Notes under the pieces: model-generated | What the model was told of the DNA's origin: nothing | Seen by the model: only the letters and a program-made list of their open reading frames with translations | The model's database searches: none | Made by a program: the position numbers and the translations under genes | Part shown: piece after piece, positions 1-64,000 of the stretch | Numbering within the stretch: the stretch's first letter is position 1 | Layout of the letters: each line of letters opens with the position of its first letter | Virus record (IMG/VR): IMGVR_UViG_3300011215_000001 | Length of the DNA stretch: 64,000 nucleotides | Strand: one strand, 5' to 3' | From: an uncultured virus (IMG/VR IMGVR_UViG_3300011215_000001) | Taxonomy: Duplodnaviria; Heunggongvirae; Uroviricota; Caudoviricetes

Positions 1-173
1 CTTTCACTAATATCAATTATTTCCTCAAGTTCCAGTACAAGCTTTTCTTTAGTCGTGCTAAAAATCTGAGAAAACAAGTATGAAACCCTTGATACATTTC
101 GATGGAATTCTTTCATGCCTACCAAATTATCTAATTGATAAATCTTAATGTTTGTAACATTCTCAACTGACAT
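1..173 (-). CDS. hypothetical protein (partial, runs off window)
   Basis: AAGGGG RBS then ATG at 173; frame open to window edge (MSVENVTNIKIYQLD...). Confidence 0.6.
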   Translation of the reverse strand, partial: MSVENVTNIKIYQLDNLVGMKEFHRNVSRVSYLFSQIFSTTKEKLVLELEEIIDISE

Positions 174-200
174 ATTCAAAGCATCCCCTTGTTAGCAGAA

Positions 201-530
201 TCAGTATTGTAAATTCAATATATTTTTAACATATCTTACCTTTACATACTTAATTATACCCTTTTCATCTCTATATACAAATACTTGACTACCTTTTTTA
301 GCATTCCCCTTTAAATGATTTTCGTCAAAGGTTGAAACAAAGCTATAATTTTCTGTACTGCTTGTGTAAACTTCACCACTAACTGACATTACTGTTTCCT
401 CTGTCCTGCTCAATGTGAAGCTATAATAGTAGATACTATTCACACCATACAAGGACAATAACAAAATTGAGCTTCTTAATAATGGCTTCCATTTTTCAAT
501 AACATCTTTTACAGTAATTTGATGTCTCAT
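201..530 (-). CDS. hypothetical membrane-anchored protein
   Basis: 109 aa ORF, AAAGGTG RBS, one N-terminal hydrophobic stretch. Confidence 0.7.
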   Translation of the reverse strand: MRHQITVKDVIEKWKPLLRSSILLLSLYGVNSIYYYSFTLSRTEETVMSVSGEVYTSSTENYSFVSTFDENHLKGNAKKGSQVFVYRDEKGIIKYVKVRYVKNILNLQY

Positions 531-542
531 GTTATCACCTTT

Positions 543-815
543 TTATTCAGCTTCTGCTCCAATTGTAAATTTAAAATTGGATGTACTTGTTCCATACACT
601 GTTTTAGCGAAAAATTCAGATGTAAAAGTAACACTTGCTTCAAAGTTTAACGAACAATCACCATCAACTTTATCAATAACCAACTGCATATCAATAGGAG
701 AAGCATTCATTGACTCGCAAGCTTCATGAACTCGTTGTGTTGCAATTTCTTCAATTTTCCCATAGATAATTTTTTCGCCTTCTGTTATATTGCGATTACT
801 TCCTACTAATTCCAT
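543..815 (-). CDS. hypothetical early protein
   Basis: 90 aa, GAAGGGAAG RBS, downstream of motif copy 841-867. Confidence 0.75.
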   Translation of the reverse strand: MELVGSNRNITEGEKIIYGKIEEIATQRVHEACESMNASPIDMQLVIDKVDGDCSLNFEASVTFTSEFFAKTVYGTSTSNFKFTIGAEAE

Positions 816-866
816 ATGTATGACTTCCCTTCAAAATTTAAGGTATGTATCTAAGTAAAAATCACA

Positions 867-1634
867 CTACAATGTGTAATTTTTACCTTCAATATTTTGA
901 CCAGTTCCTTTTATGTGTGGTTTAATCCAAATTTTCTTTCCAGATTTATATTTACGCCAATGTCCACGAACATTCCATGATTCAGCATGTCTTTCGTATT
1001 CTATTTTAGATTCTAAAACAGAAGGATTTTTTATTATTTTGTGCGTTCTTTTAACTATTTTTGTAAATCGAACAACATTTTTATTTTTACTTTTTTTACC
1101 ACTGTTCTTTATTTTTTTACCAACTTTTTCTATTTTTTCCTCAGTCTCAACATTGTTTGTACTGTTAATATATAGAACTAGTTGCATAAATGTTCTAATC
1201 ATTTGAGCTTTATTTTGCATGTGTGCATCTTGTGAATCTCGATTCAAAATATCATCTTCACTTAAGTTCCACATGCTTTGCAATTCTTTGCTTGCTACAT
1301 AATACAAGTAGCTTTCAAAGTTCCCATTATGGAAATAGATATGCTGTTCAACATCTGACTTATCCAATTGTCTAAGGACACCTTTTCTAACTTCTTTAAC
1401 TGTTGTGTTAGAAACCTTTGCAATCCTTTTCATTTCTTCAATTAGAGAATCGTCTTCAACTGATTTTCTGTAATCATCTAAATTTGTTTTTAAGACAATT
1501 ACGATTTCACTAAAAGGAACTACTACTTCCTCGTTAGCAATCATTTCGTCCGTTAAATTTTCTGTTACCCATTTTTCAAGAAACTTTACATCGTTATCAT
1601 CGATGATAAATTTATCTACTGATTTATTGTACAT
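867..1634 (-). CDS. hypothetical phage protein with basic C-terminal VRGHWR motif
   Basis: 255 aa, AAAGGAG RBS; C-terminus WNVRGHWRKYKSGKKIWIKPHIKG, a motif type seen in phage proteins. Confidence 0.8.
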   Translation of the reverse strand: MYNKSVDKFIIDDNDVKFLEKWVTENLTDEMIANEEVVVPFSEIVIVLKTNLDDYRKSVEDDSLIEEMKRIAKVSNTTVKEVRKGVLRQLDKSDVEQHIYFHNGNFESYLYYVASKELQSMWNLSEDDILNRDSQDAHMQNKAQMIRTFMQLVLYINSTNNVETEEKIEKVGKKIKNSGKKSKNKNVVRFTKIVKRTHKIIKNPSVLESKIEYERHAESWNVRGHWRKYKSGKKIWIKPHIKGTGQNIEGKNYTL

Positions 1635-1665
1635 TTTTTGTTCTCCTTTCGTTATTATGTAAGGT

Positions 1666-1696
1666 AAAAGAGTGTGCGAAAATCACACACTCTTTT
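1666..1696 (-). terminator. intrinsic terminator overlapping promoter motif
   Basis: AAAAGAGTGTG...CACACTCTTTT inverted repeat just after the stop of 1705..2187. Confidence 0.65.
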
Positions 1697-1704
1697 AGGA
1701 AGTT

Positions 1705-2187
1705 TTATTTTAAACCTACATATTCGCCTTCATTATTATATCTTGCAGGATTAGCAGCAGGTATATGAAAACCATGCATTGAACCACTTTGCATAGCTAT
1801 CTCTTGTGCTTTTGTAACGCCTAATTCAGCATTTAATTCATCAACAGTTTTATTGTCTGGGTTTTGTATAACGAAATATCCAGATACATTTAGTTTTACT
1901 TTAACTACAGTTTCATCTATTGGGTGGATGCAATAACACATTTGAGGCAATCCATCATGGAAATCCCCTTTTTGCAATAAATCTGGTTCTGGTTCAAGTT
2001 CAATAATTTTTTCTCCAGTTTCCAAATTATATTCCCCTTCAAGTCCCTCAATATTATCACGCATATCTCTAAGTTGAGTGTAAGTTTTTTCAAGTTCTTT
2101 CCCTAAAGAAGAACTTGGAATTTTATTAAATTCCTCAACCTCATCCATTAATTCATTCAACATATCAACTAATTTTTCAGTATTCAT
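1705..2187 (-). CDS. hypothetical protein, mobile-element-type C-terminal domain
   Basis: 160 aa, AGGGGG RBS; C-terminal LPQMCY...LGVTKAQEIAMQSGSM..F.IPAANP..Y. Confidence 0.8.
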   Translation of the reverse strand: MNTEKLVDMLNELMDEVEEFNKIPSSSLGKELEKTYTQLRDMRDNIEGLEGEYNLETGEKIIELEPEPDLLQKGDFHDGLPQMCYCIHPIDETVVKVKLNVSGYFVIQNPDNKTVDELNAELGVTKAQEIAMQSGSMHGFHIPAANPARYNNEGEYVGLK

Positions 2188-2203
2188 ATTGCTTCCCCCT
2201 TAA

Positions 2204-2491
2204 TTAATCTCTAAACATTTCATTGTAATCTTTTCTATGTTTGTACAAAATCTTGCTAGCATCTCTGATACTATATTGAACAGAAATCGTATTGAAAGGT
2301 GTTGAATCTTTTTTGATTTCTCTAAAATAAATATTATCAAATGACTTTGTGTCCTTAGAAAACTCTATATATTCCCCTTCATCAATTAAAATAAGCAAGG
2401 TATTATTTACATCGACTTTTCTTAAAATTGATTCAGCATCAGACATGTTTTTAATTGTTGTTAGACTAGATGGTACTAAAAAAATATTCAT
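2204..2491 (-). CDS. hypothetical early protein
   Basis: 95 aa, AAGGAGG RBS, motif upstream. Confidence 0.8.
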   Translation of the reverse strand: MNIFLVPSSLTTIKNMSDAESILRKVDVNNTLLILIDEGEYIEFSKDTKSFDNIYFREIKKDSTPFNTISVQYSIRDASKILYKHRKDYNEMFRD

Positions 2492-2553
2492 CTATTATTA
2501 ACCTCCTTCTATAAAATAAGGTATTTTTAAGTTATGAAATCACACATAAAAGA

Positions 2554-2838
2554 TTACTTTTTTATCCTGTTCTCAAAAATAGATTTAGCGTTTTCATAAC
2601 TTAAATCGTAATCTCCACTATTAAAGCCACTGTAAGAAGTTTTAAATTCCCCAGTATTATAAAGAGTCCACACAGCCCAATTTTTCTCTGGTACTATGCT
2701 ATTTTCCCCTTTTTCAGCCATCACAATTGCATTTTTATTTGAGTCAAACCCTATCTCAATTGATTCAAGATTCATTCTTTCTTTAATCTGTGAAATAGTG
2801 TTAGTTATTTTTTGAAGTTCTTCAAAATTCAGTGTCAT
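2554..2838 (-). CDS. hypothetical early protein
   Basis: 94 aa, GCAGGT RBS. Confidence 0.7.
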   Translation of the reverse strand: MTLNFEELQKITNTISQIKERMNLESIEIGFDSNKNAIVMAEKGENSIVPEKNWAVWTLYNTGEFKTSYSGFNSGDYDLSYENAKSIFENRIKK

Positions 2839-2867
2839 AAATTTACCTGCTTTCTAGCTTATAGAAA

Positions 2868-3443
2868 CTATTTTATCATATCTACTAGTGTCTTAAGCCT
2901 ATTATTTTTGTGTAAAATATTTCTTTTTACACTACTCAGACTATAAATATTTGAGCGATAATCTAAAGTTTCGTTTTTTAAAACATCCTGTACGGTGTAA
3001 GTGAATACATCTCCACTTACAAATGAATTAAAGTCCTCAATTTCTGCTATCATATCCTCCCTAGCTCGTTCAAGCATATTTTTTGTGACTCGTTTCACTT
3101 CGTAACTTTGACGTATCTTCTCTTTGGTGGTAAATATCCAACCTATTTGAATGCTCCCCTGCTTAAATTCAAAAGTTGCAATACCCATGATAATCCCAGA
3201 CTGTTCATATATGTAAACAGGCAGTGAAAGAATCGATTCCCCTTGTGATACTTTTTTTAAAATATCTGTTTTCGTATTGAAATCATCATCGTCAACATTT
3301 ACATCTCCAAGATTATAAACTCTATGCCATGCAACAATTACCCCCACATGATTGTCATAGTATGTACGTGGTGACTCTGCATTTTCATCATAGTCTACAG
3401 TAACTTTAATATTTTCAACTTCAACAACAGTATAGTTTGTCAT
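2868..3443 (-). CDS. hypothetical protein (mobile-element family)
   Basis: start revised to MTNYT at 3443 after AAAGGATGG RBS; DYDENAESPR, LPVYIYEQSGI, QIGWIF motifs. Confidence 0.8.
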   Translation of the reverse strand: MTNYTVVEVENIKVTVDYDENAESPRTYYDNHVGVIVAWHRVYNLGDVNVDDDDFNTKTDILKKVSQGESILSLPVYIYEQSGIIMGIATFEFKQGSIQIGWIFTTKEKIRQSYEVKRVTKNMLERAREDMIAEIEDFNSFVSGDVFTYTVQDVLKNETLDYRSNIYSLSSVKRNILHKNNRLKTLVDMIK

Positions 3444-3525
3444 TATATACCATCCTTTATTATGTATTTCATCTTTGCAAAGATTAAGGTATGTACGACT
3501 CCAAGAATCACACATACCTTTGTAA

Positions 3526-3963
3526 TTAATTTCTTATAACTTTAAAGTTTTCATGTTTGAAAGGCTTGTTGCATTGTGCCTCATTAAATCCAAACGCTTT
3601 CAATACATCATGGCAACCTCTAGTACCTTCTCCATAGAATCCACCAGAAACACCATAGAAAACTATTGTGTAGCCCTCATGTGTTTTTACTGTAAGTTTG
3701 TAGCTATTTTTTTGGTAAATCATTTCAGCAGATTTTCCATTTAAGAATAAAAGTTTCTCTAATTGCTCTAAGAATTTAATATCATATCTTGTGATACCAG
3801 ATGTATTGAAAGTCATGTAAGCTTGAGAGTTTATATGTTTAACTCCACGCTCTAAATCTTTTTTCAAAGTTTTTAACTTAATACCTTCTCTTGAAGTGCT
3901 ACTGAAACTATACAAGTAGTAATATTTATTTTTTAAAATTGGTCTTTTCAATCTTTCCACCAC
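3526..3963 (-). CDS. hypothetical early protein
   Basis: up to 145 aa; SGGFYGEGTRG motif; true start uncertain. Confidence 0.75.
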   Translation of the reverse strand: MVERLKRPILKNKYYYLYSFSSTSREGIKLKTLKKDLERGVKHINSQAYMTFNTSGITRYDIKFLEQLEKLLFLNGKSAEMIYQKNSYKLTVKTHEGYTIVFYGVSGGFYGEGTRGCHDVLKAFGFNEAQCNKPFKHENFKVIRN

Positions 3964-4048
3964 CCTCTATGTATTAAGGTAAGTGTGTGAAACAATATCA
4001 CACACTCTTTTTCAAAAAGTTTATATTTCCTTGGAAATAACTTGATTA

Positions 4049-4411
4049 TTACCTCAAATATCCAACATGTTTTGTATCAACAGTGTCGTCTTCTTCATTA
4101 AATTTTGTTTCATGAAGTGGCATATTTCTTCCTTCAACAAACCATTTCGGAAGTGGGTAATCTGTTTTCGTTCTATCTATTTTTTCTTCACTACAATAAA
4201 CTTCTTCCCAACCATTTCCGTTATCTTGGAATTCTTTAAAAGTAATTCCATCACCATGATTGTAAGTTCTATCATCATTTTTTGTTGAATCAGTATAGAT
4301 AGTTACTCTTTGTTCTGGATATTCTTCAACAAATTTTTTCCCACCACTTACAATGCCACTATCAATTTGAACTCCATTTTTGTAAATCTTAGCGATAATC
4401 ATTCTCATCAT
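4049..4411 (-). CDS. hypothetical early protein
   Basis: GGAAGGA RBS, motif at 4427-4453; start at one of three clustered ATGs (4411, 4408, 4402). Confidence 0.75.
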   Translation of the reverse strand: MMRMIIAKIYKNGVQIDSGIVSGGKKFVEEYPEQRVTIYTDSTKNDDRTYNHGDGITFKEFQDNGNGWEEVYCSEEKIDRTKTDYPLPKWFVEGRNMPLHETKFNEEDDTVDTKHVGYLR

Positions 4412-4455
4412 TCCTTCCAATGTTTAAGGTATTTTAGAGTTAATAAATCACACAA

Positions 4456-4686
4456 TTATTTTTCTTCATAAAATCTTTCTAACATTTCCATTGCAATATG
4501 ATATTTAACACTTCCTAATGGGACAGTTCCAACATGATTACTTTTGTTTTCATGAAACAATTCACTTTGAAGTTTTCTAACTAAAGAATCTTTTTGTAAA
4601 GAACCTGCTTTCAATTCTTTATAAGCTTCTTTTAATTTTGCATCTGGTAAGTTTTTTATAACGTTATAAGTTCTTCCTTTTTTCAT
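4456..4686 (-). CDS. hypothetical early protein
   Basis: start revised to MKKGRTY after GGAGGA RBS. Confidence 0.75.
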   Translation of the reverse strand: MKKGRTYNVIKNLPDAKLKEAYKELKAGSLQKDSLVRKLQSELFHENKSNHVGTVPLGSVKYHIAMEMLERFYEEK

Positions 4687-4779
4687 TAGAAGTTCCTCCA
4701 ATGGTAAATAGTTCTTGTATTTATATAAGGTATTTGAGCATGGAAGAATCACACACTCAAATAAATAATTTTAAATAAT

Positions 4780-4974
4780 CTATTTACCTAGTTTATTGAA
4801 AGATTTAACTGCATCTTCCTTTTCCTCGAAATAATCAATCTCATCATAGTTCTGGACACCAAATTTATTAACGACTTTATCGAAAACTAACCTAATTTCA
4901 TTGTTCTTTCCTTCTTTAGAGTCAAGAACTTCAAACCGTTCTTTGTATGGCATACCTGCAAGAATGTAAGGCAT
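4780..4974 (-). CDS. hypothetical early protein
   Basis: 64 aa with GGGGAGGGG RBS. Confidence 0.7.
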   Translation of the reverse strand: MPYILAGMPYKERFEVLDSKEGKNNEIRLVFDKVVNKFGVQNYDEIDYFEEKEDAVKSFNKLGK

Positions 4975-5346
4975 AACTATCCCCTCCCCCCTTTCTCTAA
5001 TCTAAACTCTTTTACAAAACATCTTTGTTAAATTCTTTAAGAGTTGAGAATATTTTACTAGATTCTAGTGTTTTCTTCCATATCCCTTCTATAACTAAAG
5101 GTAGTTAACTAATGAAAAAACACACTTTTTTTTGATTTTTTTCCATCTTGGAACTAGTTAAAATATTATTTAAATTTATCCAAAAGAATTTTCCGTTAAA
5201 AAAGTTCTGCTTTTATTTAGCATTAGTAAAAAGACATCACGAACCAAAACCATTATTTATTTACATTTTGCTGAAATTCTAAATTTCAACACCAGTAATT
5301 TACTATAGTTTTAGTTCGTTATTTATAAATGAAAGATAGATTTTAT

Positions 5347-5823
5347 TTAGAGATTATATTTTTCTTTGTGATGCTCGTTAGCATATCCAAATGGGATATC
5401 AAACCATATTTTGTTATCAATCTGGCTACGGAATTCTGTTACATTTTGTTTGAATTCATAGCCCATTAACCACTTTAAAGAGATTGGATTTTTTAATACA
5501 TACAAATCGCTCTCATGACTATCAATTTCATTTTCCTCCATGCCTAAATCCAACAACTGCTCTTTAATTGTTTTCACAACCATTTTACTTTCATAGTTTA
5601 ATATTCCTTCCCATGATAACCATTCTGGCTTTTCATCATCTGCAAAGCTATTCCAAAGCTTTTTCATGACTTCAATCTGTTCCTTTTCGTTTTCAGCCCA
5701 TAAAGCATTTCTACTTCTGTTACCATTACCTAAATAATAATCACAATCACCTTGCATACGATTCAGTAATTGATACCTAAACTTTTCATCTGCTTTAAAA
5801 ATATCATATCCTGCCATTTTCAT
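5347..5823 (-). CDS. LPD11-like (large polyvalent protein-associated) domain protein, two domains
   Basis: FRYQLLNRMQGDCDYYLGNGNRS..LWA...EQIEVMKKLWNSF..DEKPEWL matches the LPD11 pattern as recalled; second domain IDSHESDLYV...WFDIPFGY. Confidence 0.75.
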   Translation of the reverse strand: MKMAGYDIFKADEKFRYQLLNRMQGDCDYYLGNGNRSRNALWAENEKEQIEVMKKLWNSFADDEKPEWLSWEGILNYESKMVVKTIKEQLLDLGMEENEIDSHESDLYVLKNPISLKWLMGYEFKQNVTEFRSQIDNKIWFDIPFGYANEHHKEKYNL

Positions 5824-5983
5824 TCGCTCCCTTTTTGAATGTCCATTCATTTTTTATCTTCAAATATTAAGGTATATTTGGTTGTGATAATCACACATTA
5901 GATTGTTTAATTTTATAACAAATGTTTATTATCTACATTTTAAATCATTATAACATCACTTTCTATGAAAATAAGCATGGTGC

Positions 5984-6457
5984 TTATTTCACAATTTCAT
6001 ACAAAGAAATCCAATGGGCTTCTTGATGGTCATATTCAACCTCATCAATACCTAACAAAATACCTAATTCATCACATTTGTAAATTTGGAAACCACAATT
6101 AGAAACTTCCTTTAGGTTATCAAGAATCCATTCTGAAATTGATAAAGGTTTCATATAAATTTTACTACATGGTGAATCATATGGAATTTCATCCATATCC
6201 TCTATTTCTTCAATAACTGCATAACTATCTTCATCTTCAATTAAACATGTAGGACAAAGTTTTTCACCATTTGAATCTTCTTCAATATCATCAACTTCTT
6301 CTTGAGAAAATTCTTCACTACAATTATTGCACTCAAATTTTGTTGTTGCAGGTGTTAGGACTTCAAGCCCTTCAAAGTTAGGATATAAACTTTCAACTAT
6401 TGATTGAGGTATCGATTTAAATTCTTTTTGAATCCATAAATCAATAACATTGTTCAT
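5984..6457 (-). CDS. acidic zinc-ribbon protein
   Basis: 157 aa, GGAGG RBS, CNNC...CPTC, very acidic. Confidence 0.8.
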   Translation of the reverse strand: MNNVIDLWIQKEFKSIPQSIVESLYPNFEGLEVLTPATTKFECNNCSEEFSQEEVDDIEEDSNGEKLCPTCLIEDEDSYAVIEEIEDMDEIPYDSPCSKIYMKPLSISEWILDNLKEVSNCGFQIYKCDELGILLGIDEVEYDHQEAHWISLYEIVK

Positions 6458-6584
6458 GTTTTTTCCTCCATTTATAATTTATGTAGTTTTTTCTATCTAT
6501 TATTAAAGGTAATCAATATATTGAAAGTCACACAATTAATTTATATTTTATCATTCCTTTCATACTTTATCATTTTTTCTCAAT

Positions 6585-6620
6585 TCAAAAAAGCATGTGA
6601 GGTTTCACATGCTTTTGAAA
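6585..6620. terminator. bidirectional intrinsic terminator
   Basis: AAAAGCATGTGA-GGTT-TCACATGCTTTT palindrome. Confidence 0.7.
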
Positions 6621-6990
6621 AAACAATATAGAATTTCACTTAATGTAACATAAGGTTACAAACGCCCAAGTTTGAAAATATTTACAAATAAGTATTTAAG
6701 AACAAAAAAGTTGTTCAAATGATGTGTTAAGAAGGTAATTAAAAAACTCCAATTATTAGGATTAAGAACATAGTGAACATGCGTTTGTTTTAATTAAAAT
6801 TTATAATTCCTATCTTTAATGAAAAAGTAGCAGTTTGACAGTCTGCAATTTCTTAACACATCATTTCAACATCTTTTAGAAATAGCCCCTCTAGCCTTTT
6901 GTTTCCCGACTCAACTAGAAGGACTACAATGAAAGTGAATTACTAAAACAAATTTTTAATAGTTTTGAAAATACTTTATTAATCATTTGC
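6590..6990 (-). ncRNA. candidate ~400 nt sRNA
   Basis: sigmaA-like TTGCAA-N17-TACAAT (7026-6998), no substantial ORF seen, 28 bp long-range stem 6706-6733/6850-6877, ends at terminator 6585-6620. Confidence 0.45.
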
Positions 6991-7029
6991 TTATGCTATT
7001 GTACTACCTAGATTTATATTTTGCAATAC

Positions 7030-7449
7030 TTATCCATAAACAACTTTTCCGAATAATGCATATTGAATAATGCAGTCTGCTGTTGTTGCATCTCCATATT
7101 CTAAATTGCTATCATGTGGACGGTGCAAGGCATTCAAACTAAAGCCATTTACAAGCTTTTCTAGCGTTAGTTCCCAGATTTCATCTGTTTCCTTTTCGCT
7201 GTCAGAAAAACGGATTGTCTTGCCATCTAACAGCATCTGAGTAGCCAAATCGCTCATGAATGATGATTCTGGTCTATCCTTCTTGAATTCTTCATCATCA
7301 TTATGGAAAGTAGCCCAGTAACCAATGCCACCTTCTAATCCATTACAAATAATAGTATTAATGTCCTTTGCTGTAAGTGGAATTTCTACCTTTGCTGTTC
7401 CTACTACTTTTTCTCTATTGAATTTCATCATAACTTTTTCAACTGCCAT
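7030..7449 (-). CDS. hypothetical early protein
   Basis: 139 aa, GAAGGGA RBS; GLEGGIGYWA and DATTADCIIQYALFGKVVYG motifs. Confidence 0.85.
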   Translation of the reverse strand: MAVEKVMMKFNREKVVGTAKVEIPLTAKDINTIICNGLEGGIGYWATFHNDDEEFKKDRPESSFMSDLATQMLLDGKTIRFSDSEKETDEIWELTLEKLVNGFSLNALHRPHDSNLEYGDATTADCIIQYALFGKVVYG

Positions 7450-7520
7450 TTGTCATCATCCCTTCTTGTTTATGTAGGTATCTGAGACATTTTAATTCAC
7501 ACAAATATTTTTGTGAGCTT

Positions 7521-7607
7521 TTAAGAATGCTCAAATGACACACTAATGATACTATAAATTGAATGGGGATTCTAATTTTATTTTAGTATGTCATTTCAAC
7601 TTCTTAA
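7521..7607 (-). repeat. conserved hairpin element (G.G mismatch family)
   Basis: TTAAGAATGCTCAAATGACA...TGTCATTTCAACTTCTTAA; similar to 8665-8717 and 6706-6877. Confidence 0.6.
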
Positions 7608-7657
7608 TTGTGAGGTAAATGTGTAACACAAATTCACACATTTACCTCACGAATATT

Positions 7658-8005
7658 TTATCTGCTTAATGCATCATATTCTTCTTGCGTTTCCTGCCTG
7701 TCATGAATTGCTAAAGGATACTTCGATATTTTAGAAAATCTCGAATCAGATGTACTCGCATAACTGCCACCAGACATATAGCCTATGCTTGTTGCATTTT
7801 TGTAAGGCTCGATATGTTTATATTCTCCATCAGCTAGATTTCTTATAACAAGTTTAACCAAATTTTCAGGAGGATTATTTTCATCGATATCAACAAATCC
7901 TTCTTCGTGAATTAATAATAATTTATCAAATTTTTCTGACACTCCATTATTAGAGCATCCTTTAAGTGATTCATTCTTGAATACATAGAGTGGTAATGCT
8001 TTCAT
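7658..8005 (-). CDS. hypothetical early protein
   Basis: start revised to MKALPLY; GCSNNGVS and GYMSGGSYASTSDSRF...PLAIHDRQE motifs. Confidence 0.85.
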   Translation of the reverse strand: MKALPLYVFKNESLKGCSNNGVSEKFDKLLLIHEEGFVDIDENNPPENLVKLVIRNLADGEYKHIEPYKNATSIGYMSGGSYASTSDSRFSKISKYPLAIHDRQETQEEYDALSR

Positions 8006-8090
8006 TGCTTCTCTTCCCTTCGAGTTTGTTTTAAGCTTGCTAAGTATTAAATTAGGTGTGCAATTGTGAATCACACACCTAATTTTATTT

Positions 8091-8624
8091 CTACAGTTTT
8101 ACATTATAGAAGTTTGAAACCTTTCTTAATGCTTCTCTTTCCGCACTGTTTAAAGAATTCAGTATATCTTTAACCTGTTTCTCAATCCCCATTAGCTGTT
8201 GTCGATATTCTTCTATTTTTTCATCAGAAAAATTATACGCTTGACTTTTCCCCTCAAGGATTGCAATTTGCTCTTCAATTAATGCAATTGTTTTTTCAGA
8301 GTCTAGTCGTTTTTCGTCTTCATGATAAACGAACCTAACGAAATGATTTGTTACATCTGGGTAAGCCCAATAAGAATCGTTATTTCTTCCACTTGTATAT
8401 TTTTCTGGACTGTTATTTGACCAGAATTTTAAACCATGTTTTTCAGCGTAGTCCCTACCCAGATACACACGAATTCCATTTTCTTGTAAGGCTTTTTCAA
8501 GTCTTACATTTACTACTCGATTTTCAAACTTGCGAATAGTAACAAAAGATTTTTTCATCCCATCGATAATTTCTTGAATTGCGTTTCTAGTTGCTAGGTT
8601 TAATGCTTGATTTTGACTTGTCAT
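8091..8624 (-). CDS. hypothetical early protein
   Basis: 177 aa, AAAGGTGG RBS. Confidence 0.8.
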   Translation of the reverse strand: MTSQNQALNLATRNAIQEIIDGMKKSFVTIRKFENRVVNVRLEKALQENGIRVYLGRDYAEKHGLKFWSNNSPEKYTSGRNNDSYWAYPDVTNHFVRFVYHEDEKRLDSEKTIALIEEQIAILEGKSQAYNFSDEKIEEYRQQLMGIEKQVKDILNSLNSAEREALRKVSNFYNVKL

Positions 8625-8664
8625 ATTTAAAAACCACCTTTATTATTTTAATATTTGTTACATC

Positions 8665-8717
8665 TTAAGATGTTCAAATCAGCTATTAAACTTTAATAAT
8701 TGATTTCAGCATCTTAA
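8665..8717 (-). repeat. conserved hairpin element (G.G mismatch family)
   Basis: TTAAGATGTTCAAATCA...TGATTTCAGCATCTTAA. Confidence 0.6.
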
Positions 8718-8768
8718 TTTTTAAGGTAGTTGTGTGAGAAATAATCCCACACAACTTTTTATTTAGTA

Positions 8769-8945
8769 TTAGATAGGTTGGTAAATATTGAGTCCCATTT
8801 TTATATTACCTATTCCAATTGCCTTATTGCCTAATGAACTTGCAATTACTGTTGATTTACCAGACTTCGAAGCTCCAAAGTTTTTATCTAAATCAACTTC
8901 AATAATAAGTTTGTTGTTCTCAATTTTAGTAGTAACGTTTTGCAT
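8769..8945 (-). CDS. small hypothetical protein (58 aa, missed by ORF track)
   Basis: AAAGGTGG RBS; MQNVTTKIENNKLIIEVDLDKNFGASKSGKSTVIASSLGN... Confidence 0.8.
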   Translation of the reverse strand: MQNVTTKIENNKLIIEVDLDKNFGASKSGKSTVIASSLGNKAIGIGNIKMGLNIYQPI

Positions 8946-9028
8946 AATTTATTCCACCTTTTCAGTATTTTATTTAGTATTCGTTATGTAATTAGGTAAA
9001 TGTGTGATGTCATTTCACACATTTACTT

Positions 9029-9247
9029 TTATGATTTCCCTGCAACACTTGTTATACTAGTTGTGTCTATTTCTATTACATCCCCATTGTAGTATTCAAG
9101 TAACGTTTTTCCCCAATTGTTTGGGCTTGGACAAACAATAACATTATGATATGTTTTATCCTTTGTTACAACGGTACAATAGCCTCCCCAACTTGTAAAT
9201 TGCTTTGCCACGCTCAACACTCCTATTCTTTTTTTGATGAGCTCCAA
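9029..9247 (-). CDS. hypothetical protein
   Basis: 72 aa ORF; real start probably further in, after AGGAG near 9225. Confidence 0.6.
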   Translation of the reverse strand: MELIKKRIGVLSVAKQFTSWGGYCTVVTKDKTYHNVIVCPSPNNWGKTLLEYYNGDVIEIDTTSITSVAGKS

Positions 9248-9672
9248 GAGCCTTTGTCGCCATTGTTGTGTATCAATAATTCATTTGGCTTGTAGTCTGG
9301 GAAAAATGTTTTTATATGCATGTATGCCAAATGATGTTCAATTGGTTGACTATTTGTTCTATCAATCACCATATTGTCATTAACATTTCTACTAACTCCA
9401 TCTTTACTATAACAATTTCTAAAGTAATTATAGCAAGTATGTTCCCATTCCTCTGTTAATTCCCCTTTATGTAGAGCCAATAATTTTTCTACTTCTGCTT
9501 TTACAGATGCAGGAACGTAATCACATGTTAATGCATGTCTAAGACTCATATCGCCAACAGTATAACGAGTTGAAACCTTTCTTTCTTTGACATGAAACTT
9601 ATGCTCTGCATCGTTAGGAGGATTAAGCATTGCCCCCATGCCATCTTTTACAATAATGAATTCTGTTTTCAT
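9223..9672 (-). CDS. hypothetical early protein
   Basis: 149 aa, AGGAGTG RBS, motif upstream. Confidence 0.8.
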   Translation of the reverse strand: MKTEFIIVKDGMGAMLNPPNDAEHKFHVKERKVSTRYTVGDMSLRHALTCDYVPASVKAEVEKLLALHKGELTEEWEHTCYNYFRNCYSKDGVSRNVNDNMVIDRTNSQPIEHHLAYMHIKTFFPDYKPNELLIHNNGDKGSWSSSKKE

Positions 9673-9783
9673 TTTTCAACACTCCTATTTAATTAGTAAG
9701 GTTGTTTAGTGGTGCGATATCACACATTTATTTTAGCAACCTATGAAGCAACTAAATTTTTAGTTGCTTTTAGATTTCTAAAA

Positions 9784-10164
9784 TCAGTCTTTTTTTGGGA
9801 AGAAAGCCAATGTAATAAGTCCATGTTCAGATTTGAATATCAAATCATACCATTCTGCATTGCTTACAAAGAATTTTATTTCAGTTACATGATTTAATAC
9901 TATGACACTGCCATTGATGTAAATTTGATTGACTCCATCATGAGAAATAAATTTTGTATCTGGGTATGTAACATTGCAAAGCTTTTCAACAACAGCGTGA
10001 CCACGTACCATATGAGAGCCATTATCAACAATTGCTTTAACAATTTTTATTGCTGTTTTAGTGTCAATTGTTATTCCGTCCTCACTAAGCGTTCTTGTGA
10101 TAGATTGCATGTTTACAGCTTCTAAAATATTGATTGTTGTTTGCATTTCTGACATGTATATCAT
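9784..10164 (-). CDS. hypothetical early protein
   Basis: 126 aa, AAAGGA RBS, motif upstream. Confidence 0.75.
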   Translation of the reverse strand: MIYMSEMQTTINILEAVNMQSITRTLSEDGITIDTKTAIKIVKAIVDNGSHMVRGHAVVEKLCNVTYPDTKFISHDGVNQIYINGSVIVLNHVTEIKFFVSNAEWYDLIFKSEHGLITLAFFPKKD

Positions 10165-10303
10165 CCTTTTCTATTTAATTTTGGTATATTATGTAAGGTA
10201 CTTATGAAGCACCAATTCACACACTAAATTTTAGTATGTCAATTTGTGGCTCATAATTTTAAAATAAAGTAGTGCGAAAATTCTCACACTACTTTATTGA
10301 GCA

Positions 10304-10447
10304 TTAGTAACGAACTACGCTTTTTATGAATATTAAAACCAGTATACAGAAAACTTGTGAGCCATAATAGATTACTAAATCTGAAATAGCCATTTCGTTA
10401 ATATCACAGCCAAAAAAGTATTGATTCACCGCATTTAAAATTTTCAT
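10304..10447 (-). CDS. small hydrophobic peptide (47 aa)
   Basis: AAAGGATGGG RBS; MKILNAVNQYFFG...QVFCILVLIFIKSVVRY; motif at 10491. Confidence 0.6.
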   Translation of the reverse strand: MKILNAVNQYFFGCDINEMAISDLVIYYGSQVFCILVLIFIKSVVRY

Positions 10448-10533
10448 GTTCTTAATCCCATCCTTTTTATAAATTTGTTCACGTTAATGAAGGTATGCAT
10501 GTGCCTGTCAATCACACACAATTTTTATATTTT

Positions 10534-10884
10534 TTAGAAGCAATATTTCAGTAAATCACTATTTAATTGAAAATCAATCATTCTGATTTCATTTTGACAT
10601 CTATCCCACAATAGCCAGTTCTCCGATTGTTTCCCCCCTCCTAAATGCAAAGGAATATATAAAGATTCTTTTGTATCTGAAATCTTTTGAGATACAATTT
10701 TAAGCATTGATTTAAATTGTACGAAATATGATTCAGCGTTTACCATTTCACCTTTGATAACATTTTCAATACAGTTGTTAGCGATATTTTTCAGACTCAA
10801 AATAATTTCGTTAGCACTTTTCCCTACATACCACTCACTTTCTTTAAATGTAATTGTTGAAACTTGAATTGTTGTTGTTGCCAT
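10534..10884 (-). CDS. hypothetical early protein
   Basis: start revised to MATTTIQ after AAAGGTGG. Confidence 0.75.
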   Translation of the reverse strand: MATTTIQVSTITFKESEWYVGKSANEIILSLKNIANNCIENVIKGEMVNAESYFVQFKSMLKIVSQKISDTKESLYIPLHLGGGKQSENWLLWDRCQNEIRMIDFQLNSDLLKYCF

Positions 10885-11033
10885 TTTTATTCCACCTTTT
10901 TTTATGTATTTGTGAGAATCACTCACACTATATAAGGTATTTGAAGTGTTTTGAATCACACAAAAAATTAATTTTTATTTTGTTGGTTCAAATTTAAAAA
11001 TGGCATGTGAAAAGTTCACACACCATTTCGAAT

Positions 11034-11267
11034 TTACATTTTTGCAATTTGTTTTAATAATTCATCTAATACTTTTGAGGAAATTTCTTTCTCTCTGCTT
11101 TGAGTGTCCTCGTTATCTCCTGTTTGTGCATCTATATAGTCGATAATAGAAGAAATAACTTCATCAAATTCCTCAAAATATTTATCCCCTAAAAGCCCAT
11201 CTTGACGATGTAAATGATAAATGCTTATTGCAAAAATCATAAGTTCTTCTCTTGTAAAACCATTCAT
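11034..11267 (-). CDS. small acidic protein
   Basis: 77 aa, AAAGGTG RBS, motif upstream. Confidence 0.75.
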   Translation of the reverse strand: MNGFTREELMIFAISIYHLHRQDGLLGDKYFEEFDEVISSIIDYIDAQTGDNEDTQSREKEISSKVLDELLKQIAKM

Positions 11268-11361
11268 TTTATCACCTTTTCCATGTTTGTATTAAGTAAG
11301 GTATTCCATCAAAACAAATTCACACATTCGAATACCACTTTTTTCATAATAACATAAAACA

Positions 11362-11568
11362 TTACATTAAAAAGTCAAGAATATCATTATCAAATTTGTA
11401 GGATGACAATTTTCTGTAATAGTTTTGGTCTTTATTGATTACATTTTCAACAAATGAATTAATAAGATTTAAAAGCTCATTATCTGTTATCCCTTGTGAT
11501 TTTTTAAGCTCGTATTCCTTTTTCATTTCTACTAGTTTTAATAAATTGTTTCTAGTAACTGTTTTCAT
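11362..11568 (-). CDS. hypothetical early protein
   Basis: 68 aa, AGAGGG RBS, motif upstream. Confidence 0.7.
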   Translation of the reverse strand: MKTVTRNNLLKLVEMKKEYELKKSQGITDNELLNLINSFVENVINKDQNYYRKLSSYKFDNDILDFLM

Positions 11569-11695
11569 TTCTCTATTCCCTCTTTCGTATGTACTTTGTT
11601 TCTATCTTACATTATGTAAGGTGTTTTTGCTTTTAAGAATCACACATTTATTTTAGAAAAATGAGCATAAAAAAAAGCGTGTGATAAACACACGC

Positions 11696-12004
11696 TCATT
11701 TTTTACTTTTGATTCCGTAAAGTTCCCAACCTGTCGAATCAAAAATACCTATGAATTTTTCGCCATGATGTACTTTCTTTTTGCCTTTCCACTCTTTCCA
11801 ATCTGAGTGACCAACAAAAATAACGTTTTCTGTTTCTGCTTTTGGCTCAAGGAAAAACATACCTTCATTTGTGCTGTACATGTAGAATATTTCTAATTCG
11901 ATATTCTGATTTTCTTCTACTGCTTTTTCTTTTGCGTTTACAAAGTCATTCCCAGTTGTGAATAATGATAATACTAAAGCGATTGTTAATAAGATTTTTT
12001 TCAT
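11696..12004 (-). CDS. secreted protein with Sec signal peptide
   Basis: GGAGG RBS; MKKILLTIALVLSLFTTGNDFVNA/KEK. Confidence 0.8.
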   Translation of the reverse strand: MKKILLTIALVLSLFTTGNDFVNAKEKAVEENQNIELEIFYMYSTNEGMFFLEPKAETENVIFVGHSDWKEWKGKKKVHHGEKFIGIFDSTGWELYGIKSKK

Positions 12005-12084
12005 GATAAATTCCTCCAAATTGTTTGATATTATTTAAGGTAAAACAGTTTTCTTAAATCACACATTTAATTTTAAAACTTTTT

Positions 12085-12264
12085 TTAATTATGCCATGCT
12101 TTATTGTAGCCAAATAATTTTGCTATCCTGTCAGCTTGTGAAATGATTTCAGATTCTACCTTTTCGCATGGTTGTATAGTATTTTCTTTGTAGCTTATTA
12201 GTGCATTGGCAACAGCTTGCATAATAGCTTCTTGTGCCTTTTCTTTGACTTCCTTTCTACTCAC
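12085..12264 (-). CDS. small hypothetical protein (59 aa)
   Basis: AAAGGTGG RBS, GTG start, (M)SRKEVKEKAQEAIMQAV...; motif at 12293. Confidence 0.7.
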   Translation of the reverse strand: MSRKEVKEKAQEAIMQAVANALISYKENTIQPCEKVESEIISQADRIAKLFGYNKAWHN

Positions 12265-12320
12265 AATAGAAACACCACCTTTCTACATAGTAAGGTATTT
12301 GAGTAATATAAAATCACACA

Positions 12321-12497
12321 TTAAAATTTAATGATTGTATAACCTTCATTGTCATTGCATAATTCAGCGTTGACATGCTTTACAGCTAATAGAATAGATG
12401 CACTTGAAAAACCTTTTATCATAAGTGAATTGAATCGAATTGCCTTTTTTGTACCCATTAATTGTTCGAATAAGTTTTTTAATTGTAATGTTTTCAT
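12321..12497 (-). CDS. small hypothetical protein (58 aa)
   Basis: AAGGGGG RBS; MKTLQLKNLFEQLMG...; motif at 12530. Confidence 0.65.
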   Translation of the reverse strand: MKTLQLKNLFEQLMGTKKAIRFNSLMIKGFSSASILLAVKHVNAELCNDNEGYTIIKF

Positions 12498-12643
12498 AGT
12501 CCTTGGACTACCCCCTTTTCATAAGCAATAGGTTGTTATGTGCTGTCAAATCACACATTTCCCCCATGAGAAATTATTTTCTGGTATACAATATTTGAAT
12601 TGTCTAACGATATTTCAAGGTATTGTTTATATACTTTATTGAG

Positions 12644-12674
12644 TATTCAAGGGGAAAATAAATCCCCTTGAATA
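12644..12674 (-). terminator. hairpin after sigma-like gene
   Basis: TATTCAAGGGGA...TCCCCTTGAATA inverted repeat. Confidence 0.6.
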
Positions 12675-12682
12675 TCTAAGCA

Positions 12683-13666
12683 TTAGTATGCTTTCATTTC
12701 GTTAAAGTAGTTGTTGAAATATGCCTCTACTTTTTGGAATTGTCTATCTAAGCGTGTCTTTTTACCTTCTACCTCTGCAAACGCTTGTTCGATTTCTCTT
12801 TTTCCATAACCTGCCATACGCATAACTGCAATTTTATATAGCTTGTCATTGCCTTTGAAAGCACTTTGTAAGTCCATAGCGACAACCTTCATATCATTTT
12901 CATCAAGGTTATTAAGTGCCTTTGCTACATCATACATAAGCGTGTCTGTATTCTTTGCTTCATCACTTGCCATTGCTTCAAATCTATCGTATGCATAGCG
13001 TTGAGCACGACTATTTTCAGTCTTTACAGCGTTCAATACATACCCCTTGAAAGCCTGTAATAACCCCTTGCGAATGTTTAGCTTGCCTTGCTTGTACTTC
13101 TCCATCATGTTATCCCTAGCAATGCAATATACGTCCTCTGGTGACAGGTATATATCATTGTATGCATAGCGTTTAGCCATTGAATAGAATACCTTGCGTC
13201 CATAATATAAGGCTTGGTATAGTGCTTCAAAGTCGTTACCGCCATTGTACACGTTAGGCATGATGCTCATTAGCTCGTTATCATTGAATACTTTACCGCC
13301 ATATTTGCGATTAAGAGAGAATAATTTGTCAATTAACGCTTGCATTTCCTCCGATACATTTTCACGCTTTTCATGTGCTTCTAGGTATTCTTGTGTAGTA
13401 TGATAAATTACGTCTTGCGTTTCTTCTATAGGTTGTACACTTGCTTGCTTCTTGCTTGCTTCTTTCTTTGCTTTAGCTTCTTTACGCTGTGTTTCAACCT
13501 CTATTATTAGAGGTAAATTATCAGCACCAAATCCCACACGTTTTTTGATTTCGGAATGGATTTCTTTCATTGCTAAAGATAGACATGCAGAGTAAACCCC
13601 TTCATATGTTTTAGCTCGCTTGTGTGCTTCTTGCATAATTTGTTTAGCTAGTAAATTTTTTGACAT
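12683..13666 (-). CDS. putative phage sigma70/ECF-like factor with N-terminal extension
   Basis: 327 aa; region-2-like LSPEDVYCIARDNMMEKY...AFKGYVLNAVKTENSR; region-4-like HTH LYKIAVMRMAGYGKREIEQAF..KTRLDRQFQKV; heads the motif-bearing block. Confidence 0.6.
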   Translation of the reverse strand: MSKNLLAKQIMQEAHKRAKTYEGVYSACLSLAMKEIHSEIKKRVGFGADNLPLIIEVETQRKEAKAKKEASKKQASVQPIEETQDVIYHTTQEYLEAHEKRENVSEEMQALIDKLFSLNRKYGGKVFNDNELMSIMPNVYNGGNDFEALYQALYYGRKVFYSMAKRYAYNDIYLSPEDVYCIARDNMMEKYKQGKLNIRKGLLQAFKGYVLNAVKTENSRAQRYAYDRFEAMASDEAKNTDTLMYDVAKALNNLDENDMKVVAMDLQSAFKGNDKLYKIAVMRMAGYGKREIEQAFAEVEGKKTRLDRQFQKVEAYFNNYFNEMKAY

Positions 13667-13857
13667 AATAATGAATCCCCATTCATTGTTATAGTAGTAG
13701 TCGAATGATAGACTACCCCATTATACACACATTACGCATAAATATTCATATGTATATAATGGGATATTCTAGGATGTCGAAAGATAGACAAACCAATCCC
13801 ATAACAAAAGTGGAAAAGATGCAAAATAAAACTAATTTACAAGTCACTACTTTATTA

Positions 13858-13872
13858 AGTTTTCAAAGAACT
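13858..13872 (-). promoter_or_regulatory. rrn-type boxA antitermination element
   Basis: minus strand AGTTCTTTGAAAACT, matching Bacillus rRNA boxA as recalled, ~190 nt upstream of the sigma-like start. Confidence 0.6.
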
Positions 13873-14271
13873 GTCAACTAATTAAATGGACAAATTTTCA
13901 ACTTACACTAGCTTCACAGCTAAAATGTATCTGTCATTTAACTTGTGTTAACTATAACATTAACAGTTTACACTTGTATATAGGTAATTTAATTTAAAGG
14001 AAAAACACGCATAAACGAGAATATTTTGTACATAACTTAGAAAATTTTCGTATGATGTGAGTTGAATATAAAAGCGTGTATAACTTGACACGACACGAAA
14101 ATTATGATAGAGAGTCAAATTTTATTATTCTAATATAGTAAAAAATTTTAAAAAAATATTAGCTTGACAAAATAAAAAAATTATGAAAGACTAAGATTTT
14201 TAATTGTAAAGCAAAAATACTTTACATCATTATTTACATTTATTTCCTTGTAATTTATTTACATTTATATT

Positions 14272-14340
14272 GATAATGATAATCATTTATAAATCGTAGT
14301 CATTACTATTTATTACTTAATGGTAATGATTCCTATTATC
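14272..14340. promoter_or_regulatory. two Fur-box-like sites
   Basis: GATAATGATAATCATTTAT (16/19) and GGTAATGATTCCTATTATC (14/19) versus GATAATGATAATCATTATC. Confidence 0.4.
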
Positions 14341-14794
14341 ATCATATAACATAGATTATATGAATAATTGTCCGTTCATATGTTCGTAGTATATAAGATA
14401 TAGGGGGGTGTTTTACAGGAAATATGTATAGTGCTAAAGTCCCAAAAGCCTAAACACACCCTCATCTCAACTCTGAATATTTCCAGAAACAGCCTATATT
14501 TTAGCAATATTTATCTTTTGCGACTCACTACACACTGCACTAAATTTTCATCAATCCAAAGCGATTTTCGCACATCCAGACATACATATATACGCACATT
14601 CTCATTTAGCTTGCTCTCATATCGCATAAATTGGCATAAAAAAATAGGCATACACTTTTCAGCATATACCTAAAATTTCTATTATAATTTCTTCTCAAAC
14701 TTTCCAGACTGCTAATATTCACTTACCATCATCCATTAACCTTATTCCAGTATATCATTATGGTAAAATGGATTAAAATTTGAATTATATAGCA

Positions 14795-15124
14795 TTAATA
14801 GTGAAATGAAAAAGGCTCTTTGGTTCTTTGAGTTCTTTCAAAATATGAAATAAACTCAATCAAATTCCTTTGCTGTTTACTCCATCTGGAGTCTAATTGA
14901 AATAATTCAGTTTGAGATAAGTTAACATCTATCTTGCCGAATTTATTATTATGCAAATTAGCTGTATAATAAGGCTCTGCATACTTGTTACTATAGCTTA
15001 TACATTCTATCTTAAAAGGTGTGTTCTTTTTAATTGTGGTATTTTCGATAGAATCAGACAGTGTTATTTCTACTTCAATATTCCTTGATAAATGAATTAC
15101 ATCTCCAATAGCATACAGATACAT
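14795..15124 (-). CDS. hypothetical protein
   Basis: likely start MYLYAIG after AGGAGAAAGAG. Confidence 0.7.
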   Translation of the reverse strand: MYLYAIGDVIHLSRNIEVEITLSDSIENTTIKKNTPFKIECISYSNKYAEPYYTANLHNNKFGKIDVNLSQTELFQLDSRWSKQQRNLIEFISYFERTQRTKEPFSFHY

Positions 15125-15292
15125 TCTCTCTTTCTCCTGTTTAATCAGCATAATTCTACATTTAGGCTTGCAACCTTTAAGCGTACTACCATTACTGGGT
15201 TGGGTATTTCTCATAGAGAGCAGGGTTACTTTTATTGCAATTTACTGTCACTCCTACTGCTAACCCTTTTTCAGATATGACACCTAATCATA

Positions 15293-15556
15293 TCAAAGGA
15301 AAGTACACACTAAACATTTTACATCGTATACGCTACGTTCCATCCTTACAAAATTTCTAGGTATTTCTTGAATTATTTCATCCAATGTATCTTTTACTAG
15401 ACAATGACTTGTTACTCTATCCATATCAAATAATCTTGCAACAAATTTCCCTGTAAAGTCCTTTGGACTGTCATACACTGCAATCATTGGCATGTACTGC
15501 ACTTCATTTTTAAAGTCGAAATCCATAAATGATTGTCTAATTTTACTGTTCATCAT
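15293..15556 (-). CDS. hypothetical protein
   Basis: 87 aa; VYDSPKDFTGKFVARLFD motif. Confidence 0.8.
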   Translation of the reverse strand: MMNSKIRQSFMDFDFKNEVQYMPMIAVYDSPKDFTGKFVARLFDMDRVTSHCLVKDTLDEIIQEIPRNFVRMERSVYDVKCLVCTFL

Positions 15557-15701
15557 ATTCTTTAGCCTTCAATTCTTCAATTTCTTTATAATATCTTTCA
15601 TTTGCCATAGACCAACGCCCTAAACCATTACCAAGCATTGTATTCACAATAATAGTACTTTCAACCTCAAGCGAATCCCTTGAGCTTAACTCTTCATTCA
15701 T
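15543..15701 (-). CDS. small hypothetical protein (52 aa)
   Basis: AGGAG RBS; MNEELSSRDSLEVES... Confidence 0.55.
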   Translation of the reverse strand: MNEELSSRDSLEVESTIIVNTMLGNGLGRWSMANERYYKEIEELKAKEYDEQ

Positions 15702-15712
15702 TGCAATAACTC

Positions 15713-16003
15713 CTACGATAAAGTATAGTTTTTTTCAAATGTTTGCTTTGGTAAGCTGTATAACCAACCATCATCTTCTCTTAAGATGTAATCTCCATTG
15801 GATAATACAGTTTCATTTCTAAATCCTATGGTATTTGTGTGGTTCATTATGTAGTACCTACCATCATCAACCTTCTTACCACACCACATTTCAGAAAAAT
15901 TCGCTCTATCAAATACAAATGGGTATTCCAGAGGGTTCTTTTGGTATCTTTCTTCTGTAAATTCAATAGCTAATAAAATTCTTTTGCGTTCATAAATTTC
16001 CAT
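15713..16003 (-). CDS. hypothetical phage protein
   Basis: 96 aa; GDYILREDDGWLYSLPKQTFEKNY-type C-terminus. Confidence 0.8.
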   Translation of the reverse strand: MEIYERKRILLAIEFTEERYQKNPLEYPFVFDRANFSEMWCGKKVDDGRYYIMNHTNTIGFRNETVLSNGDYILREDDGWLYSLPKQTFEKNYTLS

Positions 16004-16025
16004 GTTACATATCTTCTTTCTCTAA

Positions 16026-16220
16026 TTAATTGTTATATCTGTTGTCGAATTCATTAAAAACTTGAAGTTCAAGCTCAAGTTCTCTTAGTTTTCGCTGAGA
16101 TTCTGCTATTGATGACATATTATCTTCACTGGCAATTGTGTCCCTTACTGATTGTATCTCATTGTTTAAAAAAGCTACTGTATACTTAATTGATTTTTTA
16201 ACATGTCCTACACCTATCAT
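16026..16220 (-). CDS. small coiled-coil protein
   Basis: 64 aa ORF in operon. Confidence 0.65.
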   Translation of the reverse strand: MIGVGHVKKSIKYTVAFLNNEIQSVRDTIASEDNMSSIAESQRKLRELELELQVFNEFDNRYNN

Positions 16221-16241
16221 TGTTTCATAACCTCTTATCTA

Positions 16242-17042
16242 TTAGTTATTTACTACAAATACTTGCAGTATTGCATTAATAAAAATAAAAATGAAAGCAA
16301 TTAAAATGAATGGAATACCAACTAAGTAAAGTAATCCTTTAATGTATTGCTTTTTCTTGAAATTCTTCTTTGCCAAATATTTATATATTGTCCTTAATTC
16401 CTTAATATAGATAAATAATGGCTTTTCTTTCAGCACTTGTTTATCGAAAAAGTATACCAGTGAAGCTAGATAAATCAATTGAGATATGCCAAGAAACTTA
16501 GAATTGTTAGTGAAGACCATTGCAATCATAAGAATTGAAGAATAATTTAATATTCTATTTGGTAGGGGAGCACTAATTAGCAAGTAATCTAGCACATAAA
16601 TGAATCCCTTTAGATTGTATTTAGCCTTTCTTTTAAATCTAGTAAATATATTGTCTTTAAGCAGTAGAGCTTGATAGAGTTCTTCTATCATTTCAACTGG
16701 AACATAACCATAAATTCTACCATTGAAACACTCTTCTATTTCTTCATTAAAGTTAGGTAACGCATCTTTTATCCTAATAAACTTACCAGAAGAATCAACT
16801 AACGCTACTTCCATAGTTGAATACTTTGATAAATCTTCTAATGTCTCTGTGGGGGTACACTTTAAGCCGAAATTACACTGAATACTCAAGTAATATTGAC
16901 CAATGGGTATTTGTTTGTAGAAAATTGGCAATATCCTTCTATCAAATTCCTCGTAGGCTCTTCCCATTACAGCTTTAATATCATTCTGAATTGTTAATGT
17001 TTCTTCTGTTACTTCCATTTTTTCAATGAACTGAAATTGCAT
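16242..17042 (-). CDS. membrane protein with soluble N-terminal domain
   Basis: 266 aa, AAAGGTTGG RBS, several C-terminal hydrophobic segments. Confidence 0.75.
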   Translation of the reverse strand: MQFQFIEKMEVTEETLTIQNDIKAVMGRAYEEFDRRILPIFYKQIPIGQYYLSIQCNFGLKCTPTETLEDLSKYSTMEVALVDSSGKFIRIKDALPNFNEEIEECFNGRIYGYVPVEMIEELYQALLLKDNIFTRFKRKAKYNLKGFIYVLDYLLISAPLPNRILNYSSILMIAMVFTNNSKFLGISQLIYLASLVYFFDKQVLKEKPLFIYIKELRTIYKYLAKKNFKKKQYIKGLLYLVGIPFILIAFIFIFINAILQVFVVNN

Positions 17043-17062
17043 TTGAATACCAACCTTTAACT

Positions 17063-17290
17063 TTAATCATATTCACAAAAATCAACTGAATGTCCTAATG
17101 CATTTACTTCCAAAGACAAGCAACTAATACATATATAGTGACTACCAGACACTAGGGGCAAATAAAAATGACGTTTTCCCTTGCTTATAATTACTGGAGG
17201 TCTTTGCAGTAATAATTCCTTTTCCATATTGCAAAAGAAACAACTGTGCAAATCATCACTACAATCAGAACCATTATTTGCCATTTCCAA
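17063..17290 (-). CDS. small Cys-rich (zinc finger-like) protein
   Basis: AAGGAG RBS; CFFC...CISC. Confidence 0.6.
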   Translation of the reverse strand: MEMANNGSDCSDDLHSCFFCNMEKELLLQRPPVIISKGKRHFYLPLVSGSHYICISCLSLEVNALGHSVDFCEYD

Positions 17291-17675
17291 ATACGCTCCT
17301 TTTTGACTAGGTAATATATATCAAAAATACCACTTTTAACAGCGTTTGAAAATACTTTTTTTATTATTTGTTTGGCTTATTTCTCCAAACCCTTGGAAAT
17401 AGGCAGTCAAATGCTCAGAAAAAGTTTTAAAGGTTTCAAAATTTGTATGCAACGGTCAAAAACATATTCTGTAAAAAACGGTGCTTTTAATCAGTCGATA
17501 ACACGATTTAAAGCTCTCGGAAATACATGAGTAAAGAATTGGCGTTATCGCCTCTTAGAAGGCTCGTAAATGCCCTTTAAAGAGGACGTAGATACACTTG
17601 TATCAAAAGATAAAAGCAATGAATATTTAAGCTTGTCCGACATATATTGGGACTAACCGTTTAAATAGTTAATCA

Positions 17676-18902
17676 TTAGAGAAAGAATATCCTAGATTCT
17701 TCCATATAATCATTGAATTCATCTGGATTTAAAATAAATCTAGCCACTTCTGGATATGAACCTTTATTCAATAAACCATAGCAGATACAGCGTTCAATCT
17801 CTTGCTCCAAACTATATAGTCCAGTATTTGTAGAGAACAGATTGCCATAAATATCTTCATACATATAGCAATCATGCAAGTCATCAATAACCATACCCTC
17901 AATGAATAATCCACCAATATGGTTGTACACTGCATTGATAAAGCCTTTGTATGCATATGCACAGTGTTCATCTTCTGTCATATATTTAAATCTAGGATTT
18001 GCTTTCAAGTTTTCAATTACATTAATTCCAATTTTAATAACATCACTATTAGTTAATTCAAAGTTGACTCTTTTAGAAGCTTGTCTAATTTTTCTCCAGA
18101 TTGAAGTAAGCATATCTCCAAAATAAGAGAATCTTTCATTGATTTCTTTTGGAACATACTTAATAATCTTTTTATTTCTTGTATCAACGATACTATCATT
18201 GTCAATACTGTTGTTGAAAGCATCTATTTTGTCTTGTAACAACTTGTACATACTATCAGCTACATCATTTTCTTTAATAGAATTATCACCTTGAGAATTA
18301 ATAGATTCTGATTCATTTGTATCTGAATGAGCCTTACTGACATTATTATGTTTATTCATATCTTTAATAATTGGTAGAGAAGAAGGTAAAGAATAGGTAG
18401 GGGAGTTTAAATCTCCTGTATCCTTACTCTCCGTAGGGTTCGTAAGAATTTCAGCTTTCTCACTAGCTTTCTTTTCAGCTTTCTTATTTAGCTTTAAAAA
18501 GTCCGATATTCTCTTAAAATTTGAATGAACTGTAAAGAAATGGATAGGACTACCAAGCCCATTTTGCTTGCGAGAGTGTCGATTTACTTTTTGTAGTATT
18601 CCAATGTCTCTGAGCTTCTTTAAAGCTGTTTGAATAGTTGATTCACCAATCTTATTCTTTCTAGCTATATTCTCTGGTTTAGCGTAGAAAAAGCCTTTCT
18701 CTGCTGATAAGAAGCAAATGTAGTCTATAGCATTTCTTGTAGCTTCCTTAAGATTGTACCAACTGTCCCCAAACCTTTTTATAATTTCATCTAACATTAG
18801 AAACTTGATTTCCTTTTTAGTCTTTTTATCAATGGTAATAGTGCCAAATTCAGATACTAAAAAGTTAAATTCTTCTGTAGAAATTTTTCTATTCTTTGTC
18901 AT
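17676..18902 (-). CDS. putative replication initiator (N-terminal winged HTH)
   Basis: 408 aa; GFFYAKPENIARKNKIGESTIQTALKKLRDIGILQKVNR wHTH then low-complexity linker; next to partition operon. Confidence 0.6.
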   Translation of the reverse strand: MTKNRKISTEEFNFLVSEFGTITIDKKTKKEIKFLMLDEIIKRFGDSWYNLKEATRNAIDYICFLSAEKGFFYAKPENIARKNKIGESTIQTALKKLRDIGILQKVNRHSRKQNGLGSPIHFFTVHSNFKRISDFLKLNKKAEKKASEKAEILTNPTESKDTGDLNSPTYSLPSSLPIIKDMNKHNNVSKAHSDTNESESINSQGDNSIKENDVADSMYKLLQDKIDAFNNSIDNDSIVDTRNKKIIKYVPKEINERFSYFGDMLTSIWRKIRQASKRVNFELTNSDVIKIGINVIENLKANPRFKYMTEDEHCAYAYKGFINAVYNHIGGLFIEGMVIDDLHDCYMYEDIYGNLFSTNTGLYSLEQEIERCICYGLLNKGSYPEVARFILNPDEFNDYMEESRIFFL

Positions 18903-18934
18903 TATGTGCGAATTTTCAAGTAAAAGGGGTATAA

Positions 18935-19105
18935 AATACTTTTAAACCTTTTAAATTGTTTAAAATATTCATTAAACAGTTAAAACGTTTAAAATATATC
19001 ATAGGTTTATAAATGTTTTAAATAGTTTTATATCATTTTAAACACTTTTATATTATTTTAAAAGATTTTTAAACCTTTTAAACACTTTTATATGTTTTAA
19101 ACGAA
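18935..19105. repeat. 10-bp phased AT-rich repeat array A (parC/iteron-like)
   Basis: AAATGTTTTA AATAGTTTTA TATCATTTTA AACACTTTTA TATTATTTTA AAAGATTTTT AAACCTTTTA AACACTTTTA. Confidence 0.7.
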
Positions 19106-19179
19106 AAAACTAGAAAACATTTTGCTTTTTTCGAGAAAAAAGCGTTGCATTTCAAAATAGTACGCCTTATAATAATAAA

Positions 19180-19496
19180 TGAACAGGATATATATATTTG
19201 AGCACATCTAAGAAACCCCATTCTTTGAGATTGCCAAACTTGAAGAATCATTTCCTTAGAAGATTCTTAGATTGGCTCATCCTTGGGTTATGTCTAAATA
19301 AGCCTAACAGTTTAATAGATATTTAAATCCATTCTGTTTGACTAAAATTGTTTTGAATAGTGTTTAATTAGATACTCTAACAAAGCTGTTGTTCATCATG
19401 GAAGGTGTTAACACAGCGTCACACGTAGCGTTTTAACTTGTTTTGAAACGCACCATTCCCCTTTGTATTTGCGGTACAAAGGGGTGTTTTCCTTTT
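19180..19496 (+). ncRNA. candidate ~310 nt RNA divergent from rep
   Basis: TTGCAT-N17-TATAAT (19145-19173), internal stem 19199-19279, terminator CCCCTTTGTA..TACAAAGGGG then TGTTTT (19458-19490); no ORF. Confidence 0.55.
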
Positions 19497-19940
19497 ACAG
19501 AAATTCTAACTCCCTTCTGTTTTAGATTTTTGTATTTATAGTATTATCTTCATCTTAAGCAATCTCCAGTTAAATCCCCATATGACATAAACTTCTCCTG
19601 CCACTGGTTACAAGCCAAATGTGCTTATCTCAAATCAAACAAACACATAATCTCCATTGAGACACCTTAAAGGGCATACTTAAATAAACCTTTTAAACTA
19701 AGGTTTTTTCGAATTGTATAAACAATTGTAACCGTATCACACAAGTAAAGTAATAGCATTAGAACATCCTAAGAGCCTTTGAGGTAAGGGATAATAGAGA
19801 TGAACCCTAGATATCCTACCGAATAGAATTATACTTTAAAGGTGATTTATTGACGGTTACTACATTTGACTCTAATAATACTTCTCTAGATGGAAGGCGA
19901 GAAGTTAATTTCCTATATTAGAAGTCTAATACTATTACAA
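19455..19940 (-). ncRNA. candidate structured RNA or long rep leader
   Basis: TTTACA-N17-TAATCT with TG (19974-19946); stems 19869-19926 and 19727-19740/19842-19864. Confidence 0.4.
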
Positions 19941-20014
19941 TAAATAGATTACCACATGTAAAATACGTTGTAAATACTAAATAAAAGTAATTTTTTTCGC
20001 AAATATTTTTAATT

Positions 20015-20195
20015 TTTATAAAAGATTTTTAAACCTTTTAAACCTTTATATTATTTTCTAGGTGTTAAACGTATAAAAGAATTGAATACCTTAAAAGATT
20101 TTTAACGTTTTAAACCTTTTTTTAATATAAACCTTTATAGCTTTTGTATATATGTAATGTATTAAAGATATAAAGGTTTATATTAAAGTGTATAT
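20015..20195. repeat. AT-rich repeat array B downstream of parR-like gene
   Basis: AAAGATTTTTAAACCTTTTAAAC identical to 19061-19083; several AAACCTTT/AAAGGTTT units. Confidence 0.6.
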
Positions 20196-20254
20196 AAAAA
20201 AGGGAGTAGAAATTTATCTACTCCGTAAAGTCTACTTTAATCTAATTAAAAAGT

Positions 20255-20830
20255 TTAAGAATCTACTCCATTTGGATTTGCTTTAAGTAATGCAGACATG
20301 TTTTTTCTGCGAGTAGGGGGAGGGGTAGTTTTTTGTTGTCTATTGCTTACTACAGGTTTTCTTTCTTGCTTCCCATCATCTTCTTTATCACTTTTTTCCT
20401 CTTTAAAGACCTCATGAGGGGTGCTGTCAACATGTGGTGCTACATAAGTAGGATTTGTCTGTTTTTTTTCTTCTTCTTGTTCTAACAATGATTGTTGAGC
20501 ACTAGCAGATGGACTCCAAGAATTTGTACGAACATTACTTGGAGTGTTATAAATACTTTGGTGTTGGAAGTGTTGAGCTTGAGCCTCTTGAACAGAAAAA
20601 TGTTTTTGTAATAAAAATTTTATTAAACCACTGAAAGAACTGTGTTCAAGTAGGGCATTTCGTAACAAGCCCATTTGTAGGCTATCATCTTTATTGAATG
20701 AAACAGCTTGAGTAATGTATTGACCCTTTGTAGTAGAATATAAGTCTTCTAGGTATTCATCTATATTGTCTGAGCTAAGTGGAATGTTTCTCCACTTAGC
20801 TTTTCTCCAGTCTGTATTCCTTTTTGACAT
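20255..20830 (-). CDS. ParR-like partition adaptor (RHH-like plus disordered tail)
   Basis: TAATG overlap with parM-like gene; ITQAVSFNKDD...SFSGLIKFLLQKHF followed by low-complexity tail. Confidence 0.65.
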   Translation of the reverse strand: MSKRNTDWRKAKWRNIPLSSDNIDEYLEDLYSTTKGQYITQAVSFNKDDSLQMGLLRNALLEHSSFSGLIKFLLQKHFSVQEAQAQHFQHQSIYNTPSNVRTNSWSPSASAQQSLLEQEEEKKQTNPTYVAPHVDSTPHEVFKEEKSDKEDDGKQERKPVVSNRQQKTTPPPTRRKNMSALLKANPNGVDS

Positions 20831-21810
20831 TATTCACCCTCGCTCTCATCATGACTTTCTGCATAATAGTCTAGTGCGAATTTAAGCATACTTTCTACTT
20901 GAAGAGTAACTGGTTCTTCAACAGCACTTGCATGAGGGAACACCTTTTTGATAGATTCAATTAGTTCATCAACTTTTGCCCCTCCACCTGCTATTTTGAC
21001 CACATCATCCTCTGAAAAAATAGGGAGAAGGGTATTGGCTAGTCCACTTACATAATCATCGAAGTCAATTTCTCCACCATCTACAGTTGAAAGAATTTTA
21101 GTAATATCTAAACCTTCTCTTTCAATTGTACCAGATGAGTTATTGTCTACATCAAACCAATCATCAGCTTCTGAATAAACAGAAGTAGCGTAACCAATTG
21201 TTCTAGAGCCTAAATTTATCCATCTAGTTATTCCTTCTGAAACTTCATATCCATAAGGGATGATTAATTCCTCTGAAACAACTAAAACATCTTGAATTTC
21301 AAAACTATATTCTTCACCATTAATAAATAGTGTATGGTTGCCTGTCAATTCTTCTTTAATAGCATTTATTTCAGTTTCAGTATATCTTTTGTAAGGAACG
21401 CATGTGATAACATTGTTGATATCGTAACCATATAGGGCTACTCCTAACAAAGCTGAAAGGGTGAAATAAGGTGTAGCTTTAGTGTTAGTATAAGATGTCA
21501 TCAATCTAGAATCTCTCATTAATAATCCGAAGAAATAATGTTTACCATTCCATTCAACATCATATGAGCCTTCTGGTAGAGCTCCTTGGAACTGTCTACC
21601 TTTACTGTGTCCAAGTCCTTTTTGACTTGGCATTACAAAAGGCTCTTCCATTGTTTCTGAAAATATTTTTGTATTATAACCACCATTATCAATTGCTATG
21701 ATACCTGTAGTAAGTTCCTCTGTTTTAACAATCACTTCTTCTTGCACCACTTCAAGAGCTTTATTAGCCTTAGCTACGCTTCTACCTTTTTTAACTGTTG
21801 TTTCTGCCAT
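20830..21810 (-). CDS. parM: ParM/StbA-family actin-like partition ATPase
   Basis: IAIDNGGYNTK (phosphate 1), WINLGSRT (phosphate 2), IAGGGA (adenosine); AAGGAG RBS. Confidence 0.85.
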   Translation of the reverse strand: MAETTVKKGRSVAKANKALEVVQEEVIVKTEELTTGIIAIDNGGYNTKIFSETMEEPFVMPSQKGLGHSKGRQFQGALPEGSYDVEWNGKHYFFGLLMRDSRLMTSYTNTKATPYFTLSALLGVALYGYDINNVITCVPYKRYTETEINAIKEELTGNHTLFINGEEYSFEIQDVLVVSEELIIPYGYEVSEGITRWINLGSRTIGYATSVYSEADDWFDVDNNSSGTIEREGLDITKILSTVDGGEIDFDDYVSGLANTLLPIFSEDDVVKIAGGGAKVDELIESIKKVFPHASAVEEPVTLQVESMLKFALDYYAESHDESEGE

Positions 21811-21853
21811 TTTAAATTCATCTCCTTAGAATGTATAACTTATTACAATGTAA

Positions 21854-21882
21854 ATACTACCATATATTTTTTTCCTTTGCAA
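21854..21882 (-). promoter_or_regulatory. sigmaA-type promoter of partition operon
   Basis: TTGCAA-N17-TAGTAT with extended TG. Confidence 0.6.
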
Positions 21883-21887
21883 CAATA

Positions 21888-22075
21888 TTTAAAAGGTTTT
21901 AAACATAAAAAGATATTATATGTTTTATAATTCTATAAAACCTTAAAAAGCTTATATACCGTTTAAAGATATTAAACGTTGTATAGAAATATAAAAGTAT
22001 TTTATAAAATTATAAAAGGTTTTAAATACTTTAAAAGGTTAAAAAGGTTTATAATGAAATAAAATGTTTAAAAGA
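21888..22075. repeat. AT-rich repeat array C upstream of parM (parC candidate)
   Basis: repeated TAAAAGGTTT(T) units at ~21890, 22013, 22032, 22041 plus variants, abutting the -35. Confidence 0.65.
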
Positions 22076-22175
22076 ATCAAAACGTGAAAAATACAGGTGC
22101 AAAATTTTATACTTTAGATTGATGACTAAAAATATATAAGGTAATATAACTCTATATGAAAGGTGGAAGCAAAAT

Positions 22176-22934
22176 ATGACTATTTTTGAAAAAATATCTT
22201 CTAGCAATAATATAGAGATTCAAATGCCAAACGAAATTTTTGCGGATTTTAACAAAATGCAATTTAAAAACTACAAACATAAATGTTTTGCCTATTGCTA
22301 CTATTACATATCAAATTACTTGTATAGAAATGTAGTTTATGGGTTGGGATATGCTTCTGAGCTATCTATGAAGAGACTTGCTTTGTATATGGTAAGTAGC
22401 TACAACTCAGTATCATATATAATAAGAAAAGATGGACTGTTGGATAATAGTAAATACACTGAAACTACTACTGACTTCCCAGTTTCTTACACATTGAATG
22501 ATGGAATATTAGATTTCTTTGGCATTAAGTCACTGGATAGGGGGGTTATTAAATCTAGCAATAGACTTTCTGTGAAAATACCATTAAAATCCTTTGTACG
22601 AGAGCCCCACGAAGGTCTGGATGACTACTATACTGGTACATATTATCAATTCGCAAACACACATAATGTTCCATATAAAATATTTGCAAGAACAATTAGT
22701 GATTCTGAACTAGGAATAGTTGGATTTTACATATTAAGCTACTTGAAAATGATGTGTGATAGATTCCCACAAGGATATCAAATATCAAACGAAGACTTAT
22801 CTATCAATGTTGGATGTGCTTCAAGAACAATAATTAATTACACAAAGAGGTTAGAGATGGAGGGATACATACAATCAGATAGAAAAAAAATAGGGAATAA
22901 GTTATTTGAAAAAATTTACAAATGTAGCTTCTAG
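22176..22934 (+). CDS. wHTH DNA-binding protein, Rep-like
   Basis: 252 aa, AAAGGTGG RBS; C-terminal GYQISNEDLSINVGCASRTIINYTKRLEMEGYI HTH. Confidence 0.65.
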   Translation: MTIFEKISSSNNIEIQMPNEIFADFNKMQFKNYKHKCFAYCYYYISNYLYRNVVYGLGYASELSMKRLALYMVSSYNSVSYIIRKDGLLDNSKYTETTTDFPVSYTLNDGILDFFGIKSLDRGVIKSSNRLSVKIPLKSFVREPHEGLDDYYTGTYYQFANTHNVPYKIFARTISDSELGIVGFYILSYLKMMCDRFPQGYQISNEDLSINVGCASRTIINYTKRLEMEGYIQSDRKKIGNKLFEKIYKCSF

Positions 22935-23154
22935 TCGGTTGATAGCCAGTAGACAGAGTTCGACCAGATACGGTTCTGACAGCTTTGGGGGCTTGGTATC
23001 GTACAATGTGGGTTAGTGTCGATTCATACTTTACCAAATACGAAAAATGTCTTACATGGCTTGCTAGGCATCTTAAAATTAGACAAACTAAAACCCCTTT
23101 CTTTTGCTATAAAGCAGATGGAGGGGTTTAATGCTGTAAATGTAAGCAAATTTA

Positions 23155-23272
23155 TCTAAAGTGTAAAAAAGCATACACACCTATATAAATAGATTATATT
23201 ACTAACATATATATATACATATATTTACTACTATACTACTTATAAAGGAGGTGCAACTTTTTACACTTTAGA
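23155..23272. repeat. 15-bp perfect inverted repeat around an AT-rich core (origin- or recombination-site-like)
   Basis: TCTAAAGTGTAAAAA (23155-23169) / TTTTTACACTTTAGA (23258-23272); related 21/24 copy at 22095-22118. Confidence 0.6.
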
Positions 23273-23276
23273 CATT

Positions 23277-24389
23277 TTAGTTTTTACCATTTAATTCAAG
23301 TTCTTTGTTATTGGCTTGTAAAGCTCTCAATAATTCAAATTTAGCCATATCAGAAATATTAAGTATTCCATTTAACAATTCTTCATAAGTAAATTTAGAG
23401 AATTCTTTATTAGCGTCTATATCTTTATCTAAAGTATAGGAAGCTTGATTTGAAAACTTTTTATTAACTTTAAGATAATATTCATCTGTGGTTACTATAG
23501 ATTTATGATTGCCTTGTTCTTTAGCTTTTCTTAAATCTCCAGTAAGCTCTAGTACCCTGTTTACACCAGTTTTTTTAATACTGTGGAATTTAATATTTCT
23601 TCTTTCATCAATATTAAAATGATTAACCATTTCTTGAATGTATTCTCCTACAAGGTGTCTGTGTAGTTTTCTAAACAATTTACCAGTAGGAGGTAAGTTT
23701 TCTTTTAGTTCATTGTAAAGTTCAGTAGAAATAGCTTTCTCTTGAGATTCCCCTTTGTCAATGGTTTTAATATAATCAACTATGTTATCTCCTTCTTCAC
23801 TTTTGTAGAAATGTTTTTCCCAAGATAAATCCAACAAAGATTGAAGTCGAATAGATGTAATTCTTGCTAGTTTAATAAGATAGTGCATTTCATTGCCAGA
23901 TAATTGTTGTTCTAAGGCATAATTTTCGAATGCTAATGTCTCTTCCCAACTTAAGTTTCCATAGGGAGTGCTATCTAGAATTTTCTTCTTATTAATATCT
24001 AGATTATTGAATATAAAGTTATTTACATTTACATAATCAACACGTAAGAAATCGTAGAACTTTTTTACAGACCTAATTTTTCTTTTAATAGATGCTGTTT
24101 TGTAGCCTTCCCCCATGTTTCCCTCAGTTTTTAAATAAGAATAATAGCGAGAAGCATGTAATGATGTCGTTTGCTCAATGTCTTCTAATGTTACAGTTTC
24201 TGGTTTCTTGTTGAAAATTACCTTAAAATACAATTTTAAATCACCTTCATAATTAATTGCTGTAGTAGGAGAAAGGGAGTTTAAAAAAGCATTAAAATTA
24301 TCAATAATATAGTTGTAGCCTATGTTTTCAATGTTGTTATTTTCAATATGTTGCAAGTTATTCATGACGGTTTCGCTCCTTTTGTTCAT
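23277..24389 (-). CDS. tyrosine recombinase-family protein (HxxK variant)
   Basis: SAM-like N-domain; TSIRLQSL (R), IDKG (K), FHSIKK, GNHKSIVTTDEYY (H,Y); likely start ATG 24365 after AAGGAG. Confidence 0.85.
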   Translation of the reverse strand: MNKRSETVMNNLQHIENNNIENIGYNYIIDNFNAFLNSLSPTTAINYEGDLKLYFKVIFNKKPETVTLEDIEQTTSLHASRYYSYLKTEGNMGEGYKTASIKRKIRSVKKFYDFLRVDYVNVNNFIFNNLDINKKKILDSTPYGNLSWEETLAFENYALEQQLSGNEMHYLIKLARITSIRLQSLLDLSWEKHFYKSEEGDNIVDYIKTIDKGESQEKAISTELYNELKENLPPTGKLFRKLHRHLVGEYIQEMVNHFNIDERRNIKFHSIKKTGVNRVLELTGDLRKAKEQGNHKSIVTTDEYYLKVNKKFSNQASYTLDKDIDANKEFSKFTYEELLNGILNISDMAKFELLRALQANNKELELNGKN

Positions 24390-24528
24390 ATAATTAAAAT
24401 TATAGGAATATCGATAATTTGATGTTATAACAATTTTTGCTAAGTGTCAACCATTAGTTTTCAGTAGACGAATACTAAATAAAGTACTATACTATAAGTT
24501 GATATTAAATACAGAGAGGATGGTATAT

Positions 24529-26772
24529 TTGGAAGAAACTATTGAAGTAACAGTTTCGAGAAGAGCTAAATTATATTATAGCGAAGACAGTAGTTGGGGA
24601 ATATTTAAGGTTGGCTTATTAGAGCCTCATAGTGAGGTTGAATTTAACTCAATGTATGAAGAACTTGATAGAACTATTACCTTAAAGGGCTCTATGCCGA
24701 TGTTAGATGAAGGAAAAACATATATTGCTACAGTTAGCATGAAGAAAGATGCAAAATATGGTATAGGATATGAAGTTAAATCAATTTATGAAAAATTATT
24801 GAGTACAAGAGCTGAGATTGAGATATTTCTAAAGACAATACTTAGTTCAAGGCAAGCTGAATCATTGCTACAAGCATATCCAGATTCGAATATTGTAGAG
24901 CTAATTAAAGAAGACAAGGTAGACTTAAGTAGAGTATATGGGATAGGTGAAATCACTTTACGAGCAATCAAACAAAAAATTATAGAAAATGAAAAATACC
25001 AAAAAGCAATTGTTGAAATATCGCACAAATATGACATTCCTTATAAGTCAGTAAAGTATTTGAGTGAAAAATATGGTTCACCAGATGTACTTGTTATGAG
25101 ATTGCAAGAAAATCCATATTTATTATTAGATATAGATGGGTATGGATTTAAAAAAGCTGATGAAATTGCAATGAAAATGGGGATAGCTCCAGTATCACTT
25201 GATAGGGTGAATGCATGTGTGAATCATTTGGTAGATGAAGAAGCCAATAGTGGTCATGCATGGACAAAGAAAAATTCAATAACTAATAAAGCTATAAAGC
25301 TTTTAAACATTAGACTGGATGACGTAGAGAAAGTGTTTGCATATGAGAAGAAAACGTTTCAACTAAAAGATGGCATAGTATATAAGGAGAGATACTTGAA
25401 TTATGAAGTATCTATTAAAAATAACCTTTTAAGACTATTGAATACAGAAAATACATATATTATTGAAAACATAGAACAAATACTTAATAAAGTAGAGGAA
25501 GAACAAGGATTTAATTTTACAGACGAACAACGTAATGCTATTGAACTCGCTATCAAAACGAATGTAGTTGTTATTAATGGTAAAGCAGGTACAGGTAAGA
25601 CCTCAATTATTAAAGGAATTGTAGCTGTATTAAGGTATATTGAAGGGTTAGGGTATGCTACTTGTGCATTATCTGGAAAGGCTTCTCAAAGAATACAAGA
25701 ATCAACTGGTTTAAATTCATATACAATACATAGATTGTTAGGCTCTTCTGGAAGGGAAGGGGTTAGATTTCTTCACAACGAAAACAACAGACTACCATTT
25801 GATATCGTTATACTAGATGAGGGTAGTATGGTTAATTCTGAAATATTTTCAGCTCTAGTTGAAGCAATTGAAAAAGGGTCAAAACTTATAATTGCAGGAG
25901 ATATATCACAGCTAGAAGCAATTGGAGTAGGGAATGTATTAAGTGATTTATTAGAAAGCAAACAAATACCTTCTGTAGAGCTAACAATAGTTCATAGACA
26001 AGCACAAAAAAGTGGAATATTATCAAGTGCCAACAAAGTTCGTGATGGCATTAGATTTTTTGAAGAAAATATAAGTGGTAGAGTGAAGATTGGTGAGTTA
26101 CAAGACTTATTTTTACGATGCTCTCAGGATGATACAGCTATACTCAAGAATGTATTAAAAGTATGTAGTAAATACAAGGGTAATATCCTTGAATTTCAAG
26201 TGCTATGTCCACTAAAAAAACGTGGCTTGTTATCAACTAATAACCTTAATACTCATTTGCAGAAAATCTTTAATCCACATGATGAAAGTGATTTTGATTC
26301 AAGTGAAATCATTAAAAGGAAAGAATCAGTGTTACTTGTAGGAGATAAGATAATTTCTAATGGTAACAACTACGAAAAAAATGTATTTAATGGAACTATA
26401 GGCATAATACAATATATAGACACGAAGAAAGAATTTAATGGCAAAGTTGTAGGAGAGATTGTAATAGAGTTTGAGGGGATAGGGAATGTATCTCTTACAA
26501 ATGATGAAGTTAAAGCTGTTGATTTAGCTTATGCTATATCAGTACATAAATCGCAAGGTTCACAGTGGAAGTATGTTGTCTTAGCTATTAGCTATTCTGC
26601 ATTTATGCTATTAAATAGACAACTTCTATATACAGCTATGACTAGAGCAAAAGAATATCTATTTATTGAGGCTGAAATGAAAGCTTTAATATATGCAATA
26701 GCAAATGATAAAGCAACAAAAAGAAGAACATTTATACCTAGTCTCTTTATGGACGAAAAAAGTTGTGCTTAA
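24529..26772 (+). CDS. recD2: RecD2-like SF1B helicase
   Basis: GKAGTGKT Walker A, TIHRLL, LDEGSM, GDISQL, HRQA, AYAISVHKSQGSQW, LLYTAMTRAK; N-terminal HhH motifs. Confidence 0.92.
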   Translation: MEETIEVTVSRRAKLYYSEDSSWGIFKVGLLEPHSEVEFNSMYEELDRTITLKGSMPMLDEGKTYIATVSMKKDAKYGIGYEVKSIYEKLLSTRAEIEIFLKTILSSRQAESLLQAYPDSNIVELIKEDKVDLSRVYGIGEITLRAIKQKIIENEKYQKAIVEISHKYDIPYKSVKYLSEKYGSPDVLVMRLQENPYLLLDIDGYGFKKADEIAMKMGIAPVSLDRVNACVNHLVDEEANSGHAWTKKNSITNKAIKLLNIRLDDVEKVFAYEKKTFQLKDGIVYKERYLNYEVSIKNNLLRLLNTENTYIIENIEQILNKVEEEQGFNFTDEQRNAIELAIKTNVVVINGKAGTGKTSIIKGIVAVLRYIEGLGYATCALSGKASQRIQESTGLNSYTIHRLLGSSGREGVRFLHNENNRLPFDIVILDEGSMVNSEIFSALVEAIEKGSKLIIAGDISQLEAIGVGNVLSDLLESKQIPSVELTIVHRQAQKSGILSSANKVRDGIRFFEENISGRVKIGELQDLFLRCSQDDTAILKNVLKVCSKYKGNILEFQVLCPLKKRGLLSTNNLNTHLQKIFNPHDESDFDSSEIIKRKESVLLVGDKIISNGNNYEKNVFNGTIGIIQYIDTKKEFNGKVVGEIVIEFEGIGNVSLTNDEVKAVDLAYAISVHKSQGSQWKYVVLAISYSAFMLLNRQLLYTAMTRAKEYLFIEAEMKALIYAIANDKATKRRTFIPSLFMDEKSCA

Positions 26773-26863
26773 AAAACACAACTTTTTTTAATTTAAGGGG
26801 TTTGCGAATACTTAATAAAGTATTATTATCAAATTATAAATAACAAAGAGGGTGAGCACATAA

Positions 26864-27979
26864 TTGAAGATGTCTGATGGTCTAGATTATGACTTACAGA
26901 CTGTTGATGAAAGAATGAATGTAGTAGTAGACATAATTAATAAAAATGACGATAGGTTAGTTTCATATTATGACAATTATTACAACCCTCATGTGAATCA
27001 AACAGGGTCATTAAGTGATAAGTCTAGAATGAGTAAAGACCTAGAAAGTCTAGCTAACTACCTGCTTTATGCAGAAGATAGCTCTGCAAATGAGGATACA
27101 ATAACTGAATACAAAGAAAAACGAAATTTAAAACGAGAAGCTTCTATTGAAAACATGATTAAGGTAAGAAGCTTTAAAAAAGAAAACAACAAAACAATAA
27201 TGAAAGTTTCTAAGGTAAAAGTAAACTCGAAAGACAGATTAGAACATCCAGAGCTTAAAGAATCTGGGGAAGTCATTAAAAGACTTACCAAAATGATTGA
27301 AACTGGATTAGACTCACTAGGCAATAAGTTAACAGAAGTAGAAATAAGAAAATTAAAATGGATAAGAACAGATATCCAAAAAGATGAAATAGTTGTAAAG
27401 ACAGAATTAAAAAAATACATAGAATTTCAAAGCGTTACTAAACCAGAGAAAGACCATGAAGCTCTTTCGTATATTCAATTTGATAATGTAGAAATAATTA
27501 GATTGCTAATTGAAAATTATAGTGAACTTAAACAATCATCGTATGATGATACATTTGGATATATGAAGCTTATTCTTATAACACTAGAAAGTTTAATAGA
27601 AAGTACAAACTTTGAACCATATATATTAGAAATAATCAATATGAAAATTGATGGTGTTCAATATGATGAAATGGTTTCTAGATTGGATGAAATTTACAAT
27701 GTCAAAATGACAAATCCAAAGTTAAGTAAAATGACTAGAGAGACTATCCCTAAGATGATTGTTGAAACTTATAAGAACCAAAGAGAAGAATGGTACTATA
27801 CATATTTCGAAAAGGGCAATTACAAAACTTGCCAAAATTGCAAGAGAAATCTTCTTGCTATTACAAAATACTTCTCACCAGACAAACAACAAAAAACAGG
27901 TTTAAAGCCTGTATGTCGAAAGTGCAGAAAAATAAAGGAAAATTCTATACATAAAAGCTTACCAGACAAAAACCTATAA
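26864..27979 (+). CDS. hypothetical protein with HTH-like region and C-terminal Cys4 zinc ribbon
   Basis: 371 aa, AGAGGGTG RBS; CQNC...CRKC; ILEIINMKIDGVQYDEMVSRL sigma4-like helix pattern. Confidence 0.75.
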   Translation: MKMSDGLDYDLQTVDERMNVVVDIINKNDDRLVSYYDNYYNPHVNQTGSLSDKSRMSKDLESLANYLLYAEDSSANEDTITEYKEKRNLKREASIENMIKVRSFKKENNKTIMKVSKVKVNSKDRLEHPELKESGEVIKRLTKMIETGLDSLGNKLTEVEIRKLKWIRTDIQKDEIVVKTELKKYIEFQSVTKPEKDHEALSYIQFDNVEIIRLLIENYSELKQSSYDDTFGYMKLILITLESLIESTNFEPYILEIINMKIDGVQYDEMVSRLDEIYNVKMTNPKLSKMTRETIPKMIVETYKNQREEWYYTYFEKGNYKTCQNCKRNLLAITKYFSPDKQQKTGLKPVCRKCRKIKENSIHKSLPDKNL

Positions 27980-28098
27980 TTTATAGGCTAGATTTGACTA
28001 TTAAAAATGTAAGAGTGCAAGAGGGACTACTAAGGTAGTTGTTTCTTGAAAAAAATAAAAAATTATAAAATGCATTAATGCGTAAAAGGAGAAAAATA

Positions 28099-28386
28099 AT
28101 GACAAAAGAGCAATTTATTCGTAGTTTAGCAGAGGCTAAAGGTATTACAATCAAGCAAGCAAAGGAAGAAACTAATCGTGTATTCGACCATGTAGTTGAA
28201 GTAGTTGCAGGTCTTGGTGATAATGAAAAATTAGATATTACAGGTGTAGTACAGTTCGTAGTTACTGATGTTCCTGCTCGTAAAGGACGTAACCCACAAA
28301 CAGGTGCAGAAATTGATGTAGATGCTACTCGTAAAGTGAAAGCAAAGCCAATGACTGTTCTTAAAAAAGCTGTTAAAGGCAACTAA
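28099..28386 (+). CDS. hup: HU family DNA-binding protein
   Basis: MTKEQFIRSLAE...PARKGRNPQTGAEI...LKKAVK; AAAGGAG RBS. Confidence 0.92.
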   Translation: MTKEQFIRSLAEAKGITIKQAKEETNRVFDHVVEVVAGLGDNEKLDITGVVQFVVTDVPARKGRNPQTGAEIDVDATRKVKAKPMTVLKKAVKGN

Positions 28387-28439
28387 TTAGTATAATTTGT
28401 AAGCTTTCATGGTATAATTAATACCTTTAATAAGTACAA

Positions 28440-28565
28440 TAGCTATAAAACGTATAAAGGTAACAAATACTTTTATACGTTTTATATTATTTTTAAAGTG
28501 TTTTATATTAATATTAGATGTTTATAACATTTTATATGTTTAATACCTTTAAAACCTTTTAAAAA
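28440..28565. repeat. AT-rich repeat array D
   Basis: AATACTTTTA, ACGTTTTA, AACATTTTA, AAACCTTTTAAAA units like arrays A-C. Confidence 0.5.
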
Positions 28566-28654
28566 TAATACAGCATCATGTTTCTAAAAATAATAAAAAT
28601 TATTTTTTAAAAAAGTATTGATATTTTAAAAATCACATGGTACTATATTAATAG

Positions 28655-29500
28655 TTAATAAAACAAGTACTACTAAAACTGAATAAAGTACTAAGTGGCT
28701 TGGCACTGATAAGTTTATGAAAATAAACGAAAAGTCATTTGACAAATGATTGCCATTAAAATGGTCAATCCAAGCAATTCAGAGTTTCTAGTCTTTATTA
28801 TAGTAATGGGTAATAGAGATAGCTTTTGACGCAGGGAGTTAAACGACACTTGAGGATAACATTGTAGAGTGTTTATGAGTTTGGTAAATTCATATTCTCC
28901 AACCAAAGCTGAATAAAAAGTGAAAACTAACTGAAAGGTAATATAGTCTGAGGTTTGACAGCTAAAGGCGATTACCAATTATCAACGAGAATTGTAAACA
29001 GAGGTTTGCATAGTATCGAGGATAATAGCCAGAGTATCTTGTCAGAGAAATGGTATAAAGGAGTGTAGTATTTTGATTTTCAAAAGAAATCGAAGCTACC
29101 AGAACAGCACTTCTTTAGTCAAAGAGAATGATAATGGATATAGCATATATTGGATGAATATAATCTTACAAAAAGCGAAAGTCTGTTCTGGTAAGTAGTG
29201 AAAGCGACTTAAGCCCTCACAATGAAGAATGAGGGGTCTAGAGGGTTGCAAGCCCAAAGGATTTAATAAATTGTTGCATGGTTGACTTAGCGGTTATTTA
29301 GTGCAAGCGATTGTACACAGAATACGGATTTATTGAGTAGCTACTTATTGCAGAGGTACAGCATCCTCTTTAAATAAATGCAGTCGTGAACATTACTGTA
29401 TCGCAGAAATGGTTACAGTGGATAAGAGAAGAATACATAATGTCTCTAAAGATGTTCGATGTAAAGTGTAATCTCAGCTTTTACAGATATATTGAATGTT
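28655..29500 (+). ncRNA. large structured ncRNA candidate (ROOL/GOLLD class)
   Basis: TTGATA-N17-TACTAT promoter (28618-28646); ~800 nt with no credible ORF, raised GC, many hairpins (TACCAGAACAG 29097-29107 / CTGTTCTGGTA 29183-29193); directly 5' of the tRNA array. Confidence 0.65.
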
Positions 29501-29516
29501 TCCACATTCATTATAT

Positions 29517-29590
29517 GGACTTTTAGCTCAGTTGGTTAGAGCCCCCTGCTCATAACAGGGTGGTCATAGGTTCGAGTCCTATAGAGTCCA
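29517..29590 (+). tRNA. tRNA CAT (Ile2-like or Met)
   Basis: cloverleaf, CCCTG-CTCATAA-CAGGG; body resembles Bacillus tRNA-Ile2. Confidence 0.9.
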
Positions 29591-29599
29591 TCTTATTAT

Positions 29600-29672
29600 G
29601 GGGCATTGGCGAAAGGGTTAACGCATCTGACTTTCTATCAGACATTTGCAGGTTCGAGTCCTGTATGCCTTA
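29600..29672 (+). tRNA. tRNA-Glu (TTC), atypical
   Basis: TCTGA-CTTTCTA-TCAGA; GGTTCGAGTCC T-arm; pyrimidine at position 37. Confidence 0.75.
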
Positions 29673-29730
29673 TTGGTGTTACTTTACACAAAGATTTTAT
29701 TAAGATTGCGAGGCTACCGCATAGTAGTCA

Positions 29731-29810
29731 AATTGAGTGGTTTATATAGAAGCAATAATTCATCACCTCCTTTCTATAATGGTTATTTATTTCTAAACCA
29801 CTCTAAATTT
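29731..29810 (+). ncRNA. hairpin RNA carrying a 16S anti-Shine-Dalgarno sequence
   Basis: GAGTGGTTTA/TAAACCACTC outer stem; ATCACCTCCTTTCTA at 29762-29776. Confidence 0.45.
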
Positions 29811-29882
29811 GTCCTATAGCTCAGTTGGTAGAGCACTTGACTGTTAATCAAGGGGTCACAGGTTCGAGCCCTGTTGGGACAG
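29810..29882 (+). tRNA. tRNA-Asn (GTT)
   Basis: CTTGA-CTGTTAA-TCAAG, canonical cloverleaf. Confidence 0.93.
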
Positions 29883-29893
29883 TATATTATTAT

Positions 29894-29968
29894 TGGCGTG
29901 TGGCTCAGTCGGGTGGGGCATCTCTTATTAGATGGAGAAGGTCGTTGGTTCAAATCCAACCACGCTGT
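29894..29968 (+). tRNA. tRNA-like gene, Pro-like body with aberrant 8-nt anticodon loop (possible pseudo-tRNA)
   Basis: TGGCGTG/CACGCTG acceptor, GTTGG-TTCAAAT-CCAAC T-arm, TCTCT-TATTAGAT-GGAGA anticodon arm. Confidence 0.55.
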
Positions 29969-29975
29969 ACATTAT

Positions 29976-30050
29976 TGCAGAGAGGACAAATGGTAAGTCG
30001 TTGGGTTCATAACCCAAAGGAGCAAGTTCGATTCTTGCCTCATGCAACCA
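29976..30050 (+). tRNA. tRNA-Met (CAT), initiator-like
   Basis: TTGGG-TTCATAA-CCCAA (three G-C pairs), bulged acceptor, encoded CCA. Confidence 0.8.
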
Positions 30051-30054
30051 TACT

Positions 30055-30140
30055 GGGAAAGTAAACAAGTGGCTAAAGTAGAGGGACTGTAACTCCCTTC
30101 CTTTCGAGGTTCGTGTGTTCGAATCACACCTTTCCCACCA
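30055..30140 (+). tRNA. tRNA-Tyr (GTA)
   Basis: AGGGA-CTGTAAC-TCCCT, long variable arm, CCA. Confidence 0.9.
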
Positions 30141-30143
30141 ATT

Positions 30144-30233
30144 GGAGTAATGGGTGAGTGGCTGATACCACCTTCCTGCTAAGAAGGCAACGGAGAAATT
30201 CGTTCGAGGGTTCGAATCCCTCTTATTCCTCCA
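30144..30233 (+). tRNA. tRNA-Ser (GCT)
   Basis: CCTTC-CTGCTAA-GAAGG, long variable arm, CCA. Confidence 0.9.
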
Positions 30234-30238
30234 ATAAT

Positions 30239-30314
30239 GGACAGATAACTCAGTTGGTAGAGTGTCAGACTGAAAATCTGATGGTCGTAGGTTCAATTCC
30301 TACTCTGTCCACCA
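30239..30314 (+). tRNA. tRNA-Phe (GAA)
   Basis: TCAGA-CTGAAAA-TCTGA, CCA. Confidence 0.93.
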
Positions 30315-30430
30315 AAAAATAAAAGTGAATAAGTTAATACATAATCTGTTACGAGCAATTCTAGATAAATCTCGTATAAAAAAATAGCTAGTGAATTTTT
30401 TCAGTTTTTTATCCTAGCATATATTGTTTT

Positions 30431-30503
30431 CTCCATATAGTGTAATCGGATAACACAAGGGACTTCTAATCCCTTACTCTAGGTTCGAGTCCTAGTTTGG
30501 AGG
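30431..30503 (+). tRNA. tRNA-Arg (TCT)
   Basis: AGGGA-CTTCTAA-TCCCT; CTAGG-TTCGAGT-CCTAG T-arm. Confidence 0.88.
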
Positions 30504-30512
30504 TATATCAAA

Positions 30513-30548
30513 GCCCTGTTGATGCAATCGTGTCAGCAGGGTTTTTTG
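30513..30548 (+). terminator. intrinsic terminator ending the RNA operon
   Basis: CCCTGTTGA..TCAGCAGGG then TTTTTT. Confidence 0.8.
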
Positions 30549-30570
30549 TATGGGAAAAAGGAGTGTTTAA

Positions 30571-31806
30571 ATGAGAAGTTACAAGAATACAGAAGGTGAA
30601 AGAGTTGTCTTGACAAGAGAACATCTTGAAACATCTGTTCGTATTAAAAAAGAATTACAAAAAGCATCATCTTCAAATAGATGTTCTTGGGTAATGCATA
30701 AAAAAATGATGGAGCAAGAAGGGTTCTTTGACTCTGAAAATAGCGAAACATATAGATTATGCATTAAAGAATATCAAAGGAAAAATGGTGGTTTTAATTT
30801 CATACCTGTTCAAGAAACAAGTTTACAAAGTATCAAAGATGCTGTTGGAGAAATTGCATATTCAAAAGAAGAAGCGAAAGTTGAAGTTAGAAAACTAGGA
30901 AAGCTTCGTAAAGATTTAGCAAAAACAGGTGTAATTACAGAACAGATAAGACAAGCTTTCTTGAATGAAATTGATTGGAAGTTTCCAGAATATGTACATG
31001 AAAGTCTAGAGACTAATAAGGAAAAAACTCTCGTTTTAACAATTAGTGATTGGCATGTTGGTGCTGTTATAAATGATTCAAATGGTAATAATTACAATTA
31101 TGAAATAGCGAAAAAAAGAGTCAACAAACTGGTATATGAAGTTGTTGAGTATGCAAAAACATTTGGTATCAATGAAATAGTTGTAGCAAACATTGGGGAT
31201 ATGATTGAAGGATTATACATGAGGAATTTTAATCAACCCTACGAAGCTGAGTTTGATTTATCAGAACAAATATCAAAAGTAACAAAGTTAATACTAGAAC
31301 TTTTATTAAAATTATCTTCTGTAGCACACGTTAAATATTTTGGGATTGCAGGGAATCATGATAGATGGTTTTTTGATAAAAACACTGTAGATTCAGATAA
31401 TGCAATGAAGATAATCAATGAGTCAATACAAACAGTAATTGATTTAACTAGAAATAAAAGAATTGAATACATAGAAGTTGAAAATGGATTTAACTATGAA
31501 AAAACCCTTGATATTAATGGTAAGAAAATCAAATTTATACATGGTGACTTCGAAGGAAAGACAATTGATATATCGAAACATAGTGCTCTTGAAAATGAAA
31601 ACATTGACTGTATTGTAATGGGGCATTATCACAATTTCCAAGTTATGGACTTGAATTATGGAAAGCTAGGTATAATAAACGCCTCTTTAATGGGAAGGAA
31701 TAGTTATTCTAGAAAATTCAAATCAGCTACAAATGCTTCTCAAACAATACTGATAGTAGATAAGAACAAAATCATGCCAATTAAAGTTGATTTACAAATT
31801 ACATAG
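30571..31806 (+). CDS. calcineurin-like metallophosphoesterase (SPbeta YonJ-like position)
   Basis: ISDWHVG, GDMIEG, GNHD, IHGD, GHYH motifs. Confidence 0.85.
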   Translation: MRSYKNTEGERVVLTREHLETSVRIKKELQKASSSNRCSWVMHKKMMEQEGFFDSENSETYRLCIKEYQRKNGGFNFIPVQETSLQSIKDAVGEIAYSKEEAKVEVRKLGKLRKDLAKTGVITEQIRQAFLNEIDWKFPEYVHESLETNKEKTLVLTISDWHVGAVINDSNGNNYNYEIAKKRVNKLVYEVVEYAKTFGINEIVVANIGDMIEGLYMRNFNQPYEAEFDLSEQISKVTKLILELLLKLSSVAHVKYFGIAGNHDRWFFDKNTVDSDNAMKIINESIQTVIDLTRNKRIEYIEVENGFNYEKTLDINGKKIKFIHGDFEGKTIDISKHSALENENIDCIVMGHYHNFQVMDLNYGKLGIINASLMGRNSYSRKFKSATNASQTILIVDKNKIMPIKVDLQIT

Positions 31807-31825
31807 TATATCGGAGTTGGTAGAA

Positions 31826-32743
31826 ATGAATAAAAAAACTTGCAATGCCTGTAATAAAGCTAGACAAGTGAATGAGTTTTACACATCAAATTCAATTATG
31901 TTTTCTGATGGTAGAGTTCCAGTGTGCAAGAAATGTCTAAAAGACATGATAGATGAACATAACATTGATTCAGTGAAAATGACATTACAAAGAATCGACA
32001 AGCCTTTTATTGCTAAAGTGTGGATATCTGCCGAGCAAAACGAAGGTGATACTGTAGGGAATTATTTTAGAATGATTAACTCCTTACAACAATACAAAAA
32101 TATGAACTGGTCAAACTCAGATTTTGAGGGTGAGCAAGGTGCTGATATATACAAGCATAGATTTGATGATATAGACAATATTGAAGAAATCGAGACAGAA
32201 GATGGTAAAGTGATATCACTTGATAAAGATATAGCTTTAAAATTTGGTTCTGGATTTACGAATATGGAATATCTTCAAATGGAAAAGTTTTATGCTGATA
32301 TGGACAGTACTCACGACATTAACACACCACAATTAAGGAAACAGTTGATTTATTTATGCAAACTTCAAATAAAAATGGATAGAGCATTAGAGAGTGAAGA
32401 ATCTGGTGATTTCAAAAAATACAATGATGCTTATGAAGCAATATTAAGAAGTTCTGCACTAGCTCCTAAAGACAGAAAAAATTCTAGTGAGCAAAGTGGC
32501 ATGAGAAGCTTTAGTGCTATATTCGAAGAAGTTGAAAAATCTGGTTTTGTAGAACCATATCCAATTGAAGAAAATATGGATTTAGTTGATGTTTCAATGC
32601 GTGAATATATTAATTATGTAAGGGTTATGTCTGGACAACCAAAACTAGAAAGAACACCTATAGAAGTACTAGAGAAACTTGAAAAAGTTAATGGTGCTAT
32701 TAAATCATTGTCAGAGATATATGGTGATAATGATGATAAGTAA
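31826..32743 (+). CDS. putative terminase small subunit with N-terminal zinc finger
   Basis: CNAC...CKKC; immediately upstream of TerL. Confidence 0.6.
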   Translation: MNKKTCNACNKARQVNEFYTSNSIMFSDGRVPVCKKCLKDMIDEHNIDSVKMTLQRIDKPFIAKVWISAEQNEGDTVGNYFRMINSLQQYKNMNWSNSDFEGEQGADIYKHRFDDIDNIEEIETEDGKVISLDKDIALKFGSGFTNMEYLQMEKFYADMDSTHDINTPQLRKQLIYLCKLQIKMDRALESEESGDFKKYNDAYEAILRSSALAPKDRKNSSEQSGMRSFSAIFEEVEKSGFVEPYPIEENMDLVDVSMREYINYVRVMSGQPKLERTPIEVLEKLEKVNGAIKSLSEIYGDNDDK

Positions 32744-34421
32744 ACAAGAATACAAGATGAAAAGAGTAAAAAGTTTTAAAGAAATGGAATCTGAGTGGAG
32801 AAAGTATTTGATGCTTTGGCGTTCAAAGCCAGATTTATTTATAGATTTCATACTACCGAAGGATTCAAAGTTTCAATTAAAACTTTATCAAAGAGTAATA
32901 CTTAGAGCAATTTTAAGGTATCGAAATACATATTTTACCCTTACAAGGGGTTCTTCAAAATCCTTTCTCCAAATACTAGGAAAATATCTAGAATGCATGT
33001 TTTATCCTAATGCTCAAATAATGATAACAAGTCCTCAAAAGAACATGTCTGCTCAAATTTCACAACAAAACTTAGAATCTATATGGAATTTTATGCCTAT
33101 CTTAAAAAATGAAGTTAGGGTTATTAAGTTTGAAAAAGACTATACAAAATTAATATTCCACAATGGTTCTGTTCTTGACTGTGTTGCCAATAATGAATCA
33201 AGTCGTGGTCTTAGAAGACATCATATGAGTGTAGAAGAAATTATTCATGAGCGTTTCGATGAAGAAAATTTCAACTCAGTAATTAAGCCAATTATGGCAA
33301 ATGATAGAATTACACCTCATGGATACGACCCTAACGAGTTGAAAAAGAAACAAACAATTGTTACAACAGCAGGGCAAAAACAAAGTTTTGCTTTCCAACT
33401 ACAGAAAGAATTTTTGCAAGAAATGATTAATGGTGAATCTGCTTTTGTGCTTGGTGCAGGTTATAGGCTTGCGACAAGTTTTGGAATGCTTTCATTAGAT
33501 TACATAAATGATATGAAAGAATCTGAATCGTATTCTCCACTTGTTTTCCAAAGAGAGATGGAGTCTATATGGTCTGGTTCTAGTGAAGATTCATTAATTG
33601 ATTTAGATGCATTTAGAAAAGCAAGAGTGATTAAGGATGCAGAAGAAAAAGCGATTAGTGATAAGAATGTTGAGTACGTTCTAGCTTATGACGTTGCAAG
33701 GTCAGAAGGTAATGCAAATGCACAATCAGCTCTAGTTGTTATAAAAATTACAGATAGAGGCGATGGAACATACATAAAACATGTTGTGAATATTTACACT
33801 TTTGAAGGTACACATTTTTTGGAACAAGCAAGATTCTTAAAGAAAAAAGTCAATGATTTCAGAGCGAGAGTTCTAGTGGTAGATGCTAATGGTTTAGGTC
33901 AAGGATTAGTAGACCAATTAATTCTTGAAATTGACTCTAATCCACCTTACGAAGTAATTAATGATGACAGATACAAGAAATTTAGAACTTCTAACAGTAT
34001 TCCTATGGTGTACACTATCAAGTCTCAATCAAAAGAGAACAATGCAAGTGATATACATACAGTATTTATGAACTGGGTAGGAAATAATCACGTTAAGTTT
34101 TTGGAATCTGAATCGCAAGCTAAAAGTAGATTTAGAGATGATGACAAGTTGGTACAAAAATTAAGACCATATTCAATGACTGATTTTTTACAAGATGAAA
34201 TTATGAATCTTGAATACAAATCGTCTGGTTCAAGTATTCAAGTAAAACAAGTGTCTAAGTCTATTCAAAAAGACAGATTTTCAGCTTTAGAGTATGGATT
34301 GTATTGGATTTACCTTGAAGAAAAGAAAAACAAAATTAAAGCATCTGAAAGCTTGGGAGATATTAATTCCTTCTTTATGGGAAGGGGTTCTAGGCATTCA
34401 CTATTAAAAGGTAGGAGATAA
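32733..34421 (+). CDS. terL: terminase large subunit
   Basis: LTRGSSKS Walker A, SSRGLRR..SVEE Walker B, IVTTAG, nuclease LAYDVA...KDRFSA. Confidence 0.9.
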   Translation: MISKQEYKMKRVKSFKEMESEWRKYLMLWRSKPDLFIDFILPKDSKFQLKLYQRVILRAILRYRNTYFTLTRGSSKSFLQILGKYLECMFYPNAQIMITSPQKNMSAQISQQNLESIWNFMPILKNEVRVIKFEKDYTKLIFHNGSVLDCVANNESSRGLRRHHMSVEEIIHERFDEENFNSVIKPIMANDRITPHGYDPNELKKKQTIVTTAGQKQSFAFQLQKEFLQEMINGESAFVLGAGYRLATSFGMLSLDYINDMKESESYSPLVFQREMESIWSGSSEDSLIDLDAFRKARVIKDAEEKAISDKNVEYVLAYDVARSEGNANAQSALVVIKITDRGDGTYIKHVVNIYTFEGTHFLEQARFLKKKVNDFRARVLVVDANGLGQGLVDQLILEIDSNPPYEVINDDRYKKFRTSNSIPMVYTIKSQSKENNASDIHTVFMNWVGNNHVKFLESESQAKSRFRDDDKLVQKLRPYSMTDFLQDEIMNLEYKSSGSSIQVKQVSKSIQKDRFSALEYGLYWIYLEEKKNKIKASESLGDINSFFMGRGSRHSLLKGRR

Positions 34422-34423
34422 AT

Positions 34424-35914
34424 ATGAGTGAAAAAAGTAATACAGATTTCAAGAGAGAAAGTATTCCCTTAGATTTCGCCAAGCTAGCATCAATGATAGT
34501 TAAGGATTTGAATAGTAATTCAAGTTCTCTATTTAAGAAGTACACAAAAGAAAATCTGACTACATTTCTTAAAGACCCAATAAAAAACTCTAAGAATTTA
34601 CAAGCATTAAGTGCTTACATATATGATTCAAGTACACATTACAGAAGATTAATAAATTACTATGCAAAAATGGCGACACTTGATTACTATGTTGAACCAT
34701 TTGATTTAGATTTATCTAAAAAAGTTAATGTTAAAACATTTAAGAATGCTTATCAAAAAGCTTCTAGTTATGTTGAATTACTGAATATTAAGCATGAAGT
34801 AGGTAAAGCGTTAGTGACTGCTTGGAAGATAGGGACATTCTATGGATATGAGGTAAAAACTAAGGATTCTTATTTCATTATGGAGCTACCATATCAATAT
34901 TGCCAAATTAGTGGAATTTACGATGGCGTAATGACTTTTAGCTTTGATGTAACCTATTTTGACAAATATCCAGAACAACTTGAATTTTATCCAAAAGAAT
35001 TTGGTAGGTTGTACAAAAAATTCAAAAATGATGGTCTTAAATGGAAAGAAATTGACCCTAAAAATACAGTATGTATAAAAATTGGGGAAGATTCTTACAC
35101 AGATTTACCTCCTTTCATTGGTGTATTAGCAGATTTGTTCGACATTGCAGACTACAAAGAGCTAAGAAAAATCAATGAAGTATTAGGGACATTTAGATTT
35201 ATTGTAGAAAAAATTCCTATTAGAGAAAATTCTGAAAAAAATAACGATTTCTCGATTGATTTAGGAACAGTAAAAATGTTTCACAATAAAACAGCTAGCT
35301 TATTACCAGATGAGATAGGTATTTTCTCAACACCATTTGATATTGATGTTGTTGAATTTTCAAAAGACAAAACTAATAAAGATACTGTTGATGAAGCAGA
35401 ACAATCTCTTTATACAGCAAGTGGTACAAGCCAATTACTGTTCAATAGTGTTAAGTCAACTCAATCTGGATTAGCAAAGAGCATAAATGTAGATGAATCT
35501 GAAATATTCCTAACTTTAAGACAGCTTGAAAGAATTATCTCAACAAAAATCAAAGACGAAATAAAAGGTTCATTCAAATTTAGACTAAAAATACTTAACA
35601 ATACAATATTCAATAAAAAAGAAAATATCGAAATGTACTTAAAGAATGCTCAGTTTGGGTTGCCTGTAAAAACAATCTTATGTGCATCTTTGGGTTTAAG
35701 CCCAAGTGCTACTACCTCTATGGCTTTCTTAGAAAATGAAGTTTTAGGCTTAAATGATTCATTCATTCCATTGTCTAGTTCTCATACACAGACATCTAAA
35801 GAAAATAATTCTGATGAAGATAAAAATGGAAGACCAAATTCTTCTGATGAAGAGATTTCAGAAAAAGGTACAGAACAAAGAGAGAGAGAAGACAACGCTA
35901 ATAGAGAGCAATAA
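34424..35914 (+). CDS. portal protein
   Basis: 496 aa after TerL; C-terminal PLSSSHTQ...GRP tail. Confidence 0.8.
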   Translation: MSEKSNTDFKRESIPLDFAKLASMIVKDLNSNSSSLFKKYTKENLTTFLKDPIKNSKNLQALSAYIYDSSTHYRRLINYYAKMATLDYYVEPFDLDLSKKVNVKTFKNAYQKASSYVELLNIKHEVGKALVTAWKIGTFYGYEVKTKDSYFIMELPYQYCQISGIYDGVMTFSFDVTYFDKYPEQLEFYPKEFGRLYKKFKNDGLKWKEIDPKNTVCIKIGEDSYTDLPPFIGVLADLFDIADYKELRKINEVLGTFRFIVEKIPIRENSEKNNDFSIDLGTVKMFHNKTASLLPDEIGIFSTPFDIDVVEFSKDKTNKDTVDEAEQSLYTASGTSQLLFNSVKSTQSGLAKSINVDESEIFLTLRQLERIISTKIKDEIKGSFKFRLKILNNTIFNKKENIEMYLKNAQFGLPVKTILCASLGLSPSATTSMAFLENEVLGLNDSFIPLSSSHTQTSKENNSDEDKNGRPNSSDEEISEKGTEQREREDNANREQ

Positions 35915-35930
35915 TTAGGGGGGTGAGAAA

Positions 35931-37247
35931 GTGAATAAAATCGATAAAAACTTTCCAATTCATTTCGAGAAAGTACACCAGAATGATACTAGATTTCAGA
36001 AAGTGAAAATCTGGCTTATGCATCTTGGAAGAAATAATAACAGAAGTGTTTTCAAGAAAGATGTTGTTATTAGAGCTTTGTATAGTTTAAGAAATACGCC
36101 AATCCTTGGATACATAGAAGATGGTCTTTTTGAAAATGACTTTAAAGGTCATGAGCATGAAGTTTCATACGTTAATGGTAATAGGAAAGAGAAATATATT
36201 GGTGAAGCCTTTGGGGTTATTCCAGAAGACTGTAATCCAAGATTTGAATTCAAAGAATCAGAAGATGGTTCAGTTTATGAATATTTGGTAGTTGATGGAA
36301 TTTTATGGACTAAGTTTGAGGATGCTATTGAGATTCTAGATAGAGATAATATCGTTGGACAATCAATGGAGTTGCATGATGAATTTGATGGTTATTTTGA
36401 CGATGAAGGATACTTTGTTTTTACAGATATTAAGTTCTATGGAGCATGTATGCTAGGGAAAAATTATCAACCTGCAATGAATCAAGCATCTGTAGAAAGA
36501 GTTTTCTCTGTAAATAAAGCTCAAATTGAAAAGACAATTTCAGAAAAGTTATCTGAATATTATAGTCTTTACACTAACAAGGGGGTGTCAGAAGTGGCAA
36601 ATGAAGTAGTTAATGAAGAGATTAATGAAGAAGTAAATGAAACTAGTACTAATTCTACACAAGAAGAAACTAGTGTAAATACGAATGAAGAAGTAGCTAA
36701 CAACTTTGAAGAAGATACTAATAACACTGATACAAAAGATGTTGAAGACCAAAATGAAGAAGAAAATACTGATGAGGTCAAAGAGGAAGCTAATGAAGAA
36801 GTTAATGAAGAAGTTGAAGAAACTGAAACGAACTTCCAATTACAAGTAGCTGAGTATCAATCAAATATCGAAAGCCTTCAATCACAACTTGAGACTACAA
36901 ATAGTAGTTTAGGAGAGATTACTAAGGAAAGAGATGAATTGTTAGAGTTTAAGAAAAATGTTCTTAAAGAAAATCATGAGAATATGGTTTCTGAATTATT
37001 AGTAGAGTTCTCCAAAAAACTTGAATCAGAAGACATTGAAGAAATCAGAAGTGTTCAACATGAATTTACATATGAAGAACTTGAAGTAAAACTTTATGAA
37101 AAGCTAGGTAGGAAAATGCTATCTTTCACAAAAAAAGAAAACACTCCTGCAACTAATTTCATGAAGATTAATATTGATGAAACTGCAAATCCAAATTCAT
37201 TGGAAGCAATTTACATGAAACATGGTTACTCACCAATAAATAATTAA
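35931..37247 (+). CDS. prohead protease fused to acidic scaffolding domain
   Basis: MHLGRNNNRS, GQSMEL, GACMLG..PAM; acidic coiled-coil C-half. Confidence 0.75.
   Translation: MNKIDKNFPIHFEKVHQNDTRFQKVKIWLMHLGRNNNRSVFKKDVVIRALYSLRNTPILGYIEDGLFENDFKGHEHEVSYVNGNRKEKYIGEAFGVIPEDCNPRFEFKESEDGSVYEYLVVDGILWTKFEDAIEILDRDNIVGQSMELHDEFDGYFDDEGYFVFTDIKFYGACMLGKNYQPAMNQASVERVFSVNKAQIEKTISEKLSEYYSLYTNKGVSEVANEVVNEEINEEVNETSTNSTQEETSVNTNEEVANNFEEDTNNTDTKDVEDQNEEENTDEVKEEANEEVNEEVEETETNFQLQVAEYQSNIESLQSQLETTNSSLGEITKERDELLEFKKNVLKENHENMVSELLVEFSKKLESEDIEEIRSVQHEFTYEELEVKLYEKLGRKMLSFTKKENTPATNFMKINIDETANPNSLEAIYMKHGYSPINN
36594..37247 (+). CDS. nested in-frame scaffolding protein
   Basis: internal AAGGGGGTG RBS plus in-frame GTG at 36594. 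Confidence 0.55.
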   Translation: MANEVVNEEINEEVNETSTNSTQEETSVNTNEEVANNFEEDTNNTDTKDVEDQNEEENTDEVKEEANEEVNEEVEETETNFQLQVAEYQSNIESLQSQLETTNSSLGEITKERDELLEFKKNVLKENHENMVSELLVEFSKKLESEDIEEIRSVQHEFTYEELEVKLYEKLGRKMLSFTKKENTPATNFMKINIDETANPNSLEAIYMKHGYSPINN

Positions 37248-37274
37248 ATCACAGTAATTTAGGAGGAAAAATAA

Positions 37275-37742
37275 ATGGCAGTAATTAGATTAGATAGTAT
37301 TAATTCACCACACTTAGTATCTTTCGTTGCACCAACAAAAATGACAAATGGTTTATTCGTTCAAGTTGGAGCTTTAGTAGAAGGTGAATCACAACTTAGA
37401 GAGGCAACAGCACCTGTAGATGTAACTGGAGATAATATTGTCTTACACGCTACTCCAGAGGTTGATGTTGACCCACGTAAAGCAGGTCTTAAACATTTTG
37501 CAGTAGAGCAAGGTGAAGAAGGTAGAGGTATCAGATTAGTAGAAGGTGATATTATCACTCTTACTGAGGACTTATTTGCAACTAAACCATCTAAGGGCGA
37601 TAAAGTTGAGCCTGTAAATGGTCAAATGAAATTAGACGTAGTATCTACTCCAAACGCAAAAATTAGATTTGATGTAATCGAAGAAACAACTTTAGGTTAT
37701 GACAATGATGTTGCTTTTGCACTTGAAGTAGTTAGAGCCTAA
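37275..37742 (+). CDS. putative head decoration protein
   Basis: 155 aa between scaffold and capsid genes, AGGAGG RBS. Confidence 0.65.
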   Translation: MAVIRLDSINSPHLVSFVAPTKMTNGLFVQVGALVEGESQLREATAPVDVTGDNIVLHATPEVDVDPRKAGLKHFAVEQGEEGRGIRLVEGDIITLTEDLFATKPSKGDKVEPVNGQMKLDVVSTPNAKIRFDVIEETTLGYDNDVAFALEVVRA

Positions 37743-37771
37743 TAGAAGGAAATGTATAGGAGGAAACAATA

Positions 37772-38752
37772 ATGCACGATATAGCGAAATTAGCAATTAA
37801 TGTATATAAAGGCACAGGCGTTGCAACAAAATTTTCAAGAGAAGATTCACTTGAGACATTAAGACAAGAGCTTATTCAAGCAAATGGTGGTTCTGAAAAG
37901 TTAACACCTAAATCATTCAGAAATAACCCAACTTTATTTACAATCATCGAGGAAGCACTTGATATTTTAGTAGAAGAAGGGTTAAAAGGTCAGTTTGACA
38001 TGTTCGTTGAAACTGTTGTTTTAGAACATGGAGATACTAAAGTATTTACAGTAAAAGAAAATCGTTTATTCAACGTTGCTGTAATCGCTGATGGTATTGG
38101 TGCTGATATTCGTAGAGATAGATTAGATACTGGTGAATTGACAGTCCGTACAAAAATTTACGGTGTAGCTGTATACGAAGAACTTTCAAGAGTATTAGCA
38201 GGTAGAGCAGATTTCACTGAGCTTGTTAATAACGTATCTAAATCTTACGAAGCTAAGATTCAAAACCAAATTTATGAGGCTATTTACGCTTCATACGATG
38301 CTTTAGGGGCTACATACGCTAAGTCTGGTACTTTTAGTGAGGCTGTTCTAGATGAGCTTATAGCACACGTAGAAGCTTCTACAGGCATGGAGGCAATGAT
38401 TCTTGGTACTAAATCAGCTTTATCAAAAATTCAGTACGCAAAAGAATCAAATAATTCAACAGATGCTCACAATCAATTTGGTTTCTATGGTAAATATCAT
38501 GGTACTGATATGATGGTTGTTAAACAAGCTCATAAACATGGTACACAAGAGTTTGCTATTGACAACAAATTCTTACTGGTAGTTCCTAAATCACCAGATA
38601 AGTTTGTTAAGTTAGTGCTTGAAGGCGATTCAATGATTATCGAAGGTCAACCAGAGAATCGTAAAGACTTACAAAACGAATACACTTTCATCAAGAAAGC
38701 AGGTATTACAGTATTGTCAAGTTCTAAGTATGGTATTTACCGACTAGCGTAA
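37772..38752 (+). CDS. major capsid protein
   Basis: 326 aa, AGGAGG RBS, followed by terminator; position in head module. Confidence 0.8.
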   Translation: MHDIAKLAINVYKGTGVATKFSREDSLETLRQELIQANGGSEKLTPKSFRNNPTLFTIIEEALDILVEEGLKGQFDMFVETVVLEHGDTKVFTVKENRLFNVAVIADGIGADIRRDRLDTGELTVRTKIYGVAVYEELSRVLAGRADFTELVNNVSKSYEAKIQNQIYEAIYASYDALGATYAKSGTFSEAVLDELIAHVEASTGMEAMILGTKSALSKIQYAKESNNSTDAHNQFGFYGKYHGTDMMVVKQAHKHGTQEFAIDNKFLLVVPKSPDKFVKLVLEGDSMIIEGQPENRKDLQNEYTFIKKAGITVLSSSKYGIYRLA

Positions 38753-38762
38753 CAAATACTCA

Positions 38763-38796
38763 ATAAAGTAGAGGTATTAAACCTCTGCTTTATTTT
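38763..38796 (+). terminator. intrinsic terminator
   Basis: TAAAGTAGAGG..CCTCTGCTTTA then TTTT. Confidence 0.75.
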
Positions 38797-38826
38797 AATT
38801 ATTGATGAGCAAAAGGAGAATGGAAA

Positions 38827-39567
38827 ATGAGTGAAAATAAAACTAAATCTCAACTTGTTGAGGAAATTCTGCAAATTAAAAAAATCGATACAAAACAGAA
38901 TTTAATGAAAAATAACTTAAAGTATTTGGAAGACACATTAGAAAAACTAAAATCTCAAAATGAAGAAGTAGCAATTGAAGATACTAAAGAAGAAAATGAT
39001 ATTGAAGCTATTAAAGCACAATTGCTTGAGCAGTTAAGAAAAGAAGAAACTGAAAGAATCAAAGCAGAACTTCAAGCTGAAATGAAAGAAAATATTGCTG
39101 AAACAAAAACTATACGCCCTCAGATTGATAGATATAGACATGTCCCTGTTATGAATGTAACAAATGGAACATTAGTGTACGTTTCTAGAAATGGTGCAGA
39201 GTGGGTATGGGAAGGTTATGGGGCAGTTGAAGATATTGAATATCATGAGCTTCAAACAATGAAATCATCTCAAAGACGATTTATTGATGAACCATTTATC
39301 ATCATTCTTGACGAAGAAGTAGTTTCTGCAATGGGACTCGAAAGACAGTATGAAAAGCTTGATAGAGAACAACTTCAATCTTTAGATGTGATTTTTAAAT
39401 TACGTCAAGAAGAATTCGAAAAAACGCTCAAATCTTTACCTAAAGGTATTCAACACTCTGTAATTACGAGAGCAAATTATTTATATGGTATTGGAAAATT
39501 AGAGTCTTTAGCAAAAATTAGATTCATTAATGAAGAATTTGGTACTGATATTGGCTTTAGGGGGTAA
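38827..39567 (+). CDS. head-module hypothetical protein
   Basis: 246 aa, AAAGGAG RBS. Confidence 0.75.
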   Translation: MSENKTKSQLVEEILQIKKIDTKQNLMKNNLKYLEDTLEKLKSQNEEVAIEDTKEENDIEAIKAQLLEQLRKEETERIKAELQAEMKENIAETKTIRPQIDRYRHVPVMNVTNGTLVYVSRNGAEWVWEGYGAVEDIEYHELQTMKSSQRRFIDEPFIIILDEEVVSAMGLERQYEKLDREQLQSLDVIFKLRQEEFEKTLKSLPKGIQHSVITRANYLYGIGKLESLAKIRFINEEFGTDIGFRG

Positions 39568-39572
39568 GACAT

Positions 39573-39986
39573 ATGACAACACCCTTGACAAAAATTTATG
39601 ATGTTTTTCTGTCTAAAGTGTCAGATTATAAATTTATTAATTTAAATGAAGAAGGAATGCTAGAGGATTACTTGCTTAAGTATCTTAAGTCAGCAATAGT
39701 CAGATTTCCAAATAGCGAAAAGCCATTAAATTATGATGAGAAAAATCAAATCATGATTGAAACATTGGATGATTTTGAAATCGAAATTCTAGCAACACTT
39801 ATGACTTTAAATTATATAACAAGCAAACAACTTCATGTGAAAAATATGGAGTTAACAATGTCAGATAGGGACTATAAGCTTTACTCAGAAGAAAAACACT
39901 TGCAACAGTTAACTAATGTAAAGAAAAGTATTCATGCAGAAGCTTCTCAATTAATGACATCATACTCTTTAAGAAATGGGTTGTGA
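39573..39986 (+). CDS. putative head-tail adaptor
   Basis: 137 aa, MTTPLTKIYDVFLSKVSDY; synteny. Confidence 0.6.
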   Translation: MTTPLTKIYDVFLSKVSDYKFINLNEEGMLEDYLLKYLKSAIVRFPNSEKPLNYDEKNQIMIETLDDFEIEILATLMTLNYITSKQLHVKNMELTMSDRDYKLYSEEKHLQQLTNVKKSIHAEASQLMTSYSLRNGL

Positions 39987-40276
39987 TGAAAATGGAACAG
40001 CATGTAATAAAGTATTTGGAAAGATTAGTTAAAAAAGTTTGGAAGATACTACCTATGCAAGAAGAAGGCTGTAGTACGCTTGACTTGTATATATCCTCAC
40101 TCTCAAGAGAGATTATGGGAAGTAGTATTTTGTTTTTTTCAGAAGAAATGATAGCAGTAGCTTCTACTTTAAATGGAATGGACATTCAAAACCACAAGTC
40201 CCTCAAGAGTGATGTCTTTAAAGCAACAAGAATTTTAGATAGCACAAAAAAGAGGGTGAAGAAAGAATGGACTTAA
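39983..40276 (+). CDS. hypothetical protein
   Basis: 97 aa overlapping neighbours. Confidence 0.7.
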   Translation: MMKMEQHVIKYLERLVKKVWKILPMQEEGCSTLDLYISSLSREIMGSSILFFSEEMIAVASTLNGMDIQNHKSLKSDVFKATRILDSTKKRVKKEWT

Positions 40277-40932
40277 ACCTTTATAAAAAATCACTTGGCT
40301 TTAGTAATATGAAAGAGGGTTTTGAAAATGAGGCTGAGATGCAAGTCAATGATAGCTTCAATCATTCACCTTCATTCAAAAAAGTAATAGTAAATAATAT
40401 AGAAATTGATTCTATAGTTAACCAAGGGTTAAAAGATAATGAGATGAAAATATTATTAAGACCTAAAAATTATTTAAATAAGGGTGAATATGTTACTTTC
40501 GATGGTGACACATATATCGTTAGAACTTTTAAAAATAATCCAATCTATCCAAAAGGGACTTTGAAACTTTGCAATAATGTTGTTAAGTGGAGGAATGAAG
40601 ATGGCTCTATTTTTGAATATAGATGTGTTGTAGAAGGTGAGACATATGAGCAAGAAAAAAAGGTTAGGTTAGTTAGGAATATTACAAGCTCAGAGTCAGA
40701 AGTAGTAATTACAGTACAATATAATGAATATACGAAAAAGATTAAACCACAGCAAAGATTTGTATTTGGAGAACATTCTTATGAAGTAAGTTCGATTGAT
40801 ACTATCTCAAATGTATACAATGAAGTAGGTTTTATGACCTTGACACTAAAATATGTAAACAAATTAGATAGTGATGATTTTGAAAACCAAATTGCAGACC
40901 AAAGTGGACAATCTGGTTGGGGTGAATGGTAA
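40267..40932 (+). CDS. putative head closure/neck protein
   Basis: 221 aa, beta-rich; synteny. Confidence 0.55.
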   Translation: MDLNLYKKSLGFSNMKEGFENEAEMQVNDSFNHSPSFKKVIVNNIEIDSIVNQGLKDNEMKILLRPKNYLNKGEYVTFDGDTYIVRTFKNNPIYPKGTLKLCNNVVKWRNEDGSIFEYRCVVEGETYEQEKKVRLVRNITSSESEVVITVQYNEYTKKIKPQQRFVFGEHSYEVSSIDTISNVYNEVGFMTLTLKYVNKLDSDDFENQIADQSGQSGWGEW

Positions 40933-41417
40933 TGGAGTTAAATAGATTGTCTTCCAACTTAATTTCTATTATTGATGAGCTATTAAGAAATCAAGAATTA
41001 GTGAATTTAGTTGCGAACATTGGGAATAATCCCCTTCAAACAAATGTAAATCCAAATTCTATTGCACCTAGAGCAAAAAATGAAAGAGTAATTCCATATC
41101 CATTTGATGTTGAATTTAAATCTGATGTCAGAAGTCAAGTTCATATATATTATCCATTTGTCACTATGGATAATAATGCAAATGTGGGTAAGGTTGGTCT
41201 AGTATTCGATATTGTTGTACATAAAGATATTTGGCTATATTCAGAAAATGGGAAGAAACTTGTTAGACCATATGAGATTATATCACAAATATTTAAAACC
41301 TTTAACAAAAGGGATATACCAAACTTAGGTAAAATTCACTTTTTAGATATGGTTCATATAGTAGTAAATGAAAATTTCGAAGGTATTAGATTAACTGCTA
41401 GATTCACAGAATTTTAG
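40926..41417 (+). CDS. putative tail completion protein
   Basis: 163 aa; FDIVVHKDIW..RPYEI; synteny. Confidence 0.55.
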   Translation: MVMELNRLSSNLISIIDELLRNQELVNLVANIGNNPLQTNVNPNSIAPRAKNERVIPYPFDVEFKSDVRSQVHIYYPFVTMDNNANVGKVGLVFDIVVHKDIWLYSENGKKLVRPYEIISQIFKTFNKRDIPNLGKIHFLDMVHIVVNENFEGIRLTARFTEF

Positions 41418-41425
41418 GTGATAGT

Positions 41426-42190
41426 ATGGAACTTTTAGATATAAAGTTGAAGCTACAAGCAGGAATGGCAATAAAACCAAATGGCTACGATATTGCAATA
41501 GTGCCTCTTACATTAAGAGAAATTATAGAATATGGATACACAAGTTATTTAGAAAATCTAAATATAATCAGTCTAGAGACTGGTGATTTTTTTAATTTGC
41601 TAGGATTAGAGTTTGATTTTAAAGATGCACTCAATGTTCTGGATTTCATGCTTACAATGGGTGATGAAGATGTAGAAGACCAATTGATTAAAGCTTTTGA
41701 GTTATTTTTGAGAGCAGATGTAAAAATTGACCGAGAGAATTTAATGTTGGTGGTTCGATACGATGATTTAGAAGGTAAGTATTTAATTAACAGAGATAAT
41801 TATTATGATATTGTCGAAGTTATAAAATATCAAAATTACATATATGATTCAGAAGGTGGGGGCTCTTTTAACCCTGCTGATGAAGAAGCAAGAAAGTTTC
41901 AAGAGCAAATGGATGCATTAAGAAATCAAGTGTCAGACATAAAGAAAAAACAGGATGGAGATGAGGACGATGGTATTGAAATATACGAAATTATTTCAGC
42001 TATATCCTCACAATCAAATAGTACTGATGAATTAAGTGTCTACTCACTGACAATCTATCAAATGTATACAAAATTCAAACGCTTAGAAATGATTGACCAA
42101 TATTATTTAGGTATTAAATCAATGATGGCAGGAGCTAAAGATGTAAAAATCAAGCACTGGGCTAGCAAATTCAGTAAGAAACAGAGCTAA
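41426..42190 (+). CDS. tail-module hypothetical protein
   Basis: 254 aa; LTIYQMYTKFKRL...MMAGAKDVKIKHW. Confidence 0.7.
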   Translation: MELLDIKLKLQAGMAIKPNGYDIAIVPLTLREIIEYGYTSYLENLNIISLETGDFFNLLGLEFDFKDALNVLDFMLTMGDEDVEDQLIKAFELFLRADVKIDRENLMLVVRYDDLEGKYLINRDNYYDIVEVIKYQNYIYDSEGGGSFNPADEEARKFQEQMDALRNQVSDIKKKQDGDEDDGIEIYEIISAISSQSNSTDELSVYSLTIYQMYTKFKRLEMIDQYYLGIKSMMAGAKDVKIKHWASKFSKKQS

Positions 42191-42235
42191 TGCTCAATAA
42201 AATATTAATGAAGAATTAAGGAGAGTGTTTAAAAT

Positions 42236-42991
42236 ATGGCAAGATTTGGTGTAAAAGAGGTTGCAAACGTAACTCTATACAATCTAGAAACTGGTAAGCC
42301 AGAATTGTTCTTAGATACATTAAAGTTATCTAACTTAGAAAACTCCGCTGAGAGTGTCAGTGCAAATGGTGGTTCTGGTTCACCAAAATTAGTATCATGG
42401 GATTTCAATAGAACAGCTACATTTAATGTACAGGATGCTCTATTAAATCCTAAAGCTCTATCTATGCAAGCAGGTACTGAATTAGTTAGAGGTGAAGAAA
42501 TTATTCATGAAAGAGAAGTTAAGTATATTAGTAATACATCTACTGCTGTAGAACTTAGCTTTACTCCAGAAACTGTAGGTAACATTACTGTATATGTTAC
42601 TAAAGATGGTTATGCTCATGATTCTGAACTTAAAGAAGGTACTGATTTCAGTGTAGTAGGTAAAGACCTTACAGTATCAAAAGCTTTAGGCACAGGTGAA
42701 AAAGTAATTGTTTACTACACTCATAAAGTTGTAACTGCTGAAACAATTACAATCAAGTCTGATAAATTTGGTGGATACTATAAAGTTGTTGGTGATACTT
42801 TATGGAGAAATGAAGCTACTGGTAAAGATGAGAAAGTACAACTTGTTATTGACAAGGCAAAAGTATCATCTGCATTCACTTTAACGATGCAACCTGACGG
42901 TGAGCCATCTGTGTTCGACTTCAACTTGGAAGTTTTCAAGAGTCCTAGCAGTACGGATATGGTAAAAATGATTCGCTACAACGTAGCTTAA
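42236..42991 (+). CDS. major tail tube protein
   Basis: MARFGVKEVANV, WDFNRTATFNVQDAL, FTLTMQPDGEPSVFDF; terminator follows. Confidence 0.75.
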   Translation: MARFGVKEVANVTLYNLETGKPELFLDTLKLSNLENSAESVSANGGSGSPKLVSWDFNRTATFNVQDALLNPKALSMQAGTELVRGEEIIHEREVKYISNTSTAVELSFTPETVGNITVYVTKDGYAHDSELKEGTDFSVVGKDLTVSKALGTGEKVIVYYTHKVVTAETITIKSDKFGGYYKVVGDTLWRNEATGKDEKVQLVIDKAKVSSAFTLTMQPDGEPSVFDFNLEVFKSPSSTDMVKMIRYNVA

Positions 42992-43030
42992 TCCAAAAGC
43001 TGAAAATATCTGTTTAGATAAGACTTTTAG

Positions 43031-43080
43031 TGGTGAGAGAGATTGTTTTAATACAATTTTCTTTCACCATTTTTTTTTGA
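43031..43080 (+). terminator. intrinsic terminator
   Basis: TGGTGAGAGAGATTG..CAATTTTCTTTCACCA then T-run. Confidence 0.7.
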
Positions 43081-43120
43081 ATTTTTTAAATGAAATACAG
43101 GTTTCATTGAGAATAAGGAG

Positions 43121-43630
43121 TTGGATAAATTGGAGCAAAAGATTGAACAATTAAGCTTTGAGTCAATTAAGGAAGCAAGTAAGAAATATGAGAACATCAA
43201 TGAAGTTATCATTAAGTTAGAAATTAATGGAGAAGTAACGCCATTTAAAGTAGAAATGTATAGACACTTTAGCCCTGTTGCTATTAGAGCATTTTTAGCT
43301 GAATTAGTGACAAAGATGGATAGAATGCGTCTTCGAAACAAGCAATTTATTGATAGTTTTTTAACGCCTTACATTATGTTTTTAAGCATAAAACACTTCA
43401 CTACATTAAAGCTACCAGATAATTATGATGAGCAAATATTTGCAATTAGAAATATGTTAAATACAGGAGCTTTAATTGCTATCTATGGAGAATTTGAGCC
43501 TACAGAAATTGAAGGTTTAATGAGAGAAATTGAATTAATTTTAGAGACATTTAAAACTAATGAGAAAGAATTAGATAACTTTAAAGCTAGCATGAAGGAT
43601 AAATTAAATAATCCAGATTTATTGAATTAA
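43121..43630 (+). CDS. putative tail assembly chaperone
   Basis: 169 aa after the tube gene. Confidence 0.5.
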   Translation: MDKLEQKIEQLSFESIKEASKKYENINEVIIKLEINGEVTPFKVEMYRHFSPVAIRAFLAELVTKMDRMRLRNKQFIDSFLTPYIMFLSIKHFTTLKLPDNYDEQIFAIRNMLNTGALIAIYGEFEPTEIEGLMREIELILETFKTNEKELDNFKASMKDKLNNPDLLN

Positions 43631-43645
43631 TAAGGGGAATGCACT

Positions 43646-44155
43646 ATGGACACTAAGAAAGCACGAAATAGTGATGCTTTAAAGAAAATGGTTGAAGCCA
43701 AAATAAGCAAGGCTATGAAAGAGAAAGTATTCCCAGAAGTACAGCAAAAGATGTCTGATAATGTTCAAGAAAAAGTCTATGATGTTTACGCACCTATATT
43801 CTACGAAAGAAGAGCAGGTAGTGGTGGATTAAAAGACAAGAATAATATAGTACATAATATTGCGGTAAGTGAAAGTAGAGTAATTATGTCTGTAAGTAAC
43901 ATAACTAAAGGGAGTAATGGTGGAGCATGGATTGTCCCATTAATTGAAGGAGGGGCAATGGCAGGTTCTAGCTATGGAGCTTTTCACGACAAACTCATAA
44001 GACGAGAGGTTATGGAAATGTATCAACCACCTCATCTTAAGAGTAGTTTTATTCCATATTATGAACCAAGACCATTCATAAAACCTACAAAAGAGTTTTT
44101 CAAAACCAATAAAAGTGTTCTAGTGAACTCCCTAAAGAAAGAATTTAGAGGGTGA
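43646..44155 (+). CDS. putative HK97 gp10-like tail component
   Basis: 169 aa; VYDVYAP..YERR, EPRPFIKPT. Confidence 0.55.
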   Translation: MDTKKARNSDALKKMVEAKISKAMKEKVFPEVQQKMSDNVQEKVYDVYAPIFYERRAGSGGLKDKNNIVHNIAVSESRVIMSVSNITKGSNGGAWIVPLIEGGAMAGSSYGAFHDKLIRREVMEMYQPPHLKSSFIPYYEPRPFIKPTKEFFKTNKSVLVNSLKKEFRG

Positions 44156-44159
44156 TAAT

Positions 44160-45158
44160 ATGGCAAGGAAATACACTAGATATGTTACAAAAAGTAAGCT
44201 TGACAAAGTTTGTGAAGAGAATAAAAGACATGTCCAAAAGTACTTTAATTTTAAAAACATGAATCTATCAGATTCTACAAAAGTAGGATATGCTTCTGAT
44301 TTTAACCAATGGTTGGTTTTTATAAATGAAAAACATGAAAGTGGTTCTATTGATGAAGAAGATATATTGAAGATGCTAAAGGATGAAGATGGCATTGAAG
44401 ATATGGTTGATTTAATAGAAGATTTTGTTGCCTTTTGTGTTACAGCATTAGGGAATAATGAAAGACGAATTCAAAGAAGAATGTCCTCGATAAGCTCATT
44501 CTTTTTATATTTGTTAAAAAAGAGAAGAATCAAATCTAATCCACTTGACTATTTAGAAAGACCATCTGTTAAAGCAGGAGAAAAAACACAGGTTCTTCAA
44601 ACATTCTTGACAGAAGAACAAGTATCTAAGATTAGAAAAGAATTAGGAAAATTAAATAACACTCAGTTGGAGTTATATTTTGAGTTGTCGTTGTCAACGA
44701 TGGCTAGGGTAAATGCTGTTTCAAATATTAAGATTGACCAAATTGATTTTGATAAAAGAAGAATCAATAGAGTTATGGAGAAAGAGGGGAAAGAAGTAAC
44801 CCTTTACTTCTCAAAAAGAACAGGTTCATTAATTAAGGAATGGCTTAAAGAAAGAAAAGAAAAAGGTATTGAGTGTGAAAGTTTATTTGTCACTAAATAC
44901 AACAAGGAATGGAAGCAAGTAGTAAAAAATACTATACAAACTTCTTGGATTAAAAAGATTGGAGCAATTGTAGAAGTTCCAGACTTACATCCTCACGATT
45001 TAAGACATAGTGGTTCAAATCTCTTGTATCAAAAAGGGATGAAATTAGAAGATGTTTCTAAACTGTTAAATCACTCTGGTACTGATGTAACTCAAAAACA
45101 TTATCTTCAAGAGAACCACGATAAATTACAAGAAGAAAAAGATGCTTTCGAAATATAG
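44160..45158 (+). CDS. tyrosine recombinase within tail module
   Basis: MARVNAV (R), EKEGK (K), HPHDLRHS, LNHSGTDVTQKHY; full catalytic set. Confidence 0.9.
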   Translation: MARKYTRYVTKSKLDKVCEENKRHVQKYFNFKNMNLSDSTKVGYASDFNQWLVFINEKHESGSIDEEDILKMLKDEDGIEDMVDLIEDFVAFCVTALGNNERRIQRRMSSISSFFLYLLKKRRIKSNPLDYLERPSVKAGEKTQVLQTFLTEEQVSKIRKELGKLNNTQLELYFELSLSTMARVNAVSNIKIDQIDFDKRRINRVMEKEGKEVTLYFSKRTGSLIKEWLKERKEKGIECESLFVTKYNKEWKQVVKNTIQTSWIKKIGAIVEVPDLHPHDLRHSGSNLLYQKGMKLEDVSKLLNHSGTDVTQKHYLQENHDKLQEEKDAFEI

Positions 45159-45181
45159 GCGAATAAAAAGGAGATTTTTAT

Positions 45182-45607
45182 ATGTACATAAAAAATGGAG
45201 AGATTAATAAATTTACTGATTTTTTACTGGAGCTTGAGCTGAGTGGCAAGGACTCAAGAATGAGAACAAGACTTTGTAAATTACTGATGGAAAGAGCATC
45301 ACAAATTTCAGAAGAACATATGGCTTTACTAGAGGAATTCGGAAAGAAAAACGAAGATGGAACTTTAGTTTCTGCTTTAGATGAAGAAAGTGGAAAACGA
45401 GTATTTGACCTAGAAGATGGTCAAGCTTTCCAAAGGGAGTACTACTTGTTAATGTCAGAGGATTTTTGTATTAAGAATGATGAAACAACAAGAGAGATGC
45501 TAGAGTCAGTATCTCAACAAATTTTAACATGTGATAAGACTTTTAAAGGTGAACAAGCATTGGAATACGATAGATGGTGTGAAATTGCTGAGTCAATCTC
45601 ATGCTAG
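45182..45607 (+). CDS. hypothetical protein
   Basis: 141 aa, AAAGGAG RBS; terminator GGGAGTG..CACTCCC follows. Confidence 0.75.
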   Translation: MYIKNGEINKFTDFLLELELSGKDSRMRTRLCKLLMERASQISEEHMALLEEFGKKNEDGTLVSALDEESGKRVFDLEDGQAFQREYYLLMSEDFCIKNDETTREMLESVSQQILTCDKTFKGEQALEYDRWCEIAESISC

Positions 45608-45671
45608 TGTAACTGGGGAGTGTATATAAACACTCCCTTTTAATGTTTAAATAAGGGAGTGTTTATATATA

Positions 45672-48600
45672 ATGAGCAATACAGATTTTGATATTATAAT
45701 TGGTGCTGATACCTCCAAGATAAAAGGAGATGTCAATACAGCTTTACAAGAGATTGAAGCTAAATCCAAGATAACTATAGATTTAATTATAAAAGATGAA
45801 GCATTAAAATCTTTAGATGGTAAGATTCAACAAATAACAAAACTGATTCAAAATTTATCAGCGTTAGACAAAAATATTCAAGGTAGATTAAATTCAACAA
45901 TTAATCAACTGTCTCAAAATACTGCAAAAGCTGTAACTAGCAATACAAATCCTGCTTTGGAAAGTGTAAAGCAACTTGAAAAACAAACTGAAAAACTAAA
46001 TGATGACTTAGAAAAAACAGACAAGCTTTTAAAGAAAGTTATTAAAAAAGATGCTAATGGTAATAAGACAGAAACATATACACATTCTGTTAATGGGAAC
46101 AAAAACAATCAAGTAAAAACAAAGTTTAAAAATGGACAAAAAGATGGTACAGAACAAACACTTAATTATCAAAAAGAAAATGAAGATAAGCTAAAGTTAG
46201 AGAAAAGATTACTTGAAGAAAAAGAACGACAACTATTAAAAATTAGAGATATTGAGCGAAAAGGCAATGTCAACAAAATGATGCTTAATGGCTTGAAAAA
46301 TGCTGTGTCTAAATTAGAGCCAGAAAATTTTAAATCATTAGAGGAATTTGAACGACATCTAGATATCATTAGAGCAAAACAAGAAAAAATCGCAAGCAAT
46401 ATGAAAGATAATGAGTTCTATGGCAAGAGAAAAGATATTGTTAAAAAGAATAGGGATAAGCTTTCTTCTATTGACAAAGACCAAATGCCAGAAGAATTCA
46501 AGGATTACAGAAAAAACATCAATAAGCTTGAGAAAACTAAATCTTATGCTGAATTACTTGAAGAGCTAGAAAAAGTAGAACAAGCATATGCAAAAGTTAT
46601 TCAGAAGCAAAAAGAACTTGCCAATAGTCAAAAAGCTGATAGTGACATTTCAAAAAATTCTTTAAAGCAAGCGAATGACAAGATTAAAAGAGCAGAACAA
46701 GAAGCTAAAGGTATCAATAAAGTACATAACGAACAAGCAAAAGAAGCTCAAAAAAGAATTGATGATGAAGCTAGAGCAAGAGAAGAATACAATAAAGCTG
46801 TAAGAAAAGAAGTTGAGCAAAAAGCAAAAGAAGAATCTAAACAGTTAGAAGAACAGGCTAAAGCACTTAAAAAACAGAAAGAACGTGAAGCAAAAGAAGA
46901 AGAAAAACTTGCAGAACAAATGGGTGCAAGAAATGAGCAAACTGTCGAGAAGCGTAATAAAAATACATCTAAAGATGAAGCTAACCAAACAAAAGCTATT
47001 AATGACGAGATTGAAAGAATTGGAAGAAATACAATCAAGTTAAATAGTGAAACTGAAAAATGGAAGCAAGAAATTGAACAGATAAAAAATGGTGGATTTA
47101 TAAAAGAAGCTGATTTGCAAAAGGCTAGACAATTAATGTCTTCACTTTCTTCTGAATCGGATGATTTTGGAGATTCCCTAAAACGAGTAGAAAAAGAATT
47201 AAGAAAAGTAAAAGCTTTATCTGATGCTAGGTCTAACAATAACACTAAAGTTGAAGCTAAAAGAAGAGATAATGCACAAGATTTAAATAGATTAAGTGCT
47301 AATGATTCTATACCTAGAGAGTTAATCGACAATGCTAGAATGTTAAATAACATGCTAGATTTCAGTTCTGATTCAGAAGACTTAAAAATTGTAAGAGCAG
47401 AAATTGAAAGGATTCTTAGATTAGAGAATGAAATTATTCAAGCTAATAGAGAACAAGCTAAAATTGAAGATGCAATTGCTAGAGCAAAAGAAGGTACAAC
47501 TAGAGCTACTGATAAACAGCTAGATAGAATTCAAAGAATTAACAGAGAAATTTCTGAGCAAGTTCAAGATGAAGGAGCTAGGAATAGACTTGAACAAGAG
47601 TCTGCTAGAATAACAGCTTTAATTAATAGCCATAGAGAAAATGGAGTAAGACTTACATACGAACAAACTAGAGAAATTGAACAGCAAAGAACAGCTCTGA
47701 GTGAGATGGTTGCTCGCCAAAGACAATTAGAACAAGGTGAAGCAAGAAGACGAAATACACTTGAAAATATGGATAGAGAATATAATAGTGTAGCTTATCG
47801 TGCAACTAGAGGATTAGACAATAATCCAAGAGAACGTAATGAAATCAATGATAGAGCAAGACAAATTCGAGAAGAAATGAGTAACTTGAATAATCTAGAT
47901 GGTCATGAGTTCGATGAAGCAGTACGAAGAGTACGTCAACAAATGAATGACATGAGTAATGAATCACAAAGATTTAGAAATGAGATTCGAGATAATGCTA
48001 ATAGCTTAACTGGACAAATCGGAACAGCTATTCGTAAAATTCCTGTTTGGATGTCTGTTGCATCGATGTTCTTCGCAAGTATAAACCAAATTAAACAAGG
48101 ATTCCAATATTTACTAGAGTACGATAGTGCTATGGTACAAATAGGAAAAGTTACAGAAGCCAGTGAATTGAAACTTGAAGAATTTAAAGTTACAGCTCAT
48201 GAACTAGGTCAAGAGATGGGTGTTCTAGCATCTGACGTTATTCTTGCTGTAGCTGAATTCCAAAAACTGGGTTATACATTAGAACAGGCTAGTACACTAG
48301 GGAAAAATACTCTTTTATATGCAAACGTTGGTGATATGGATATTTCCGAAGCACAAGAACACATTGTATCTACAATAAAAGGTTTTGAGATTGCTGTTGA
48401 TTCATCTGGTGAAAGTGTAAGAAAAGTAGTTGATATGTTCAACGAAGTTGGTAACAACTATGCAATTTCGTCAGCAGGTATAGGTACAGCGTTAGAACGT
48501 TCTTCTGCGGTTTTAAAAGAGGCAGGTAATACTATAGAACAATCTATAGCATTGATTACAGCAGGTAATACAACTATTCAAGACCCTAGAAAAGTAGGTA

Positions 48601-51600
48601 CAGCTTTAAAAACAATTTCCATGAGACTACGTGGTGTAGCAGAGGAAGGCGAACAAATTACAACGCTTGTCCCACAACTAGAAAAATCCCTTGAAAGCTT
48701 AAACTTAAAGCTTAATTTAACTGGTGAAAATAAACTTACTTTACTTGAAAGTCCAGATGAATTTAAATCTACTTTTGAGATTTTTGAACAACTTCATGAA
48801 CATTGGGACAAATTCACTGATATGGAGAGAGCTAATCTCGTTGAATTAATTGGTGGTAAAGAACAAGGTTCTATTGTTTCTGCAATGATTGGAAGTTGGG
48901 AGGATGCTGTAGGAGCTTATGAAAGTGCATTAGGTTCGGCAGGTTCTGCTCAAAAAGAATTTGAGAATTATATGCAATCATTTGAATATAAGATTGGACA
49001 GTTAAAAGGAGCACTAGAAAACTTCTGGATAACATTAGTGAATGATGATGCAATAAAAGGTATTATTGATTTCCTTACTCAATCAATAGAATTACTAACT
49101 AAATTTATTGGCTCTGAGGGTGTTGGTGGTGCTGTAGTTGTAACTGAATTATTAGCGATAACAATGTTAGCCTTAAGTAAAAACATGCAAACTGCGGTTT
49201 TATCTGGTTTAACTTTAACAAAAGTTATGACAGGGTTGAAGACTGTTATCTTTAGTATTGGTAGAATGTTACCTCAACTATTGTTGTTAATGGCTGTAAC
49301 TTATGCAATCACTAAAGTAGGCGAGTTTGTGATTGGTCTACTTAACAGAGAGAAAAATGCTAGAGAAGAAAAGCTAAAAGTTCTTGAGGATGAAATCGCA
49401 AAAACAGAACAATTAAAAGAAGCTTATAAAGGCTTTGACGATAAGTTCACAAAGGGTTCAACAACAGGCGTTGATAGGCTTGCTGAGATTCAAGGTAAAA
49501 AACCAGAGAATAGAACAGATGAAGAAGAATTAGAATACAAAAAGATGGTTGAGTACCTTCAAGAAAACATGCCAGAAGCTATTATGTATTATGATTCTAT
49601 GGGTAATGCTGTAATCAGAAGTGCTAATGAAATCAAAAAAATGAATGCAGAAATTGAAAAAACAAATGCATTGTTGAAAGAAGAACAGTTTGATACTCAG
49701 CTTGAAGATGCAGACTTTACGAAATTAGATACATATATGCACAAGGTCAAGGTTGCTCAAGAAAATCTAGGAACAAGTAACATAGAAGTAGAAATGTATA
49801 GCCAAATCAAAGAATGGCTTAATAGCGAACTAACAACTCTTGAAGAAGGTACTCCAGAATACTATGCAAAAATAGATGAAATGAATAAAACTGTAATTGA
49901 GAAATTACAAGGTATGGACATAGACCCTACACAATATATGGGTATTTTTGATAGGTTATTCAGTGAAATGTTGGCAAATGGAAATATTGAACAAGCGAAT
50001 ACATTCCTTGACCAATACATAAACAGCTCAAAAACAAAAGTTGAAGCGTTTAACAAAGAGCTGAAAAAAGCTGAATCTGGTGTGAAGTCTAACATTGATA
50101 CTTTTGTAGTAATGTTAAATGATTCAATGAATATATCACTTAAGAAAAGAGGATTCACATTCAGTTCAAATGAAGGAATTCTTGCTAAAGAACTAAGTGA
50201 ATTTATGAAACATGAGTTTGCTTCAATAGATGCTGATGGTTCTAAAGATTTAATTAAGAACTTTGATAAGATGTTCCAAAATGTTTTAGATTCCCTAGAG
50301 GGAGAAAGCATTAGCTTAGATGGGCTATTTAAAATGGATGATGCTCAAGCAAGTGCTGTAATGGCTGATTCTTTAAAAAATGCAATTAATCATCTGAAAA
50401 AAGAAGGAAATGCATCAAAGGAAACAATTAATATACTTGAAGCATTAAGAGTAAAACATTTAGAAGTTGCACAATCAGCTAATCAGATGAGCGAACAGGA
50501 TACTGGTTATAGTTTCCTCAGAGATGTAATTCCACACATGGAAGCATTTGAGTCTTCTATTAGTGAACTTGACTCAGCATACAGAACACTTGCAGAAGGT
50601 CAACAATTATCAAACTCACAAATATTCTCTTTAATTAAAAACTATCCAGAGTTAAACAAAAGTATTACTGTTCAAAATGGTTACTTGCACTTGAATAAGC
50701 AAGCACTTATGGAATTAGCAAAAACAAAAGAGGCAGGGTTCAAGACTGAATTAGCAGTAGCTCAAGAGTCCATAAAAACTGCACAAGGAAGAGCAAAAGC
50801 AAACATTGCAGCAATTTTCTCCGAAGTTAAAGCTGAACAACTTTTACAGATGACAAGGCAAAAAGCTTTACAAACAGCACTTCATGATGTTAGAGACATG
50901 AGAAGTTTAACTGCAATTTCTGAAAAACTAAATTCTTACTATGATTTACAAGATGAATTAGATGCTTTAAGTACTCTGATGAACACTAACTACAGTGCGA
51001 ATTTAGGTAAATTAGGAAATGTATCTTCTCCGAAAGAAAAAGGCAAGAAGGACAAAAAAGATAAACAACTTCAAGATGGCTATTATGTTGCTGATTTATA
51101 TGCACAAGCAATGGAACGTTTGAACAATGCCATTGAACGACAACAACTTCTTCAAGACCGAAGCTCTAGTAAAAGTAAGGCACATATTAACGCTGTTAAA
51201 GAAGAGATTAGATTAAACCAAGCTAAGAAAAGTGCAATCGATGGTGAAATTGCATCACTAAAGAAACAGATAGCAAGTAAAAGTATCAAGAAAACAGGAA
51301 TGATTTCTGTTGGTAATGAAGATAACTCTACTGCAAGGAAAAAAGCAGGAGAAATACAACAGGAAATTGACCAAGCTAAATCCAAATTAATGGAATTAGA
51401 AAAAGAGTCAATGACAGTGCAAAATACTATTTATGATACTAAAATGAAATACATTGAAGCCAATGCATCTATTCATCAATATATCAGAGATAGTCTTTCT
51501 GATGATATTGCTTATGCTGAATACATGATGGGGCTTTACGATGAATCTAGTGATGGATATAGAAAGTATGCCAATGTAAGACAAGGATACAATCAAACTT

Positions 51601-54479
51601 TATTGTCAGAACATGAAAAAGAATTAGCATACCTTGAAAAAGAGAAAAAATCTAAACAGAACTTAAGTGAGGCAGGAGTAGAATCACTTAATGCAATGAT
51701 TAGAGAAAAACGAGAATCCATTCTGGAAATCAAAAATGCTATCAAAGAAACTGATAGAACAATTTTAGAATCAAATTTAGCTACTTTTGAATTGAACAGG
51801 AATTCGCTTTCAGATGATATAGCTCTTGCAGAGTATATGATGGATACGTTTGAGAAGGCAAGTGCTTCATACAGACAGTATGCAGGTGAAAAGAAAGAAT
51901 TCTTAAAAACTCAATTAGACTCTCATAAAAAGGAACTTGAATTTTTAGAAGAGAAAAAGAAAAATGCTAAAGATGATGAAACAATCAAGTATTTAAATGA
52001 GTTGATTCGTGAAAAACGAAAAGATATTTTAAGCCTAGATGAATCATTAAGGGCATTACAACAAAACATTCATGATTCTAATGTTGATGTTTTTGAAGAG
52101 AAACGAAGTAGAAGAGATGATGATATTGCATATTTAGATTACGTTATGTCTATGTATGATGGAATGTCAGAATCTTATCGAAAATATGCAAGAACAAAAG
52201 AAGAGCACATGAAGGTGATATTACAACTTCATGAAGATGAACTTGCATTCCTTGAGAACGAAAAGAAAACAAATAAAGATTTAACAAATGCTCAAATCAA
52301 TGATTTAGACAAACAAATAAGAGCCAAGAGAATGGCAATTTATGATATGTCCTCTGCATTGATTGAATTGAATAATCAAATAGCAAACTCTGAGCTTGAT
52401 GAGCAGTTATATAGAATGTCTACAGAGGCAGAGGCTTACGCAAGAAAAATCAGAGAAATCAATTCGAAAATGCAGTATGAGGTAGAAGAAGGAGAATATC
52501 ATAAAGAAATTGGTTTCCTTCGAGAAATGCTAGCTTATAAAAAAGCTGAGATTGCTGATATAAATGCAAACATATCTAAACTTCAACAAATGAAAAGGGA
52601 TAACGAAGGCAATCTAGAGGTTGTCAAAAAAATTGAGGAAGAAATCAGCAAGTGGGAAGATAGCTTAATAACAGCAAAAGAAGAAGCACAAGGCTTCTCA
52701 AAACAAATTAAAGATGCATATAAAAACATGGGCGACCAAGTTGTAGAGCTTTACAAAGAGCAATTACAACTTATGAAAAAAGCAGAAGAAGAATACTACA
52801 AAAATTCTTTAAATGATGCTAAAAAAGCTCATGAAGCAAAAATGGATTACATAAACAAAGAAATCGAAGCAATTAAAAAAGCTTACGATTTACAAAACAA
52901 AAAACTTGAAAGAGAAAAATCAACATATACATACGACAATGAATTGTCGAAATTACAAGGTGAAGCTAGTGAGCTACAAAAACAAATTGACCTTTTATCA
53001 TTAGATAATTCTTATGAAGCTAAAGCCCAAAAAGCTAAACTGATTAAAGAACTTTCTGAGAAAGAGCTAGAAATAGCAGAACTTCAAAAAGATAGAGAGT
53101 TCAAGCTGAGAGAAGACAACCTAGAAGACGATTTGGAAGCTACTCTTGATGCATTAAATGCTAAGAAAGATGCATTCCAAGAAGAGTATGATGAGTGGGT
53201 TAAAAACCAAGAAAAAATTCGTGATGAGAGAATGAAGTATTGGGAAGATGAACTTCAAAATGAACGTAAATTTGCAGAACTGAGAAGAGCTGTAATGGAA
53301 GGGAATTTTGCAGAACTACAATCATTGCTAGGAACGTGGGCTGATAATGTTTCTGGAGAAATGACTACTTTAGGTGAAATCGTTACAACCAACTTTACTG
53401 ATAAAATCAAAGAAGCCATTAAAGAACTAACTGCTCTAAGCAGAATGAATATTGGTTCATATGAAAACTCATTGAATGTAAATCCTAACAACCTTGATGG
53501 TAAAGAAGTGAATAATGGGAAACAAAATGGTGGAATTGGTTCAGATTTAGGGGCAGGTACTGACAATGATTATACTGGTGGAACAACAAAACCTCCTACA
53601 TCTGGTAGTGGCTCAAACAATAACAATACAGGCTCTGGTTCATCAAACAGTGGCAGTGGTTCAAGTGGAAGTTCAAATAGTGGCAGTGGAACAAAATACC
53701 CTAGTGGAACTGGTAGCAACAACAAAACACCTATTGTTGTAGAAGTTATTAAAGCAGGTGATTTACAAAAAGTACCTGTAGTCGGTGGAACAAAAATTCG
53801 TAGCCTAAAGGTTGGAGAAAGATATAAACATTACCATAATGAAGTAAATGGCTATTGGGATTTAGGTATCGATGCTTGGTATCCAAAAAGCTATTTGAAA
53901 GTTGTAAATACTTCTGGTTCTGGTTCTTCTTCAAGTTCTGGTAGTTCATCAAGTGGCTCTTCCTCATCAAGCTCAAGTGGAACACGAATGAAAACAACCT
54001 CTTCTTTAAACTTACGTGCTTCTGCATCATATGATGGGAAAGTATTAACTGTTATGCCAGTAGGTGCAACTGTTTCATATTTAGGTATGGTAAATGGATG
54101 GGCTAAGATACAGTATGGAAGTCAAGTAGGCTATGCAGGTAAGGATTACTTAAAATCGTTTGATACTGGTGGTTACACTGGTGAATTCGGTAGTGAAGGT
54201 AGATTAGCAGTACTTCATGAAAAAGAATTAGTCCTAAACAAAAACCAAACAAAAGATATATTACAAGCAACAAAAATAGTTGAAACATTAAGAAGAACAG
54301 CAAGTAACGTAAATTATGTAAATCAAGGTAATACATCATCGATTGAAGGTAATTCTTCTAAAACAGAAATCAATATTGAAGTTAATATTGAAAACTTAAA
54401 TGGAACTAGAAAAGAGGCAGACATAGTTTCAGAACAGATTATTACAAATCTGAAAAGAACTAAAGGAGGAAGGTTCTAA
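45672..54479 (+). CDS. tail tape measure protein with C-terminal SH3b-like domains
   Basis: 2935 aa; coiled coils, TMP core (NEVGNNYAISS..ALERSSAVL..GTALKTISMRL), G/S linkers, LNLRASASYDGKVL..GWAKIQYG SH3b, FDTGGYTG. Confidence 0.9.
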   Translation: MSNTDFDIIIGADTSKIKGDVNTALQEIEAKSKITIDLIIKDEALKSLDGKIQQITKLIQNLSALDKNIQGRLNSTINQLSQNTAKAVTSNTNPALESVKQLEKQTEKLNDDLEKTDKLLKKVIKKDANGNKTETYTHSVNGNKNNQVKTKFKNGQKDGTEQTLNYQKENEDKLKLEKRLLEEKERQLLKIRDIERKGNVNKMMLNGLKNAVSKLEPENFKSLEEFERHLDIIRAKQEKIASNMKDNEFYGKRKDIVKKNRDKLSSIDKDQMPEEFKDYRKNINKLEKTKSYAELLEELEKVEQAYAKVIQKQKELANSQKADSDISKNSLKQANDKIKRAEQEAKGINKVHNEQAKEAQKRIDDEARAREEYNKAVRKEVEQKAKEESKQLEEQAKALKKQKEREAKEEEKLAEQMGARNEQTVEKRNKNTSKDEANQTKAINDEIERIGRNTIKLNSETEKWKQEIEQIKNGGFIKEADLQKARQLMSSLSSESDDFGDSLKRVEKELRKVKALSDARSNNNTKVEAKRRDNAQDLNRLSANDSIPRELIDNARMLNNMLDFSSDSEDLKIVRAEIERILRLENEIIQANREQAKIEDAIARAKEGTTRATDKQLDRIQRINREISEQVQDEGARNRLEQESARITALINSHRENGVRLTYEQTREIEQQRTALSEMVARQRQLEQGEARRRNTLENMDREYNSVAYRATRGLDNNPRERNEINDRARQIREEMSNLNNLDGHEFDEAVRRVRQQMNDMSNESQRFRNEIRDNANSLTGQIGTAIRKIPVWMSVASMFFASINQIKQGFQYLLEYDSAMVQIGKVTEASELKLEEFKVTAHELGQEMGVLASDVILAVAEFQKLGYTLEQASTLGKNTLLYANVGDMDISEAQEHIVSTIKGFEIAVDSSGESVRKVVDMFNEVGNNYAISSAGIGTALERSSAVLKEAGNTIEQSIALITAGNTTIQDPRKVGTALKTISMRLRGVAEEGEQITTLVPQLEKSLESLNLKLNLTGENKLTLLESPDEFKSTFEIFEQLHEHWDKFTDMERANLVELIGGKEQGSIVSAMIGSWEDAVGAYESALGSAGSAQKEFENYMQSFEYKIGQLKGALENFWITLVNDDAIKGIIDFLTQSIELLTKFIGSEGVGGAVVVTELLAITMLALSKNMQTAVLSGLTLTKVMTGLKTVIFSIGRMLPQLLLLMAVTYAITKVGEFVIGLLNREKNAREEKLKVLEDEIAKTEQLKEAYKGFDDKFTKGSTTGVDRLAEIQGKKPENRTDEEELEYKKMVEYLQENMPEAIMYYDSMGNAVIRSANEIKKMNAEIEKTNALLKEEQFDTQLEDADFTKLDTYMHKVKVAQENLGTSNIEVEMYSQIKEWLNSELTTLEEGTPEYYAKIDEMNKTVIEKLQGMDIDPTQYMGIFDRLFSEMLANGNIEQANTFLDQYINSSKTKVEAFNKELKKAESGVKSNIDTFVVMLNDSMNISLKKRGFTFSSNEGILAKELSEFMKHEFASIDADGSKDLIKNFDKMFQNVLDSLEGESISLDGLFKMDDAQASAVMADSLKNAINHLKKEGNASKETINILEALRVKHLEVAQSANQMSEQDTGYSFLRDVIPHMEAFESSISELDSAYRTLAEGQQLSNSQIFSLIKNYPELNKSITVQNGYLHLNKQALMELAKTKEAGFKTELAVAQESIKTAQGRAKANIAAIFSEVKAEQLLQMTRQKALQTALHDVRDMRSLTAISEKLNSYYDLQDELDALSTLMNTNYSANLGKLGNVSSPKEKGKKDKKDKQLQDGYYVADLYAQAMERLNNAIERQQLLQDRSSSKSKAHINAVKEEIRLNQAKKSAIDGEIASLKKQIASKSIKKTGMISVGNEDNSTARKKAGEIQQEIDQAKSKLMELEKESMTVQNTIYDTKMKYIEANASIHQYIRDSLSDDIAYAEYMMGLYDESSDGYRKYANVRQGYNQTLLSEHEKELAYLEKEKKSKQNLSEAGVESLNAMIREKRESILEIKNAIKETDRTILESNLATFELNRNSLSDDIALAEYMMDTFEKASASYRQYAGEKKEFLKTQLDSHKKELEFLEEKKKNAKDDETIKYLNELIREKRKDILSLDESLRALQQNIHDSNVDVFEEKRSRRDDDIAYLDYVMSMYDGMSESYRKYARTKEEHMKVILQLHEDELAFLENEKKTNKDLTNAQINDLDKQIRAKRMAIYDMSSALIELNNQIANSELDEQLYRMSTEAEAYARKIREINSKMQYEVEEGEYHKEIGFLREMLAYKKAEIADINANISKLQQMKRDNEGNLEVVKKIEEEISKWEDSLITAKEEAQGFSKQIKDAYKNMGDQVVELYKEQLQLMKKAEEEYYKNSLNDAKKAHEAKMDYINKEIEAIKKAYDLQNKKLEREKSTYTYDNELSKLQGEASELQKQIDLLSLDNSYEAKAQKAKLIKELSEKELEIAELQKDREFKLREDNLEDDLEATLDALNAKKDAFQEEYDEWVKNQEKIRDERMKYWEDELQNERKFAELRRAVMEGNFAELQSLLGTWADNVSGEMTTLGEIVTTNFTDKIKEAIKELTALSRMNIGSYENSLNVNPNNLDGKEVNNGKQNGGIGSDLGAGTDNDYTGGTTKPPTSGSGSNNNNTGSGSSNSGSGSSGSSNSGSGTKYPSGTGSNNKTPIVVEVIKAGDLQKVPVVGGTKIRSLKVGERYKHYHNEVNGYWDLGIDAWYPKSYLKVVNTSGSGSSSSSGSSSSGSSSSSSSGTRMKTTSSLNLRASASYDGKVLTVMPVGATVSYLGMVNGWAKIQYGSQVGYAGKDYLKSFDTGGYTGEFGSEGRLAVLHEKELVLNKNQTKDILQATKIVETLRRTASNVNYVNQGNTSSIEGNSSKTEINIEVNIENLNGTRKEADIVSEQIITNLKRTKGGRF

Positions 54480-55087
54480 TGCTAGAAAATATACATTTTT
54501 CATATGATGGGCTTAAGTCTGTCGATATGGGATTGTGGAATTGTAAAATTGAGGGTGGAATGTTTGAAGAAACATTCCTTCCTTCTAGAGATATTCGAGA
54601 GACTAAGGTTGCAAACAATAATAAGCCTTATTTCCAAAGGCTTGAGTATAACCCCCTAGACTTTAACTTAACATTTGCAATCATAGATAAGTATGATGAA
54701 AAAAGGATTAGAGACATTGCAAGGTGGCTTTGTCAACCATACTACAAAGAATTTTATACGAATGATAACCCAAATAGAATTTTCTATTGTATGTATACTG
54801 GTGATACAAAGCTAATTCATAATGGACTAAAAGAAGGTTATATTACTCTCAACATGAGATGTGATAGCTCGTATAGCTATACACCAAAGTATAAGAAAGA
54901 CAATCTCGACTTTGGCTTGTCAAAAGTTGCAAAAAAGCATGAAGATAACACTTTTAATAGTGGGATGGGAATTCAAAAAAATATTAAGATAAATAATGAT
55001 TCGAGTATGTCTATCGAGAGCTCTGCTCCTAGATGGTCAGATTTCGAAGGAATGAAGTGGAGTGATATTATTGATAAAGACATCTAA
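54479..55087 (+). CDS. distal tail protein, N-terminal part
   Basis: FSYDGLKSVDMG, IARWL..YKE, GYITLNMRCDSSYSY. Confidence 0.7.
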   Translation: MLENIHFSYDGLKSVDMGLWNCKIEGGMFEETFLPSRDIRETKVANNNKPYFQRLEYNPLDFNLTFAIIDKYDEKRIRDIARWLCQPYYKEFYTNDNPNRIFYCMYTGDTKLIHNGLKEGYITLNMRCDSSYSYTPKYKKDNLDFGLSKVAKKHEDNTFNSGMGIQKNIKINNDSSMSIESSAPRWSDFEGMKWSDIIDKDI

Positions 55088-55718
55088 CCATGAGTTAAGT
55101 AAGCCTCAAAAAGAGGATTTAATTATAGAAACTTTACAACATATTTCTGAAAACATGGATAAAATTGATGAGTTGCTTGATGCCAAAGCGACTGTACTGA
55201 ATACTTTTCTAATACCAAAAAAAATATACCCACTAGGATTTAAAGTATGGAATATAAATCCTATTGTGGGGGGGAATGCAGGGTGGATTAATGTTAGAGA
55301 TGGCATGTTCGCCCCTACATGGCAGAAACAAACAACTTATAATATAGGTGATTTAATTATTTCAGAAGACAAGAATGGTCACATATATTCATGTGTTGAG
55401 ACAGGAGTTAGTGCTCCACTCTCGCCAACCATGAACACTGCAACTGATTCGTTAACTTATGATTTGCAAGGTGCTTCTGCATGGATTCCTAACCATGTAT
55501 ACGATGTGAATGATATAGTCATTTCCACTGATGGCAACAAGCTTTACTATTATAGATGCACAAAGGATGGTCTAACAGATTTTAATGAGCCAAAATGGGC
55601 TTTAGCATCTGGGATGATAGTACAAGATGGAACTGTAACATGGCAATCGTACAAAACAGTACAATGGAAAGAAGTTGGAACTTCTTGTGAGTTTAGAGAG
55701 TTCGGACAAATTCTATAG
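55062..55718 (+). CDS. baseplate protein with two carbohydrate-binding-like repeats
   Basis: WQKQTTYNIGDLI and WIPNHVYDVNDIV (CBM5/12-like). Confidence 0.6.
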   Translation: MILLIKTSNHELSKPQKEDLIIETLQHISENMDKIDELLDAKATVLNTFLIPKKIYPLGFKVWNINPIVGGNAGWINVRDGMFAPTWQKQTTYNIGDLIISEDKNGHIYSCVETGVSAPLSPTMNTATDSLTYDLQGASAWIPNHVYDVNDIVISTDGNKLYYYRCTKDGLTDFNEPKWALASGMIVQDGTVTWQSYKTVQWKEVGTSCEFREFGQIL

Positions 55719-55726
55719 GTGATGAT

Positions 55727-56377
55727 ATGAATAGATGGATAGATTTATATAATTTAAAAGCTACATTTGAATCCGACAGCATAAAGTTGGATTCAATGTA
55801 CGATTTTTATATTACTAAAATTACACCAATTTATGAAGCAAATGATGGTTTGGTTAAAGTATACATTAAAACAAGTTTTGATGATGGTTTAACTTGGGGA
55901 GAATGGCATGATATCGAAGATACATTTTATGTAAATGAATTTGATAGTGGAGAGACACAATTGAATGAGTTCATGATGAAATATAAGGTTCTAATGGACA
56001 TGTCGAATAAATATGATGGAGTCTCACCAATATTTAAAGGGATATCGTTTGAACTTACAGGTGCAAATAAAATTGTAAACTATGGAGATGTAGTTTGTAA
56101 GCCAGAGCTATGGATAAGAAAAACAAATAAATCTGGTGATATAAAAATTATTAACGAAACAAATAACATTGAGTTAGAAATCAAGAATGTAAACTTAGGA
56201 GAAGAAATTTATATTGATTGTGAAAACATGGATATTGTAAGTAGTCTATCTTATGTGTATAGATACAATGACCACAATGGTCAATTCTTAGAATTAGAAG
56301 TTGGAAGTAACATCTTACATGCAGAAGGTGATTTTCAATTAGATATGAGATATGAATTTAAAACTCTACAAGGATAA
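55727..56377 (+). CDS. distal tail protein, C-terminal part
   Basis: IVNYGDVVCKPELWI...IYIDCEN...FLELEVGSN..YEFK. Confidence 0.65.
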   Translation: MNRWIDLYNLKATFESDSIKLDSMYDFYITKITPIYEANDGLVKVYIKTSFDDGLTWGEWHDIEDTFYVNEFDSGETQLNEFMMKYKVLMDMSNKYDGVSPIFKGISFELTGANKIVNYGDVVCKPELWIRKTNKSGDIKIINETNNIELEIKNVNLGEEIYIDCENMDIVSSLSYVYRYNDHNGQFLELEVGSNILHAEGDFQLDMRYEFKTLQG

Positions 56378-56408
56378 CTAATACTTAATAAAAAGGAGTG
56401 AGAAATAA

Positions 56409-59400
56409 TTGATATACAATAAAACACCACTGAAACTAGGGGAAATTGATTTTACCAAAAAAGTGATTAACCCAATTATATATTTGTGTAAACCTAACAA
56501 AGAGATTATTTCGATTATCAATGAAAGTTATAATATTGTTTATAGTAAAAAATTAGGTTCTTTAAATGAATTAGTTTTTAGGATTCCAAACACAATCGAA
56601 AAATTCCACACAATGGCAATGAATGATAATGCGACAATGATTAGAGGTAGATACCTATTAAAGTTAAGACTTGGTAACTACGAAGAATATTTCATTGTAA
56701 GTACAGTGTCAAAAACATTTGATATTAGTGAAGAATTCTTAGAAGTAAAGGCTTTCAGTTTAGGGTATGAATTAAACGACAAAATTATTAGAGGGCTTGA
56801 AGTAACTTCGAAAACAGCTACAGAATTATTGAACTTGTTGCTAGTTGATACAATTTGGAATATTGGTTACATTGATTCTGAATTTGACTTAAAGATGAGA
56901 GGATTAAATGTTTCTTCAAGTACAGTACTAGAACTTGTGTTTCAAGTTGCTGAAACATTTAATGCACTAGTAGTATGGGATTCATTAAAAAGAGAAATCA
57001 ACTTTTTCAGACCAGATACAGTAGGAGAAGATAAAGGATTTTCAATAAAATATGGGAAATATTTAGAATCCTTAAATCAAGAAGACAATTCAGAAGAAGT
57101 TATTACAAGGCTAAAAGTGTATGGTGAAGAAGACTTAACAATTCGTTCTGTTAACCCTACAGGCACTACATACATAGAAGACTTTAGTTATTTCTTAGCT
57201 CCATACAAGGAAGAAAGAGACTATTCGGAAACTGCAATCAGTTCATTAAATATCAAAAACGATTGGACTATAGATGATACAAGTTTAGTTTCAGTTAATG
57301 GTGATATATTAGAACTAAATTCAAATGTAATATCTAACAAAATTATTTCATCACTCAAATTTAAGAAGTATGAGTTCATGTTTGAATTAAAAGGTGTATC
57401 TCAAGGAGATGGAATCAGTGCTATTGTTAGATACATTGATGAGAACAACTACATAAAAGTGACATGGGATAATGGTTATCTTAACCCAGTGTTGAATGCT
57501 CTGATTATAAAAAGAGATGGTCTTGTAACTCAAATGAAAGACCTTGAGAAAAGCTTAGTTAAAGCTGAAACTGAGCTGTTTGAACTTAAGACAGAAGAAT
57601 TGACTTTACAAGATGATATTAGTGTTTATCAAACTCTTCAAGGTAAATATGAAGCAATAATTATCAGTGAAGAAGCAAGAGGTAGAGACACTACAGAACT
57701 AAAAGTAAAAGTCGAAAATTTAAAGGCGAAGATTTTAGAAGCACAAGCAAAAGTACCAGTTAATAAAGCAAACATTACAAGTAAAGAGTCAGAAATAACT
57801 CAATTAAAAGCAAATTTAGAATTGAAAAAAGAAGAAATTAAAGTTGCAGAATCTGAAATTGAAGATGAAAAGAAAAAGGACATTCCTTCTAAATTAAAGA
57901 TAGTAGAAGTTAGAGATGGAGTTCAAAGTGTAGTAGCTGAATCTGATACATTAGATGGTTGGAGTGACAATGTTAAGTACAAGGTATCAGTATCACTAAT
58001 CAATAGACTAGTGGTTGTGAAAATTGATGATAGACTTGCTTTAGAATATGAAGATAAATCTCTAGATTTCAAAGAAGAGAACACAAATTTTGGTATCTTG
58101 AACAGTAAGGCATCATTAGATATTGAAAACGTAGTAATTAAAAAAAGAGATTTTGAAGTCCTTGAAAGAAGCGATTACATGTCAGTAGAGCTTTCACACT
58201 ATATACTGGCATATCTTGATTTACAAGATGAGCTTAGAGAAGAATTCAAGTCCATTCTTGACAAAAAAGAAGCATATAATGGCATTCTGCTTGTTAAGAA
58301 CAATGAGCTTAATCAATTGCAAAATCAATTAAAAATCCTATTGGACGAAAGAGATATTATCAACACAAGAATTGCACAAAAGAATGACCAAATCAATCAT
58401 GCTGATAATGCATTGTCTGAAACTAGTAATCTTGAAGGTGACTTAAGGACTTTAACAAATAACTTGAACATAAAATTAATGGAAATTAAAGCTAAAGAAG
58501 CTGAAATTAAAATTAAGGAAACTGAAATTATTGCAGTAAGAGATAATCTTAATCATGAAGATTTCTTGATGAATCTATTAAGTGTAAAACTTGATGTAAA
58601 TAATTTTTTTCCGAAAAGAATAGCTGATGAGAGAAATCAATTTGTAATTGAAAAAGAATGGTCTGACAGTAATATTACTGAGGCGAAAGACCTTTTAGAA
58701 GAAGGGTTAAAAGTATTCGAAGATTACAAAAAACAAAAAATCACATTAAGTATTGGCGTAGTGAACTTCCTTGCAATGATAACTGAGCAAAGAAACTGGG
58801 ATAAATTAAATATGGGTGACACTTTTAAAATAGAACAAGATAGGCTAAACATTGACTACAAGGCAAAATTAATAGAAGCTGAATTTAGATTTGAAGATGC
58901 TGAAATTGATATAAAAATAACTAATGTTCAAGACTTATATTCAACTAAAGACAAGTTTTTAGAGATGTTATATTCATCTCATTCATCCTCTGTTACTTTA
59001 GAAAAAGACAAATGGAAATGGGACTTATCATTAGAAAATAAAGGTTCTATAAATCAAATTATAAATGGAAAATGGGATGCAAATAAACAAGCTATAATAG
59101 GTGCTAAAGACCAAGTAGTTGAAATTTCAGATAGAGGTTTATTAATTCGTGACCCTAATAACCCTAATGATTATTTAGTTGGTTTAAATAGTATGATTGC
59201 TATTACAAATGATGGTGGTCAGACTTGGAAACATGCTATTACATCAACTGGTATTGTTGGTGAAAGAATATACGGAAAAGTAATTATGGGTGTAAATCTA
59301 GCAATCGAAGATGAGCATGGGATAGTAAAATGGCAAGGCTCTAAAGGAGAAATCTTTGATAGAAACGGAAACCTTGTAATGAAAATGGGGCTTGTTTCAG

Positions 59401-62015
59401 AACCACCAGAATCTAAAGGTGAGTGCTTTGGTTTAGTTTCATTTAATGACGTTACTAGAGTTAGTGTTACTGATTGTGTAGGTTTTGCTATCGAGCAAAA
59501 GCATGATGGTGATTGGCGCAAGGTGTTATGGGCTAATACAGATGGAACATTATATTCTTATGGAGTGGTAGCTAAAAACATTAAAATTATCAACAATGTA
59601 GATGAGTTGATAATGGATGCTGAAAATAATATATTCAATCTTGGTCTTTTCGAAGAGATTGTTGCAGATGGAAAATTAACTACATTAGAAAAACTACAAT
59701 TGGTTACTGAGTTATATTCAATTCATTCCGATTATAAACTCCTATTAGCACAAGCAGGGGAATATATGAGAGTACATGCCGATGACATCATTGACATGGA
59801 AGGTGAATTTAAAGTACACCCAGAGCTTGACCCAAACAAAAAAACACTTCCAACAGAACCTTCAATTGTTGATAGATATTCAACAACCCCACTAGCTGAT
59901 GCTTATGCAAATTTAATCAATTACATGAGTAATTACATAAAAGTAGTTGAGAAAGGCATAGGTGCAAATCCACTAGAAATAGACATCAAAGATAAGCTTA
60001 CTGAGTCTACAAGTGAAATTCCAGACAGAGCAGAATTCATAGGCAAGTTTAAAGCATACTATGATGAAGCAACAAAACTAAGAAATGAAATACAGGATAC
60101 TCTATTTACGAGCAGTATAAATATGGGTGAATATTATAATAACATGGTTTTAGGCAAACATGGTTTAGTTGTGATGCGTAACGATGGTAAGTATAGAGCT
60201 TACTTAAATGCAACTAATGGACTCGCACTACAGAAATGGGAAGGCAACAAATGGGTTAACAAGGTTTATGCGTCAATAGGAAACAGCGAGTATGCTGATG
60301 GTACATTGATTGCAGAAGACTTAGTTGCAAAAAGACTAAGAATAGAGACATCACATGGGAAAGTATTATTAGATGCTGATTCATTGAATCTAGACTTCAC
60401 TGTTCTTAATGCTATTGTCTATGATGATATTATCATGTCACCAGAAAAGTCAACAATGTTAAATCAATTTAAGGTTATAACAGAACAGAAAAATAAGTTG
60501 AAAGAGCAAATTTCTAGGTACGTTAACACTATTTATAATGACAGGGATAATTCTTATTTTGGCTTAGATACAGCTAGAACTAGATTACTTGATGCAGAAG
60601 TTTTTCTAGATGCAAGTTATGATAAATTAAAAGCTAAATTAGATATAGTGTTTACAGATATGAATGAGAAAACTGTTATTTCTACAGATTTAAAAATGAC
60701 AAAAGAGGCATTTTTAGAATTATGGAAACAGTTTTACGCAAATTATGAGCTTGTTAGAAGTAGGTTAGAAGACTTTTTAGAGAAGTCCTCATTACAGCTA
60801 GGGAGAAACTACAACAACACTGTAATCGATGCTGAGAATGGTGTAACAGTAACTAGAGGGGATATTAAAACTAGAACTAGATTAAATGCAACACAGGGTA
60901 TAGAGATTGCTAGAAATGATGGAACTGCATTAAGTCCAGTGTGGACTCCAGTATTCTGGGTTGATACAACAGGATATTTATTTGCCAAAGATATCACAAC
61001 TCATGGACTTCATATTGTAGATGGTGATTTGGGAGAAAGAATAACATTTCACTATTATGATGGTATTACTATCTATGGTTACAATGGGGCAACTATCTAT
61101 TTAAATGCTAATGATGCAATAAAAATAGACATGAATGGAGATACAAAATTTAGAGTTGATGTGGAGTCTGGGGGCTTATATGCAAAGGATATCACAACAC
61201 ATAATCTAAAAATTGTTGATGGATTCCTTGGTGAGAAAATAATCTTTGACCATGATAAAGGTATCACAATCAATGGTAACAATGGTGAACAAATTCGTTT
61301 AAATGCTAATGAGGGTATTGCTATTGATGTTGATGGTGAGAAAAGGATTTGGATTGGGAATGATGGTTATATCTATGGTAAAAAACTAGTAATCATTGGT
61401 GATGATTCAGAAGACTTAATAAAAGATGTTGATGGTTCATATATCTCTGATTTAACAGTTAACAGCTTAAAAACGCTTGGTAGACAGAATTCTATGCAAG
61501 ATATTATACATATTGAAAAGAACTTCATGCGATTCAATACTTGGTATTCAAATAATGAAAAAACAAAATTAGAATTTACTTATGAAGGTAGTGGTGACAC
61601 TTCATATCCTGTAATGATTTTAGGTGCAGGAAATGGAAGGTCGTATGGAAGTGGCTCTGAAAAAGCTAAAATTTACAAAGATAATAAAAAATTTGCTATA
61701 GAATACGATGCACCTAATGGGGTAATGACAAAGTTCTACTTTAATGAATCAGACTCAGATGATGAAGGTCAAGCAGTTTATTTTGAATCAAAAGGTGGAG
61801 TTCGTTTCCACTCAGATAAGAAGTTTGTTGCCAAGACTGATTTATATGAATTTTTCAGAGTTGTTAAAGGACAAGATGCTAAAATGCAGTTTGGTCAATA
61901 CTCTTGGATTTCGCTAGAAAAAGATAATCTGATGATTCGTTTTGATACGAATAATTACATTAAGATTTCATCTAGTGGTGTAGAAATAAAAGGCTCGAAA
62001 ATAAGCTTAAACTAG
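56409..62015 (+). CDS. giant tail hub/spike (Tal-like) protein
   Basis: 1868 aa; hub N-domain (VITRLKVYG, NPTGTTYIEDFSYF), coiled coils, repeated LNA(T/N)xG(I/L) units, beta-helix-like end IKISSSGVEIKGSKISLN. Confidence 0.8.
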   Translation: MIYNKTPLKLGEIDFTKKVINPIIYLCKPNKEIISIINESYNIVYSKKLGSLNELVFRIPNTIEKFHTMAMNDNATMIRGRYLLKLRLGNYEEYFIVSTVSKTFDISEEFLEVKAFSLGYELNDKIIRGLEVTSKTATELLNLLLVDTIWNIGYIDSEFDLKMRGLNVSSSTVLELVFQVAETFNALVVWDSLKREINFFRPDTVGEDKGFSIKYGKYLESLNQEDNSEEVITRLKVYGEEDLTIRSVNPTGTTYIEDFSYFLAPYKEERDYSETAISSLNIKNDWTIDDTSLVSVNGDILELNSNVISNKIISSLKFKKYEFMFELKGVSQGDGISAIVRYIDENNYIKVTWDNGYLNPVLNALIIKRDGLVTQMKDLEKSLVKAETELFELKTEELTLQDDISVYQTLQGKYEAIIISEEARGRDTTELKVKVENLKAKILEAQAKVPVNKANITSKESEITQLKANLELKKEEIKVAESEIEDEKKKDIPSKLKIVEVRDGVQSVVAESDTLDGWSDNVKYKVSVSLINRLVVVKIDDRLALEYEDKSLDFKEENTNFGILNSKASLDIENVVIKKRDFEVLERSDYMSVELSHYILAYLDLQDELREEFKSILDKKEAYNGILLVKNNELNQLQNQLKILLDERDIINTRIAQKNDQINHADNALSETSNLEGDLRTLTNNLNIKLMEIKAKEAEIKIKETEIIAVRDNLNHEDFLMNLLSVKLDVNNFFPKRIADERNQFVIEKEWSDSNITEAKDLLEEGLKVFEDYKKQKITLSIGVVNFLAMITEQRNWDKLNMGDTFKIEQDRLNIDYKAKLIEAEFRFEDAEIDIKITNVQDLYSTKDKFLEMLYSSHSSSVTLEKDKWKWDLSLENKGSINQIINGKWDANKQAIIGAKDQVVEISDRGLLIRDPNNPNDYLVGLNSMIAITNDGGQTWKHAITSTGIVGERIYGKVIMGVNLAIEDEHGIVKWQGSKGEIFDRNGNLVMKMGLVSEPPESKGECFGLVSFNDVTRVSVTDCVGFAIEQKHDGDWRKVLWANTDGTLYSYGVVAKNIKIINNVDELIMDAENNIFNLGLFEEIVADGKLTTLEKLQLVTELYSIHSDYKLLLAQAGEYMRVHADDIIDMEGEFKVHPELDPNKKTLPTEPSIVDRYSTTPLADAYANLINYMSNYIKVVEKGIGANPLEIDIKDKLTESTSEIPDRAEFIGKFKAYYDEATKLRNEIQDTLFTSSINMGEYYNNMVLGKHGLVVMRNDGKYRAYLNATNGLALQKWEGNKWVNKVYASIGNSEYADGTLIAEDLVAKRLRIETSHGKVLLDADSLNLDFTVLNAIVYDDIIMSPEKSTMLNQFKVITEQKNKLKEQISRYVNTIYNDRDNSYFGLDTARTRLLDAEVFLDASYDKLKAKLDIVFTDMNEKTVISTDLKMTKEAFLELWKQFYANYELVRSRLEDFLEKSSLQLGRNYNNTVIDAENGVTVTRGDIKTRTRLNATQGIEIARNDGTALSPVWTPVFWVDTTGYLFAKDITTHGLHIVDGDLGERITFHYYDGITIYGYNGATIYLNANDAIKIDMNGDTKFRVDVESGGLYAKDITTHNLKIVDGFLGEKIIFDHDKGITINGNNGEQIRLNANEGIAIDVDGEKRIWIGNDGYIYGKKLVIIGDDSEDLIKDVDGSYISDLTVNSLKTLGRQNSMQDIIHIEKNFMRFNTWYSNNEKTKLEFTYEGSGDTSYPVMILGAGNGRSYGSGSEKAKIYKDNKKFAIEYDAPNGVMTKFYFNESDSDDEGQAVYFESKGGVRFHSDKKFVAKTDLYEFFRVVKGQDAKMQFGQYSWISLEKDNLMIRFDTNNYIKISSSGVEIKGSKISLN

Positions 62016-62026
62016 GGAGGCATAAC

Positions 62027-62506
62027 ATGGCACAGATAGCTTTAAAAGATGCTACGATAGCTGATTCAACTGCCCCTAACCATATTACATATAGTACTCA
62101 AGAATATCAAGGTGAGTCAGCTCCATATTGCGTAGCTTGGGATATGTATGGTCAATGTATACAATACAGAACTGACCCTGTTTATGGCTCAGTAAACAAA
62201 ACTACAAGTGCAACAGTGAAGGGCAAAACAGCTACACCTACAGTAACAAATGTAACAATTCAAGGAAAAGCACCTATTGTTCAAGGTGATAAGACCACTG
62301 AAAATGACACATACACACTACCTAGTGGTGGTGTATATGTAAGTGGTTCACATTCTAACGGACAAGGCACAGTTTCTAATGGTAATAATAAAAATGTATA
62401 TGTTAATGGAAAGTTGTTAGCTGTAGTTGGTTCTAATGTGACAACCCATGCAGGGACTACAACAACTATAAATGGTGGAGGTAGCTCTACTGTTTCTATA
62501 GGCTAA
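62027..62506 (+). CDS. PAAR-like spike tip protein
   Basis: NVTIQGKAPIVQGD, H..GTVSNG..NVYVNGKLLAVVGS, H..TINGGGSSTVSIG. Confidence 0.65.
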   Translation: MAQIALKDATIADSTAPNHITYSTQEYQGESAPYCVAWDMYGQCIQYRTDPVYGSVNKTTSATVKGKTATPTVTNVTIQGKAPIVQGDKTTENDTYTLPSGGVYVSGSHSNGQGTVSNGNNKNVYVNGKLLAVVGSNVTTHAGTTTTINGGGSSTVSIG

Positions 62507-62522
62507 TAAAGGAAGTGAAAAA

Positions 62523-63710
62523 ATGACACAATCAAAACCATATAATAATTTTGATTATTTAGACCCCATACTTATTGTTTGGCGTTCTGGTAAGGAAGAT
62601 GACCCTTATGTAGATAGAAGAGAGTATTTGAAGGTTGTACAGCACAAGGTTGTCTTAGCGGAAATCCCAGATAGATTTACTAGAGTTCAAATAGAAGGAC
62701 TTGAAGAAGTTAATGTAGAAAGAGTCTCAGCTAAAGAATTGAAAGAAAATCAATTTGCTGTAGATTATGCTTCTGGGTTCATTCTATTCCATGAATCTCA
62801 TGAAGCAAAGACTGTTAATGCTAAATATAAAGGTAGAGGATTTATTCAATATCCTGCATCTAGAGTTTACTATCAAGATAATTTTAATGATGTTGTCTTA
62901 ACTCTTGAAGATATTATTGTAAGAACCAAAGAAAGTTACGATAAATTTAATCAAGCCTTAGATGAAAAGTTATCTGACTATTATCAAGTTCGTGATTTAT
63001 TGCTACATACAATTGATGAATCGAAGAAAGCGACAGATAATGCTAATCAAGCAGTAGATAAAGCAAATCAAGCCTTAAGCATGGCAGAGTACGCTAGCAA
63101 AACAACGCTTTTGATTTTCAGACCATATGCAAGCAGTTATTATGACATGATAACTAAAAATCCATCACCGCAAGTAGGTTGGACTGTTCAAGTATATGAT
63201 ACAGGTATTAGATATAGATATGATGGCAGTAAATGGATGCCAATTGACTTATTTGGTGGAAATATTGTAATTGCAAATGACAACTTAAATGGTTTGATGT
63301 CAAAGGAAGATTACAAAAAACTTCAAGCATTAAATGACAAAGTAAATATGTCAAAAGTTGAAGAAAAAGTGTTAGTATTTTGTGCTAGGTATTTGGATAT
63401 TGGAATAAATAGTTTAGTTTTAAAGTTCCCTTATAAGGGTGAGATAATTTCTATAAAAGCAATAGCATCACAGATAGGAACAGTAATTACAGAATTAGAT
63501 ATAGAAAAATCGATTGATTTTAATACATGGGTATCAGTGTTAGATAATTCATATTTAACTTTTGATGCTAATTCCCATGCAGACAATGGGAAACATAAAA
63601 TTCTGATAAATGATGTAGCCCAAAATACATTATTCAGAATTAGGGCGAAATCGCTAGCAGAAACCTTAGAAGGTATAAGTATAGAAATAAAAATAAGATT
63701 AGTAAAATAA
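62523..63710 (+). CDS. baseplate/tail structural protein
   Basis: 395 aa; FAVDYASGFILF..YKGRG, NGLMSKEDYKKL. Confidence 0.65.
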   Translation: MTQSKPYNNFDYLDPILIVWRSGKEDDPYVDRREYLKVVQHKVVLAEIPDRFTRVQIEGLEEVNVERVSAKELKENQFAVDYASGFILFHESHEAKTVNAKYKGRGFIQYPASRVYYQDNFNDVVLTLEDIIVRTKESYDKFNQALDEKLSDYYQVRDLLLHTIDESKKATDNANQAVDKANQALSMAEYASKTTLLIFRPYASSYYDMITKNPSPQVGWTVQVYDTGIRYRYDGSKWMPIDLFGGNIVIANDNLNGLMSKEDYKKLQALNDKVNMSKVEEKVLVFCARYLDIGINSLVLKFPYKGEIISIKAIASQIGTVITELDIEKSIDFNTWVSVLDNSYLTFDANSHADNGKHKILINDVAQNTLFRIRAKSLAETLEGISIEIKIRLVK

Positions 63711-63725
63711 GGAGAGTGTACATAA

Positions 63726-64000
63726 ATGGCAAATTTTGTATCACCACAAGTATCATGGAGAAATGTAGATAAAGTAAATCCTGCTAACTCAAACAAATTT
63801 CAGTTAGCACAACCATATGATTTTGGACAAGTAGATGCAGGGTATATTCCTACACCAAATGATTATTACAGTTTTTTAATCTGGAATAACTACGGAAATC
63901 AGAACGACAATGCACCAAAAATGGAAGATGTAACAATTGGTGTAAAAGATAGTGGAGGTGGTAATGGTAACGCTGTTGGTTCAGAAGTTCAATCTATCAA
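63726..64000 (+). CDS. tail structural protein (partial)
   Basis: AAGGAG RBS; MANFVSPQVSWRN...YDFGQVDAG...FLIWNN, open to window end. Confidence 0.7.
   Translation, partial: MANFVSPQVSWRNVDKVNPANSNKFQLAQPYDFGQVDAGYIPTPNDYYSFLIWNNYGNQNDNAPKMEDVTIGVKDSGGGNGNAVGSEVQSI

Follow-up and report, generated by a model that had tools for sequence, protein, structure and literature searches.

The window, a stretch of 64,000 nucleotides from an uncultured virus (IMGVR_UViG_3300011215_000001), comes from a Sundance-like (SPbeta/Tsamsa-type) siphophage. Its left part holds a block of small accessory genes that may continue to the left of base 1 (Table 1). At the head of the block, and co-oriented with it, is a 327-aa ORF whose predicted fold is that of a sigma factor, and the genes after it are small ORFs of unknown function behind their own copies of a bipartite motif. 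A region beyond the head gene resembles the terminal repeat of Sundance and is, from this resemblance, probably the end of the packaged genome, which would put the block at the genome end in the virion. This position, the operator-like repeat and the lineage-specific -10 words described below go beyond what an earlier note on this DNA had reported. A blastn search with positions 7000-14800 against phages gave no match. Four of the eight sequencing runs listed contain part of the block (shares of 0.32, 0.26, 0.11, and 0.06), all as contigs, and the single RNA run consists of contigs only.

Table 1. Features of the accessory block, the gene at its head, and related loci in the window. Signs before positions give the strand.
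Feature	Position	Strand	Basis or remark
Accessory block; about 27 small genes in one orientation, most without a known function	201..12497	-	
Array of 24 bipartite promoter-like sites	841..13537	-	pattern scan, weight matrix
Starts of the 27-nt cores, sites 1-12 (+ strand)	841, 1662, 2519, 3487, 3977, 4427, 4728, 5099, 5870, 6507, 7476, 7613		
Starts of the 27-nt cores, sites 13-24 (+ strand)	8724, 8994, 9699, 10196, 10491, 10935, 11299, 11619, 12038, 12293, 12530, 13511		
LPD11 match	5347-5850		E 1.2e-32
Fully palindromic motif copy	7613..7647	both	weaker promoter-like site on + strand too; directly past the stop of 7658-8074, in terminator position
Terminator-like inverted repeat directly after the sigma gene; overlaps an operator-like copy	12644..12674	-	read directly
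Head gene, 327 aa, divergent sigma70 family (ECF-like sigma2 + sigma4) with extra N-terminal helical hairpin	12683..13666	-	predicted fold
Sigma4-like HTH domain, residues about 253-327 (C-terminus)	12686..12910	-	structural match
Sigma2-like domain, residues about 138-234	12965..13255	-	structural match; 8-62% identity among relatives
Motif copy inside the sigma gene	13511..13537	-	between N-terminal domain and sigma core
N-terminal helical domain, residues about 1-44	13535..13666	-	alignment of homologues
Operator-like repeat RCYnAA(T/G)AAAGTA; overlaps the promoter candidate below	13848..13860	-	
Other strict operator-like copies	-12644, -10302, +24474, +25482, +26810, +28678, +38758		
Candidate promoter of sigmaA type, TTGACA-N17-TAAAGT, for the sigma gene	13849..13877	-	
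Region resembling the Sundance terminal repeat	14130..14455	-	conserved TCCTGTAAA..CCCCCC block at about 14403-14420
Tyrosine-recombinase-like gene	23277..24389	-	HxxR replaced by HSIKK/HSFKK
Second gene annotated "sigma factor" by PHROGs	26864..27979	+	phrog_5767, E 1.5e-74

On the minus strand, the motif reads (T)GTGTGA(TT)-N16-TACCT(TA). A strict pattern matched 23 times on the plus strand and 0 times on the other, and a variant with ACACAC at 5099 brings the total to 24 (841 to 13511-13537), as the earlier note had counted, all in the same orientation and with a fixed 16-nt spacer. When spacer lengths of 10-23 were scanned over positions 1-14000, matches clustered at 16 only (23 matches, versus 0-1 for each other spacer). 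The mean expected by chance is 0.03-0.07, and 300 order-3 Markov sequences gave a mean of 0.03 and a maximum of 1. With a weight matrix, the 24 sites score 19.4-28.8 and the next best site in the whole window scores 13.7, in agreement with the note, which found no copy beyond 14 kb. A scan of IMG/VR for the window's exact 16-base pattern returned 14 stretches with one match each and no array.

The sites are arranged as promoters would be. A pyrimidine-purine step, which we take as the putative +1, lies 8-9 nt after TACCT (motif positions 35/36) in 21 of the 24 window sites; with six phages pooled, it is present in 80 of 102 sites and ranks first among positions 30-40. There is an A at about -43 in 22 of the 24 window sites and at about -52 in 20 of them. 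At 21 of 24 sites, a Shine-Dalgarno (SD) sequence plus ORF follows within 140 nt of the putative +1, with a median leader of 32 nt. Among the 27 listed block ORFs below the sigma gene, 22 have their own copy (one has two) and five do not; one further copy lies within the sigma gene. The note had proposed almost one promoter per gene; its "~30 genes" becomes about 27 block genes in the window.

Could the repeats serve chiefly as operators or as junctions for termination or recombination (PeSL-like or att-like), rather than as promoters of a new specificity? Hairpins spanning the -35 are above the shuffled level in the window (10 of 24 sites; shuffled mean 1.6, maximum 5) and in the relative G010 (7 of 14; mean 1.8, maximum 4). 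However, hairpins are at chance in Sundance (1/15) and G003 (3/13) and near chance in G001 and G007. Where a hairpin is present it contains the -35, but loop lengths vary and the spacer is free in sequence. When G001 and G007 were compared, homology ended at motifs in 7 of 22 cases, versus 2.5 expected under a uniform null that ignores gene boundaries as natural break points; the other genome pairs gave chance-level counts of 1/11, 3/15, 1/6, and 1/4. The suggestion that promoter-gene units are modular is weakly supported. In their fixed spacing and strand bias, as in the pyrimidine-purine step and the SD position, the sites show promoter features, and we consider a mainly junction or operator role highly improbable; junction use and promoter function can coexist. 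Separately, a CRP-like palindromic operator was considered as an identity for the motif and dropped, since the spacing of the arms varies from 3 to 7 nt.

Structure predictions support classifying the head gene as a divergent ECF-like member of the sigma70 family. In a structure search of 48,161 chains, sigma factors or sigma-containing entries took ranks 1-19 with the full model and ranks 1-16 with a trimmed one. The sigma2 part aligned with sigma2 domains of ECF sigmas, best with RpoE 5uxx (Z 9.6; 84 residues at an rmsd of 2.6 Å), and the sigma4 part matched sigma4 domains (Z 6.0-7.0; best Z 7.0, rmsd 3.1 Å, to 3mzy), although Z values of 6-9.6 are middling for helical domains. The note had placed both sigma-like segments in this gene. 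Features from the Atlas put the protein at 0.96 to a cluster named sigma-70. Foldseek gave no match with E < 0.001, and Pfam, PHROGs, and NCBIfam named no sigma family for the protein. Binding to the beta-prime clamp helices of core RNA polymerase draws weak support from a predicted complex with residues 235-320 of B. subtilis beta-prime (as a stand-in for the host), in which the head protein scored 0.55 and the best control 0.00; a like complex has been solved, so the predictor may simply have reproduced it. The mark is reached by 116 of 157 solved pairs and by 2 of 215 mismatched ones, but with a score of 0.60 or less by only 18 of those 157 and by both of the mismatched pairs. The runs agree in at least 84% of contacts, with a partner pLDDT of at least 74.

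Direct sequence searches with the head protein returned only itself, with none in phages or IMG/VR, and a profile-free search of representatives found one true homologue, P0003. (Another match, P0002, was to a repeat protein and was dropped as spurious.) BLASTP against Sundance gp193 gave no significant match, and the two proteins are judged to be kin by their synteny, by profiles, and by the sigma4 motif. The Sundance-type homologue has only a sub-threshold match in NCBIfam (TIGR02985, E 0.0091). In the sigma4-like domain, K, I, and R-x-D-R are invariant in all seven aligned homologues. The N-terminal domain is common to P0003 and the G001, G003, G007, and G010 homologues and absent in Sundance; a weak lead (score 0.81, with PF07410 on 21% of one cluster) points to small phage proteins.

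Five relatives (Sundance, G001, G003, G007, and G010) have a divergent homologue of the head gene at the same place and arrays of their own, with 13-21 copies versus Markov means of 0-0.23. G010 was located via a neighbouring gene, not via the sigma. In G001, the head gene is split by an apparent frameshift and 21 sites are retained. Neither the head sigma nor an array was found in 32 more distant records. This is the co-occurrence of motif and gene that the earlier note had anticipated, with the six motif-bearing genomes forming one clade (terminase 68-92%), so that presence and absence amount to about one independent event. In a comparison of 35 records, the three with the sigma had 13-16 generic matches on one strand and the 32 without it had 0-3 in all; the profile already contained two of these three, as rows or through close kin, and many of the negatives are fragments. 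G002, which lacks the head sigma, has 14 TTGAC-type promoters in the corresponding block.

Across the six genomes, GTGTGA-N16 is constant and the -10 word changes (TACCT, TACAT, TACAA, TATAA, or CATAG), and a table of these words by block is nearly diagonal. With one half of the signal kept and the other changed, promoter codes seem to be particular to each lineage. G010 has TATAA, as does G007, and its sigma2 is 58-62% identical to those of G001 and G007. Host sigmaA or another host sigma could instead read a weak -10, with the head protein as only a -35-binding activator or a sigma-remodelling factor. The sigma4-like part alone does resemble LuxR-type HTHs, and TACCTT and TACATT fit TAnnnT (the -10 plus the following base does so at 19 of 24 window sites and 15 of 15 in Sundance), with TATAA(C) one base off TATAAT. 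But the -35 is GTGTGA in all six genomes, not the TTGACA-like word that accompanies TAnnnT in sigmaA promoters; the -7 T is present in only 6/21 (G001), 2/15 (G007), 1/14 (G010), and 6/13 (G003) sites, and -12 is a C in G003. An invariant host sigma cannot account for tight, genome-specific -10 words, and the sigma2 fold is retained in the head protein. Furthermore, two host chromosomes are not enriched in the motif: leaving out the phage contig, they have 13 and 16 matches, and a reversed-pattern control has 21 and 20. The note had not recognised the consensus from host sigmas. We give a host sigma as reader only a slim chance.

The distance between -10 words correlates with the divergence of the head sigma2 (rho 0.57, p 0.008; Mantel, six genomes), falling short of significance when only unseeded positions are used (rho 0.34, p 0.135). 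It correlates as well with how far the second sigma-annotated gene has diverged (rho 0.66, p 0.003; Mantel, six genomes), so the covariation test does not pick the reader. The sites might therefore be real promoters read by this second protein, which all six motif-bearing genomes encode, or by some other transcription factor or polymerase that the phage encodes beyond the window, as the analysis covered about half of the 130,672-base contig. Yet the second protein is 64-70% identical among Sundance, G003, and the TAYAA group despite their differing -10 words, versus 18-35% for the head sigma2; the gene is retained (34%) in G002, which has no array; and it lies 13 kb away, heading the structural arm. 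No sigma2 match was found in it by Pfam, NCBIfam, PDB sequence, or profile comparison, and in a Sigma70_r2 (PF04542) search of three complete relatives, the only match was the head gene of Sundance (E 5.8e-4, below the cut-off). A search for RdRP-family proteins was blank, but so were its controls. Overall, a reader other than the head protein within the phage appears improbable. A late-gene promoter word for the second gene was searched for and not found; the operator-like repeat surfaced during that search.

In all six phages, a copy of the operator-like repeat (0-2 mismatches allowed) lies within the sigmaA-like promoter upstream of the head gene. By analogy, the recombinase-like gene is a candidate for the repressor that would bind it; its product has no sequence match to the solved MrpR. 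Sundance, G003, and G007 also have a cognate site upstream of the head gene, and none was seen in G001 or G010. The window has a weak variant there and a good copy inside the gene, within a 23-residue segment that is missing from P0003. As a speculation, this internal copy could be a positive-feedback promoter for a shorter isoform, for which no good SD was seen.

We think it very probable that a phage sigma, once released from repression, drives about 23 near-monocistronic promoters of the accessory block. In a plasmid-like prophage, the candidate repressor would occupy the operator-like repeat in the sigmaA-type promoter of the sigma gene. Upon infection or induction, host sigmaA would transcribe that gene, and host core RNA polymerase loaded with the 327-aa protein would then use the repeats as promoters, nearly one per gene, at the genome end. 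The sigma4 helix with the conserved R-x-D-R would read the GTGTGA -35, and the fast-evolving sigma2 domain would read the lineage-specific -10. Positive feedback via the cognate site at or in the sigma gene is possible, and at many junctions the -35 may double as a hairpin arm, probably ending the upstream transcript. More tentatively, and with the odds against it, the codes might be orthogonal: sigma2 would change along with the 13-24 -10 boxes of each genome while the -35 and sigma4 stay fixed. Neither a host nor a co-resident relative could then switch on the block (possibly for anti-defence or host takeover), and an incoming gene would have to adopt the code in use there. A single operator, that of the sigma gene, would stand in for the per-gene operators that G002, which has no head sigma, appears to use.

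For a sigma family unnamed in the profile libraries searched, these results predict both a regulon and a promoter code. The natural series of -10 words on a fixed -35 offers a direct test of how sigma2 recognises the -10 and of how a regulon as a whole is rewritten together with its sigma; the test is easy because Sundance is a cultured phage. Per phage, the sites single out about 25 small, co-regulated genes that are candidates for early roles in host interaction, and the sigma-promoter pairs might find use in Bacilli as orthogonal switches for expression.

A literature search limited to text gave no description of the motif, the head-sigma family, or lineage-specific -10 codes; figures and supplements could bear on comparisons with the consensus of Berg 2016 and of SPBRE. 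The following comparisons draw on portions of the cited papers. A motif reported for Brevibacillus phages (Jenst/SecTim467/Basilisk) is likewise repeated, promoter-like, absent from the host, and proposed to be read by a phage sigma, but its place is before replication genes, and the paper states that Sundance lacks it (PMC4909266); the portion of that text consulted does not describe the Sundance array or gp193 ("hypothetical protein"). The PeSL cassettes of T4-like phages, proposed as points of cassette exchange, are also composite elements that recur in hypervariable regions, each ahead of a single small gene and followed by an SD and start codon. They combine a sigma70-like or Mot-type promoter with an upstream stem-loop, whereas the window has a non-host consensus, a hairpin in a minority of sites that contains the -35, and weak support for exchange (PMC4122927). 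In SPbeta, the recombinase-fold repressor MrpR, which lacks catalytic residues, acts with a repeated promoter element, SPBRE; the window has an analogous gene and repeat, without a sequence match to MrpR and with the repeats likened by description only (PMC10516654).

Phage and plasmid sigma regulons are already known from SPO1 and SigN. Like gp28 and gp34 of SPO1, the window's sigma would redirect host RNA polymerase after a sigmaA-dependent first step; the SPO1 sigmas serve middle and late genes, with early genes left to host sigmaA, whereas the window's would serve an accessory block at the probable genome end of a temperate phage-plasmid (PMC13401047; 10.1101/2021.11.12.468384). SigN (ZpdN) of B. 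subtilis plasmid pBS32 is an element-encoded, weakly ECF-like sigma with a repressed sigmaA promoter and an autoactivated one, and its regulon is on the element, with no chromosomal promoters (PMC6751061). Its promoters, in the table rows consulted, have TTTACG and GATA(TA) rather than GTGTGA-N16-TACCT, its repressor is host LexA, and its targets are nucleotide metabolism and replication operons rather than an accessory block with one promoter per gene (PMC6751061). By description, the two systems would share an element-encoded ECF-like sigma with a regulon confined to the element (PMC6751061).

The strict motif pattern, GTGTGA and TACCT separated by 16 nt, matched the window 23 times on one strand and not once on the other, and a variant at 5099 brings the array to 24 sites. 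A spacer of 16 nt was the only length that yielded a cluster (Markov control mean of 0.03). When scored with a weight matrix, the 24 sites had values of 19.4–28.8, versus at most 13.7 for the rest of the window. The strand is that of the head gene (a 327-amino-acid ORF at the head of the block) and of every gene in the block of small accessory genes, and on it the element reads (T)GTGTGA(TT)-N16-TACCT(TA). A motif copy of its own precedes 22 of the 27 listed block ORFs, and one copy lies within the head gene. These counts bear out the earlier note, which had described 24 same-strand copies with a fixed spacer and none beyond 14 kb, and had inferred almost one promoter per gene.

Motif positions 35/36 hold a pyrimidine-purine step in 21 of the 24 window sites and in 80 of 102 pooled sites, which is the maximum among positions 30 to 40 (the next best has 52). 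If position 36 is taken as +1, TACCT spans -13 to -9 and TGTGTGA spans -36 to -30, and an A occurs at -43 in 22 and at -52 in 20 of the 24 sites. This spacing is that of sigma70-family promoters with UP-like contacts. After 21 of the 24 sites there is an SD and an ORF, with a median leader of 32 nt. Terminator-like hairpins also form on the GTGTG word without the -10 half at three places (see table); these are possibly decayed or ancestral versions of the junction element.

Coordinates of features, as window positions unless another genome is named
Feature	Coordinates	Strand
Motif array	841..13537	-
Block	201..12497	-
Head gene	12683-13666	-
Gene absent from run X2 contig	1695-2204	
Block gene family with resident -10 words	7030-7449	
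GTGTG hairpins	10270-10300, 11000-11030, 11670-11700	-
Second repeat, RCYnAA(T/G)AAAGTA	13848-13860, 12632-12644, 10290-10302	-
Second repeat, RCYnAA(T/G)AAAGTA	24474, 25482, 26810, 28678, 38758	+
Likeness to Sundance terminal repeat	14130-14455	
Actin-like gene and small partner	20255-21810	-
Recombinase-like gene	23277-24389	-
Second sigma-annotated gene	26864-27979	+
tRNA cluster	29516-30504	+
tRNA with four-base anticodon call	29894-29968	
Second recombinase	44160-45158	
G002, TTGACA-type promoters (L082-L083)	~69200-82400	
G002, repeating pattern (L082)	9603-11687	
G008 contig 157, repeat (L097-L098)	121236-141639	
pPLP3, ArdA gene and Cas8c-annotated ORF (L079)	29438-29941, 24093-24416	

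The head protein has no family name in Pfam, PHROGs, or NCBIfam. In the Atlas, residues 100–327 were grouped at 0.96 with clusters that are unnamed or named sigma-70. AlphaFold predicts two helical domains with a linker of low confidence between them (pLDDT of 59 for the full protein and 75 when trimmed). Structural alignment against 48,161 chains ranked sigma entries first, with Z of 9.6 for the sigma2 part (rmsd of 2.6 Å over 84 residues) and 6–7 for the sigma4 part; such values are middling for helical domains. This fold check agrees with the earlier description of the gene as sigma-like. Foldseek gave no hit with E < 0.001, yet its top rows were nearly all sigma chains. In the whole genome of the cultured Brevibacillus phage Sundance, the sole match to Sigma70_r2 is the syntenic gene gp193 (E = 5.8e-4, short of the cut-off). 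A predicted complex of the head protein with B. subtilis beta-prime 235–320 scored 0.55 versus 0.00 for the best control, which is weak: the mark was reached by 116 of 157 solved pairs and 2 of 215 mismatched pairs, and at scores of 0.60 or less by 18 of the 157 and both mismatches. Contact agreement across these runs was at least 84%, with partner pLDDT of at least 74. The score may reflect the model's memory, because similar complexes have already been solved.

A homologue heads the same block in five other genomes, each with its own array on a single strand and with the window's spacer (Markov means of 0–0.23), so the co-occurrence of motif and gene that the earlier note proposed to check was found. 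The arrays are those of Sundance (15 sites, -10 word TACAT), G001 (21 sites, TACAA and one TATAA), G007, a P. agilis contig (15 sites, TAYAA), G003 (13 sites, CATAG), and G010 (14 sites, TATAA/TATAG). G001 is the same element as a record titled P. alvei plasmid pPAV141 and was counted once; an apparent frameshift close to the N-terminal part breaks its head gene in two and leaves the sigma core ORF intact. Counts of exact words among the array-bearing genomes are nearly diagonal: TACCT occurs 21 times in the window and once in G010, TACAT is confined to Sundance, and CATAG to G003. The R-x-D-R of the sigma4 recognition region is kept in all seven homologues, which would match the unchanging -35. 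Sigma2 identity between homologues ranges from 8 to 62%, and three genomes at 58–62% have TAYAA in common. Homologous block genes bear the resident -10 word (in three genomes, genes of one family carry TACCT, TACAT, and TAYAA), which may reflect vertical co-evolution.

Distance between -10 words was correlated with the divergence of sigma2 (rho = 0.57, p = 0.008) and sigma4 (rho = 0.64, p = 0.011), and not significantly with that of the terminase, Rep, or the recombinase-like gene. The motif might instead be read by the product of the second sigma-annotated gene, which also tracks -10 distance (rho = 0.66, p = 0.003), but this gene is 64–70% identical between genomes whose -10 words differ, persists in G002, where the array is missing, and has no sigma2 match that we could find. 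(Its conserved product of 371 amino acids is a "sigma factor" in PHROGs and has a four-cysteine motif at the C-terminus.) The head gene is our preferred reader: only this gene is absent wherever the array is absent, and it has a sigma2 fold, is located at the block, and varies far more than the second gene. Overall, it is quite likely that the array is read by the phage's own sigma, the head gene.

The three nearer outgroups (G002, pPLP3, and G008; terminase identity of 54–57%) had no head sigma. The G002 block has 14 TTGAC-type promoters. Most of the TTGACA-type promoters of this block share a TAACTAAATATG-like word in the spacer, probably one operator for each gene. Elsewhere in G002, a repeating pattern in ORF translations suggests a short DNA repeat array beside two ORFs, which are presumably TnpB/Cas12f-like. 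No array was found in pPLP3, and G008 has a different repeat. G008, a prophage from Siminovitchia, belongs to the same broad group and has no head-sigma homologue, and its repeat (about 19 copies of TAACAG-N11-TATC(A/G)C before small genes) is also fixed in spacing. Among 35 records searched, the three with the sigma had 13–16 generic matches on one strand and the 32 others had 0–3; a large share of the records are fragmentary, and all positives belong to a single clade. Outside the phage contig, two host genomes had 13 and 16 motif matches versus 21 and 20 for the reversed control, and four of the six array-bearing phages do not conserve the -7 T of sigmaA.

The window is part of a 130,672-base contig. 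Its terminase is 71.7% identical to that of Sundance and about 44% identical to those of Tsamsa-like phages, and its gene order is that of Sundance. Because one stretch resembles the Sundance terminal repeat, the block is probably terminal on the packaged DNA, with its genes read towards the interior. The window has partition-type genes, and there are relatives whose records are titled as plasmids; both suggest a plasmid-like prophage. The actin-like gene (ALP_N, E = 3.6e-15) with its small partner is matched by an actin-like pair in G001 and G007, and a ParA-like pair takes this place in Sundance and G003. Eight tRNA genes are clustered, and one has a four-base anticodon call that is unassigned. 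Block genes are mostly unnamed, except for LPD11 in one. The equivalent block of pPLP3 has an ArdA antirestriction gene at its head and a short Cas8c-annotated ORF, hinting at anti-defence cargo in blocks of this kind.

A second repeat, RCYnAA(T/G)AAAGTA, had strict counts of 8 in the window, 25 in Sundance, and 1 in G003, with 11–13 copies in the stretches of G001, G007, and G010, none in those of G002, pPLP3, and G008, and 0–1 for the reversed control. At several core genes it overlaps a sigmaA-like promoter, and all six array-bearing phages have a copy upstream of the head gene (up to two mismatches allowed); it appears to be a conserved operator-like element. A terminator-like inverted repeat lies 3' of the sigma gene. 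The recombinase-like protein, of the tyrosine-recombinase type, has HSIKK/HSFKK where HxxR is expected, and the motif is altered in all seven homologues (a second recombinase in the window retains HDLRH). In the available text on SPbeta (PMC10516654), MrpR is a recombinase-fold repressor that targets a repeated element. By analogy, the recombinase-like protein is a candidate master repressor, and sequence comparison with MrpR gave no match.

Hairpins through the -35 were more frequent than in shuffled sequences for the window (10 of 24 versus 1.6) and for G010 (7 of 14 versus 1.8), with no clear excess in the remaining array-bearing phages. Between G001 and G007, 7 of 22 homology ends fall at motifs, including one cassette swapped between two copies; in four other genome pairs the ends were at chance level, under a generous null. 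The modular promoter-gene units of the earlier note have weak support. One contig of run X2 (depth of 3.7) lacks a whole gene that has no motif site of its own, with 15 other letters instead. PeSL-like exchange may therefore occur.

No description of the motif or the sigma family was found in the literature searched, mainly the text of open papers. Section 20 of Berg et al. 2016 (PMC4909266) concerns a different motif, stated there to be absent from Sundance. So far as the available text of the reports goes, the system would work like SigN of pBS32 (PMC6751061) and the SPO1 sigmas and is laid out like PeSL regions (PMC4122927), but its promoter words place it outside all of these. We conclude that the array is real and that, with the head gene, it probably forms a private-sigma system, related in kind to known ones, with promoter words of its own.

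Follow-up and report, generated by a model that had tools for sequence, protein, structure and literature searches.

The window analysed here, a 64,000-nt stretch of DNA from an uncultured tailed virus, contains a gene-free interval (28387-29515) between the gene for an HU-like DNA-binding protein (28078-28386) and a run of tRNA genes, which raises the question of what is encoded there. A preliminary description, made from the letters of the sequence, had placed a large and stem-rich non-coding RNA at 28655-29500, and had proposed that it is an enlarged member of the ROOL or GOLLD kind, or else a new class. GOLLD has been known since 2009, and since 2025 it has to our knowledge been one of just two natural RNAs for which the assembly of closed, protein-free cages is demonstrated.

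We searched the whole window against Rfam 15 at the curated thresholds and rescanned the region 28400-30700 permissively at E <= 1. The window-wide scan returned ten matches, namely nine tRNAs and GOLLD. The GOLLD match (RF02032; 29056-29480, plus strand) reaches 197 bits, where the gathering score is 150, and covers model positions 1-416 of 416, with an E-value of 4.7e-54 when the whole window is scanned and 1.7e-55 in the local search; the permissive rescan reproduced it. Among the models that the preliminary description had singled out for comparison (ROOL, GOLLD, tmRNA, RNase P and introns), GOLLD alone matches: ROOL (RF03087) yielded zero matches at E <= 1 under permissive filters in 28400-30700, the tmRNA, RNase P and group I/II intron models yielded none, whether in the window at the gathering score or in 28400-30700 at E <= 1, and ARAGORN found no tmRNA. 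The suggestion of a ROOL-like RNA, or of a giant-RNA class unrelated to the catalogued families, arose because the family could not be assigned by eye, and it is compatible with the finding that blastn (word 11) of 28600-29520 matches nothing in GenBank phages or PLSDB plasmids. A full-length match to a catalogued family, far above its curated cut-off and without any ROOL, tmRNA, RNase P or intron match at E <= 1, nevertheless leaves that suggestion barely credible. Both the ROOL-like assignment and the new class are accordingly dropped, and the giant RNA expected beside the phage tRNA genes is a GOLLD. Judged by sequence, the element at 28697-29480 almost certainly belongs to this family, and there is no evidence contradicting its membership. 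When the GOLLD of a related locus (L086, see below) was used as the blastn query, GenBank phages again gave no match, and PLSDB gave a single 69-nt match that we take as chance.

The RF02032 model represents only the conserved 3' half of the GOLLD family. When the upstream part is included, the bounds of the conserved RNA are 28697-29480 on the plus strand, with a core of about 786 nt. The locus is organized as follows.

28444-28486, plus strand: terminator-like hairpin downstream of the HU-like gene, with a stem of 19 bp and a T-run behind it; upstream edge of the GOLLD-tRNA unit
28618-28646, plus strand: candidate sigma-A-type promoter, TTGATA-17-TACTAT with a TG before the -10 element, from a consensus scan
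28653-28696, plus strand: AT-rich stretch predicted as leader, fold not significant (z = -0.06)
28697-29055, plus strand: GOLLD 5' domain, outside the Rfam model, from alignment, covariation and fold z-score
28715-28978, minus strand: 87-aa ORF from the ORF list
29056-29117, plus strand: first hairpin of the 3' domain, Rfam positions 1-62, helices 20-21, with a 3'-side bulge at 29097-29107
29118-29172, plus strand: variable linker of 55 nt with no embedded tRNA, from the alignment
29173-29480, plus strand: rest of the 3' domain, Rfam positions about 117-416, from Rfam and covariation
29481-29515, plus strand: 35-nt spacer between GOLLD and the first tRNA, with a hairpin of 7-bp stem (z = -3.7) and no T-run
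29516-30504, plus strand: array of nine tRNA genes, nine recognized by Rfam and eight by ARAGORN

The conserved RNA therefore lies within the interval 28655-29500 proposed earlier, whose remaining nucleotides belong to the predicted leader and to part of the spacer. The RNA is not enlarged: its core of about 786 nt is to be set against the 700 and 833 nt of published GOLLDs. This is a new copy within an already known family, of full length and normal size.

The relatives used for comparison were gathered by alignment of the capsid protein (42 loci), and two of these carry a GOLLD, namely L086 (a 152.9-kb contig) and L087 (153.6 kb). With 28641-29480 as a single-sequence nhmmer query, positions 49-839 were matched in L086 and L087, and positions 52/53-839 in two copies (L118a and L118b) on the metagenome contig L118, which had been found by a pattern drawn from the 5' part. 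Rfam confirms all four as GOLLD with 204-219 bits. The resulting alignment (A3) has six rows and holds five distinct sequences, two of which are close; L119 is a shorter copy of the L118 locus. RNAalifold predicts 197 pairs from it, 90 of them with compensatory changes against 12-20 when the partner strand is slid by 1-3 columns, and 94.2% of the cells pair as against 38-42% after sliding; these counts lean towards structure, since the structure was predicted from the same alignment. None of 500 shuffles reached the observed measures. Covariation, the absence of which would have spoken against the RNA, is present.

This result bears on a further explanation, that the interval is a decayed protein-coding gene or spacer DNA with chance stems. 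The minus-strand ORF of 87 aa at 28715-28978 could be read as a remnant of such a gene. It is the longest ORF overlapping 28650-29500, ahead of one of 53 aa on the same strand and of 46, 41 and 37 aa on the plus strand, and no ORF of the region reaches a Pfam cut-off, the sole weak match being DUF4286 with 15.2 bits against a cut-off of 25.8. Moreover, the substitutions keep base pairs: with 90 compensatory pairs, a level that 0 of 500 shuffles attain, and a fold that beats all shuffles, the odds of a decayed gene or of chance stems are negligible. The earlier statement that there is no credible ORF is borne out, as is the raised GC content, which is real though modest (35.3% in 28690-29480 against 31.5% in the window and 17.2% in the upstream spacer).

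The more searching question is whether the part outside the Rfam model belongs to the same RNA. The 5' domain consists of a closing helix, GGCUUGG/CCAAGC, and about 17 further helices. It aligns over its whole length with L086, L087, L118a and L118b at 56-60% identity to the window, as compared to 61-64% for the 3' domain in the same four sequences. Compensatory change is seen in 46 of the 91 predicted pairs of the 5' domain (helices 2-19) and in 44 of the 103 pairs of the 3' domain (helices 20-36), and the 5' domain on its own folds better than 100 of 100 shuffles (z = -3.06). In the GOLLD env-38, residues 1-420 form the 5' domain and residues 421-833 the 3' domain, according to the accessible passages of PMC12286853, and published GOLLDs are described there and in PMC12990946 as carrying a less conserved, variable 5' domain of about 400 nt.

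Alternatively, there could be two RNAs, with 28697-29055 as a structured RNA in its own right, about 360 nt long, and after it a "half-size" GOLLD made of the 3' domain only. The Rfam model does end at 29056, the two domains fold separately in the solved structure as described in part of PMC12286853, and no similarity was detected between the 5' part and the corresponding parts of 71 GOLLDs of the lake type (see below). Nevertheless, in each of the five aligned genes one part follows directly on the other in the same order, uninterrupted by anything resembling a promoter or terminator, and the 5' part never occurs without the 3' part among the loci fetched. A variable 5' domain of about 400 nt is, moreover, just what the available text of PMC12286853 and PMC12990946 ascribes to published GOLLDs, and 49 of the 71 lake-type genes share a 16-nt motif with the window, equally far from the 3' end. 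Two separate RNAs are on this evidence highly improbable; by alignment and covariation, the approximately 360 nt upstream of the Rfam match are the 5' domain of the same GOLLD RNA.

The lake-type genes themselves were obtained with a pattern made from two conserved 3' motifs, which retrieved 71 such GOLLD loci from viral contigs. By blastn the last 62 nt or so of the 3' domain are common to the window and these genes, a few of which also share the first 40 nt or so, and no similarity was found between their 5' parts and that of the window. An nhmmer profile of the 5' domain likewise gave nothing significant against the 71 loci (best E about 0.4), and its weak matches, present in nearly all of them, fall on one common motif. 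The 16-nt motif, GAGGnnAACnnUGUAG, lies 640-674 nt before the 3' end in the 49 lake-type GOLLDs that have it, 627 nt before the 3' end in the window, and 651-652 nt before it in L086 and L087. At an equivalent place near the 5' end, CUGAUA occurs in 19 of the 71. A further GOLLD, L034 (245 bits), shares the closing helix of the 5' domain with compensatory change and is not aligned over the remainder; it was left out of the covariation counts because only this helix aligned convincingly. The 5' domain thus appears to be specific to a sub-family while retaining traces of common descent, much as the accessible literature describes it.

Three other searches concern the 5' domain. A covariance model of a 101-position 5' sub-domain (R1) gave eight matches in 72 loci with E-values of 0.39-0.61, which we rejected because all lie about 300 nt outside the GOLLDs and have most of the model deleted. 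The 3'-motif pattern applied to genome contigs recovered one Flavobacterium MAG, which is uninformative for the 5' domain, and the 5'-domain pattern recovered two already known viral contigs together with two metagenome contigs that represent one locus.

The dense stems reported earlier were all found in place, and each of the five maps to an element of GOLLD.

28737-28752, plus strand: TCATTT/AAATGA, helix 4 of the 5' domain, with compensatory change in 3 of 4 pairs
29097-29107 with 29183-29193, plus strand: 11-bp TACCAGAACAG/CTGTTCTGGTA, a covarying pseudoknot helix
3' domain, plus strand: CCCTCA/TGAGGG, a consensus hairpin of the Rfam model (positions 161-187), helix 25
29352-29356 with 29365-29369, plus strand: AGAGG/CCUCU, interleaved with the hairpin GCAU (29361-29364)/AUGC (29378-29381)
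3' domain, plus strand: ACTGTA/TACAGT, a consensus hairpin of the Rfam model (positions 343-369)

Two of the five, the 11-bp helix that closes the linker and AGAGG/CCUCU, are pseudoknots. The 11-bp helix joins the 3'-side bulge of the first hairpin of the 3' domain to the strand that comes just after the linker. Five of its nine tested pairs have changed on both sides, and 84% of the cells pair against 24-53% when slid; the letters read CCAGAACAG/CUGUUCUGG in the window, GAGACAG/CUGUCUC in L086 and UGAAGUAG/CUGCUUCA in L118b. In the accessible passages of PMC12286853 and PMC12990946 the linker is named J13/15 or L15. Because one paper uses the former name and the other the latter, we equate the 11-bp helix with the published P15, which it probably is if the numbering is read in this way. 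The linker of the window (55 nt) is the shortest among the five aligned GOLLDs, the relatives having 76-107 nt, and its counterpart in the solved structure is the disordered loop directed into the cage. The linker of L118a contains a tRNA-Asn, and tRNAs in this position are known from other published GOLLDs, as described in parts of PMC12286853, PMC12990946 and PMC6582537.

The second pseudoknot is of the H-type, formed by AGAGG/CCUCU together with the Rfam hairpin GCAU/AUGC. At the same offset, L118a and L118b have ACAAG/CUUGU with UGCU/AGCA, and L086 and L087 have GUCGC/GCGAC with GCAC/GUGC, so that a pairing of the loop to the upstream strand recurs with different letters in three lineages. 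The cryo-EM structure of GOLLD contains a loop-linker pseudoknot, L22-J17/22, according to the available text of PMC12286853; the AGAGG/CCUCU pseudoknot fits it, provided that the two numberings are rightly equated. Both inner hairpin loops keep a GC dinucleotide and are compatible with the published symmetric kissing loops.

How is this RNA placed for expression? The candidate promoter begins 130 nt after the terminator-like hairpin. It matches the consensus at 9 of 12 positions, and the stretch contains 19 promoter-like sites as compared to 14.1 +/- 3.9 in shuffles. Given this partial match and the lack of enrichment in an AT-rich stretch, the promoter is plausible and well placed, but the "strong" sigma-A promoter of the preliminary description is unsupported as to its strength. 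The predicted leader that follows is not conserved in the relatives, where a tRNA gene occupies its place. At the other end, the first tRNA begins 36 nt after the end of GOLLD, and the scan for terminator-like sites found none between GOLLD and the tRNA genes. The array comprises, in this order, tRNAs for Met-CAU, Glu-UUC and Asn-GUU, a tRNA with an 8-nt anticodon loop, a second CAU tRNA, and tRNAs for Tyr-GUA, Ser-GCU, Phe-GAA and Arg-UCU. With nine genes on the same strand just downstream and no terminator between, the RNA does stand at the head of the tRNA genes as had been proposed, and these are probably co-transcribed with it.

Some members of the array are unusual in themselves. The gene at 29894-29968 (plus strand; Rfam tRNA, 42.8 bits) is read by ARAGORN as having the four-base anticodon "ttag", and in its minimum free energy fold the anticodon stem UCUCU/GGAGA carries a loop of 8 nt, UAUUAGAU, while the variable arm is short; going by this predicted fold, the phage tRNA could read quadruplets or be unusual in some other way. 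The 70-nt tRNA at 29977-30046 (plus strand; 51.3 bits in Rfam, missed by ARAGORN) has an anticodon read as CAU and would be the second Met, an initiator or an Ile2-type tRNA of the array. A tRNA-free spacer of 135 nt inside the array (29674-29808, plus strand) contains TCACCTCCTTTCT at 29763, which we take to be the anti-Shine-Dalgarno sequence at the 3' end of 16S rRNA. The opposite strand reads as a strong ribosome-binding site followed by ORFs of only about 11-13 codons. The motif is predicted to lie in a hairpin loop and is unique on the plus strand of the window, and none of the fetched loci contains the 13-mer.

The genes around the unit identify its carrier. The upstream PHROG matches are to a partition protein, a regulator, a tyrosine recombinase, an exonuclease V (24499-26772), a sigma factor (26864-27979) and the HU-like protein, and the downstream ones are to an exonuclease (30571-31806), terminase, portal, a tape measure protein of 2935 aa and tail proteins. 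The portal shares 63.8% identity with its counterpart in the Brevibacillus phage Sundance, and the gene order is the same, except that the place of GOLLD and the tRNAs is taken in Sundance by PhoH-like and YonK-like genes. The carrier is a siphophage or phage-plasmid of large size and Sundance/SPbeta-like type whose host is a low-GC Firmicute. With the downstream exonuclease as query, no relative could be confirmed in viral or genome contigs. The listings and passages that a literature search returned contained no published GOLLD from Bacillus-type or Sundance-like phages.

With respect to the kind of element, genes for a partition protein, a replication-initiator-like protein and a tyrosine recombinase (20830-24389, 17676-18902) adjoin the structural module. 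The capsid protein of the window is found on a contig of 130,672 nt and those of its relatives on contigs of 134-154 kb, one of which has direct terminal repeats. Going by this gene content, the element may be a phage-plasmid.

The distribution of GOLLD among the related phages follows that of the tRNA genes. With L086 and L087 as positive control, GOLLD was absent from Sundance and from two relatives of 141-154 kb whose capsid proteins are 73-74% identical; with three close relatives lacking it, GOLLD is not essential to this type of phage. In seven GOLLD-free relatives, the fetched region upstream of the capsid gene has no tRNA genes. Thus GOLLD travels with the tRNA cassette, in that the relatives without the one are also without the other. 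In all five of the other sub-group genes examined (L086, L087, L118a, L118b and L034) a same-strand tRNA follows 10-160 nt after GOLLD. In L086 and L087 a tRNA also ends within about 10 nt of the 5' helix of GOLLD, and another starts 42 nt after its end.

Two of these loci have peculiarities of their own. The 47-kb metagenome contig L118 carries two GOLLD genes in tandem (1749-4105, minus strand; 207 and 219 bits) with a tRNA-Asn between them, and the upstream copy has another tRNA-Asn in its linker; two such paralogous cage RNAs raise the question of mixed cages. L087 holds a skipping-rope RNA (RF02924; 1654-1788, plus strand; 47.1 bits against a cut-off of 36.7) within its tRNA/GOLLD island.

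The dispensability of GOLLD, absent as it is from Sundance and the two 141-154-kb relatives, would also be expected if the gene of the window were a real but silent relic that has fallen out of use and moves with the tRNA cassette as a passenger. The match extends over all model positions, however, every helix is intact and the row of the window shows no large deletion in the alignment; moreover, word-index matches point to near-identical sequence in 16 runs of RNA libraries. We therefore consider a silent relic very doubtful. In that search, made with 28600-29600, 19 runs matched in part, and the 16 on record as RNA, metatranscriptomes of soil and silage, contain 35-64% of the words sampled (13 of them at least half); the runs span many study codes but perhaps one campaign, and such word matches carry no strand, position or level. 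They hint that GOLLD RNA is abundant in soil metatranscriptomes. Taken as a whole, 28697-29480 on the plus strand is very probably a complete and intact GOLLD gene, with a 5' domain of about 360 nt, a 3' domain of about 425 nt and a 55-nt linker closed by a pseudoknot, belonging to a Sundance/SPbeta-like phage and promoter-proximal to nine tRNA genes.

The accessible passages of the structural papers describe two solved GOLLD cages, the 14-mer of env-38 (833 nt, PMC12286853) and the 12-mer of Streptococcus agalactiae (700 nt, PMC12990946). The cage is closed and protein-free and has two layers, in which the 5' domains form the caps and the 3' domains the rings, with the linker directed inwards (PMC12286853, PMC12990946). 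As far as the available description goes, env-38 and the RNA of the window have in common the family RF02032, domains of about 400 nt (5') and 410 nt (3'), a disordered linker inside the RNA, a pseudoknot between loop and linker that comes after a long multi-stem helix, conserved terminal hairpin loops and an adjacent Met-tRNA gene (PMC12286853). They differ in that the window RNA has about 786 nt with a 55-nt linker as against 833 nt, and comes from a Firmicute siphophage rather than an aquatic metagenome. Beyond short motifs, the 5' domain of the window has no similarity that sequence searches or the sub-domain covariance model could detect to those of the lake-type GOLLDs, which we take as env-38-like, env-38 itself being compared by its published description. 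The cap geometry and the copy number are not readable from the solved structures because of this dissimilarity to the lake-type 5' domains.

The S. agalactiae GOLLD likewise comes from a Firmicute and combines a conserved 3' domain with a variable 5' cap domain, and by the available description it lacks P9, P11a-c and P21b (PMC12990946). The window RNA is about 86 nt longer, and both inner hairpins are matched in it (Rfam 228-270). A GOLLD from a Mycobacterium tRNA array was reportedly treated by Morgado in 2020. Such a GOLLD lies in a horizontally moving tRNA cluster, with tRNAs on both sides and sometimes in the linker, according to part of PMC6582537. L086, L087 and L118a are arranged in this manner, whereas the GOLLD of the window heads its array behind a candidate promoter of its own, has a linker without a tRNA and sits in a recognizable phage. 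ROOL (RF03087) resembles GOLLD as a large ornate phage RNA beside tRNAs that forms an RNA-only cage, as described in passages of PMC12286853; its fold is unrelated to that of GOLLD, and it has no match here at E <= 1.

A course of events can be proposed for the window RNA. Judging from the gene order, transcription would start near 28653, and cleavage by RNase P at 29515/29516, in front of the first tRNA, would free the 3' end of GOLLD with a trailer of up to 35 nt. In the relatives, the 5' end would likewise be set by processing of the upstream tRNA. By analogy with the solved 12- and 14-mers, many copies would then assemble without protein into a closed two-layer cage, and we consider it likely that the RNA of the window does so.

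Roles proposed for such cages include the encapsulation of tRNAs, ribosomes or other cargo (in part of PMC12286853) and an "inhibited storage" of the embedded tRNA (in part of PMC12990946). The strict linkage of GOLLD with tRNA cassettes speaks for a role related to tRNAs or translation. That the cage serves the takeover of tRNA and translation by the phage, for instance through the retention or protection of tRNAs or tRNA precursors, or through ribosome binding, is a tentative proposal, less likely than not, and the most speculative step. Less likely still, and put forward as conjecture, is a wider reading, according to which the GOLLDs of soil Firmicute phages (the window, L086, L087, L118a/b and perhaps L034) would form a sub-family whose 5' cap domain is built differently from both solved GOLLDs, with another copy number or opening. 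The RNA would then be made at the front of a tRNA precursor or within it, with assembly coupled to processing by RNase P/Z, and the cage would handle phage tRNAs, for example by shielding them from host anticodon nucleases. Were this so, the tandem pair of L118 would allow mixed cages.

The copy in the window leaves the general picture of GOLLD unchanged. It does belong to a small sub-group from large Sundance/SPbeta-like Firmicute phages whose 5' domains, although this part of GOLLD is as a rule poorly conserved, align well enough to yield a fold supported by covariation. These phages also offer a natural comparison, in that sister phages of the same gene order have either GOLLD and a tRNA array or neither, which ties GOLLD to the cassette and not to the phage backbone. 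The sub-group could thereby help in the choice of a tractable system and of constructs for functional work.
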